A stretch of DNA of 64,000 nucleotides. Source: Lingula anatina (lineage: Eukaryota; Animalia; Brachiopoda). Below the pieces are notes generated by a model. It was not told where the DNA came from. It worked only from the letters and a program-made list of their open reading frames with translations, and searched no databases. Below are positions 1 through 64,000 of the stretch, piece after piece. Position 1 is the stretch's first letter. The number at the start of each line of letters is the position of its first letter. A program made the position numbers and the translations under genes. The DNA lies in the NCBI GenBank assembly GCA_051362555.1, contig CM120640.1, forward strand, positions 16,306,001-16,370,000, read 5' to 3'.

Positions 1-315
1 GTGATTCTTTCGCCTTATTTGCATAATTGGTGAATAGAGATGAGAGTCAGTAAACCCGATCCTTTTATAAACCAAATTATGTTCATTTGCAGCCATTTTT
101 TCTTTTCTTTACTGCATTTTTCAGATAGGCCTACTTCATTTTTGAACTTGAATATTTCAAACATTTATAAACAGAATCGCCGTTTTTTCCCGATTTTTCA
201 AGTATTGGAAACAATACAATTCCTGGGGAACTTGATGACTGTACATTGTGATTTATGATTGGTATACAAAACAGTCCTCATGGTTCCTTAAACTGGCAGT
301 AGGCCCTACAACTTA

Positions 316-316
<1 letters not shown>

Positions 317-365
<49 letters not shown>
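317..365. repeat. poly(A) homopolymer, about 49 nt
   Basis: Uninterrupted A run; it explains the poly-Lys ORF 248..496. Confidence 0.9.
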
Positions 366-369
<4 letters not shown>

Positions 370-1016
370 ATACATTTACATTGTACCAGGAAATGCTGTA
401 AAAATCAAAGTCCATGTTTTCTTGTTTTCTTCTTGCAGCTCTGAAACATGCAGTTGTCTACAGATAAGAATCAAAATTCATTGCCCACAAACGTAGGCTA
501 TGTTAGCTCATATCGGGTTCAGAAAAGCGGAAGAAAATTCCCCAGAACCAGTGAAATGACACAAGTAGGTGTGTTCCTGGGAGTGGAGGAAAGAGAACCA
601 GGGAGTGCGTGTTAATCTGCTTAAATTTCCCACTAATCTATCAATGCAAATAACAATTACCAGGCGCTCTTGTCACCAATATACATCCGAGCCTGACTTA
701 CATCAGAACACGAAATAAAAATGGAAAAAAAAGAAAAATGCAAAGTCGAAATATAGAAGGCTTATGGGCAGACCTTATCCGACTCCAGTGTCAGAGAAGC
801 ATTTTAAAAGTACGTACACGTTGTTCACGGCTGTTAGAGGCCTGCTCCAATATTTGCAGAGTGATTCGCGTGCCGGTGTCACTTAGCTATTGGGCCGACA
901 CTCCCACCGGTAAAGCTTTCAAACTCTTCTCACAGTATCCGCCGGTATCGAGCGGCCCGCCCTGACCTGTTGGGTGATCATTGGTGAGGTTCTGTTTGCT
1001 CTGAAGCGTAGCGCCT

Positions 1017-1106
1017 TATATAAAGGGGCACGCCGGCAGAGCATGCTGTAATTTTGCAGTGACACCCTGACGTACGGGAGATAGGGGGATTCCCACGAAG
1101 ATACAG
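1017..1106 (+). promoter_or_regulatory. Putative TATA box and first non-coding exon of the neuropeptide gene
   Basis: TATATAAAG at 1017-1025 in a GC-richer patch, a CRE-like TGACGTA near 1068, and a good donor CAG|GTACGT at 1106/1107. A second possible 5'UTR exon lies at about 2304-2366. Confidence 0.45.
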
Positions 1107-2427
1107 GTACGTGGATGGTTTACAGTTTTCTGTGTGACCTTAGTGTGATCTCTCGTTTATGACTGAAAACAATTGCGGTTCTATTTGCCTCAGTGTTTTA
1201 AGCTTAAAAAACATATACATTCTCTACGGTGATTTCTTGATTCTCTTAATGAGACATAAGATGTAGGGTTGGAAGGAATTTGTCTGCGATTTATCAGCAA
1301 GTAAACCAAAACAAATATCAGTGATTTTTTTTTAAAAATCAGACAATGAAAAATTACGTGGAAAACTAACAATTTACCTTTGGCAGTAACCTTTGATAAC
1401 GAATATATATTTTGTGTGAATAAAAATAGGCTCGTTTTTTAGAAAAAGAAATCTGTGAAAAAACGTCAGCTAAAAAAATTGTTCAAACCAGGACAATAAA
1501 TATTATCATTTAGATACAGTATTTAATCCCCCAATAGTTTGGGTCAAAAAGTACACGTCCATTATATTGATATCAAATTTTGACCATTTGAAAAGTTGAC
1601 AGTGGATTATTAAGGGTTGTGTTGGAGACAAAACAAACCAATCACTTCGGAGATATTGAACCTTATGGGAACCAAACCGTTGGATAAAGCCGGTAACGTG
1701 ATTGCCTTATTTGTAGAAGACACATATTACAAAGTCAGAACATAATGACACTTAAAACTGGAGGACTTAAACTGCTTTCAGCGAAGGACTAAGACATTAT
1801 CAATTGCTGAATGGAGATGTCCTCTCATGTCGTAATCCCAGTCGGAGTGGATTAACAGCTGGTTTCTAAGTGTCTTACATGCCGCAATAGCAACGGCGAC
1901 GTGGAAAGACAATATTAAGTCAAGGACCGCTGAGATTCGAGTGAGTCAGCGACTCTGCTGACGTAGGGAGCTCGGGTTGAGATGTGATTATTGGTCCGCG
2001 ACGCGGGTGCATTGAACGGTAGTTCAAGTACCCTTTTGACCAGACGTACCTGTATCACGAGGTACAGTGCTGACACGTGGATGTTTGTGTGCACGCGATT
2101 TTTAATCAATGGTCGTTAAGGATGTCAATTTCTGTGACACCCACGTGAAAATAAAGATTAATATATATCACAAAAATAAAGAGGCACTCATACACCTGTA
2201 AGCGGCTGATTTCGGTAAGAGTGTGCAGACAAATCTCTTTCTATTCATGAAAATCACAGATATCGATACACCTCTTAGAAGTTTAAGTTTCTTGCCATTC
2301 CAGGTTGATTTCAGTTTGTAAATATACAGTAAACGGAGACCATATGACGGTAACTAGACTCTGATAGTGAGTAAGACCTGTCACACAACATTTAAACGTA
2401 AAGGTTAATTTTTTTCAGCTTGTAAAT

Positions 2428-5251
2428 ATGCAGAAAACTCACAGTTGTGCGGCGCTCCTTCTTGCCACACTAGCGTTTATGATGTTGGCGTCCACCTCAG
2501 CAAAGAGCATTTCCAGCGTTCAACACTCCAGGTGGGACAAAATTTGTACAATTTTATTTCAAACTTGTATTTAACAATCATTTACTTGGCTTTTTTCTAG
2601 ATATCCTAAGTCCTACATCTCTCGTGCAAGAGCTCTTTCTATCTTTGATAAACATTTGTACACCGAAATTAGGAAGTCATAAGTTTTAACACTATTGCTA
2701 TTTTAAAGCGTGAATACATAGTTTAGAATGAACAAATGCCATATGCTTTAAATCAAACATTTCAATATCCCAGTCAAAGTATTGCATCCCGGCAAACAAT
2801 TAGCGGTGGTTTTGTAAATAATCTGTTTGTTGCTTTTAAAGGCTTTCAGAAGGCCAATTGTACATTTCAAAGGAACTTGTTGCATGCTTTTGTCACCTTG
2901 TATCTGTCGTTTGTCATTTTTTATTGTAATACATATATATATGTGTGTGTATGCCAAATCTATAACAATATTGTGCTGTTTCATGAAACCATCTAGCAAG
3001 GAATGCTTGCTTGTTTTAGCTCTTTATTCTTAATTCTATAACTGTCAAACGGATGTTCTGGCATCATCTTCCAAGAATAAGAATTTAAAAGGAAAGTAAG
3101 CAAAAAAAAAGTCATTTAAAAAAAATAGAGCAAGCATTTAAATTTGAACTTTGTGAATTCTTTCATTATAATTGATATTTAATCAATCAACCAATCAAAT
3201 GGCCACTCAATCACCCTGAGATGATGATTTATACGTGTTGGGTAATTTGAGCATGTCGTCATGGGTGTATATGGTGTTGGTTTATGTTGTATATTTGTTG
3301 TAGACATCGGGTAAGGCGGCAGGGAGGAGATATGACAATAGCCGATCGTTTGGCGTGGCTTTCACAGAACATTAGACAACCAGTCGGCTGTTCAGACGCG
3401 GCCTGTGGATTTGTCGATACAGATAAAATGTAGGTATATGTGTGTGTCGGTATAGTTATAGTGAGACTTGTGTGTCTGGGTATTTTTCTTGCATGTCACG
3501 GGTTGAGGCTACAACACAGTATATGACTTCCGTGAAATTTAGTAATACGGTGGTTCAAAACCTAATGTGCGGTGCGTCATGCACGGTTGTGGAGCTGAGC
3601 GTGACTGCGGCGTGTGGAGGAGCATGACGAACCAACGCAGTACCATCGGCTGAAAGTGTGATGATTATTGCATGCCAAGGTCATGGGGAATGTGGTTACG
3701 GCGCGATGCATGGCAGGGGCATGGGGAATTTGGTTACGGCGAGGTGCATGACAGGGGCATGGGTAGGAGCATGGGTAGCCAGGGGAACTGTTTCTTGAAA
3801 GAACTTTTAAGCCTGCAAATTTCGCTAAACTATTAGACCGAAAATTTAGTTTATTTTGTCCCACGATGAATCAGGAGAAGTACAATTCAATGGAATATTG
3901 CACCTGTTTTACAATAAGGAAACGCGCGCGCGCGCGCGTCTAATATCTCCCTTAATTCGTACTATATTAAAGAGGGATACTATGGAATTATCTTGAAATG
4001 AATTTCAAATAGACCATTTTTTCTGCCTAAACGTTTAGACTAATTTGAAGGCTTGAGTTCAGAGAAACTGGTCCGTCGATAGATAGTTAGAACGTCTTCT
4101 CGTGACTGATGACATTTTGGTTCTTACACACGGCAGCCGAGTTAAGCGACAGTGGGCGGACGCGCGTATGGCTGAACTGTTGCCGCTGATGGGCCTTATG
4201 CGAGGGGGACCGGGGTCCGTTGCCCACGGCATGGTAGACCCCGCAGTGAAGTATGTGCTGGTATTTACATTACACACATGCTCGCGCGCACGTGGGCACA
4301 CACGTGCATGCATGCACACACATGTAATCTTTTAAGTATCTAAAATTGAATATGTCATATATTCTGTTTTGACGATATTTGAAATTTCTTAAAATGAGTT
4401 AAAGGAATTCAGTATGAAGAGTCTATTTCTCATGAAGGGATCATTTACTGAATGGAAACCTAAGCAGTGTTCCAATTGAAAAACAAACAAAAACAACCTA
4501 CGTAAAATCTCTATCTATTTGCTGAGACATTCACAAATATTGCCATAAATTCTTTTAGTGATCATGAAACAGGATAATCAGTGTTTGATTGTTTACCAGC
4601 GTCGCAAATGACTCTGCAAATGAGGAACTGGTAATAAATTTGCTCTAAAAGTGATCGAGTTGCAATGCAAAAAAAATTATCCAATCGTGCGTCATCGTAA
4701 AGCTGTTAGCACAATGTGTCAAGTTAAGATTATGTTACTGTTTTTATTCTCTTTTAATTGGGAATCAATTTACTGGAAAGGGGATGATATAATGAAACCA
4801 AATGACAAACCCATGTTGGTCTAGGGTTACATTTGAGATACGTCAGATTAAGTGTGTGACTTATTGAAGATACTAAGCGGTTTTGTTGGAATGTAAATAT
4901 TTTAAAAAATATGTACCTAGATACTCACATCGAATCTGATTGAGTTTTTTTTTCTTTGAAGGTTATATTAAAATGGTTTTAATTGTCTTAATAACTATTA
5001 AAGCTATCAATAGGTCCATAATAGTTTATTTTCATTGTAATATTCTATGTAATAAACTACCTTAACCACTAAGTAAGAATACGTGAAACGACTCCATTGA
5101 TTAATAGTTTGCCGTTTTCATTTAAAGTGGCAAGAGGAAGAGGGAGAGCACAGACTATTACTACAACAACGGCGAAAGCAGTTTTAGTGACCTCAGGAAA
5201 GAACGGATACTCCAAAGACTGACACAGCTATTAATAGAAGGCAATCAATAG
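2428..5251 (+). CDS. PXXXamide / invertebrate parathyroid-hormone-like (iPTH) neuropeptide precursor with two alternative peptide exons
   Basis: Exon 2428-2531 encodes MQKTHSCAALLLATLAFMMLASTSAKSISSVQHS (signal peptide). Cassette A is 3304-3429 and cassette B is 4137-4250. The last coding exon 5128-5251 encodes GKRKRESTDYYYNNGESSFSDLRKERILQRLTQLLIEGNQ*. All introns are GT-AG and phase 2. Precursors are 117 aa (A) and 113 aa (B). Confidence 0.8.
3304..3429 (+). CDS. Neuropeptide cassette exon A (Cys-bridged peptide)
   Basis: ttgtag|A...AT|gtaggt, 126 nt: (R)HRVRR-QGGDMTIADRLAWLSQNIRQPVGCSDAACGFVDTDK(I). Confidence 0.8.
4137..4250 (+). CDS. Neuropeptide cassette exon B (PXXXamide peptide)
   Basis: cggcag|C...AA|gtatgt, 114 nt: (S)RVKR-QWADARMAELLPLMGLMRGGPGSVAHGMVDPAV(N); contained in ORF 4102..4335. 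Confidence 0.8.
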
Positions 5252-8200
5252 GTAAGGGGCCCTCGAAACGTTCTTCATAATCAAGTAGATAATATTACGG
5301 ACTTTCATGTTATACAACTGAAACTGCGAGTGGCAGTGGCCCCTTTAAGGACATGCTAAACCAACACTATAAAAAGTTGTTGAAATAATCAGAAGGTTTA
5401 AGTGTGCTGGCGGTAGCCGTTTCTGTAAATCCTCGTTGACTGCTTATAAATTAATACAGCTTATAAAGTTGACGTTGTTAGGGCCCAAATTCAGACTTGA
5501 ACTTAACTACATTTATTTTCCATTTTGCAAATTTACTTGTAGCGCCGCGACCAATACAAGCAGATCAAATAATTGGTCGGAAGAAGCGGCAAACGTCAAC
5601 AGATCGGACTGTAAAATGCATTGGCATAATAATGTCTATATGAAGTTTAGTTTTGAACAGATGGTGGTAGATCAATCAAGTAATGATTTCTTTTCCATTT
5701 GTCGTTTGCAGGAGTGGAGGTGCTACTTAAACAATGGCGAAGTGTCAGCCAAACGATATCTACTACAGCTGACGAAATAAAAACAAGAATCTCAGACGAC
5801 TGCTCCTTTCTACTTAAAAAATGAAGTGAAAAAAAAAAAAAAAAAGATTAGAGATGGTTAATAAATGAGACACTGAGTCATAAGTTGATCATCCAAACAA
5901 ACATAAAGCAAAACGCTTCATTTTGAAGGGGAGAGGAAATGATTACGTGTTCAGCCACAGTAAGAAATTACATTGACGCTGGTATACCTGATAATTCCAC
6001 TCATTGGACTTTTTAAAAGCGCAGTGGCATGATATTATTTATTATTATTTATTTTCTATTTATTTTACGACTATTAATAAAGGATGAAAATAAAAAATTG
6101 AAGAAACTTGCCAAATGAAAAAATTAGGTTGTTTTTATGATAACATCAAAGTTGGTTGAATGCAGGCTTAAGTATATTAAGGTGCTCATACATACAAAAA
6201 CAATGGAAATTAAATGGTGTTAAATTATGCTTCTTGCTACAAGCCTTAAATTTGGAGATTTATTTATTTATTTATTTAAATAGATTTAATGGTTTCGCTG
6301 TAAAAGGCCATAGATTTGTTATTTTATTTATTTATTGTTATTATTATTTTTGCAATAGAAAGCAGTGAAATTGTACACAAAACACAAAACACGTGTGCAA
6401 GCAATTATGGACAAGAACTAACCTCAAGTGAACATTCACTGGGCCTCATATGACTATATTATTCCACACAGACAATATTTGCTGCAATGAAAATGATATT
6501 CGATATACATCATTAAACAATGATAAACTACATGTATTTGAGTAACGCCAGATCTTGGAACAATGAAGCCTTGATAGGTCTTTGTCATACAAATTACGCA
6601 CTGTGCCTTTTAATTGCTGTATCTATATAGTTTCATTTAACGTTGAAATAATCAATAATTGAAAGGAAATCTGACAAAGACCAGCAGCATTTGTTTACTT
6701 TCACGTTTGTACATGCCTTTGATCAAACATCATTTGGCACATTGAAAACATCCGACAGTTTTATGGCTTTGCGTCGTCAGATTTAGTTTACATTAAACAA
6801 AAACGAAAGAATATTAGAAAAATTTTGAAAAAAGTCATTACGCTGTCAGTTGCACGAAAAAAAAAAACTGCAAATCACGCTCTGATAACAGGGGAGTGGT
6901 CAGCCCCATGCTTGGTCATAGGACGGTGATGGCATAGATATTTAAGGAAATATGACATCAGCAAGATTAGCTTGAACCCAGTGCAAGGATTATCACATAA
7001 ATTCTATCTTGTCAAAATATGCCCTTGATACAACATGTACAAGAACGTCAAGTTGATTCAAAATCATGTGAGATTCCATAATCTTAGTTATCAAAAACCA
7101 TTCTGCGACAGTGTTGACTGGTTGGAAATTGGGTGCAATAACTAGTGCATAGTTTGAGATGTAACATCTCGACATCATGAACCAATTATGTCGATTTTAC
7201 GCGGATTTTTGCATTAATCTGTACGAAATAAATAAACCCATTCACAAGCAAGTTCTCTGGAAAAGCAACCATACATAAAAAAAAATTCATATGAATGGTA
7301 AAGGCATCAAAAATATAGAAAGTACTATACGAAAACGAGTTTTAAATGCACGTATATTCAACCTGGTACCCGGGTGTCGGAGGACACTGGAAACTCGGCT
7401 CTCTACTACATGCAATTGGAAACAGCACATGTTTCATTTGAAACTCGGGAGTGAATTCCAGTCATCTTCTTTTGAATATCTAAATGCGTCGCAGGAGTCT
7501 CAGGGCGCTTAATGTTTTTTTTTTCGGAGTCAATAAGTTTAAGTAGACAAAAACCAAATGAAAAGCAATCTAAATCACCTTTGGTAATTCTTTTCCGTAT
7601 AGGAGCCTGAAAAGATTACTTTTGAAAGCTTCTTGTCTGATAACAACACACTTCAAGCCCAAGTGGACTAGTAAAGCCCCAGTTGTAAAATTACTTCTAA
7701 GAAACTGAAAGAGGTATTAGTCATGGTTTTCTTGCTAATAATTATATTTTCACTGATTATGTTAGAGGGTTTCCTGGAATTCTACCAGCCAAAATAATTT
7801 AGACAGCAGACCTTGCAAATATACAAGCAAGGGACGATGGCAGCACAAAAACAAGAGGCAAGGCTAAACTATATGACAATTAAAAAAAGGATTGTACCGG
7901 GTAACTTTGGAGAAAATGTTCGGACTCGGTTTATACTATAAAACACACCATTCATACATGGATCAAGTGTATTTACTATTTACAAATGAGAGTCAATAAG
8001 GGACAATAAGTGTTATTATGCCACACATAGGAATAGACCGCTGAGCAGAGACGCGTACGAGCGAACTGGAGATTGATATTTTAGTATATTTCAAACCATA
8101 CATTTTGGTCTAGTTTGAGCCAAGACAAACCAGTTGTAGTGCACTGAAATGTAGCACTGTCCGTCTCTTAAAATCTCAAAGTTAGGACAAATTTCTGGTT

Positions 8201-10604
8201 TAATATTCTTTAGTGGACTGTCTCTTCCAGTCTCACTAAATTTACAGTGAAAAAATGTGTCAACAAGCATGACGAGGGAGATGCAAGCGAGCACTTCACG
8301 GTGTTATTACATTTCTGAAGCAAACAGGTCAGATATAACATTACTGCTCAGACATCAAAGTCCCTGGGCAAAAAAGAATGGAATTAATTCAGAATTCAAA
8401 AAGACAAGTAACATGTGTGTGGGTGTTAACATCTTTTTTTAATTATATTATCATTCATTATGGGCTTCATTTCCTTGTGTAAATACTAATATTTCAATCC
8501 CAATTAAATCTTTTGGAATTAACAAACAAGATCACAATCATTAACATGTGATAACATTAATTAACAGAGGGCCCACAGAGTATCTGCTGTTAAAATAACC
8601 CAATCAATGCATGTTGTACTCATGGAGCAAACAAAGATAGAAGAACATGCATGGGATTAACCCCATGGCATATAAAATACAACACAATACAATACAATGA
8701 GGACAAGCTACAATTCAAATGTTACAACAATACTGGAATTGGTATGAAATAAGAAAGCCAAAGCAGCTACATTTACATTGTACACCACCCACAGGCATAA
8801 AAGCTGGGCAAAAGTAAGAGAAAGAACATATAATACTGAATTAAATACAAATTTCAATATAACAAACCATTTAACTTATAGGAGTGCTTAAAATCCAGTT
8901 TTCAAATGCTTTGAAAGAACTTGACCGATAACCCAGCTATTGAAAAACAACAAAGAAAAATAAGAATGAACAGACCAAAACAAAATTATGGTTTTACCAA
9001 CTTGGATTGACAGTTAAAAAATAATAATAAACTGCAAAACAACATAAACTGCTTATGTCACATTAAGACAGTTTACAATGAAAGTTCTTTAGGAATAAAA
9101 AATGTCATGAAATATACCAAACGAACTGGTAAAACTTTCCATTGCAACAAATCTCATTAGTTTAAATTTGGTACTGGACAACTGGAAGAGTGTAAGTCAC
9201 TCAAACATGCAATTCACAAAAATAACAACAAGATAAATTCTCATATTAACTGTTATTAACTACTTATTTGGCACATTTTCTTCATAAAATGCCACATCTG
9301 TAAACCTTTTCAAAACAAACACTAACATACTAATGCACTGCCCCTTGGCATTATCTTTAACTACTAATCATAGTTTATAGAGACCATGAGGTAACTATGG
9401 AAACTACATTGTTATCAAAGGAGCAGCTATTGTCGATTTCACAAAAGTGCCTTTATTTTAACCATCAGATAAAGGTCACATCCTAAGGAGGTTTTGACAT
9501 ATTACTACTCTTGAGTCTACTGACCTATCTGAGTATCAAAACGCTGATTTTGTCCATAAAATAAAAATGTCCAACGTTAATTCATTAGATGCTTATCAGG
9601 TAACAATACAGCAATCACATGTGGGAAATCGGGTCAGATCTTCCAAAAAACAGATGGTGAGATAGGAAAAAAAAGCACTGCTAGCATTGCATAATTAAGT
9701 TCATTTAGTCTCTGAAATCCATCTTTTGACTTCAGAACCTAAATGTCAAATCCCTAGACCTTGGCTGAGTTTTTAAGTTGGGCACAATAACATTCCATAA
9801 CAGAATGTAACTTATTTACCTCAAGCTCATTTTGTCTAATTGAAAGGCTACACAGTCTCTGTTTAGGCACTCTTTGGTAATATCTTATTGACTTCAAACT
9901 GTTACACGGTAAGCTTTAAAAACTTTGATGGAATGGAAAATGCTACAGGGTTATACTACCATATTTTAAGTACAGGTTACTATAGAGATACAGAAAATTA
10001 ATATTAAAAATATTGCAAACACAAAAATCTAAAAAGCCTATTCCCCTGTGACATGATAAACAACCTTAAGACTTATGAATACTACCTTTAACCAACCCCA
10101 CTTTATATATGATTTTCTTAAGTAGAAGAGATACTATCAATAAGCAAAAGTAATTCTTTCTGAATATAGAAACAACCTGAGGTGACTGGCCTATAAAGCA
10201 ATTGTGTAACATTTTTTTCCTCATAATAAACATATGATGGTGGTATTCCCAAATAAAATAGAGCAGATGGGATACATACTAAAGACTATTTGTTGTCTTA
10301 TCTAAAACAGTTTCAAAGTTTGTTTAAGTCGCATAATGATTATTGGACCTTTATATATATGAAAAGAGTCATTTTCCCATAAATTTCAACACTTTTTCCT
10401 TCTTCATCACCAAAATACATCATATCTAAAACTGTTGGCAAAAACAAGTGAGCAACTTTTTTTAAAATTTTGAGCCACTACAAACAGAGATGGAGACAGG
10501 TGAATTTCACTAATGCATGTAAAAAAAAATAATAATAAAAAAAAATAAAAAATAAAAATGCTCCTCAGTCACACCCAATTGTGCTATGTTAGAGCAAAAC
10601 CTCT

Positions 10605-13600
10605 TTAGGACTTGCTTTTTCTTCGTTTCTGTGCCTTGGTGTCCATCTTCTCCAGATCATAGAGGACTTCCAGGACACAGGAGACACTCCATGCCTGGGC
10701 GGAGCTGCTGTGGCGACATGGCTAGAAGGTATAAAATAGTCAGGTTTACATATAACATGGTGATAGATCACCGCCCTGAGTTTCAGAGAATACTGGGAAC
10801 TGTAGAGGTATGCTGAGAGTGGAGGTTAATTTCCAGTAAACTCAAAAACATAGGGTGTACACCACTTGGAAAACTGATATTAGAGTGTATTCTATGGAAT
10901 CCCAGGAGGGCCAAGCGAAAAAAAAATTGAAAAAAAAATTTTTTTTTGAAAAAAAAAAAAAAATTTGAAAAAAAAAAAATTGAAAAAAAACATTTGAAAA
11001 AAAAATTTTTTTGAAAAAAAAAATTGCGAAATTTGCGAGATCGCGTGTAATCCCGCGAGATCGCGCGTAATCCTGCGTGGCCACGTGAAATCCCGCGATA
11101 CCGAGCAAATTTTATTTCAAAAGGAAATCAAGAAAAAGAGAAAAAAAATCACGATATCTCACGAGAAATTGCGAGAATAGAAACATGGCGGAAGAAGCCA
11201 CGATGTGTTTAAAATGCCAACATAGCACGGACTATGAACAACAGGCTCACATTCCCATTTGTAAATCATGCGGATGTGATAATATATTGCACGTAAGTTG
11301 TTTTCTCTTTATTCTTTATGCAGATGATAGTGTGACGTATAGTATTATTAGTGAATCAAGGACGAGTGTCCTCTTAGTCTTATTTCTTTACTATTACTAG
11401 TATTAGAACGTACTAGGGGCAATAAAAGAAGATAGCAACACCGGTTAAATAAATATGTCGCCTTTCCTGACACAGTGACACTGACTGGTTATGCAAACTT
11501 CTTCATTGGGTATTTAACTTATTTAACATACATTTACATAAATTTACAGTATTTTTCATTAGACTTCCTCGAAACAATTATTAAACCACACGTGTACAGT
11601 TCCCGTTAAGGATAGGAATGTTGAAAGTATTGCTTTTCATTTGTAATTTACGTTTGTAGAGTGTCGTCGGTGCTTGTAACAAAAGGCAATGTCGATGTCC
11701 AGGATACCGAAAAATTAGAACCATCAGACATTGTGTCAACTGTGGGCACTTGCCCATGGATCAGGACTACAAATTTGGTGAGCAAATTCAGTGTTTGTCT
11801 TTTTTCAACATGGATCTACCAAGTTATTTGTGTTAAAATACAATAAGAATTGAAATAGTTTCATATATGATATTAATTGAAATATTTTTAATTCTTGGGC
11901 TTCAGTTTGTCAATTCAAATAATAGTTATTTTATGAGAGCATGAAACAGAAGTTGATTTAAGAAAATATAAAATATAAATCATAAAATTGAATTAGGTGG
12001 ATTTAGCCTGTATAATTCACCTCTTATGTTGAGGCACACATCTCCAGTGTTATTATCAAAGCTTTTCTTTGGGCTACAAGTATGATATATATATATATAT
12101 ATCTCGAGGAAAAATATCAGAAAAAATTCACATCCATTTTGTAATAAACAAAAGAGCATACTAAATGAAATTGCCTTATAATGTGTGTATGTTTAATTGT
12201 ATCTCTTATAAGTCATCTATAGTCTGTCATTGCTTCATGTAAAAAATTCATTTTATTTTTGAATTTCAGATTTAAAGGTTTTCCTCAATAATCTAGTGGA
12301 ACATTATAAAAGCAAAGCTTTGATATTAGAATATTTAAAGGACATTGGTATTACCTGGAGGTAAATATTTTTGTGTAGAATTCTTTGTGGCAACAAATGC
12401 TTATTTATATTTGCTTTTTTGTAGAGAAATCTTTGTGTCAATCAATGTCATGTTTAATTCTTATTGTTAGTGAAGCTCATTGCTTATCGCCCACGTCAAG
12501 TCTTTTCTTGGTGACAAACTTAACTATTAATTGGACAGCTGCTGACATCACTGGATAGTTTTTTTTTAATGATGGCTTGGACTCCTGGAATTTTTGTTGA
12601 AAATTACAAGTGGTGATTTTAAATGGCATGAATCCCCAGAAAAGTCTTGGTCCGTGTTATCATTTTCATATAGATTCCCATAAAAATCTGCAAAATCCTA
12701 TTGCATGAAGGGCAAACTTTAAAGTTGTCAGCTCACTGAATATCTTAAAGCAGGTAATAAGTTCAGAAAGGATCTAATTATTTTTAATTATTTTCTTTTT
12801 CACTGTCAGTGAAAGAACCCTCAAGAGAAGGTTAAATGTTCTTGAAATCAAGCGACATGAACATGTCCCTGTCCAAGAATTAAGGGTAAGCAATAATTTT
12901 GATGCTGCCTACTTTGAATCAATCTGTATGTTGAAATAATATCTGTAGTATTTTGATCACTCAAGTCTTAGAATAGAGGAGATGGCATAAATACACCAAC
13001 CAACCAGTACAGTACTAGTATATAGATATGTCTGATAGAAAGTCTGTTACAATCCAAAACTTAATTATCCCCTTTGTACAAATAAAATAAAAATATTGAC
13101 ATCTTACAGTGATTTATATTTCCAATTATAATTTAATAAGGTTATATACATAATAAATGGTCATTTTAATGTGTGAGTCATATCTTTTTATGAAGGATAT
13201 TATTCAACAAGAATTCGTTGTTTGTGGGGGACTGGCAGGTGTGAGGCGAATATATGATCAGTGTCGCCAGAAATATCACAAGAAAGTAAAAAGGTTAGTT
13301 AAGCAAAGGATTAATTTTTGCAATTAAGCAGTTAATTAAAAAATGAAAGTAAAAATCTATTTTTGTTTCACTTCTATTAAATTATATTATTCTGTTACTC
13401 TATCCTAAGAATTGATGTGCAAGAGATATTGCATGAAGTTGATCATGAAGGTCGGAAACTAAGGATACAAAGGGCTTTAAATCGACGAGTTTTTAAATCA
13501 CAGATAAATATTATTTTTATGTATAGACACAGAGACCTATCTGTCTTGATCATTTAAGCCATGCACTTTCAGCGATAACACAATATGTGGAAAACTATTT

Positions 13601-16600
13601 AGTCTTAAACCCTTTTCTGGTCACAAAAATTGCCAAGTCATCATACTGTCAGTTTCAACTAACTTAAGATTATAGAAAGATAATTGTATGATGGAGCCAC
13701 TTATCAGTAAAAGTTGTTTGATTCGTTCATTTGAGGAATGTATCAGTCAGATTATTCACATGTATATACTTTCAAAATGACATTTAATTTTAGGTTTTCA
13801 TGTGATAACATCAACTATTTCTTTTCAGGGACCAAATTGGATTTGGTCTGTGGATGGTAATGACAAGTTTCAGTTCTTCCATATTTACATACATGGATGC
13901 ATTGATACATTTTCACGCAAATTTTTGTGTATGTATATAATGTACTGTTTTAAGTAAAAAACCAATTTGAAAAAACTCTATCCCTTATCTAACCACACAC
14001 TACTGGGTTTAAAAGAGTTTACTAGTATTATCCATTTCTGATTTTGCCATTGTAACATACTAGTTTGGGGTATATTTCAACACTGTGGTCTTCTTAAACA
14101 TCTGTGCTAATAGTTACCGTTTTTTAATAGTCTGCCCTAATAGAACTAGAAGTGACCCAGGGACAGAGAATGTAGACTTAATTGAATGCCAAATGTTCCT
14201 AAGAAGAAATAGCAGTGATCAGCATGCTTTCTCCGATAGTCACATCATGGGGCCTTCACCACTGAACCAGGTATGTAAATTTCTTATTATATTTACCCAT
14301 TTGTCACAAGGATGTCTATTAAAGCCTGTAGTTGGATCACGCACTATTCTGATGTCATGCAATTATTTCAGTGTTTCTGGTCAACTTTCCTAAAGAGAGT
14401 TTTAATCCATTGGCATATCATAGAATGACTGATAAATTCACAAGTATTATACTTTTCAGGGTTTGCACAGAGATGGTTGGTATGACAGACACAGTTGCAT
14501 TGACAAGTGGTGCATGGTATTTGTTTACTTGCCTCTGATACAACATGATATAGATGCATTTCAACTGTGGTGGAACAACCACAAAATAAGACACCAAAGG
14601 CAGGTGTGGTTACCCACTGGTGCTGCTCCAAATGACATTTATGCATTTCCACATTTATATGGTAAATTTGGCAATATCAGTTACATGTTTAGCATATAAA
14701 AGATTGAAATATTTAAAACTTAAGACATTTTTGTATTAAAAATCTTTTACTTTAAATATGAACACGTAGTCAATTTTACACATCACCATGTTCTTGTGGC
14801 ATGGCTATGTGACTAAATGGAACAACTGGCTTAAGGTAAATCAACCTACATATTTTATGCAATATATATTTGCAGGCGGTCACCAGTGTGGATTCACTGT
14901 CAGTGATAGAGATTTGGCAGAAGTTGCACGAGAAAAAACACTGAACTATGAACAATCTGCTCGTGTGCCACAGGACTTCTATAATGAAGCAACTAACTTC
15001 ACTGCCACTAACCACTTGACAATAGAAATATCCACTGAAGAGGAGAGTTATATTCAACTAAGGAGACACTTCATCCTAGAAAGATCTGCATTACAGTCAT
15101 CTACATATGTGTAAAATGTAATATTAATGTTTCTGCACCAACCTGCAAATTCCAAATTGCTGTACAGGAAAAAAGAGAATAAAGAATCACAAAAGAGGTT
15201 ATTTTCCTTTTTTTGATACATTAATACAATGCGCAACAGGCTACACAACCCATTTTTATGAAACCACAAGTTCTGTAAGACAAAAAGGTAAATTGGTTTT
15301 CCCTTGATGGTGTTATCTCTTTATGTGCATGGAGATGCTGGTGTCACACCTGTCAGTACATAAAAATTCAACCACTTTTCAATAAACTTGACAATACATA
15401 TAATTCAAAGTCTCTATCCCAGCATAGCTGTCAAAACTACAAAAAAAGAATTTAAAAAATGCACAAAGTAGGTAACTGTCAATACTGATGCAAAATACAG
15501 TATGCTTAACAGGAAGTTGAACAGCATTGCAGGTATATGTCTGTTAGGAATATGTTACTAGCATACCCATGTCAGTTCAAATTCACAGTTAAAATATGCA
15601 AGCAAGAGAAATATGAACATTCAAATAAAAATGCATAAATTTCAGAAAAAAAAAAACAAGCTGGGTTCCCAATTTGATCTGTGCTTAAGAATTATTATTG
15701 GATTTTCAAACTTATATGTCACTGTTTTTTCTTTATAATGTTACTTTTGGCAGTACACAATTTGTTTTGCCAAATCTGATACAATTTTACGTAATGATAC
15801 AACCTTGAACTGTCTATCATAATAGTATAATGTATAAAAGTTCACTGCCATTTGACTTCATGCCTTTGGGGGTTAAATCCCTCAATAAAAATGCTAATAT
15901 TTAAAAAATATTGAACGCACATAAAAGGCAGTCAAACTGGTCCAAGTCTAGGTACAATTCAGACCAAGAACCCTTTCAGTAGGTTTGAGAGCCACGAGTA
16001 GCATGACGTTTATGGCCATTAAGGTGAGAGTGACCAAAATTTATTTTCCCTCACTTTTGATGCTATATTACATAATGCTTAAGAGCATAATCACCACCAA
16101 TTCTTAATTATGCAATGCAGTTAAAATGGTATTTACAAAAAAATTAATTAGCAAAGGTATTCAGGCCCATGATATTTGAAAATTCCACTATGTTCACAAG
16201 TGAGAACTATAACTAATGAGTTTACTTCCATTTTCAACAATTAAGTCAATGATAAAAACAGCACAACTTTAATAAAATTGTCCTATCATTTTTGATTACC
16301 AGTTTGCTCCTTCCTATTCAAGTTCAGTAGTAACAATGGGTGTATCTCTGCTAATTTTGGTGTATTTTACATTTTATTTTCACATCTGAATATTGGATGT
16401 TGAACTATTTGATACAGAACAATGCCCGAGCCCTAACGAAAAAAATAAAAAATACAAAAAACCTGCAGTGTTGCGCATGCAAAGCTCTACAAAATGAAAA
16501 AACAAGGTCTCTAGCAATGATGGTTCCAGAATTAGAGAGTTTTTAGTTTGGCATCTAATAGCCACTACTCGTCTGAAAATGCCCCAATTGACCCCAAACT

Positions 16601-19167
16601 CACGAAGATCAAAGATTACCCTAAGGGTAACACCTGCCCATTGTATTATAGATTAGATCTGTTTAGTTTCTGAAAATAGACAATAATAACTGTTTTCCAC
16701 AAGAAAGTTAGCAATTTTAGAAAAATGTGACCTGTTTGACCTTGAAATAATGCGCTCTAGGAGGAGAAGCGGTAACGGTGACTTGTAGTTCACGACACCC
16801 TGCAGAGCCATATGAGATAGGTCGGGACTAAAGCCATGAATACTGCCAGCGTACATGCTGGTGGTACTAAAGAGTGTTTTTTTTAATATTCTAGCTCCAT
16901 AAAATCCCTTCTCATCGTGGCATTGGCCTAGCATGGAGCCAATATCCCAGTCTGTTGGGCGGTTTTCCCTTTACAAATGACATCCTCCTCTTCATGTTCG
17001 GTGCAATGTCGGCATTTTGAACAGCCCCTCCCTGCCTCATTCGCCAATGCTTTTTTCTTTCTCGCACTTTCTCGCGAGATTTTGTGTTTTTTTTAAATTT
17101 CATCTTGAAAATGAAACACGATTGACCTCTCGGGATTTCGCGCGACCACGCGGGATTACGCGCGATCTCGCGGGATTACACGCGATCTCGCAAATTTCGC
17201 AATTTTTTTTTCAAAAAAAAATTTTTTTTCAATTTTTTTTTAATTTTTTTTTTCAAATTTTTTTTTTTTTCAAAATTTTTTTTTTCAATTTTTTTTTAAT
17301 TTTTTTTTTCAAATTTTTTTTTTTTTTCAAAATTTTTTTTTTCAATTTTTTTTTAATTTTTTTTTTTTTCAAATTTTTTTTTCAAATTTTTTTTTTAATT
17401 TTTTTTTTCCGCTTGGCCCTCCTGGGATTCCATAGTATTCAGAACAGGGAACTAACAGATCCCTGGATCAACTGTGTTGAAACAGAAAAACAAAACAGAA
17501 AAATCAACTGACACAATTCCCTTGTCCTTCCGAAAAATCTGTTCACCTTTTCACTTACATATACTCAATGCAAGCTGTCTTTACTTTATTATTCACCTAC
17601 CTTGCCATTACTATTAGTGAGTTCTGGCAAGGACCTCCAGTGAGAACTGATAATCTCCTGGTGATGTTTGGACAAAATTCTCTTCACACATTTCACCGTG
17701 TCATCCAGCAAGCCTGGCTTACTCTTGTCCAGGATCTTAGCAAACAGCAGCTTGGCACGTAGAAAGTACCCTATTGGCCACAGCCATTCCTGTGAATAAT
17801 AATATATTAAATAAAATCAAAAAAAAGAAAAAAATTAAAACAATATGGAAAGCATTGTAAAATTCAAATGTAAGTAAGTGCCAACTGACTTTTTGTTAGT
17901 ACAATTCGAGTTATACCCATTTGTGCTAATACATCTGATACTTTCACTATTTATATTATTTATATTTACTTCTCTGTGTATCTTATTGCTGCACTGATCA
18001 CACACATCTATCATTTTCAGTGTCTGGACCTGGACCTGGATGACTACACGCGCGCGCAGACACACACATAAACACACACACAGACTGGTAACATATAAGA
18101 GTGTCCAGTGACCTCTGAAACCAAGGGTGTTACTCACAGGTCCCTGGTGGTAGTTGAATCCTTTGGCTCTCTTTGGGTTTCCAGAGTCATCATCATTGTC
18201 ATAATCTCCATCATATGCCCAGTCACTGAAATACCAAAGTTATGCTTGATAATTTGGAGTCATTAAAAAAAATAATAATAAAATAAAAAATAAAAAAAAA
18301 TAAAAATAAAAAATAAAATTCCAATATCAAAAAGTATCAAACTTTCACCTTACTGACTGGGTTTCATGTGATTCTGAAGGGAATTATTTTTTATATATTA
18401 TTTAATCAAACCCAGCATATGTTCATGACAAGTACGACAAAAAAAAAAAAATTATACTATCTTTACTGCTGGTAGTTAATATCTGTTAAATAAGTCTTGA
18501 TTGCAGCCTAATGGTTCTGAGTTCTTAGCAATTCTAAATCTTATCACTTGTGTGTATTTTTACCTAGGATCCAATGTTTTCATGCCCAGAGGTCCCAGAA
18601 GCACATTCTCTGCCAGGGTCAGGGCAGTCCAAGCATTAGTGGGAGTGAACAATTCTGGAGCCTGGAAATCACAAAAAGGAAGTTAGGTTGCAAACTTTAT
18701 CAAATTAATCTTTCAATTGAAATTTCAAGTACAAACAAGGCAGCAAAGCTGTCAAATGTACAGACAAAGAACAGAAAATAAAGATGCAAATAAGTGAAAA
18801 ATTAAATTTTCACAAAAAACTGTTAAATTGCCAGAAAAATTTACCAAACAGACTGCGTTGCCTATTGAAGCTGTATGTTAGACCCATGTTTCTTTCCTGT
18901 AAGTTTGAGAACAGTAAGTGACATGATTTCCCTTAAATGGTCATCATAGGAGCAGTGCCCAAAATAGGGATTTCTTCAAATTCTGATGCAACATTACATA
19001 ATGTTTAACAGCATAATGACAATCAAATGTTATTAATAAAATATTAGTAACATGGACATTCAGAAAATGTGACAAGCAAAAGTCTTCAAGATCATGGAAC
19101 TTTAAAGTCACACCTTGAAAATGCCAATATGTGAAAAATTAAATTTTCACAAAAAACTGTTTAACTG

Positions 19168-19200
<33 letters not shown>

Positions 19201-22200
19201 AAACAGACTGCATTGCCTACTGAAGCTGTATTTTAGTCCCATGTTTCTATCCTGTAAGTTTGAAAACAGTAAGTGACATGATTTTCCTTAAATGGTCATC
19301 ATGGAAGCAGTGCCCAAAATGGGAGTTTCTTCAAATTTTGATGCAATATTACATAATGTTTAACAGCTTAATGACCATCAATTTTTAATTATAAAATATT
19401 TGTATCACAGATATTCAGAAAATGTGACTAGCAAAGGTCTTCAGGCCCATGGAACTTCAAAGTCACGCCTTGATAATGCCAAAATGTAAACAAGACAACA
19501 CTGTTCTGAAATGGGTTTATTTCCATTTTTAACACTTTTTTAACATAAAACAAAATACACATTTTACTGCCATTTTTATATGTCCAACTAAGAAAATTGA
19601 TGAGATGGGAAAAGTATCAATAGAACAGTGTTAAATGTCCAATTTCCTCCATTCTGAGATTCTGAACATAGTGGATGATTGAATCTGACAAACTGCAATG
19701 ATATGAGTTTATTTCCATTTTTGACACTTTATTACACAATACATGATAACAAGTTTACCATGTTTTTTACATAATCAACTAACAATGTTGTAAAGATGCA
19801 GGAAATATCAAACAAACACTTTTAGGCATCTTATTAGTTAAATAATGAGACTGTTAACATGCCTAAGAATTGAATCTGAGGAAATGTGAAAAAACAGTAT
19901 AACTTCTTAAGTAATGGCCCGATTATGCTTATTTTCGAACTCAACCTGCGTTTTAGTAAGATTGACCACTCCTGTGAGTATATTTACAATTGGCCAATCC
20001 GTTTTTTCTTATATTGTGTTATCAGTGTTGCATTTATATTGAAAATAATGAAAAAACAGCATAAACTAGAGGATCAGAGAGGCGATACCGCCTCCAAATA
20101 TTGTACCACCAGCTGGAGCAAGCGCATTCGTATAGACCCCCACATACACAAAATAAGGGACACAGCCAAAAGTTTTGTGCTTGACAAGCTGTAAAAATGC
20201 AATCAACAAGAATTTTTAAACTATTGCAAAAAATATATATGGTGCAATCAAATTTAAATTCTTCGTAAGGTAGGTCAAGGGTCAATTTCAAGGTCACAGT
20301 AAATTGCCAGTATATGACTTGAATCCAGTTTTGGAGATAAAAGGGAAGCAAAATTTGCAAAATTCAGTTCATGGTGAAAAGTAGGTCAAAGGTCAATTTC
20401 AAGGTCACATTTAGATTGCCAGTATATGACTTTCTATTCAAGTTCAATAGTAACTATGGACCTATCTCTGCCAGTTTTGGAGATAAAAGGGAAGCAAAAT
20501 TTGCAAAGTTCAGTTTATGGTGAAAAGTAGGACAAAGGTCAATTTTAATGTCACATTTATCATGCCAGTATATGACTTCCTATTCAAGTTCAATAGTAAC
20601 TACGGACCTATCTCAGCCAGTTTTGGAGATAAAAGGAAAGCAAAATTTGCAAAATTCAGTTCATGGTGTAAAGTAGGTCAAAGGTCAATTTTAAGGTCAC
20701 ATTTAGATTCCCAGTATATGACTTCCTTTTCAAGTTCAATAGTAACTATGGACCTATCTCAGCCAGTTTTGGAGATAAAAGGGAAGCAAAATTTGCAAAA
20801 TTCAGTTCATGGTGTAAAGTAGGTCAAAGGTCAATTTTAAGGTCACATTTAGATTGCCAGTATATGACTTCCTTTTCAAGTTCAATAGTAACTATGGACC
20901 TATCTCTGCCAGTTTTGGAGATAAAAGGGAAGAAAAATTTGCAAAGTTCAGTTCATGGTGAAAAGTAGGTCAAAGGTCAATTTCAAGGTCACATTTAGAT
21001 TGCCAGTATATGACTTCCCATTCAAGTTCAATAGTAACTATGGACCTATCTCTGCCAGTTTTGGAGATATAAGGGACTAGATGTTATAATTTTGGAGTTA
21101 CCATAATGTGCCTTAAATTTCGTACAGAAAAAATTAATTAAAATAAAGAAAATGTCATTTTGGTCAAAATTCTTGAAATAGGAGGTGCTCTGAAGTTTCA
21201 GAAGTTCAAATTTGATGAAATAATGTCATTTTTGAACACAAGTTGTCTGCTTTGCCAAGCCTTATGTTTTATTTTTCCAGAGTTCAAAATTTATTATCCA
21301 TTACCGTACTGCACATTTTGCTTTTACCACCAATATGTACTTTTTGATACAGCGTAACTCGAAAACCGTATGGAATACAAAAAAACCGAGACCACCTCCA
21401 GTGTTGGGCTTTACATGCTCTACAAAATGCAAAAAAGAATGGGTCTCTAGCATTAACGGTTCCCGAATTAGAGACAGTTTTCAGTTTCGGTATCTTATGG
21501 CCGCTACTCCCGTGAAAATGCACCGATTGACCCCAAATTCATGGAGATGAAAGATGACCTGAAGGGTAACACTTTCCAATAATATTATTGGTTAAGTCTG
21601 TGTGGTGTCTGAATAACAGGGCAAAAAAAATTTTTTTCGTAAAAAATTTCATTTTTTTGAAAATTTTGGCCCATTTGACCTTGAAGTAGAGGTCAAAGGT
21701 CAAATCCAAGGATATATTTGAAATCTACACATATGACTTTTGGAAAGCCGTCTATAGAAATTTTTCCCATAACTCCTTCCGTAGGGTAGATAATTAGCAT
21801 TTAATTTTGCCATTTTTAGACAAGGGTGCATTGCAATGAGTGCCACACCCAGACCCCAATACCGACAAAGCCCAAATTTTACGTGGAACGAGTTGAGATT
21901 ATAGGTGACCTAAATCCATGAGATGGGTACGGGGGCCCTTACCGTCTAGGAGGAGAAGCGGTAACGGTAGCCGTCCGGCGGAGCCGGCGGAGCCAACGGA
22001 GCCGGCGGAACGATCCGGACGGGACCGAAACCATGTGTACCGCCAGCGCTAACGCTGGTGGTACAATTACCTAAAAGTGACCCGATCATGCTGATTTTCG
22101 AACTTGACCTGCGTATTATGAAAATTCATCAGTTCTGTAAGTTTCAAGTCAAAAAGTAAAATGGTTTTCCACTTATCGTGTTATCGGTGCTGCATATATG

Positions 22201-25200
22201 CTGAAAAAAGTGAAAAAACAGCATAAATTCCCTAAAAGTGACCCGATCATGCTGATTTTCGAACTCCACCTGCGTATTATGAATATTCATCAGTTCTGTA
22301 AGTTTCAAGTCAAAAGGTAAAATGGTTTTCCACTTATCGTGTTATCGGTGCTGCATATATGCTGAAAAAAGTGAAAAAACAGCATAAATTCCCTAAAAGT
22401 GACCCGATCATGCTGATTTTCGAACTCCACCTGCGTATTATGAATATTCATCAGTTCTGTAAGTTTCAAGTCAAAAGGTAAAATGGTTTTCCACTTATCG
22501 TGTTATCGGTGCTGCATACATGCTGAAAAAAGTGAAAAAACAGCATAAATTCCATAAAAGTAACCCGATCATGCTGATTTTCGAACTTGACCTGCGTATT
22601 ATGAATATTCATCAGTTCTGTAAGTTTCAAGTCAAAAGGTAAAATGGTTTTCCACTTATCGTGTTATCGGTGCTGCATATATGCTGAAAAAAGTGAAAAA
22701 ACAGCATAAATTCCCTAAAAATGACCCGATCATGCTGATTTTCGAACTTGACCTGCGTATTATGAATATTCATCAGTTCTGCAAGTTTCAAGTCAAAAGG
22801 TAAAATGGTTTTCCACTTATCGTGTTATCGGTAAAAGTGCACGGCGACGGCGACGACGGCGACGACAGACGCAGATGATGGCTATATGTACAGACACATC
22901 TGTGTCTGTACATAAAAAGGCTTCTTCACATAATCATTGCAAAACTAAGGTTCAAAAGGAAATATGCATAAATTGGAGACTAAAGTAAATTTCTTCAATT
23001 TGAAAAGAAAAAGTCACCCACAAACTAAGATTTTCATACTTAACCCCCCCAAAAAAACTAATATTCATTAATAAATAATATATAAAAATTAAAACAAATG
23101 AATGGAATTAAAAAACCAATAAAAAAGCTACAAAAGCCCACACAATGCTAAATTATTTTAAATTCTACCACAGTAATTAGCCATTAACAAAACATGATCA
23201 CCACTACAAAATGAAGTAAGTTAACCCTTACACCCCATTCTCATAGATTAGATCGACCTACATTGGATCGACCTAACTCCCTGGGGGTTCACGCTAAATA
23301 GCTGTCAGCCGGGCGGACATGAAAGTTAATTATCCCTTTCTGCTTGTAGTAGGCGGGGACGGACACTTAAGGCGGATTATCTGACAGTAATCTAGTGAGA
23401 CTCCCCGCTGTGATAGATCAATCTAAAAGTTGTGAGAACAGAGCCTTAAACTGAATATTTCCATAGAGTTCTACACTACATACCACCACCATGGCCACAC
23501 AGAAGTTGGGTCTCAGCTGGTAGTCAGCCCACTCCTGGCTGGCACCATGGGAGTCCTTGTACATGCCTCGTTTGTTCACCAGGGAGGGGCGTGGTTCGTA
23601 CTCTGGGACAGGACTGGTGTGGATCCAGAAATATCTCTCAAAACTAGCCTGGATTTTCTTGTCCCAGTCCTTGAAGGTAATGGTCACTTCCTGAGCTGAT
23701 GTGAGAGAAATGTTTCTTCCATTATTCCCTTTTTTATACTTTATAAAACTGGACAGTAGAGTGGACAAAGTTTATATACTATGAACTGGTATAAAAGATA
23801 CAAAATCTATGAATCCAGACTCATATTTGGAAAAGTTACAAGTAAAATTTGATATAAACTGACTCTTTCAAGTAGATAATGAGTCTGATTTCTTCTATTT
23901 AATAGTTCTTTAAATGTTAAAATTAAGTATTGTTAACCAATCAAAAAAATTACATGCAAAGCAGCCTGCATCAACACCATGTAAAACAATTCCAACTGTA
24001 TGTAGTATTCTTACATTTTGTCTTTGCTTTCACTCCACTGTAAGGATAAGCTCCCTCTTCATTCATCCTTATCAACCACCTTAACACCGACTTACTGAGA
24101 CCAATAAGTTCAACAGCTGAGCCATCTCTGTGAAAAAGAAATAATAATAATAAATCTAAAGTATACAAATAGAATAGTGCACAGCAAGAAGTTTAAATTA
24201 TCTGCTTTTAAAAATATACAGCAACCAAACCTAGGGTTGTTTTGATTTACAAAGTTCATTTTTATAGATTTCCCCCTAACACTTTTCCAGCATATCAATA
24301 CAAACATTTAAAAATATTAAAAACATAAATAAATAAAACTAAATTAATATTTGTTTTCACCTTGGAGTGGCAGGTTTTCCTTTATTCCCTGCCCGGTTTG
24401 AGCTGCCCATCTTGTCCATCCAGGTGCCACAGTTGTGGACATTACCTCCAGATATGAACCCTGTCTGCATGTCCACACTGGCCTGGACAGTGAAACCTGA
24501 CCACAAAGGTTAAAGCTATAATATCCTGGGGCCGGTTTCACAAAGCAGTAGTTAGTTAGAACAACTAACTACTGAACTACCTCGCTAACGAGCAAACTTA
24601 GCGATTTTCGAGGGGTGTTTCACGAAGCAGTAGTTAATCGCTAAGGTCAGTCGTAAAGTTCGGTCGCTAGTTCTCTCGTTACTCACCGTAGTCTCGAAAC
24701 CGTCTGCCGTAAGTGGAACTCTTGCGTAAAAGTGTCACGAAAGCACTAACTCTCCAATTTTTGGTGGCTGGAAATGCATAAGAATGTCTGCTTTGAGGTC
24801 GTCGTAAAGGATCTCCACCACCTTTTTGCCGCTCTTTTTGTCACAGCTAGGCGCAACCTCTCGTAAATTGCATCATTGTGTGTATATTCTAATAGATTCT
24901 GCCTTTAATGAAAACGTCGTAGTCTACGTTGCCATCTGGAGGTACGGTTAGCAAGAAAGGTAGCCGCCATATTGGATACAAAGACAAACGACAGACAACG
25001 GTAACTAAGCCACCTTTTTATTTCACTCATTACGCATGCGTACGATGAAACTCTAGAGTTAGCAACTGGTCTGACCAGTCGTTAAATATCCAAGGTAACA
25101 ACGAGACAATAACAAGCGAGAGAACTAGCGATTGCTTCGTGAAACGGCACTCATAACTAGCGATAGGCTAACTACCGATCGCTAACTAACTACTGCTTTG

Positions 25201-28200
25201 TGAAACCGGCCCCAGATTTTAAAATATCCCAGAAGTCATATTTTCTATGTCTGCATATTCTACACAGCTACATAGTTTCCCCAACACAGACTGTGAAAAC
25301 AATTTAAGTACCTGGTGTTGATATTTCCTTCTGAAATGTGCATGGAGACAAGGCTATGTAAGTCACTGTCCAGTTTCATTAGATCTACACTGTTTAATTA
25401 AAAATGGTACAACACATCAAATCCAAGTGCATGGACAATATATATATATATTTGGTGTAAATAAAAAGAGAGATATCCAACCTGCATCTGTCATATCCAT
25501 GTCAAGCTTTGGTCCAGCATTTCTTTCCTTAAATGATATTCCATCAATATGTTTTTGTAGAGCCTCTTGAATGACATCATACAATGGACAATTCTGTAAA
25601 AAGATAAACATATACTATGAAGGCTAATTAGCTCCTCAATTTATATCTCATGGCAAATATTTACACAGAAGAGTATTTTTCTGGTCCCAATGTTAGTTTT
25701 GACTTTAAAGAGGGTGCAGACAAGTCACTGTAATTTTGAAAAACAAACAAAAAAACTTGTGACCCAACAAAAAATTTGTGTACAGATAATTGAAAACATC
25801 TCCTTAAAAATGTATTGCATTGCATATGATACTTACATGTGCTCCAGACTTCTGAGGTTCAGAGTCATCAGTAGGGTACATCCTGGACACAAACTCCTGC
25901 AGAAGTAAGCTCCCGTCTGGCACCATCTTGGTGTAGTCTTTAATAGACTGCATCCACCACCACACCGCATCACGGCAGTTGTAGCGGGCATGAGTCCCAT
26001 CTCCTAGCAGATTAGGGATCAAGCCATGACGCATGCAAGATCCATAAGCAAGAATAAGGTTTCTGAAAATGAAGAAAATAATCTTATTACATGATGTAAA
26101 AATATGGGCAGTTTCGATATGCATGCCCCCCTATTTCCAATAGCACATTAAGTTTTATTACTTTTCAATACCAGTACTTAAATACTGTCCCTGTGCGAAA
26201 TGCCAATATAAATAAAGCCAGGCCAGTCAAATTTTGTCAACTTGTCTAGTTACTGGTCTGTGTTTCCACGTTAAGCCAATAGATTTTTAGACCCTAATGG
26301 CTCAAAGGGCCAGAAACCCAAAATATTTTAGGGACAGAATGCACTACTGTACTGGCAAGAAAAGCTCTGTCACTAAAGCTAAAAAGGTACAATTATGGAG
26401 ACAAAGAAACTATCATGACATACAAAGAAGAAAAAAACTTACGTATTTACAAAAACACATACAGAGTTGATAACTACACTATGCTACACTATATATCACT
26501 ACACAACAACATCACACACCAAAATACACTATACTAGGCCTCTTGCATAAATGACAATATCTATAAAGAAATTCAGACAAAAAAATGTATATATAAAAAT
26601 CAGTACAGACTCTCACCTGGCCACATCATGGCGCCCAGGTATAAGGAGAAGTCCTCTCAGTGCAATGAAGGTATCTCTGCCCCAGTTTCTCCATATACCA
26701 CTGGAAAAGTGAGGAAGACCTGCAATAATAAAGTGGAAAAAATTAAATCAAAATTGTGGTTTGAATTATAAATATGAGAACTTTGCTTGCAAACTATTAG
26801 GAATTTCCATGATACAGGTCTTGACAACCTAATTACATGAATTCTCCAATATGATGAAAAATCCAGTATGAAATTCATATGCACATTTGAAAAATCCACA
26901 AAACAGATTGTGCCTCTGACAGGGACAAATTATCATGGTAGAAGTACTCAGAATTTCACAGTTAGACAACCGGTTGAAAAAAATCCAATAAAACAACATT
27001 ATATAAGAACTCATTCATTTGTTTGAAAGTCAAAACATAGAGTTGTTGGATTAAATCAAAGAATCACCTTGATACTAAAATTAAAATACTTCGTTGCTAT
27101 CTATATCACCTGCAGACAGAGTATCATGGCAGACCTCCTCCTTGTCTTCCCCATCATCAGTCTGTGCATTCTGCACGCTGGTTGTGGTACCTGGGGAGTA
27201 ATCTGGTAGCCTGGCTGTCTTCACATAACCACACATCTGCACAGAGCCCAGGGAGAGGGCCTTCACAAATGTGGACCCCGTCTTGATGAAACTACACAGA
27301 GATAACAATAAGGCTATAGGAGAGTATGTTTTTCATGCCATGGTTATATCTTTCAAAATTGTGGAGTAACTGTTCAAAGACAAGTGAATCCTAATGATAA
27401 AGAGAAGCTCTCTCTAATTTTCCATCAATAAGGATATGCAATTTTAAAGAAACAAATAGATGAGAAAATACATTAAATCTTCCTTTAAAGCCCTTATTTC
27501 ATCATTCACTACATGTAAACAGACTTCAAGTCAAAGTGAAAGTTTACGTTGACATTTGACACCAGGCTGCATCATGGATTATGGAGGAAGTCTGAGTGAG
27601 GATGGCATCAAAGTAGCTAGGGATCAGATAGCGAGGGAGCTTGCTTAATTGTTCAAACACAGCTTCAAACCATTCACCGAGCTGAAATAAAAATGACAAT
27701 TATAAGCACTTAATACTATGCAAATCAAAATTATCAGTAGTTTATTATGCTGTTTGAGTTTTAGGGATTTGACTCTTCAAATAGCGCAATATTATTTTAT
27801 TCATCATTTTCCTTTCGAAGCAGATAATACCATCATGTTAGCACATTTTACTGTTTTACAAATCATAAATTGTAAAAGTAATTTTCAATAATATTATTAC
27901 AAATAATATATAACAATCAAAAATATTTGGTACATAAGAAACTGCATCCCTTAGTACATCTCCATTGTTAATATACTGAATCTGTCTAAGAGCACATTCA
28001 GTACAGCAGACTAACAGCTCCGCGGATCAAATATGCCAACCCACTATAACTAAAAAGCTTGCTGCTTAATTTCCAATTAGACACTGAATAGATTCCCAGC
28101 AGCATTCAAGTGGGTCAGCCATATTTCATCTGCTGACTAGTTAGTACGCCATTCTGAATACGCTCTAACTACCCTGAGTTTCAGAAGTCACGGAGAATTG

Positions 28201-31200
28201 CCTCTATTATCCACAGACCTATGCTATACCAGAAATGAGATCTCACAAGCTACATGAATATTCTATGACCATACCTGTTGAGTACTGGGCTGTGCCTTGA
28301 GCCTGGCAGCTATGTAGCCAGGCAACCAGTCTCCGTCTCTAAGATTACAGCACAGAGGATGGCCCAGATCATTGCTTAAACTGATAGGACCCATCACACT
28401 CATCACACCTGAAACAATGAAGGGAATCCTATGTAAAATATGTTCATTTAACAAATTCATTCAGCTGTTTAAAATCTCAATTAAATCATTAATATAAACC
28501 ATTGACAAAAGCCAAGCCTGTATTAAGCATTTTCAAAGGGGCGTGTGTGGGTTACTTTGTTGAAAAAGTGGACGTCTTTTACCGCCTTAGTTCACCAACT
28601 TTGGAAATGGCATACAACCTAGATCAAATTTTGATTCAGAGTGAACCTTTTCTGCCTAAAGGGTGGTTTGGTCCCGCCCCCCCCCTCCCCCTCCCCAATT
28701 GCCTATGGGCCTGAAGGTTGTCACTGAAAATAACAACTAGAAAAAAAAATACTTTTCATATCATACCTAATAATATTCTAGACCCAGAGCTGACATATAT
28801 TTATCACATTAAATTACAGCGCAGCTATCACTTCATATTTCTTACCCTGTAATCCACAGTACACCAGGCTGCCATATCTGGGCACATTATAGGCGCCAAA
28901 CCCCTTCCCATCATCCCTTTCTTCGTTATCGCAGCGGTATAGCACCCTGTTCAGGTCAGACAGTGTTAACTTGGAGACAATAGAGTGGAAAGGACTGGTC
29001 TCACTGAACTGGCCGTCTTTGATGGGGGGCAGCTGTGAGAAGGTGGTTGCAATGGAGGTGAGGGCTGCTGTGGAGACCGGATCTAGTGCAATCCTGGAAT
29101 GGAAAGAAAAGAAAAGAACTAGATCATGACTTAAAGTCAAATTAAAAGAAGCTTTCAATATATTTATTTACCCCTAGTACACCATATATGGATACTGTAA
29201 GGCTCAACATGTTATCAGCCTAATTACTTAGTCTGTACCAGTGTCTTAAAGAAGACTGATTCAGTTCACGTAAACATGAGCATGCACACACATCACAAAC
29301 AGATACAACCACCATCTACATGTACCTATCCACATACATAATAAGATTCTCACATACCTGAATGCTATAACACTTCCAGGGGGGAAATGGTGGAAATGGA
29401 CCACATTTATGTGGCTGTTCTCCGTGTGTTCTATGTGAACCATCTGGCTCTGATCTGGGGAAACGTCCTCTCGGATGTGGCAGTGGAAATCCGGGAGACC
29501 ATTGATAAACTGTGGGTCCTTCTTGTGAGCGTGGTGCCCTCTATGCTGCAGGTGAGACTCCAGGACCACAGTCTCTATTACACCTGTGAAAATAAATTTG
29601 CTTTGTTGTTTTTGATTTCGATTTTAGAGATTTTGACATAAAAATATCCCATATATGATTTCATATGATATTTATCATCAATTGATGAACCCTACCCTGA
29701 GTGTCAGAGCAATGTAAAAGCTAACTAGCTTAAATATACCTTGTGATGGAGTCGCTTTTACTAGCTCTGACGAACAGCGACAATCTGAGGGCGTTCTTCT
29801 TCAAAATTTTGCCTGGGGCGCTTCCATATTTGGAAGTCACACGTCACAGCTGTGTCCGCCTGGATCCATATTTGGAAGTCATAAGTCTCGTACGTCACAG
29901 GTTTGGCCGCCTGGAGCTGCCTTTCCCGCCTGGCGCTGATGTTATCTCATGCAGACGAGACAAGAAGCAAAGTGCCTGACGAAGTTTGAATTGAAAATAT
30001 CTTGCAGTCGAAGGTCAGTGCCACAATAGAAGCAACATTCTGCTTTAAAAACTGATTTTGGTGTAGCCATTGCGCAGCCCTTATAGTGGTATCGGGCATA
30101 CAGTGTAGCTGTCAAATTTGGCACACGGCAAGCATGGGTATTGCGCACGTGTACATCTCAGGACTAAATGTTCTTTGATAAGCAAAAAATACAAAAACAT
30201 TGGATATATCTTTTCTGTTCGAAGAATATTGTTTATTTTTTCACTTTACATCTTAAATACAGCAAATAAAATTAAATAAAGCAGAATTAAATCTGCTTTA
30301 CATTTCATTTTGGTCTTATGACATTCAACTGCAGATTCACTGCAGAGCCGTTCTATTTGATTGACGCGAGCCTAACATGGCCGCTGTGCACTAGAGCCTG
30401 GTATTGCGACATGGGTTATATATGAAATCAAGATCGAGCTGGCAAAATCGGAATCTAGAACCTAGGGTAATGAACCCCAACCCCAAAAGACTATCAATTA
30501 AGAAAGCAACACAGAAAATAACTGTCACACAAGTTCAGAGCCTTTTGTTAGACTTTGGCATAAATCCTGCAAATTTCATAAGCTTAAAATGTTTACATTG
30601 AATTTTTTCCCTTTTGAAATCAAATTTTATTTAATGATTAGTTCAAACACAAGTGCAAACTAATATCTTTTCATATGCCACCACTAGTCAAAATACTGAT
30701 ATAAAGTTATTTTTAAGCAATTTTTTATAAAGAGAAAACCAAGCAATCCCCAGGATGGAAAATGTAATGAAAAGTCCTTTACATCTCTTAGAGTTATAAT
30801 TTTTAATTTCATAATAGTAGAGTCCAACTTTTATTTGAATTTGTTTTTTTTTAATAAATTTGAATATTCTTCTATCAAAGATACATTTGTATACACATTA
30901 CAGGGCTGATACTGCATTATAATAATGGAATATCACACTGAACCAAAAGCAATTTAATGTTATTTTTGGGTATAATAATGAGTAAACATTCAGGTGGACT
31001 CATGCATGAAAGGCTGGTGGGGCAGGCCACTCACAAACCATGTTACCTAAATGTCCCTCTAAAACAATTGTCTCAATTCTACCTATAAAATAAAAAGAAA
31101 AATTCCACTGTTTCATAACTCATTATTTCTACACAATAGCACCAGGTCAAATATTAGGTTGTTTTAGAAAGCTAAAAGGCATTTTTCCAATCAAATTTCA

Positions 31201-34200
31201 TCATGGCAAATGCCAATGATAGAAAGTGGATCAATAAAATGTTTATGGTTTGTTTAGTCATAGCCATTGTTTCTGTTTTGCAGCTGGGCCTGTATATTCT
31301 TGGATCCGAGTGCTAGATGGCTAAAAAGATTTTGGCATTGACAGCTACCTGCAAAGGAAAGTATTAATTAACCAACATGTAATGTGTAGGGGATATTAAA
31401 TAACCCACCTGCAATGTGTAGAGGAGGTACATAACCAGTGTCTAGACTGTGAGGATGTTTGAAGGCTGTCCTGGCCACTAACACCACAGACATGTGATTG
31501 TGTGGGTTATGTCTGGTCACAGCCACAGTGTCATAGTCTCTCTGGTCTACAAATACCTGCAGCAAGAAATGGAACATTTCAATGAAAATAACATCTGTTA
31601 TTGACTACCCTGTGCTTCAGTTTTTTTACCTTTAAATCTCTATATGTGGAAAAGTAAGGAAAATGAAGAAGTGGTTCTATTTCTGACCTTCAACTCTAAG
31701 CTTTTATGAACTTAAATGATATATCTCATATATATTACTATTCATACATATATAAATTAGATTAATTCAGCTTTAGCATCACATTATAACTGATATGCTC
31801 TGATGTTATAAGAGATTTTAAATAACATATGGAATGCACACAGAACAGAACACAGGACAGAGAATGGAATGGTACATACTTGGTTAAACCCTTTCTTTCC
31901 TAGTTCAAAGTGCAGCCTGTTGAGAGCTCTTTTTCCTGCAACAATTCCATTGCACATATTGATGGTAGCGTGGCACACATGGGTCTGGTCTGTCCAAGAA
32001 GCATATGGCCGACCTTCCTCTACTACATGAATCTGTGATGAGATGATCAATGAAAGTAGCATGTCATCACATCAAGTCAAAATATATGTATGTACTGAGT
32101 ATTTCAAATTTTTTAAACACCTCGATTTTTCTAATATCTTCCTTTTCCAACAATCATTTTTTAGACACAAAAATAGTTTATGATATCAAGCAACCAATTT
32201 TTCCCAAATGAAGGAACATAGCAAACTCCCTTTTTTTTTTTTTTTTTGGGGGGGGGGGGGGGGGAATAGATCATTAATTTATGTTGTTCAAATTTATTGA
32301 ATTAACACCATGAGTAACAACTGCCACATATATTAACAATACTGTGTTATTCACTTTAATGTGGTATGCCCCTACCCTCTATTATAGACACATTTTCCAC
32401 AAAACCAAATAACCGTCAATTTATCTAAAGACATATCTGCGAATATCTTGTGTAAAATAAATCTGCAGCCCTGGTAGAGGGTAGTATGCCCCTTTAGCAT
32501 ATCAGTATTTGTTTACTATGCTGCACAAATGTAATATAGTGAATTAAAAATTTTGAACAGTTATATGTCTGTTAATGTCATTTATTACTGCTTTTTTCTT
32601 TATGATGTTTACACCATGCTATGATGATATTAAGTATCAACTGTCGCTAACAATACTTTTTATTTAACTCATTTGCAAAATGGACTCATAGAAATTGTGG
32701 GAACTGAGTCTTGTGCAATCTTATTGAAAGCAACTACAAGTTATTATATTTCAACATCCATAACTTACATGGTGAGGCACCAGTTCATCATATCCCCTAT
32801 TACTTCCAGTGGCACAGCATGCCATGGACACCAGAGCTGCTGTGGGCAGCATATCATACACTGAACGTCTCTACAATATACAACATATCAAATAAAATTA
32901 AAACATATTAAAATAATAGACAGAGAGACAGACAGACAGACACACACGTACAACATAAGCATGTATTTCATCAAGATATATTGTTTTGTTACACGTGTGT
33001 CACCCTACTATATTACCTGAGGCTCTTGTGGAGACATCATTTGTCATATTACATATAACTGCTGAATTACCTGCACTGGTGACATATCACCATGTGTCAC
33101 ACAACATATTACTGTGCCACATTACCTGTACTGGGGACATATCATGTGTCATATTACATATTACTGTGCCACATAGCCTGTACTGGGGACATATCATGTG
33201 TCACATAACATATTACTGTGCCACATAGCCTGTACTGGGGACATATCATCATGTATGTATCATGTTACATATTACTATGCCATATTACCTGTACTGGGGA
33301 CATATCATCATGTATGTATCATGTTACATATTACTATGCCATATTACCTGTACTGGGGACATATCATCATGTATGTATCATGTTACATATTACTATGCCA
33401 TATTACCTGTACTGGGGACATATCATCATGTATGTATCATGTTACATATTACTATGCCATATTACCTGCACTGGAGACATATTATCGTGTGTGAGATCAT
33501 AGAAGAGGGCATGTGCCACAGCAGGCACTAAAGGTCTGACTGCAGGCTTCATGAAAGCCCCCACTGGTTCTCCTCCATAACGATACACCAGGCGGCCTTC
33601 CTCGTGGGAGTCCCATGCACTCTGTGCCTCTGAAAGAAAATTGAAACCTTGACAAATCATGTCAGACCTCCATTTCTTTAACTTCCTCAAAATATTTAAT
33701 TTAAATTGGATTTATTTTTTTCCTTTTTTTTTTTTTTTTGAAGTGAAGATGTTTTCTGTATGGTGTTTGTCTAAGCTCTTTAATCATTCAATTTAGTCTG
33801 GGAGATTAGCACTGGCCCCATGCAGAATGCCAGTTGAATTGAAGCCCCACCTGTAAATTTTGTAAATGCGTTTAAGTTCTCTCCACTTTTGTGTAAATAA
33901 CTTCAATTATACCAGTCTTACCTCTGATGAGAGAGTTAATGCCCAGGTGATTCATGAAGATATTATCTGTATGTTCACTCCTTGTGAACAACTCTGCCAC
34001 CACATAAAGATCAGGACGAATCTTCCTGGCAGCATCCAACATATACTGAAAAAAATGAATAAGACATTTATAAACTAACATGTGAAAGTAATGATTGTAT
34101 TAAAGCAATTAAAACTTTTAGGTACTTGAAAATCTTGAGACATTCTGAACCATTAATACATGGCACTATGATTTATGGATCAGAAAGTTAATCTCCTTCT

Positions 34201-37200
34201 TAATCTTCTGATATTTTCTGATTTTTCAAATGTTTTTTTTCATGCATGGTCAGATACATAACCCAACCGGCAGGCCATGAATTTTTTCTAACTCGTCTAA
34301 AAATGTTCCCTTTATCTGACTTCTACATGTATCTCTACATAATTGGATTCTCTCCAATACGAACAAGTTTGCCACGAAACCATCTGGTTTAAATACTTGA
34401 AAGATTTAACTCTGAAAGCTATATGGTAATTGTCTAGTTTACACAAGTGAAATGTTTCTTTTAGTTTTTGAATGTATATTGACAATACTAACTTCTGCTA
34501 CATGGAGTGGTGTGCTATGACAATTGTCTAGTCTAACAGCGTGGAAGATTTCTACAGTCTGAACTGTGTACTGGCGCATATGATCCCACAGAAATGGACA
34601 GTCCTCATATTTTTCTCCATATCTTAACTTGACACTGTCTCCCCACACTATGAGCTCTCTTCTTAGGTATACATTAGATCCTGTAACAAAATGCAAAATG
34701 CAGTGTTTTTTAAGTATTCAGAATGGTTATCAAAATATATCTTTAACAATTTAACAAATTCAGGAAACAGGACACAAAAATGTAATAAAATTTAAATGAA
34801 AAAATACTAATCAAAAGCCTTTACCTGGCTCAGCAAAGTTCCTGAGAGGATCATCACCCATAACCCAGCCATTGTGTGCAAACATCACATTTGCCTTGTC
34901 AGTGTGCATCAGCTGTTCTTCCTTCTCTAGGGTGAATTCTGGTCCAGGGGGAGGCAAGAAGTAACTGAAACATCAAAGAATAACAATCAGTGCACATTAC
35001 CGTCACAAAAAGCAAGGTGGTAATGATCTTTTTTTAACTGCCAGTTTGCGCAAGATATCTTTCCATCTTTTGTTAATTTTTTTTACATTATGAATGGTGA
35101 AGAGTATGTTTTAATGTGTACATTTAGTTCCCCATCTCTTGTATGAATTCTGAATAAAAAAGGGACAAAACTGCTAATAAGTCTGTCAGAGTAAATCTAC
35201 TGACATAATAACTTTCAAGTGGATCAAGTGAGGTAGGTATATGATAAAGGTATCTTATTTTTAATAGAATGATAAGTTAATGACATATAAACTGTTTTTT
35301 AGTTTAAATTTTCCATTTTTGATTGAAATTGGTCAATTTTCCTCATAAAAATTAACACTAAAAATTTAAAATATAGGATAGGGTAAACTTAGGAGACAAA
35401 GGGCAAACTGCAGACATTTCCTTGAAAAAATTTGTTGGACATATAAAGGACTAATGCATAATGTATTTCTGTAGTAATAACTGTCATTTTCATTAACTGC
35501 AATGTTTTTCAATCAGTGTCTCGAGTACCATACAGTACTGTGCACTCTTATCTGATTCTGAGATACACGTGATAATAAAAGTTGTATGTCTTGAGGTCAA
35601 CCATAAATCTACGTAGTCATGATCTTCAAAACCACAGACGTGAACTTGCTGACATCATTGAAGTTATTAACTTGTATGCAATGCAATGGCACATGAACAT
35701 ACACACCACACACCCCCTTACATATAAACCACAGGCTCATGATCCTTGAAATATAAAAAGAAAAGAAAGAAATATTGTTTTTAAAAACTTTGAAAATAAA
35801 ATACATTTTTTAAATAAGTGAGACATTTTCTCTTTGTTAAAAAGTAAAAGTCATAATAAGCCCTTTTTAATATTCAATATGTATGCAATTTATATTGTAC
35901 CTGAACATAAGAGGCTGCTTTCTGGTTACCTTGTCATACTTGGGCCCTCCATCTTGAAGAAACCTATACCTGAATAACAAAAAGTAGGATGAATAACTAG
36001 CTTTTTAATATACAACTATCATTAAAAATGCTCAATATCATCTTTCTCAACAAAAATGATGCTCTTGAAATGAAAATCAAGACAAGCAAGAAATCTAAAT
36101 TCAAATGTGGTGCATTAAAAATAGTAATGTAATTTACAAACAGAATTATTTTTACAAAACATACGCAGTTATTAACATTTTATGCAACTTTTTATTTGTG
36201 TTTTATTTCATTATCTTTGTAATGAGCTGTATTAATGTATTTGCAGTACATACATTTATTAAAAGAAAGGAAGTGATTGTTCAGATACACTTCATAAATA
36301 AACACTTATACCTGATGTTGGCAAGAAAGTTTGTGACAGCCTGCTGTAGATGACCATGAATCTCATCGACTTTCTCCTGATTAAGTTCTTCTAATTTCAC
36401 TCGTAAATCTTCACAGCACAGCCGGATCCTTTCATCTCTCGTACGGATACCAGGTCTGGGAAAACAATGACACTTATAAAAGGTACACGCAACACTTGGT
36501 TAAAATTTAGATGTTTTGAATATCATGTAATTTTTTAGGATGAATTCAGTTTGTGGTCAACAACTTAGTAAGTACTATATTCATCATGCATATTTAAAAT
36601 AAGATTTTCATAAAATGAGTAAATGAATAAATAAATAAAACATTAGAAGATATATCTATGTTTTGGTAAATAAAAAGCGGTCTCACTTGTCCACATTAAA
36701 TAGTTTCATGGCTATAGCCATATCCACTGTACTCCCTAATCTCTTGAACTGAGGATCCTGGACAATTTGTAAATCCCCTTTGGTGTGGTAAAGGTCTGTG
36801 TATAATCCTTCTGGAAACAGCAACAAAAAAAATATGACAAATAACTTGTAAATACAGATACGAAACATCATAATTCATATACAAATGTTTTAACTAGCAG
36901 CGTGACAATGTGCAACATGTTTGTTACTTTATTACTGTAAAAAAACTATAGAAAATATCTGACTCATTTAGAAAATATGCCATTATCCTAATAAGAACAT
37001 ATGGTTTTATTAATTTTGACACTTTTTGTGTTAAATCACACAATATGACTAAACTATTGTTTTTCTAGTACAATGGAAAGTTCGTGTTAATAATTTTTTT
37101 TACCTCCTAACTGACTTTTGAAAGATTTAATAACCTGGTCCACATCTACAGTGTAGAATTCATGCAATTTGTACTTAGGCAGCAGCTCATCATTCAAGTA

Positions 37201-38859
37201 ACTTCTAATGTGCTAAAAAGCAAGATAAAGCTCGGAACTGATTTGTACATGAAGTTTTAATAGATAGTTTCATACACCAGTTCAGAAAAACAAAGGTATG
37301 ACAGATAATGACATAAAAATAATGGTTTCAACTGGCAGAAAAAAAGAACACAGCTAAATAGTGACCTTATTTGAGTTAATGAAGTTTTTGCATTTTGTAA
37401 AAAAAAAAAAGATTGCTTTACAGGACAGAAAAATGGCATTCTGTCTCACCTCTAGGTCTGTTTCACTTTTAATGACTGGAGTTATTCCTCTATACTCTAA
37501 TTTGCCACCAGCAACATCTAGTGTCACATGCCAGAGCATCCTATCCAGGAAATAGGATGGCTTAAGGTGTGGAGAGTTGACTAGATTATACACACACTCA
37601 GGGTGCTCTTGTATCCAGGGGCTGTCATTGGCCGTGTGGTTGTACACAAGGTCTGTCATAGACAACACTTTCCACTCATTCTTCATCAGTTTAATAAGCT
37701 CTGCCACGTCATCCATGGTGTACTGCTTGTTCTTGCAGAAAAGCGGGTTAAGTTTCAGCTGATCTCTGAGCGAGTAGGAAGAGTTGGAGTAGCCCAGTTC
37801 TTGCAGTGGGGTAAAGTGCACCATGTTGTAGCCAGACTCTTTGGCTACTTTCAGCTTGTCTTTCCATCCTTCGAAGGGCCCCAGACACTTGGTGAGGACA
37901 GACTGGACCTGGACACAGTCCATGGGGAGAGGTTCATTTTCCAAACCAACATGCATGACAGGATCCACAAGGAAACTTCCGCGTCCATTTGGGGAGAGTT
38001 CATTATTGCTAACAAAATATGACCAAAAAAGTAATATAAAATTCAGCTATGTGATATTTGATATCAAGAGAGAAAATTAAAAGTCAATAGTTTAAGAACA
38101 TAACACAATCTATGCCCAAAATTTTTTAGCACACTGATCCTAAAGAGACAAAATGGTCCAAGAGTCTAATAGAAAAAAAATGTACAAAATTTTATTGGCC
38201 TGTCTTCAATTTTAATACTTTTGTGTATGTGACCAGTGTTAACATAATCATTGCAGACTAAAACATACAGCACAATAACATACTTTTAAAAATATTTAGT
38301 TTCCTTTTACCTCAACTAATAAAAGGTACATGTAATGCTAATATCACACTGACAAATAGAACCACTGCACATATATTTATACAACTTGACCCATCATCAC
38401 ACGTACCCTCCATCAATGGTGAAATAATAATTGAATGACCCAGCACACACAATGTTGACCTCTACAAACATATCAATAACATCAGACTTCATAGAGCTTG
38501 GATTCTGCCACGAGAGTTCCGTGTACTTCTCGCGACTAAATGGGACATCTGCACATGTAGGATGGTTACAAAACACTCGAACATTCTCTACCTGAAGGGA
38601 GGGACCTTGGACAAAATGAAGTTTCCAGCCTGCAAAGAAAAATAAATAGATAAATGAATAATACAACTTAATAAGGTAGCAATAGTAATATCTGACAGAA
38701 AAACAATTACAATCCCACTTTAAAAAATAACAAATAAAAAAAAAAGTATTCAATACAATCCAAAACAATTTGATTTGGGTCACCTTTTTCCAATCTATAC
38801 AGGGTTGATTCCTTGTTCTCTCCCTTCTCCAGCACTAAGACTCTGACCTGTTCCGCCAT
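10605..38859 (-). CDS. AGL: Glycogen debranching enzyme (4-alpha-glucanotransferase / amylo-1,6-glucosidase), about 29 coding exons
   Basis: Start [14 protein letters not shown] at 38859. Motifs: [11 protein letters not shown] (~37450-38008), RLDNCHSTP (~34491-34680), VVAELFT (~33922-34045), DLTHDN (~33466-33629), WGRD region (~26617-26718), [11 protein letters not shown] (~25836-26062), [10 protein letters not shown] (24361-24496), DYQLRPNF (~23485-23696), [11 protein letters not shown] (~18565-18661), GFNYHQGP (~18138-18226), [12 protein letters not shown]...LPELTN (17601-17789). Last exon 10721-10605 reads [38 protein letters not shown]. Confidence 0.96.
11185..15114 (+). pseudogene. Intron-containing IS3EU transposase, probably inactivated
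   Basis: Exons: 11185-11292 and 11660-11777 (Cys-rich), ~12270-12360, ~12810-12885 ([12 protein letters not shown]-like), ~13196-13293, ~13410-13503 ([19 protein letters not shown]), ~13829-13928 ([24 protein letters not shown]), ~14131-14270 ([17 protein letters not shown]), ~14460-14661 (WNNHKIR) and ~14876-15114. The donor after 13503 reads AT rather than GT, and the expected RIE catalytic motif was not found. Confidence 0.8.
16420..16868 (-). mobile_element. Diverged fragment of Helentron-like family B inside the IS3EU element
   Basis: Colinear similarity to ~21350-22065 (gctctacaaaatg..ggtctctagca..ttgacccc..tctaggaggagaagcggtaacggt), ending in the same palindrome gccagc..gctggtggtac. 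Confidence 0.7.
20065..22066 (-). mobile_element. Helentron-like family B nested in family A
   Basis: End actag..GAGGCGatacCGCCTC hairpin (CTAG on the minus strand) with subTIR attgtaccaccagc; opposite end gtaccgccagcg-ctaa-cgctggtggtacaat. It splits a host 161-bp monomer (cagcataa|attacctaaaagtg) and has no TSD. Confidence 0.8.
20260..21075. repeat. 146-bp tandem array (about 5.5 copies) within family B
   Basis: aaggtcacattt-type anchor at 20401, 20547, 20693, 20839 and 20985. Confidence 0.92.
22071..22830. repeat. 161-bp tandem array (about 4.7 copies) within family A
   Basis: ctaaaagtgacccgatcatgctg-type anchor at 22071, 22232, 22393, 22554 and 22715. Confidence 0.92.
24528..25213. mobile_element. 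MITE, PIF/Harbinger-like
   Basis: Perfect 31-bp TIR GGGGCCGGTTTCACAAAGCAGTAGTTAGTTA with additional internal inverted blocks. The flanks are CWG-like (ctg/cag) and the TSD is ambiguous. Confidence 0.8.
27990..28165. mobile_element. Small decayed Harbinger-like MITE
   Basis: taa|gagcacattcag...ctgaatacgctc|taa: imperfect ~45-bp TIRs and a TAA duplication. Confidence 0.6.
29693..30469. mobile_element. Non-autonomous DNA element with 8-bp TSD, superfamily uncertain
   Basis: ATGAACCC at 29685-29692 and 30470-30477 flanks TACCCT...AGGGTA termini (11/16 match). The interior is CpG-rich, unlike the surrounding intron. Confidence 0.65.
33010..33482. repeat. 59-bp minisatellite derived from an AGL exon/intron junction
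   Basis: acatatcatcatg anchor at 33241, 33300, 33359 and 33418, with shorter degenerate units upstream. Confidence 0.9.
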
Positions 38860-40299
38860 GTTGACTTCACCCTGAATTTATCTGAAATGTAAAAATAACT
38901 ACAGCTACAACTATCACAACTTTCCTCAAGACAACTTTGTGCCTACTCAGCCATTTAATATTTTGCAAATGCTAAGAGGATTCACTTTGACTTAAGAAAA
39001 TAGAAATCTTTTTTTCCGCTGTTATTCTGAAACTGTTTTAGACAGTTTTCACATTGCCCATGACTGACAGTACTTATACTACTTCAGTAACATCTGCATG
39101 ACTGATAAAATTTTTAAGAATGAATAGAAAGAAGTGTTCACTCAGTCCAAGGGACCAGCAACAATTTTAAGTGCTGCCAATGTTAATTTACAGACTGCCA
39201 GTGCTATGGTAAAGCAATGCATTCAACACTACTGGTCCATATATTGGATATTCTGAAAAGTCTGCATGTCTGCTATTCCATTCACATGTCCCAGTGTCTG
39301 TATGTTATTCAACAGAAAATTGCATTCAGTGAGATGATAAAGAAAGTTACATGAATATAAATTAATAGTTATCTCACTTTGTCAGATTTCACTTTGTGGC
39401 TGATGAATACATTGTCACTTCACAACACTGGCCATCACCTTTGCTACTTGGTTACAAACCTTCTTTATGTGCATGTGTAAAGACTACTAAGTTTATTCAT
39501 ATAAAAGGCTCCTGACTAGAAAGACAAGGCCGGAAAATACAAATTATAATTCTCATGTCCTTGAAAAGCTATTAAAACAATCATGTAGACTTCATTCATC
39601 AACAAACCCAAATATGTGACTCCAAGGCCAAACAAAATTGATGATTCAGTTAGTTAACAAGCAGGGACTCTCTGTAAACAGGATCAGCTTATAGACATAA
39701 TTTTTGTTTTTGTTTTTAAACAAACATGATGCTAAGCAGCTCGCTATATTTGAGGGTTGGCAGTTTTATTTTTTCTGTGGGAGAAGAAATGTCACTCTTA
39801 AGTGAAGGTGGTTTCTAAGCATTAAACATCGTTAAGGTTTTTTCCTAGAGTCAACAGCAATTTTTCCAACTTACCAAAACAATACAGTACAGTAGCATTT
39901 TTTCATTTGAAAAAAAATTGATTACCAGCTAATCAACTCTACAAAATTCAAAATGCAATTATTAACATGTTAATAGTTTTTTAATTTGACTTAAGCAAAA
40001 TGGAAGGAAAAGACTATTGTTCCACAAATTTCTCAGTTGGAGTAGCCAAAAAACTTATGCGCTATTAAGTTTTTTGGCTTTTTTTCACATGCTTGTGAGA
40101 AAAAAATGGATGAGGTGAAGTTATTTTGTTTTTTCTCATAATAATAATTGTGTGCGTTCACTTTAACACCAGTGCCCAAAAGTGTCATTAGTTTCAAACA
40201 CCGATTAACATGAACGCCAGACACCGGGTTTTGTCGCCAAAGTGACATTCACTTGACCTCCAGCCTTTCCAACTCGGCGGAGGGGACCCAAGCACGACC

Positions 40300-40800
40300 G
40301 CAATACTCACCGTTCAACGGATCATAATGCAACGTTAATAGAGTGCATTTTTCACAGTTTAGTTAGGTTTTTGCATTGAAGCATGTCACTCACCTTGCCC
40401 CGAAAATGTTCATCAGATTTTCGCAATTTCTTGACAGGGATAGCAAAACGCACACACAACACACTTGTAGAAAGATGGCACAGAGTCAGTTTTATATTAT
40501 TACTGAAGTTTAAGTTAAAGACAAATCGACATATTCCTGAAAATAACATAAACTACTCATATAACAAAACATCATAAAAATTTACATAATCATAAGTATA
40601 TCAGTTATTACTATGATATCAGATACATATATGTGCAGTTAAGAATATTACAAAACTAAGTATAAGACTGAAAGCTGGCTTTGCTTGTAGATGGATGTCA
40701 GGAAGATTTTCAGCTTAGAACTACGTTAACCTCGCTGCTAAACGTGTACTTAGGTTTCTTTTGAAGCAATTGGTGTCACTGTTGCTTATCTTCTGACGAA
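40300..40800. promoter_or_regulatory. Probable bidirectional promoter shared by AGL and YJU2B
   Basis: The genes are head-to-head. Minus-strand donors (actcac) at ~40305 and ~40387 fit AGL 5'UTR exons, and the YJU2B ATG exon is at 40804. Confidence 0.4.
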
Positions 40801-40803
40801 AAA

Positions 40804-43800
40804 ATGGTGAGGCTTACTCAGTCAATGATTTCAATCTTAATTCGACAATACACACTGGATAACTTGTGGTTGAAAATGTGACCCCAACTTCGAGTTCAGT
40901 ACATTGCATTGCGATGGCTAAAGCTTGGACATATGTCCAAAGATGAAGTGATGCTACCCACTGGACTAGTAACTCAGTATATTGTAGTGCCAAAAGGTAG
41001 CGTCATATAATATATACAATTATCACGAGTTTTTGCTTTTCCTATGCTTTATCTTATTTCTGTCTAAGTTAAACATTGAGTAGGTATATCAGAAAAATTT
41101 TCAAACTGATCAGAAAATTATAATACTTATATCATCTGAAAGGTAATGTAAAAACCGGATGAAATCACTTGGAATTTTTTTAATATTCCTACAAGCAACA
41201 AAGATATTGAAGTTTTTTAACTGCAAAAATGCACCAAAAGTGTCCACCTTTTCAGCTTAAAACCTGTCACTACTGACCAGCGGTGATCACTCAGCTGTAG
41301 CTGCAGCTCAAATTGCTTGTGACCAATTAGGGCAATTATGGCTGTATGTTAATCTAATGACCCGGAAACAAACCCAAATTGGCGACCGCACAAGCACATG
41401 GCTGGGATGGCTTCCGTGCAGATCAAGTACTATAAATATTGCGCATCAAATAAACTATACTTCGCATGGTTTAATTTTCATGATTTTTTTACATAATATT
41501 GCAAATTTCATAAACTTTATTCGATATAAATTTTAAAAAACTGAAACCAGTACTTCCCTGACATTTTTGAGCATTTTGTTGAGGCAAAACTTCAAACACC
41601 CTGAACTGAAACTTCTCAAAGACTGCAACACGGGAAAATCACGTGACCGGATTTTACTCTTTGATTTACAGCTTATTTAGTTAATGGCTTGTATTAGTTT
41701 TTTTTACGCGGCGCTAAAAGAGAGATTTAAAAAAGGGGTGCCATAGGCGAGCTGTCAGCAGGCCGACTTCAGTTTTACACTTCACTGCCACTGGACAGTT
41801 ACGACTGTAGCGCCCCTAGCGGATTGTGATATACCTACATTGAGAATTTGAACAGTTTCACTTTTACACTTCACTTTTTTCCTCTAAATTCAGGGTGAAA
41901 GGAAGGGCACCAACCATTATTACCCCCCAGATTTTGACCCAGCAAAACACAGGAACTTAAATGCATACCATGGCACTCATGCATTGCGGGAAAGAGCCAG
42001 AAAACTACATAAGGGGATTATGATAATAAGGTACTATAATTCTCTGTTTAATACGAGTTGTTTTTATGAAATTTCTGACACATGATAGATGACTTCATTG
42101 TTATTATAACTTTAAGAATAGAAGTACGACTTAAAATGTGGTTTATTAAAATAATTTCTTAAAAGTAAAAAATGACTTCAATTGCATATTGTTGTTATTA
42201 TTACATTAAGATTAGAAATATGACTTTAAATGTGGTTTATTAAAATATTTTTATTATTGCTATTAAGAATTATTGATTGTAATGTGCAGTATATTGATGT
42301 ATTGTTTTAATGGCAAAACTCCCCAATCCTTGCCATGTAACTCATTTTTCCTGCATTTTGTATCTTTCCTTATCTCACATATCATCCATTTCTCCTTTTA
42401 AATTCCAGGTTTGAAATGCCATACAACATTTGGTGTGATGGCTGTAAGAATCACATTGGTATGGGTGTCAGATACAATGCAGAAAAGAGTAAAATAGGAA
42501 TGTACTACACAACACCGCTGTACAAATTCAGGATGAAGTGTCATTTGTGTGACAATCACTTTGAAATAAAAACGGATCCAGCGGTATGGGTTGTTGATTA
42601 TTTTATCAGCATTATTATTTATAATAGATGTTGTGCACTCATGTTATAAAAACAGCCATAATATATATGTCATCATCTAGCACTGACCAATAAAAGTTGC
42701 TTTGCAAAAATTGTTTCTAAAAATGATCTTTGAACATATATATATATATATGACTAAATCCTGCTTTAGTGAAATTGTTAGTGTTTCGTGACATTATAGA
42801 AATGTAATTAAAGATGATATAATTGAATGGTAATTATATAATTGAATGGTAAATATATTTTACTTTGTATTACAGAATCATGACTATGTTATTATCAGTG
42901 GTGCAAGAAGAAAAGAACAGAGATATGACCCTAAGGATAATGAACAAATAGAGACTGAGGGTAAGGATTATCTGTTGAGACACATACCTGACATAGTACT
43001 TTATTTCACTACTAAAGAAGATCAGGCCTTGTTTTGGAAACCAGATATTTGCTAGCCATGAAGATCAAGTCCACATGCATTTGCTTCAATATTTGGTTTA
43101 TTTTTTGCCTAAAGTACTGCAGCTTCATGCTCGTCCTTAATTAGCTTCTTTCTGTAGAAATGACATGCTAGCTTACAAGCCTAACAATACAATGATGTTT
43201 TTTTGTACTGATTTATGTAAGTGATGCTGATGGATCATTTAGCCCATAGCTAAGATATAAAATATAGAGCATTTACCATCATTATCAAAAGTATTTAACC
43301 TGTATCAGTCATGGTATCAGTATGCCTGTTTATTTGCCAGCTTTGTGTACAGATTATAATTTCAACAAAATGATTAAGACTTCATAATTTAATTTCTATC
43401 AGAATATTGCACCTTTTGTAAAAATAAATACATAAATTTTTTATGTTTGTAACATTTTTTTACTTTATTAATTTTGCCGTTTTAGATAAATCAGTGAAAA
43501 AGAAATTGGCCACTGATGCTATGTTCAAACTTGAACATGGTGTGGATGATAAAGCTAAAGTGCAGTCAGTGGCTTACACTTTAGATCAACTAGAAGAAAT
43601 AAAGGCAGAGAAAAGAGATGACTATATGTTGAACAGACGAGCAAGGGATATATTTCGGGTATGTAAAAAACAGAACATAAGCCAAAAAAATCTATATGAT
43701 GCTTAAAAAGTTTAGGATTTTTCACTTAAGAGAACAGTAAACTTGTGTTACAGTATTAGTACTTTGTAGGTCATTGCACATTTATTTGTGTTCATCCTTA

Positions 43801-44584
43801 GTCCTAACATTTTTTAGAAGGAAAAAAGAGCCCTGAAAGACTCCCTTGAAGCTGACAATGCATTGATTGCTCGTTCATCCTTGGGTGTTTCTTTGGTGCC
43901 TGAAAAGGAAGAAGACGTGAAACTGGCTGGACTTATGAAATATGCATCAGCTAAATGTAAGTTCATTTACGACTAATTTGTCATTGAAGTTGTCATGATG
44001 GCATTTAGTGTTTTCCCGGACACAACTTAATTTGGTGAAATTTGATGCAGAAATGTAATATATTCCTGTGATATGTAACTTTAATGCATTAACAGTGTCT
44101 TGTGAAAATATTACAGTCTTCAGGAAAGGAACAAATTTAAATAGATTATAAAATCGTGTCTCTATGTCAAAACCTATAGATCATAATGCCTAAAATCTTC
44201 TTGCTGTACTCTACTCTAAATTATAACTGACTTCAAACAGTATTTGGAATCTGATTCACCTCAACTTATGATGGGTCTCTTTCAGCTTATGATGAAAAGC
44301 AACAAGAAAAAAGACAACAGATAGAATCCAGACCTCTTTTCCAGTCAAAAACGGAAGAAAAATTGAAGAAGAACAAAGCTTTGCAAATTTTACATTCCAA
44401 AGGGAAACTAGGACATCAAGAAAGTCCATTTTCCTTGAATTCTGTGACTATCAGTCCTTTAACTGGTATTGTTAAACAGAAAAATAAGGGTGAGAGTAAG
44501 AGCCGTACTGCTTCAAAAGAGACAGTTATAAACAATAACAAGGCAGCAAAGCTGTCAAATGTACAGACAAAAAACAGAAAATAA
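40804..44584 (+). CDS. YJU2B: Splicing factor YJU2B / CCDC130 (CWC16 family); C-terminus replaced by element-derived sequence
   Basis: ATG|gtgagg at 40804-40806. Exons: 41894-42030 (GERKGTNHYYPPDFDP), 42409-42583 (FEMPYNIWCDGC..MGVRYNAEK..CHLC), 42876-42960, 43487-43658 (DAMFKLEH), ~43819-43957 and 44286-44584. Confidence 0.93.
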
Positions 44585-45104
44585 AGATGCAAAAAAGGTC
44601 ATTTTGTTAATTTTGATGCAATAATAAATAATGCTTATAATAGCACTGTCAGTCAACACTGAATTTTATAATCATGCACAACAGGTAAAATGGTCAATAA
44701 CATGAGCGGACCCAGAGATATTCTCTGACAGTATTCCAAAGTATCTATTTTGATCCATCCTCCATTTTGATGGTCTTCCAACAGAAGAAAAAATAGATAC
44801 CAGGCAATATAAACTTAATAACCTGACTGTCTTCCGGAAGTCCCAGAAGATGGTCTCAATCTAACCTTTCAATAAGATTACAGTTTCAATGAGAGTTCAA
44901 ATTCACATGATGTAAGTCTCAATATTTGAAAAATGATGACAGTGCATAAAATAATATTACATAAGTAACATAATGTTTAAAGACTTAAAAAACAATACAA
45001 CTGCTTATGTGGAAAAACAGAAATGTCAGAGTCTCAGGCGGATGAGAGTTTAAAGTCACAAATGCAAGTGTTTGAGAAAAAATTATAAAGGAAAACATAA
45101 CAAA

Positions 45105-45290
45105 ACTAGAAAAGCACTCCGAGAGTGCAGACCTCTGCCAAGGTAGCAATTGTTGATTATTATTGATTTTTGTCCTCTTTGGCCCACTTCTGACAGTTCC
45201 TGAAAATTTCAGCAAAATCGGTCCATAACTTTTTGAGATATGTTGATGACAAACAGGGGTGAAAATATAACCTCCTTGGCAGAGGTAAAT
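45105..45290 (-). mobile_element. Mini Helentron-like family C (~185 bp)
   Basis: actagaaaaGCACTCcgaGAGTGC hairpin with subTIR acctctgccaagg; far end acctccttggcagaggt. Confidence 0.7.
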
Positions 45291-47289
45291 ATAATTCCAA
45301 TGAAGCTGCTATTCAAACTTTTAATCTTTAAGTTTGATATATATATATTAAAAACTTATTTGCAATATTAAACAAAATTTACCTGCATAATTATCACTGC
45401 TTCCTTATTATTAATCTAGCAGAGAGCTTAACCTATGGGAGTTTACAGGGAAATATCAACAAGTGTGCTTTATGTAATCTCAAATCACAAGTGTGCTTTA
45501 TGTAGCCTATCAATTAGGCAAATTACTTTATAACTGAAATTAGCGAAGTGATACCCAAGGGAAATTTATAGACTGACCCTCTCAAAGGTCTTTCAGGCCC
45601 ATAAGTCACAACTTAAGAAGAGCACAAAACAATAATGCACAAAATAGGAGACTACCACTTCTGATGCAATAATACATTATGTTTAACTGCACAGTCAACA
45701 TCAAATTTTAATTTTGCACAACAGGTAACACCGATGAAAGTAAAAGCATAAGGCTTCAGGCCCATCAGAGTTCAAGTTTATACTTAGAAAGTGCCAGAAT
45801 GAGAAAAATGAAATTTCACACAAAATTGCATTAAATTCAATAATAAATGATAACCCAATTGACCTGGCTTTCTAATTTGAACTGCATGCCAATCCTAAAA
45901 ATCATACTCTTAAGTTAAATATAATAATAAATAACACAGTTTTCTTTTCATAATGTTTGCAGTAGCAGTGCAAAAAGATCATTGTCAATTTTGATGTAAC
46001 ATTACATAATAAATTATAGAATAATTATCACCAATTTTTGATTATTGACTATAAATAGCATGAACATGTAGAAAATTTGATTACCATCCGGCTTCATGTC
46101 CATGGGAGCTCAGAGTCTCACAATGAATATGCCAAAAAGATAATGAATATTTCACTAAAATGTATAACTTCCAGAAAAAGAAGCCCATTAGACTGCTTTT
46201 CCAACTTGGGCTGCATTTTAGTCCTGTGTTTCTTTTTTGAAAGTTTGACAATCATAAGTAACACGGTTTTCCCATCATGGTCATCATGGCAGATGTGGAT
46301 GATTGAATCTGACAAACTGCAATGATATGAGTTTATTTCCGTTTTGGACACTTGATTACACAATACATGATAACAAGTTTACCATCATTTTTACATAATC
46401 AACTAACAATGTTGTAAAGATGCAGGAAATATCAAACACACACTTTTACGTATCTTATTAGTTCAATAATGAGACTGTTAACATGCCTAAGAATTGAATC
46501 TGAGGAAATTTGAAAAAACAGTACAACTTCTAAAATAATGGCCCGATAACACTGATTTTCGAACTCAACCTGCATTTTTGAAAGATTGACCACTCCTGTG
46601 AGTATAATGACAATTGGCTAAGCCGTTTTTCTTATATTGTGTTATTAATGTTGCATATATGTTGAAAAAAGTGAAAAAACAGCATTAAAAAATTAAAAGA
46701 AAATGTAAAATAAAACATAACACAAGGCAGCAAAGCTGTCAAATGTACAGACAAAAAACAGAAAATAAAGATGCAAAATAGGTCATTTTGTCAATTTTGA
46801 TTCAATAATAAATAATGCTTATAATAGCACTGTCAGTCAACACTGAATTTTAATCATGCACAACAGGTAAAATGGTCAATAACATGAGCGGACCCAGAGA
46901 TATTTTCTGACAGTATTCCAAAGTATCTATTTTGATCCATCCTCCATTTTGATGGTCTTCCAACAGAAGAAAAAATAGATACCAGGCAATATAAACTTAA
47001 TAACCTGACTGTCTTCCGGAAGTCCCAGAAGATGGTCTCAATCTACCTTTTCAATAAGATTACAGTTTCAGGACCATGAGAGTTCAAATTCACATGATGT
47101 AAGTCTCAATATTTGAAAAATGATGACAGTGCATAAAATAATATTACATAAGTAACATAATGTTTAAAGACATAAAAAACAATACAACTGCTTATGTGGA
47201 AAAACAGAAATGTCAGAGTCTCAGGCGGATGAGAGTTTAAAGTCACAAATGCAAGTGTTTGAGAAAAAATTATAAAGGAAAACAACAAA

Positions 47290-47475
47290 ACTAGAAAAGC
47301 ACTCCGAGAGTGCAGACCTCTGCCAAGGTAGCAATTGTTGATTATTATTGATTTTTGTCCTCTTTGGCCCACTTCTGACAGTTCCTGAAAATTTCAGCAA
47401 AATCGGTCCATAACTTTTTGAGTTATGTTGATGACAAACAGGGGTGAAAATATAACCTCCTTGGCAGAGGTAAAT
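47290..47475 (-). mobile_element. Mini Helentron-like family C, second copy created by the duplication
   Basis: Same structure as 45105-45290. Confidence 0.7.
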
Positions 47476-47519
47476 ATAATTCCAATGAAGCTGCTATTCA
47501 AACTTTTAATCTTTCAGTT

Positions 47520-47521
<2 letters not shown>

Positions 47522-47577
<56 letters not shown>
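47522..47577. repeat. (TA)n microsatellite
   Basis: Perfect dinucleotide run. Confidence 0.95.
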
Positions 47578-47582
<5 letters not shown>

Positions 47583-50229
47583 TTATTTGCAATATTAAAC
47601 AAAATTTACCTGCATAATTATCACTGCTTCCTTATTATTAATCTAGCAGAGAGCTTAACCTATGGGAGTTTACAGGGAAATATCAACAAGTGTGCTTTAT
47701 GTAATCTCAAATCACAAGTGTGCTTTATGTAGCCTATCAATTAGGCAAATTACTTTATAACTGAAATTAGCGAAGTGATACCCAAGGGAAATTTATAGAC
47801 TGACCCTCTCAAAGGTCTTTCAGGCCCATAAGTCACAACTTAAGAAGAGCACAAAACAATAATGCACAAAATAGGAGACTACAACTTCTGATGCAATAAT
47901 ACATTATGTTTAACTGCACAGTCAACATCAAATTTTAATTTTGCACAACAGGTAACACCGATGAGAGTAAAAGCATAAGGCTTCAGGCCCATCAGAGTTC
48001 AAGTTTATACTTAGAAAGTGCCAGAATGAGAAAAATGAAATTTCACACAAAATTGCATTAAATTCAATAATAAATGATAACCCAATTGACCTGGCTTTCT
48101 AATTTGAACTGCATGCCAATCCTAAAAATCATACTCTTAAGTTAAATATAATAATAAATAACACAGTTTTCTTTTCATAATGTTTGCAGTAGCAGTGCAA
48201 AAAGATTATTGTCAATTTTGATGTAACATTACATAATAAATTATAGAATAATTATCACCAATTTTTGATTATTGACTATAAATAGCATGAACATGTAGAA
48301 AATTTGATTACCATCCGGCTTCATGTCCATGGGAGCTCCGAGTCCCACAATGAATATGCCAAAAAGATAATGAATATTTCACTAAAATGAATAACTTCCA
48401 GAAAAAGAAGCCCATTAGACTGCTTTTCCAACTTGGGCTGCATTTTAGTCCTGTGTTTCTTTTTTGAAAGTTTGACAATCATAATGAACACGGTTTTCCC
48501 ATCATGGTCATCATGGCAGATGTGGATGATTGAATCTGACAAACTGCAATGATATGAGTTTATTTCCGTTTTGGACACTTGATTACACAATACATGATAA
48601 CAAGTTTACCATCATTTTTACATAATCAACTAACAATGTTGTAAAGATGCAGGAAATATCAAACACACACTTTTACGTATCTTATTAGTTCAATAATGAG
48701 ACTGTTAACATGCCTAAGAATTGAATCTGAGGAAATTTGAAAAAACAGTACAACTTCTAAAATAATGGCCCGATAACACTGATTTTCGAACTCAACCTGC
48801 ATTTTTGTAAGATTGACCACTCCTGTGAGTATAATGACAATTGGCTAAGCTGTTTTTCTTATATTGTGTTATTAATGTTGCATATATGTTGAAAAAAGTG
48901 AAAAAACAGCATAAAAAAATTAAAAGAAAATGTAAAATAAAACATAACAAAAAATACCAATAAAGCTGCTATTCAAACTTTTAATCTAGCTGTACAATTA
49001 CTAACATGATATGAATAACCCTATTGAGTTTGAGAATAATAAGGCACTGTTATTCATCTTTAGCATTAATGTAAGCGTTACACAAATTTTTTTTTGTAAA
49101 CTTATTTTCCATATTAAATAACATTTACCTGCATAATAATCATCGATTCCTAATTATGTGACACAGTTAAGAAAGCTAAACCGATGGGACTTTACAATGA
49201 AATCTCAATGTGTGTTTATGTAATCTCATTTAATACCCACTTGAAAATTAATTAAGCAAATTATTTTATAACCCTGAAATAACTTGAAAATCAATTAAGC
49301 AAATTATTTTATAACCCTGAATTAACTGCCTACTATCCATATACATTTATTGCACCAAATAGCACTGTACTGCATTGCTTTCAAAACAGAAAACAATTAC
49401 GATGGTTTTCCAACACAAGCTGCACTTCACTCTTTTCAGTAAGGTTGATTATCATAAGTAACATGGTTTTCCCTTAATCGCTATCCTGGCAGCAGTGTCC
49501 AAAATAGGGTTTTCTTTAACTTTCATGCAATATAACATAATACTTAACAGCATAATGACCATCAAATTTTTTATAAAAAAATAAAAGTATCATGGATATT
49601 CAGAAAATGTGATATGGAAAGGTCTCCAAGGACATGGAAGTTAGGGTCACACTTTCAAAATGCCAAAATGTTAACAAGAGATAACTGTACTGAAATGATT
49701 TTCTTTCCATTTTCAACACCTTTTTTTACATAAAACCATCATTAATTTTTAAATGATCAACTAGGAAAATTGTTGACATAGGAAAAATATCAATAGAACA
49801 ATTTATAATGTCCAATTAGCTCCATTTGGAGATTCTGAACAAACTGAATGATTGAATCTGACGAACTGCAATGATGAGTTCCTTTCCATTTTTGATACTT
49901 TATTACACAATGCAGGATAATAGGTTTACCGTCATTTTTATATAATCAACTAACAATATTGTTAAGAAGCAGAAAATGTTAAAACAACACTTTAACATAT
50001 CCAATTAGTACCGTTATGAGACTGTTAACATGCTTAAGAATTAAATCTGAAGAAAAACCACTTATATACAAAAAGGCTAATAACTTCATCAAAACTTAAC
50101 TGATCAAGCTTATTTTCAAACTTGATCTGTATACTGGTCAGATTGATCACTCCTGTGAGTTGCAAGACAAAAGGCTGATTGGTTTTCCTTAAAATGCGTT
50201 ATCAGTGTTGCATGTATGCTGAATAAAGG

Positions 50230-51355
50230 GAAAAAAACAGCATTACTTTTGTAAAAATAGTCCAATCATGCCAATTTTCAAACTTGACCTGCGTATAATA
50301 AATATTCACCAGTTCTGTAAATTTCAATCCAAGGAAAGGAAAAACATTTTTACACTTATCATGTTATCGGTGTTATAAAAGTGCTGAAAAAATTGAAAAA
50401 AAAAAAAAAACAAAAAAAACAGGATAACTTCCATAAAAATTGCCCGATCTTGCTGATTTTCAAACTTGCCCTGTGTATTATGAATATTCATTAGTTCTGT
50501 AAGTTTCAAGCCAAATGAAAAAACAGTTTTCCACTTATTGTGTTATCAGTGCTGCATATATGCTGAAAAAAGTGAAAAAACAGCATAAATTCCCTAACAA
50601 TAATCGAATCATGCTGATTTTCGAACTTGACTTGCGTATTATGAATATTTATCAGTTCTACAAGTTTCAAGCCAAAAGGTAAATTGGTTTTCCACTTATG
50701 GTGTTATCGGTGCTGCATATATGCTGAAAAATAGTGAAAAAACAGCATAAATTCCCTAAAAATGACCCAATCATGCTGATTTTCGAACTTGACCTGTGTA
50801 TTATGAATATTAATCAGTTTTGTAAGTTTCAAGCCAAAAGGTAGGATGGTTTTCCACTTATCGTGTTATCGGGGTTGCATATATGCTGAAAAAAGTGAAA
50901 AAACAGCATAAATTCCCTAAAAATGACCCGATCATGCTGATTTTCGAACTTGACCTGCGTATTATGAATATTCATCAGTTCTGTAACTTTCAAGCCAAAA
51001 GGTAAAATGGTTTTTCACTTATCGTGTTATCGGTGCTGCATATATGCTGAAAAAAGTGAAAAAACAGCATAAATTCCCTAAAAGTGACCCGATCATGCTG
51101 ATTTTCGAACTTGACCTGCGTATTATGAATATTCATCAGTTTTGTAAGTTTCAAGTCAAAAGGTAAAATGGTTTTCCACTTATCGTGTTATCAGTGCTGC
51201 ATATATGCTGAAGAAAGTGAAAAAACAGCATAAATTCCCTAAAAGTGACCCGATCATGCTGATTTTCGAACTTGACCTGCGTATTATGAATATTCATCAG
51301 TTCTGTAAGTTTCATACCAAAAGAAAAAACAGTTTTCCATTTATCGTGTTATCGG
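50230..51355. repeat. 161-bp tandem array (about 7 copies) of family A
   Basis: Same monomer as 22071-22830, more degenerate leftwards. Confidence 0.9.
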
Positions 51356-51447
51356 TAAAAGTGCACGGCGACGGCGACGACGGCGACGGCGACGACAGAC
51401 GCAGATGATAGCTATATGTACAGACACATCTGTGTCTGTACATAAAA

Positions 51448-51572
51448 ATAGTCAAAATAATCACGAACCCCATACTGCAGATTGTAAAATTTCAGGAAAG
51501 GAAGCCCAGAAAAATGCTTTAGGAAGTTTGATGGACAACTATGATGATAGTGAAAGCGATACCAATACATAG
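51448..51572 (+). pseudogene. YJU2B: Displaced original 3' end of the YJU2B CDS
   Basis: Reads NSQNNHEPHTADCKISGKEAQKNALGSLMDNYDDSESDTNT*, resembling the SLVADYSDSESE-type C-terminus of CCDC130. It is in frame with ...KETVINN when the element is removed. Confidence 0.75.
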
Positions 51573-53084
51573 TACAACATAAAGATTTCATGAAGCTTTT
51601 CACATTGCAATGACATAGCATGTGGTACATTTTATTAATCATGTTCGGGTATTTTGATAAAAGTTAACTGCAAAACTGTCTTGGGTCAATTTTATCATTT
51701 TACCTCTTTTGCTTTTATGGGGCACTGTTTTATCTATTATTTATATTTGGATTTGGGCCGTTTTATTTTTAAACCTGATCCCCATCCCACTCCATGCTCA
51801 CACTAGTTTGCCAGTAATAAATCAGTAGAACTTTAAATCTAGGTCCCCCTAAACAGCAGCTGTCAGCTCATCATATTCATTCTCTGGCCCTGAAGGAATT
51901 TCATCAGCCTGGGAAAGGGGTTGAAGTTGCTGGTGCTAGGTCAGGAGAATAGTTGGGTGATAATATCAATTCCTTACATAAATTATTTTGAAAAGTACAC
52001 AGAATTATCCAGAGACATATCTGTGAATATCTAGTGATATATCAATCTGTGACCCTGGTTGAGGGTAGGGTAGGTTTGGGGTCTGTTAAAATAAATATTG
52101 TCCACAGCATTTGTAAGAAAACTATCATTTTGAAAACAGGAAATTTATCTATGCTCAAATCCATGTTTCTTTTTTGAAGTTGTAAATTCAAGACTGGTTC
52201 ATAATCAGCTGATCAAGAGGACTTGGGGACCATTTGTTGCGTAATACCTGATGATGGGAGAATTATTAAACTATTAAATGGCTCTCGAACTTTGTCTCAA
52301 ATTTTCCATTTTGCTATTTTTAAAATAGACTGGTCCTTTTCAGACTTGTTTACCCCCACAGGGCCCACACCAACAGCTAATGATTCAACTTATGTACAAA
52401 GTTGTATTTCACTCGACTTATCCACACAAGTAATATTTCCAAGATTGGAGCATAAATCAAAAAATGACAAAATGTTCTTTTCTGGCTTTAAAATGCCAGT
52501 GTTTGGTCCCTTTCAGGCATTGTTTATACAAATACAATAACAAAAAGAAAACGTGGAAATATATTTTAACTTTTTAGTTTATTACTCAATTTGTTTTTAA
52601 CCGTCAAACCTGTATAATTCACATTTCACTTCAGCAGTACATGTAACCCGTGCATTCTCTAAAGTTACTAATGAAGTGATAATAAGGGTATGTCAAAAGT
52701 GTAAACTTCTGAAAATGAATTCTATATGAACCATCTACAAATGCAAAATACCTTTATGTGCAATCACATTTCAAGTCCTTACAGCATAACTTACATTATT
52801 TCTCATAAATATCATTAGACACTCAAAAAGCATGAACAAAGGAAAGTTTTAAGTCTGTTGGGTCCCTGATCACATCCAGGAATGAGTGGTGTTGTCAAAA
52901 AAACACTAACACTGATCTTCGTAATTACACATATCATTAAGTCTTAGTACCAGTACATCAGATATGATTTAGTGATAAAAACATCTTGGTTTATGGTAAG
53001 TGTCTGTACAATCAGGTATGCCAATGTCAATTCACAGATGATGCTAAGGGAAAGAAAGGAATTACAGCCTAAACATTTTTGTCA

Positions 53085-54773
53085 TTAAGCTTCTCCAAGA
53101 CGGAATTTTATGTATACTGCCTTGAATTTATCAAAACCAGCCAACACACCAGCTCCTGCAACACCTCTAAGGATGTTAGCACCTGCTCCTTTCATGAGAG
53201 ACATGAAGCCTTCATTTGCGATGATCTGTCTACCGCAATCTATGGAGCCCTTATACTTCACAGCTTGGCCAGAGGTCATCATCATACGTCTCCTAATGGT
53301 ATCAATTGGGTATGACAATAGACCAGAACTGACTGTAACCACGTAGCCCAAGAGAAAAGAAATGAACACTCCAGCATCTTTACCAAGAAGCAAGGGTTTG
53401 AGGGAATCATACAAGCCAAAATAGAATCCTCTGTACACAATGATGCCCACACAGGAGATGACAAAGCCTCTGTATAGACCAACAATGCCATCGGACTTCA
53501 AGGTCTTGGCGTACACATCAATAAGACCATTGAACTGACGCTCACCACCTCCTTTGGCAGATCCTTTTGCATCATTGGCCAACCTGGTTCTAGCATAGTC
53601 GAGGGAATAGACAAACATCAGAGACATAGCTCCTGCTGCACCTCCAGAAAAAATGTTCTTGGTAAACTTCATAGCTTGGCCTTCATCAGGGCTAGATTTG
53701 AACAGTGCCTTAACCTTGTCTTTAAAGGCAAAGTTCAGGGCCTGGGTTGGGAAATATCGAAGACAGTTGGCAAGGTTTCCTCTCCAAAATGGCAAGAGAC
53801 CTAGAAAATTTGGTTGAAATAAACTAAAATTAATACAGCAAGGTATAAATCAGCTTCTTGCACAAGAGGGTTTATCTAACTGACATCCTCAAAAATACTG
53901 TACATTTGAAGAAAGAATTCTCTGAAATCAACTTAGCTTATTTAGAATGCATGTTTAAGGGATAACAACTGTCCGTAAGATATCCATATTTCACAATATA
54001 TTCATCCTTAACAACTCAAAGAAATATAATAATTTCTATTTTACCCCCAAAATGGCAGTTAATGCAATTATTCTGGAATTTGTGCTTGCCATCACATCAC
54101 GCGACCTCCATAGATGGCTATACTCTGTAATAAGCTCTTAACAGAATATAACAAAAAACCGAATTTTTTATAAAAAAAAACCTGGGACTAACTTTGAATG
54201 TGGGAATGGATTAATTAACCATTGGTTAATATGGGGAAATTACCCTTTACCCCAGTAAAATTCATTTTTATGGCCAAAATGAACAGTTGTTATCCCTAGC
54301 AACATAATTTGATTTAACATCAGTGACAAGTTCTTCAATTAAAAATATCTAACATCTTAAAAATATTACTTCATAGTACTTAACCAAAATCAAGTATATT
54401 GGTAAGATTAAAAAAAATACACAATCTGTTGCTATGAATTTGACTATAAATGACCTAATTCAAATTTTTAGCACAATCCTGCAGACAATGCTTTTTAATA
54501 CCCCCCCCCTCCATTTTTTACAGATGTCAAGTACCAAAAAAAGAAAGGTGTTTTTGTTGATGAGATAGAATGAATACCTTCTGTCCTAAAAGTTCTGACA
54601 GTGCAGTCTATGACACCCTTGTATGGTTCTGAAAGACGCCCAGCCTTGATCATCTCATCCTGATTCTGGACGAGGAGCTTGATGCGCTCAATGGGAGCAG
54701 CAGCTGTCTTAGAAATGACGGCAGCAGCGCCACTGAGAGCAAAGTTTTCAGCAAACCCCAACTTCTTGGCCAT
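53085..54773 (-). CDS. ANT: Mitochondrial ADP/ATP carrier, copy 1 (303 aa)
   Basis: Exons 54773-54578 and 53800-53085; motifs [22 protein letters not shown] and the RRRMMM signature. Confidence 0.97.
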
Positions 54774-56584
54774 CTGAAAGTATTAAAGAAATGACATTCT
54801 GTTTACTTTCAGTGCACTTTTAACATGAACTACATTAGAAGATCAAGACACCACACCCTCCATATTTGACTGGACGTTCATTTAATACAAACATTCTAAG
54901 CAAAGCATTTCAAAACGTGTGAACCCCAGTAAGTGTAATGCCCTTCATACTTAAATACGGCTTCTTTCTTCATTCTCAACATAATCACATTTATAACATC
55001 ATGAGTCTTGACGTAACTTATATGCTAAAGACTATATAGGAAAACAATGTTTCATTTAAAAAAAGATATTTAAACACGATAATTTCTCAATTTTTCAATG
55101 GCCAAATCTGTAAAATGCACAACTCCCCCCACCCCTATTGAAAAGATTGAGTTATTACTGTAAATCAAGTACATGAGCACAACATTCTAAAAATCAAGTT
55201 TTTTCTCGATATCCATCATATTCACTTTCTATAATTTTATGTAATTCACTATTGGATTCTGATGTGACAAAGACTGAATGACATCTATTTATCACACCAA
55301 ACAACACACATACACAACCTGTTGGGAATCTAGAAAAACAGCTTATGAGACAAATAGGCAGATCTGTGAAATGAAAATTAAGAACAGTCATAGGAATAAT
55401 TACACACAATTCAAGTCTTCTTACCTATGCTTGTTAAAAGGATACATTAACTTGTCTGAATTCTTAAAATCAAAATCAGTTTTCACCATGAAAATATTAG
55501 CAGAAAAATGCAAAGATCTAATGATCAAGTAATCATTACTTGTGGCAGCTTGTAGTCAACTAGGCTGAAGCTATATTTCCTTCATTGTTAATGTACTGGA
55601 TGCAACAGTGACTGCTGTGAATTCAAAATCTGTTGAGCACAAGTTGGTTTTAGTTCAGCTGGTTTAGGGAAACATGATAGCTCTTCATGGTGAGAAATCC
55701 CTGCCCACCCCTTATTATCCAATAATTTCTAGAGCACCTTGAGCACAAAATATTGAAAGGAGAGATTCTGCCAAAAGGAAGATTCTTGCCTTTGGGCCAC
55801 AAATGCCACATTACCTGTGGACCATATATCTCCTGGAGAAAGATCTGTTAGTTACCAAAATCATGGAGAAGTCACCAATGTAAAAATATGAACAATACGA
55901 CATGTAATTTGGTAAGGTATTGTTATTTTCAGTATCAATCTAAATTAGGTTTCACAAGATATGCCTAGGAGTCCCACAAGTTGTCTTTTTGAAAATCTGC
56001 CTTTTTTATCGTCAGTCTAATGTAGTATTATGGGGATTTCCTTGTGAACTTATTAAATGCATCAACCGGCATAACGGGATTGCTCAGCCATTTAGTGAAA
56101 AAGTCGGCAAATATGCCATTGGGTCCAGGGGACGGCCCAGGGCAATCAAATTTTTGGCTTCAAAAAAGTCGGAATTCCGCAGATAGTCGGAAAATTCTCA
56201 TCCCTGCATAAGGAATTACTCAAGAGTGGCCTTACATGTTCTTTGGACGTGCGATTTCGCAATAAGCAATATTTAGAAAGATCCAATTTATAAATATATA
56301 ATTCAGGATTCGCAGCACACGTGAAAAATCTCATGAAACATGTTCTCATTCTAACGACAAACCCTAGAGGTTTTGAACATTTTCCCACGACTTATCACAT
56401 GCCGCCGGCGAGGCACGTTTTTTGACACAAGTAGCACTTAGTCAGCTCAGTTCATGATGGCAAGTTACAAAAAGCTGAGATCAAACTTAAGTTTTAAATT
56501 GTTAATGTGACATATACTTCTTCGTTCAGCAAACGACACCTTATAAAGATTGTGTCGTCTTCTACTTTTTTAGATATAACGCAC

Positions 56585-56730
56585 CTTGGTTCTTCAGGTC
56601 CGTCACGCTGGATGTCCGGCGACAAAATGGCCGACTGTGTCCGGGTACTTGCGCGTGGCGTGCATACGTCACGCAGTCTCAAACATGGACCAATCACTTT
56701 CCAGGCTCGATTGACCTTTTTACGTCACAG
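56585..56730 (-). promoter_or_regulatory. CpG-rich promoter / first non-coding exon between the two ANT genes
   Basis: Minus-strand donor AAG|GTGCGT near 56584, YY1-like AAAATGGCCG (~56624), CCAAT (~56690), ACGTCA half-CREs (~56666, ~56722) and an ERR-like TGACCTT (~56712). Confidence 0.5.
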
Positions 56731-57590
56731 AAGAGGTCAGTTTGTACGGATGCAGCGACTGTCAAAGGCGAACGGACGCTTTTTTGGTGCATGGTATGTA
56801 AAAAATTGAAAGTGGCAAATAAACGGCAAATAAAGCCGTACGTTAACCCCACAGTTAATTCTACAAATGAAATACGCCTTTATTTACATTTACTCTTGTG
56901 TTATTTTTTTAAAAAAAGTTTTCGAATCTTAGATGTTCTTTTGTTTTAGAATCACAGAATAAAGTAGGTTCAGTTAGAAACTAAGATAACTTATCTGAGA
57001 TTTTTATCGTTTCTGATTGATTTATTTGCCTACGGGGAAGAGGTAACTAAGCTTATGTTACTTAAATAGCCCACAGCGATGGTAATAGAGAATATATTTA
57101 TGGAGCTCTCAATTATTGTGATCCCATATGATCTTAAAACTCACACTGGTCTGGATTTAGTATAATATTGCATCAAGAATTCTTGTTGTCAGTGGTATTT
57201 CAGATAATCTCTAGCGAAATATTATTCATTCTTTCATTCAAAATATGCAATCGCTATATAACGATTACTAATCATCATCATCATAAGAGTTCGTTTATGT
57301 TGCAGTTTATAAGTTCAGTTCCCCATGCAGCCTTTTCAAGAAAATTTCATTGTTAGAATCTATTTTTATTTATTGTTATCAGATTGTTTTGACTGAAAAA
57401 TGAAACTGCCTCTTAGTTTATATGCATAAATAGCAGCCAGAATATTAAAAAATACATATTGTAATGGTTTTTATGTGACTGAAATGTAAGACAATTGAAT
57501 TGTTATATCTAGCTAGTAAATAGGAATTGTTACTGCAAACTATTTTAGTATAATCTTTTCTTGTAGGTATACAATACATATTGGACATAC

Positions 57591-57595
<5 letters not shown>

Positions 57596-57652
<57 letters not shown>
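57596..57652. repeat. (TA)n microsatellite
   Basis: Perfect dinucleotide run. Confidence 0.95.
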
Positions 57653-57654
<2 letters not shown>

Positions 57655-58332
57655 AGGAAATTTCAGCAATATTACCACAGTAAAAAAAAAGTAAATAAGA
57701 GGAATATTTGTCCGAAATATAGAAAAATAGTCCCCCCTCCAATTAACTATTATAGTATATTTTTTCAGACAAAACTTGGGGTGTATTTCTAGTTTTTTCA
57801 AAGTTTGGAAATATTACAACCACGTTTAAATGATTTAGATAAAAGGAACTTTTCCAGAATTCCTGAACAGCATAGGTAATTTGGAAAATTATAGGAGCAT
57901 AATGTAGGAGCATTGGGAGGCTGCTTTATCACCTATTTATGATTAAACTAGATACCGCTCCAGAACCATTGAGGAGTTTTTTGATTCAGAAAAGTTTTAA
58001 TTTTTAATCTTTACAGTCATGTATAGAGTTTACTGGTCTTTCTCTAGAATGACCCCAGAAATGATAACTAAACATTCAAAAACTGGCTTTTCAATCATAA
58101 TTGTGTGAACTGTTTGACGTATGACAAACCTAGACATTTGGCATACCTGAACCTCTGTGATTAAGGGAAAAGGGTTGACATTGTCTGTAACCTGGATGCT
58201 CTCTTATAAATCCTGTTGGTATATATATTGTGGCATAATATGGTAAGTTGCAAGAAGAACGGAATACTGGTAATTGTGAAAAAAAAAAAGACATAAAAAA
58301 TAAGCATATAATTATTTATTTTACCATTTCAG

Positions 58333-59979
58333 ATGTCCAAAAAGTTAGGATTTGCCGAAAACTTTGCTCTCAGTGGCGCTGCTGCCGTCATTTCTAAGAC
58401 AGCTGCTGCTCCCATTGAGCGCATCAAGCTCCTCGTCCAGAATCAGGATGAGATGATCAAGGCTGGGCGTCTTTCAGAACCATACAAGGGTGTCATAGAC
58501 TGCACTGTCAGAACTTTTAGGACAGAAGGTATACATTCTATTTCAATAAACAGTTGTTATTTCCTCTCATTTACACTTGACATATTTTTAATGAGTATAA
58601 AAATCAAGAATATTGATAAAGCTTTGGCCTTTTTTTTTGGAAGGGGGGTTAGTTTTTTTCTTTTTTTACCTTTAATATCCATATTTTCCACTTTTTGAAC
58701 AGCCCATACTAACATTTCCAAAACATATTAAATTATTTACAGTGATAAATGAACTTAATAGAGATCCAAAATTAATTATTTTGAAAATAAAAGGAACATT
58801 TGTACACACTTAATTGATTACAGCAAACTTTAGAGGAAAAGAACTTCAAGTATACACTACAAGCGCTACTGGGTGGGGGGGGGGGGGGGATAGCAAGTCT
58901 AATTGTAATGGTTTGTCCTGGAGCCTTGTTGAAGTTGTATTTATTTAAACTGATATATGAATAGCCTTATAATCAGCAGTTAATAAAAATCAGCACAAAG
59001 TCACTGAAGTGGAAATTTTTAACATCCGCGTAGTCAGCCCACTCTCTTATGACCAAACAAGTGCATTTGTAATCATTTAAATGTTTGGAATCGATTCTCG
59101 TTAAAAAAATACAAGATAGTTTTCTGATGTGTTTTCATTGACTGTCAGTATATCTAGCTAGGAAATAGGAATTGTTACTGTAAACTATTTTGAGTATAAT
59201 ATTTTCTTGCAGGTTTACAATATATATTGGACATACTAATTTAATTGTAATTTTAAATACAACTTCTAGGTCTTTTGCCATTTTGGAGAGGAAACCTTGC
59301 CAACTGTCTTCGATATTTCCCAACCCAGGCCCTGAACTTTGCCTTTAAAGACAAGGTTAAGGCATTGTTCAAATCTAGCCCTGATGAAGGCCAAGCTATG
59401 AAGTTTACCAAGAACATTTTTTCTGGAGGTGCAGCAGGAGCTATGTCTCTGATGTTTGTCTATTCCCTCGACTATGCTAGAACCAGGTTGGCCAATGATG
59501 CTAAAGGATGTGCCAAAGAAGGTGGTGAGCGTCAGTTCAATGGTCTTATTGATGTGTACGCCAAGACCTTGAAGTCTGATGGCATTGTTGGTCTATACAG
59601 AGGCTTTGTCATCTCCTGTGTGGGCATCATTGTGTACAGAGGATTCTATTTTGGCTTGTATGATTCCCTCAAACCCTTGCTTCTTGGTAAAGATGCTGGA
59701 GTGTTCATTTCTTTTCTTTTGGGCTACGTGGTTACAGTCAGTTCTGGTCTATTGTCATACCCAATTGATACCATTAGGAGACGTATGATGATGACCTCTG
59801 GCCAAGCTGTGAAGTATAAGGGCTCCATAGATTGCGGTAGACAGATCATCGCAAATGAAGGCTTCATGTCTCTCATGAAAGGAGCAGGTGCTAACATCCT
59901 TAGAGGTGTTGCAGGAGCTGGTGTGTTGGCTGGTTTTGATAAATTCAAGGCAGTATACATAAAATTCCGTCTTGGATAA
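58333..59979 (+). CDS. ANT: Mitochondrial ADP/ATP carrier, copy 2 (301 aa)
   Basis: Exons 58333-58528 and 59270-59979, with the same motifs as copy 1. Confidence 0.97.
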
Positions 59980-60001
59980 TTTTTTTGGTTCAAGCCATTT
60001 G

Positions 60002-60275
60002 ATCTAGATTTTCTCTCTTTCTTACATAGGCTAGTTGTAAAGTGCAAGACTTCAATTATACAGAAGGGCTTCTAGATATAGAACTGTCCAAAATCTTGTA
60101 TCACAACATGGTTTTTGATGAAACTGAAACTGACTAGTTTCATCTAGATTTTATCTCTTTCTTACACAGCGAGTTTTAAAGTGCATATCTTTCAATTATA
60201 CAGAAGGGCTTCTAGATAAAGAACTGTCCAAAATCTTGTATCACATGGTTTTTGATGCAATTGAAACTGACTAGA
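60002..60275. repeat. Two-copy 140-bp tandem duplication in the ANT copy 2 3'UTR
   Basis: atctagatttt..tctttcttaca at 60002 and 60142. Confidence 0.85.
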
Positions 60276-61364
60276 AGGAAACAATGTCTTTTGCATAGCT
60301 GGTGGACACAAGAATTAGAATGAAATGATGCTAAACTTACAAAACTCTACAACCAAATAAGAAAATAAATATTTATTGAACATACCTTTTTGTCTGTAGC
60401 ATTTTAATTTTATTCTACCTGATGTACAAAGTAAGATGCAAAATAATGTTGCAAAAAATCTTAATATATCTTCATTACAGTTCATGTGGGCCCCCAAGTT
60501 GAGAGGTTTGAAAATACCAGAGTACCGCCATATGATATCATGGATAAAATGCTTGCAGTTTTGAGTAAACTGAAATAAATGAACTTTATAATATCTACAT
60601 ATAATAGCATGTGTTTACAGACTGTAATAAAAACAATACAATGGTATCTAGTTATTCAGAAAGAATTTGGCACTCTTTCTACTCAACTGGTCCTCTTCAT
60701 TTAATCCCACAAGTTTGTAAAATGTACAAATTCATTTTGAGTAAAAAGCTGTCAGACAGCATTTCAATATGGCCTAGGAAATCTTAGATAAAACTGAATA
60801 TCATTAACTACGTAGCTATCCACTGTTCACAGAAGAAAAGAAAATAGTACCACTCATTCTGTTGTATAAATATCCAACCATACGTGATTCAGCTTCCAAA
60901 ATGCTTGTTATCTATAAATATCATGATGTAACAATCTAAAATCAATGATTATTGACAAAACCATACCTGAAACACAATATCAACATTTATATTCTTTAAA
61001 TAGCAAAGTGAGATATTTCACGAAGTTCTGCATGTATGTTACTGCAAAAGAGCACAGAATACAGAATTGTATCCATGCTGTGAGGTTATGGTATGACATG
61101 ACATAATAAGTGCATTAGGTTAATAATACAGAAGTACTGGGCATTTTAAGTTTAATTATTTTGTTATTTTCTCAACATTGAGGTACTTCATACATCCAAA
61201 GTTATCCCAAGAGAATAAGTATCTGAAGAAAAAACTTCCATACAATGCTGCCAGTGATTTTGAGTTAAGTATGTTTTATCATATAAACCCATGGGTATAA
61301 TTTCCTGGCGAATGCTTGGCCAATACTTAAAATATAATGAGGTGACAGATCATAAATGAAATAA

Positions 61365-61715
61365 TCAAAGGTGTTGTAATGACCTTCCAGCATGGTGGAC
61401 ATGTAGATATATTCCACCATTGTTTATCTGATGGTTCAGTCGATCATTGTCTCTTGCAACAGTTTCTGAGGTAAATTCCTTTCCTAAGTCTAACACATGT
61501 GTATGCTGATCGAGAAGAAGGTTATGACCTGTGTAAGTTCTTGGTAATTTGTAATGATTTTGTGTAAGATCTACTTGACTTCTCACCAGTGGCAATGTTT
61601 TCTCTCTCATCTTAGCCCTATGCATGTCAAATTTGGCCTGAAATTATAAAAAAAGTACAATTTAAAAAAAGGCACCAATTTCCAATCATTACCATAAATT
61701 TCATATGATCACAAC

Positions 61716-61750
<35 letters not shown>

Positions 61751-62124
61751 GTCATTAGTGAATTAAACAGTTTCAGCAAAACTGTAAATATGTACCAGTT
61801 CCAAACAAATTCTATTTTTTATATCAAAATAAGTTTTGATTAAAAGAAAACCAAAAAAAAAAAAAAAAAAAAACTAACCTTATTATACGCCAAAACTCCT
61901 AGGACTGCACAAAGCATTCCTATTACATTTAGTAATGTGACTGGATTTCTCAAGAGTGCAAGGGAAACAAAAATGATCACGATTCTCTTAGTTGCATTGG
62001 CCACAGCATAACTAAGTGGGGTCAGCATAGCCAGGACAGTGAATGCTATAACATTTTGGGCAAAGTTGCAGAACCCATCTATGAGAAGTAATATCACAGC
62101 ACGTAACCAGTGGTCATGTTTAAC
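61365..62124 (-). CDS. SLC35E1: Solute carrier family 35 member E1, last two coding exons (5' part outside the window)
   Basis: Exon 62124-61879 contains [34 protein letters not shown]; exon 61637-61365 reads [11 protein letters not shown]. Confidence 0.92.
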
Positions 62125-62186
62125 CTAAAAACAAATATACTTCATTAAATCAAGTGCATTTATTGCACAACATTGTTTGCTTTCTG

Positions 62187-62579
62187 GGGCTGTTCTGAAT
62201 GAGTTAAGTCACAATAGCTACTCAGCACTAACTCCATGGAGATTCTCACTGAATGCAATCAGATTAACACGCCTCTGTAAATCCAGGCCGCAATCAAGTT
62301 TAAACGGCTATCACGCAACTGTGGTAGTGATGACAACCCTTTTTAAACTGACGCTTATTTTGTTTTTGCCAGCGACAGTATAGTTATTTATCCCCGGTGA
62401 AAATGTTGTAATTCACGTTGTTTCCAATATGCTCATATAATCACCAGCTTCTCTCAAGGTATATTCAACTCAACTCAAAGAAGAGGAATCTTAGTCTGTT
62501 AAGCTGACTGCATTTAGCGAGAGTCCCCATGGAGTTTGTGCGCAGTAGCTATTGCTACCTATCTCATTTAGATCAGCGC
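62187..62579. mobile_element. Decayed MITE with ~85-bp imperfect TIRs
   Basis: 62187-62270 is the reverse complement of 62495-62579 (caatagctact..aactccatgg..tctc.ct.aatgca). Confidence 0.7.
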
Positions 62580-62646
62580 TTATGTTTGAAAACTGCATTT
62601 TAGGATGTCTGACACATGCCCCAGCATTATGAGAATAACTATAAAA

Positions 62647-64000
62647 ACAAGGCAGCAAAGCTGTCAAATTTACAGACAAAAAACAGAAAATAAAGATGCA
62701 AAATAGGTCATTTTGTCAATTTTGATGCAATAATAAACTAGAGGATCAGAGAGGCGATACCGCCTCCGAATATTGTACCACCAGCTGGAGCAAGCGCATT
62801 CGTATAGACCCCCACATACACAAAATAAGGGACACAGCCACCAGTCTTTTGCTTGACAAGCTGTAAAAATGCAATCAACAAGAATTTTCAAAATATGCAA
62901 AAAAATATATCAAAAGTTCATCAAAAGGTAGGTGAAAGGTCAATTTCACAGTAAGATTGCCAGTATATGACTTCCTATTCAACTTCAAAAGTAACTTTGG
63001 ACCTATCTCTGCCAGTTTGGGAGATAAAAGGGAAGCAAAATTTACAAAGTTCAGTTCATGGTGAAAAGTAGGTCAAAGGTCAATTTCAAGGTCACATTTA
63101 GATTGCCAGTGTATGACTTCCTATTCTAGTTCAAAAGTAACTATGGACCTATCTCTGCCAGTTTTGGATATGAAAGGGAAGCAAAATTTGCAAAGTTCAG
63201 TTCATGGTGAAAAGTAGGTCAAAGGTCAATTTTAAGGTCACATTAAGATTGCCAGTGTATGGCTTCCTATTCAAGTTCAATAGTAACTATGGACCTATCT
63301 CTGCCAGTTTGGGAGATAAAAGGGAAGCAAAATTTGCAAAGGTTAGTTCATGGTGAAAAGTAGGTCAAAGATCAATTTCAAGGTCACATTTAGATTGCCA
63401 GTGTATGACTTCCTATTCTAGTTCAATAGTAACTATGGACCTATCTCTGCCAGTTTTGGATATGAAAGGGAAGCAAAATTTGCAGAGTTCAGTTCATGGT
63501 GAAAAGTAGGTCAAAGGTCAATTTCAAGGTCACATTAAGATTGCAAGTATATGACTTCCTATTCAACTTCAATAGTAACTTTGGACCTATCTCTGCCAGT
63601 TTTGGAGATAAAAGGGAAGCAAAATTTGGAAAGTTCATTTCATGGTGAAAAGTAGGTCAAAGGTCAATTTCAAGGTCACATTTAGATTGCCAGTGTATGA
63701 CTTCCTATTCAAGTTCAATAGTAACTATGGACCTATCTCTGCCAGTTTTGGAGATAAAAGGGAAGCAAAATTTGGAAAGTTCAGTTCATGGTGAAAAGTA
63801 GATCAAAGGTCAATTTCAAGGTCACATTTAGATTGCCAGTGTATGACTTCCTATTCAAGTTCAATAGTAACTATGGACCTATCTCTGCCAGTTCTGAAGA
63901 TAAAAGGGAAGCAAAATTTGCAAAGGTTAGTTCATGGTGAAAAGTAGGTCAAAGGTCAATTTCAAGGTCACATTTTGATTGCCAGTATATGACTTCCCAT
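62647..64000 (-). mobile_element. Helentron-like family A end with nested family B (from 62737), truncated by the window edge
   Basis: 90 bp of the family A terminus, then actagaggatcagagaggcgataccgcctcc as at 20065. Confidence 0.85.
62925..64000. repeat. 146-bp tandem array (over 7 copies) of family B
   Basis: Same monomer as 20260-21075. Confidence 0.93.

Follow-up and report, generated by a model that had tools for sequence, protein, structure and literature searches.

Can one neuropeptide gene supply two different hormones by exchanging a single exon for another? The question is raised by a locus of the brachiopod Lingula anatina, which we analyzed within a stretch of 64,000 nucleotides (hereafter the window; assembly GCA_051362555.1, contig CM120640.1). 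A preliminary description of this DNA had proposed that mutually exclusive exons place either a cyclic or a linear PTH-like peptide in front of a shared amidation site. Our analysis makes it likely that the gene holds two frame-preserving cassettes, either of which can be spliced to a shared exon to yield a predicted amidated peptide, probably looped (cassette A) or linear (cassette B), that would act on Cluster B class-B GPCRs.

Exon structure and transcripts

All exons of the gene lie on the forward strand. A non-coding first exon (1061..1106; its 5' end is approximate and taken from the sequence) is preceded by a TATA-like TATATAAA at ~1017-1024 and followed by exon E2 (2419..2531), whose coding part starts at the ATG (2428), spans 104 nucleotides to the exon end at 2531 and leaves off in phase 2. 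E2 encodes a short spacer and a predicted signal peptide, assigned by eye from its hydrophobic core. A script run on the window finds cassette A at 3304..3429 (126 nt) and cassette B at 4137..4250 (114 nt), separated by an intron of 707 nt (3430..4136); both are flanked by AG and GT, are multiples of three, run from phase 2 to phase 2 and are open. The shared exon C (5128..5251) begins with one base, the last of the codon for the final peptide residue, and continues with the amide-donor Gly in Gly-Lys-Arg-Lys-Arg, an acidic spacer, a Leu-rich tail and a stop codon at 5249-5251. The 3' UTR exon (5712..6095) has an approximate end, with read depth reaching into the bin 6052-6235, and contains AATAAA signals at 5776, 5860, 6076 and 6089.

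Translation of E2-A-C gives a product of 117 amino acids, in which a basic cleavage site is followed by a predicted mature peptide of 37 residues with a CxxxxC motif. E2-B-C encodes 113 amino acids, with a 34-residue peptide after the basic site that has no Cys and in which Pro-X-X-X precedes the Gly. The joined product E2-A-B-C (155 amino acids) is also in frame; here peptide A abuts the basic site of B and has no Gly. The arrangement of two phase-2/phase-2 exons between a signal-peptide exon and a Gly-dibasic exon, the lengths and Cys content of the two peptides and the loss of the amide donor from A upon joining all agree with the preliminary description. Its statement that the last peptide residue and the Gly both come from exon C holds for the Gly; exon C supplies just the third base of the codon for the last residue.

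Four of the nine RNA runs under the species label (X1, X4, X7 and X8) were used, each read in part (6 to 26 in 100), and they gave 68, 6, 1 and 2 reads. With a threshold of at least three reads with two starts, we called the joints 1106-2419 (5 reads, from X1), 2531-3304 (E2 to A, 11 + 4 reads), 3429-5128 (A to C, 14 + 1 reads) and 5251-5712 (4 + 2 reads), all with GT..AG borders, so that 15 reads enter cassette A and 15 leave it. Among the junctions that the preliminary description had singled out for checking, 2531-3304 and 3429-5128 are thus present; 2531-4137, 4250-5128 and 3429-4137 were not seen in the four runs. No joint leads into or out of exon B in these partly read runs, and three of them (X1, X4 and X8) have no depth over B, while X7 has a single read close to B that fits in part. 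Isoform A is present and B is skipped in the four sampled runs. None of the 15 reads leaving A goes to B, in runs that lack B altogether, and given this count the share of B could reach roughly a fifth by the rule of three. X1 shows low depth in the A-B intron, a little of it following exon A. The X1 depth over 4948-5127, in the intron ahead of exon C, exceeds an exon-edge effect and likely stems from pre-mRNA or intron retention.

We accept the use of exon B because of a published transcript and a Glottidia orthologue, and not because of our own reads. The available supplement of PMC8557429 (Thiel et al. 2021) contains three L. anatina precursors, comp131389_c0_seq2, seq3 and seq4, within its QSGamide/iPTH group, from which seq1 is absent. 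Seq2 is B-only, seq3 is A-only and seq4 contains A plus retained intron; none of the three joins A to B. The same supplement lists a B-type precursor from Glottidia that closely resembles Lingula B. By eye, the L. anatina sequences match our translations save at residue 22, where the published difference corresponds to a C>T change at 2492 found in 17/17 X1 reads and 0/4 X4 reads (Ser to Phe, within the signal peptide). The change, which is also that of the published transcripts, is taken as an allele and not as RNA editing. Both single-cassette transcripts hence exist, A in our reads and in print and B in print, which bears out the claim of one gene with two alternative peptides on a common amidation site.

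Retention of the A-B intron, as in seq4, brings an in-frame stop directly past the A donor, where a UG-rich tract follows, and a stop right after A is also present in one Phoronis transcript. We considered a regulated short form ending at this stop and set it aside as weakly evidenced: a phase-2 GTAG or GTAA donor makes an in-frame stop by itself.

Peptide family and origin of the cassettes

A phmmer search with exon A against 1.84 billion representative sequences returned four matches. Two are multi-unit mollusc precursors (E values 5.5e-07 and 1.4e-04), namely gene models from Octopus vulgaris and Batillaria attramentaria with tandem Cys-type and linear units; the matches P0002 and P0004 are unrelated long repeat proteins, which we set aside as chance. 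The best alignments of exon A are with the Cys units, at scores of 90 and 83; that of exon B is with the Batillaria linear unit, at 83. None of 2000 shuffles attained these values. Across all comparisons of mollusc units with A or B, 9 of 10 exon-unit pairs were unmatched in 2000 shuffles, far above the A-B comparison; the remaining pair, exon A with a linear unit, was equaled by 9. A word-index search of longer proteins gave three candidates for exon A and one for exon B, none of them scoring, and is uninformative for 40-residue queries. Pfam returned no family for the four coding pieces of the gene, and the ESM Atlas no usable match to exon A.

Peptide B has the layout of PXXXamide/iPTH precursors as given in PMC7224569: a signal peptide (by eye), a basic cleavage site, Gly followed by basic residues, and a C-terminal extension. 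It carries a Pro at position -4 before the amide (D-P-x-x-x, then Gly), and its N-terminal D-x-R-x-A-E-L motif and its HG-x-x-DP motif are found by motif scan, in the Batillaria alignment and, by eye, against the supplement of PMC8398477. Ala precedes the Asp of the N-terminal motif, where Ser is common in insects. Peptide A begins with Gln after its basic site and has CxxxxCG-x-x-D near its C-terminus, as in QSamide/QSGamide peptides, and by eye resembles Cragi-QSamide3; with no Pro among its last residues it does not qualify as a PXXXamide, and we class it as a QSamide. The PXXXamide/iPTH pattern had initially been assigned to both peptides: the family assignment stands, on the phmmer matches, the unit alignments and the filing of these Lingula sequences under QSGamide/iPTH in the PMC8557429 supplement, and the PXXXamide ending applies to B and not to A. 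We identify the gene as the one for the QSGamide/iPTH (QSamide/PXXXamide) precursor of Lingula anatina, with A of the QSamide and B of the PXXXamide/iPTH type.

Family, Lingula transcripts and splice arrangement are already in print, the last as the oyster switch. The preliminary description left open whether such an arrangement had been described in molluscs, and it has: the accessible text of PMC8398477 describes an oyster QSamide3/PXXXamide gene from which differential splicing yields either a QSamide or a PXXXamide, as well as joined forms whose first peptide is '-like' and lacks the amide, and it reports mature oyster peptides detected by mass spectrometry. The main text of PMC8557429, as available, treats the orthology of the family, with no account of exon structure or splicing of the Lingula gene found there, and in 2021 held receptor pairing to be unproven in lophotrochozoans. 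The PXXXamide family was not recovered in the accessible part of PMC6425005, and splicing goes unmentioned in the main text of a tick preprint (10.64898/2026.06.22.733765). Among the matches listed, openly accessible literature yielded no exon-level account in brachiopods, no lophotrochozoan receptor assay for the family and no link of Rbfox to it; nor did openly accessible literature yield mass-spectrometric evidence for the Lingula peptides.

The two cassettes resemble each other weakly. Their local alignment scores 32, a value reached by 10 of 2000 shuffles, and the peptides have in common an N-terminal acidic and Leu pattern and a C-terminal G-x-x-D motif. Such a likeness, with each exon nearer to its relatives than to the other, is what an old exon duplication would be expected to leave, and A and B likely derive from a duplicated peptide exon. 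Two further precursors in the PMC8557429 supplement bear on the ancestral type: in Novocrania a single unit has both the Cys pair and the ending D-P-x-x, whereas the Baseodiscus precursor joins a diverged Cys unit to a linear one.

We scanned the whole window on both strands for open exons in phase 2 that measure 75-180 nt and carry R-x-[KR]-R near their start. The four candidates are A, B, a shorter version of B with a poor donor, and an Arg-rich low-complexity stretch at 22.8 kb; the scan found no third cassette and no paralogous gene within the window. Elsewhere in the window, two near-identical ADP/ATP carrier genes stand head to head (53085-54782, minus strand; 58312-59979, plus strand), likely a recent inverted duplication; each matches an annotated L. 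anatina protein, one at 100% and the other at 99%. The exon at 59269-59979 is 100% identical over its length to an L. anatina protein, with other matches at or below 87%, which marks the DNA as that of a brachiopod and not of a mollusc. A multi-exon glycogen debranching enzyme gene occupies ~23400-38850 on the minus strand (exon 37450-38010 corresponds to Pfam hDGE_amylase), a Saf4/Yju2-family (CCDC130-like) splicing-factor gene lies at ~42340-44590 on the plus strand (one exon matches PF04502), and 61840-62124 on the minus strand is an exon of a triose-phosphate-transporter/SLC35E-like gene (PF03151). An element of ~0.5 kb is duplicated 2.2 kb apart (44985-45504 and 47106-47731), with near-identical frames and repeats. 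Dispersed tandem repeats have units of 161 nt (22065-22832 and 50414-51356, adjoining short GC-rich microsatellites) or 146 nt (20325-21076 and 62946-63997), families that may be MITE- or Helitron-associated.

Choice between the cassettes

Regulated splicing is the most likely means by which cells take up A or B, and the choice would be set by tissue or stage and not physically enforced. By standard neuropeptide biochemistry, the basic sites would then be cleaved by convertases, and the common Gly would amidate whichever unit comes last. A pyroGlu, a disulfide in A and recognition by PTH-like (Cluster B) receptors are predicted. A rare joined A+B form may also arise and would give unamidated A together with amidated B, as in oyster and Phoronis.

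A candidate basis for the choice is a cluster of (T)GCATG motifs between the cassettes, on which putative Rbfox-type proteins may favor A and repress B. The A-B intron contains TGCATG at 3490, 3669, 3707 and 3745; the first lies 61 nt past the A donor, and the other three are inside a 38-nt tandem repeat (3669-3763). Two overlapping copies (4305..4314, plus strand) begin 55 nt past the B donor. Seven of the 31 plus-strand sites in the window fall into the three introns around the cassettes, which make up 3.7% of its length; the A-B intron alone has 4 against 0.35 expected, a number not reached in 1000 shuffles, and TGCATG ranks first among 180 hexamers of the same composition in introns 2-4. 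After merging of repeats and overlaps, 4 of 28 sites remain in the 3.7% (P ~0.02, for an enrichment found after the fact). According to the available text of PMC2777236, an exon is repressed when Fox-1-family proteins bind upstream of it and enhanced when they bind downstream; mutually exclusive pairs are among their targets, and calcitonin exon 4 is repressed by them. By this positional rule the sites between A and B would favor A and repress B, consistent with our reads; by the same rule the motifs at +55 past B would favor B, and the motifs alone make no clean switch.

Would the choice matter to the receiving cell? Peptides A and B may be redundant ligands of one receptor, with the splice choice altering little beyond stability or potency. 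This reading has real weight, if somewhat short of probable: it is in keeping with the acidic/Leu pattern and the G-x-x-D motif common to both peptides and with the precursors in the PMC8557429 supplement, where most nemerteans have the linear type only and Novocrania the Cys type only. Against it, brachiopods, phoronids, molluscs and annelids have all retained the two types in the available sources, and lophotrochozoans possess many Cluster B receptors (PMC7200681, accessible text), which leaves room for selectivity.

The mutual exclusivity claimed in the preliminary description stands in part. Each exon is used alone, A by the reads and B by the published transcript; that the cassettes strictly exclude each other, so that the joined form is never made in Lingula, is not established, and we find it doubtful. 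The contrast of 0 A-B with 15 A-C joints and the absence of a joined form from the three transcripts in the supplement speak for it, but the runs analyzed show no B at all and cannot test exclusion. None of the enforcing mechanisms considered (short intron, frameshift with NMD, competing RNA pairing) fits the pair: at 707 nt the intron greatly exceeds a length at which steric exclusion could operate, A+B is in frame and would escape removal by NMD, and there is no strong competing pairing, the longest arms among the matches listed measuring 26 nt at 73%. A perfect inverted pair of 12 nt occurs at 2532/3853, and the matches listed (25 of 63 inverted pairs) include nothing convincing as a docking/selector pairing. 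Joined transcripts are moreover known from the oyster and, in the PMC8557429 supplement, from Phoronis australis (next to A-only and B-only forms) and P. ijimai, and the Lottia precursor has its units joined in tandem (supplement alignment of PMC8398477).

These joined forms could point to independent optional exons, which in some cells would give a tandem two-peptide precursor whose unamidated A is an inactive or modulatory by-product. The tandem units in Lottia, Octopus and Batillaria and the mature oyster peptides seen by mass spectrometry add to this case; yet the joined Lingula form is absent from our reads and from the published transcripts examined, and the models from Octopus and Batillaria, being predicted automatically, may do no more than string cassettes together. 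We hold this explanation to be rather unlikely. The lack of reads on exon B in four partly read runs might suggest a relic, silent or in decay; this is extremely improbable, being largely refuted by its intact frame and splice sites and by the L. anatina and Glottidia B transcripts in the supplement.

Comparison with known systems

The beetle Tribolium castaneum has an iPTH precursor built like that of peptide B, in which a signal peptide and a basic site precede a linear peptide, with a Gly-basic amidation signal and a C-terminal extension after it, and its mildly conserved Pro at -4 recurs in peptide B (PMC7224569, accessible text). It differs in giving a single linear peptide; the string 'splic' is absent from the main text of that paper. 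Activation of receptors is demonstrated in the beetle (iPTHR1 and iPTHR2, with EC50 values of 63 and 413 nM), whereas the Lingula peptides are ligands predicted from sequence. The gene nevertheless defines two exact candidate ligands for lophotrochozoan PTH-like receptors.

CALCA, the calcitonin/CGRP gene, resembles the Lingula gene in that one gene gives two class-B GPCR ligands (predicted ones in Lingula) by alternative processing. In CALCA the alternatives are 3' terminal exons, together with polyadenylation; the two peptides have separate amidation sites, and both carry an N-terminal disulfide ring. The Lingula gene, by contrast, has internal cassettes and a common amidation site, and a ring is predicted in A only, near the C-terminus. 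The calcitonin/CGRP analogy of the preliminary description is thus a loose one, and we claim no homology between the two genes; a possible mechanistic parallel lies in the Rbfox motifs, since Fox-1-family proteins act on CALCA through UGCAUG (PMC2777236, available text) and similar motifs cluster in the Lingula gene.

The closest counterpart is the Crassostrea gigas gene, which likewise sets either a QSamide with a Cys pair or a PXXXamide of linear type before a common Gly-basic tail and in which the residues at the junctions vary in the way that split codons would predict (PMC8398477, accessible part). In the oyster there are three peptide units, one QS and two PXXX, along with two more QSamide genes, compared with two units and no paralogue in the Lingula window, and its joined forms have no equivalent in Lingula reads or transcripts. 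Phoronis australis, known here from transcripts alone, matches Lingula in its isoforms i1-i3, with two units in the same order and A-only, B-only and stop-after-A forms, and differs by its joined A+B transcript. The same exon logic in a brachiopod suggests that the looped/linear choice is old. A more far-reaching proposal would make this choice an ancestral lophotrochozoan device of brachiopods, phoronids and molluscs, in which an Rbfox-type code picks the amidated ligand and each of the two ligands addresses Cluster B receptors of its own; invertebrates would then have an independently arisen equivalent of the calcitonin/CGRP switch under Rbfox control. We regard this as improbable in its full extent; if true, splicing and not gene duplication would divide the roles of class-B GPCR ligands in invertebrates.
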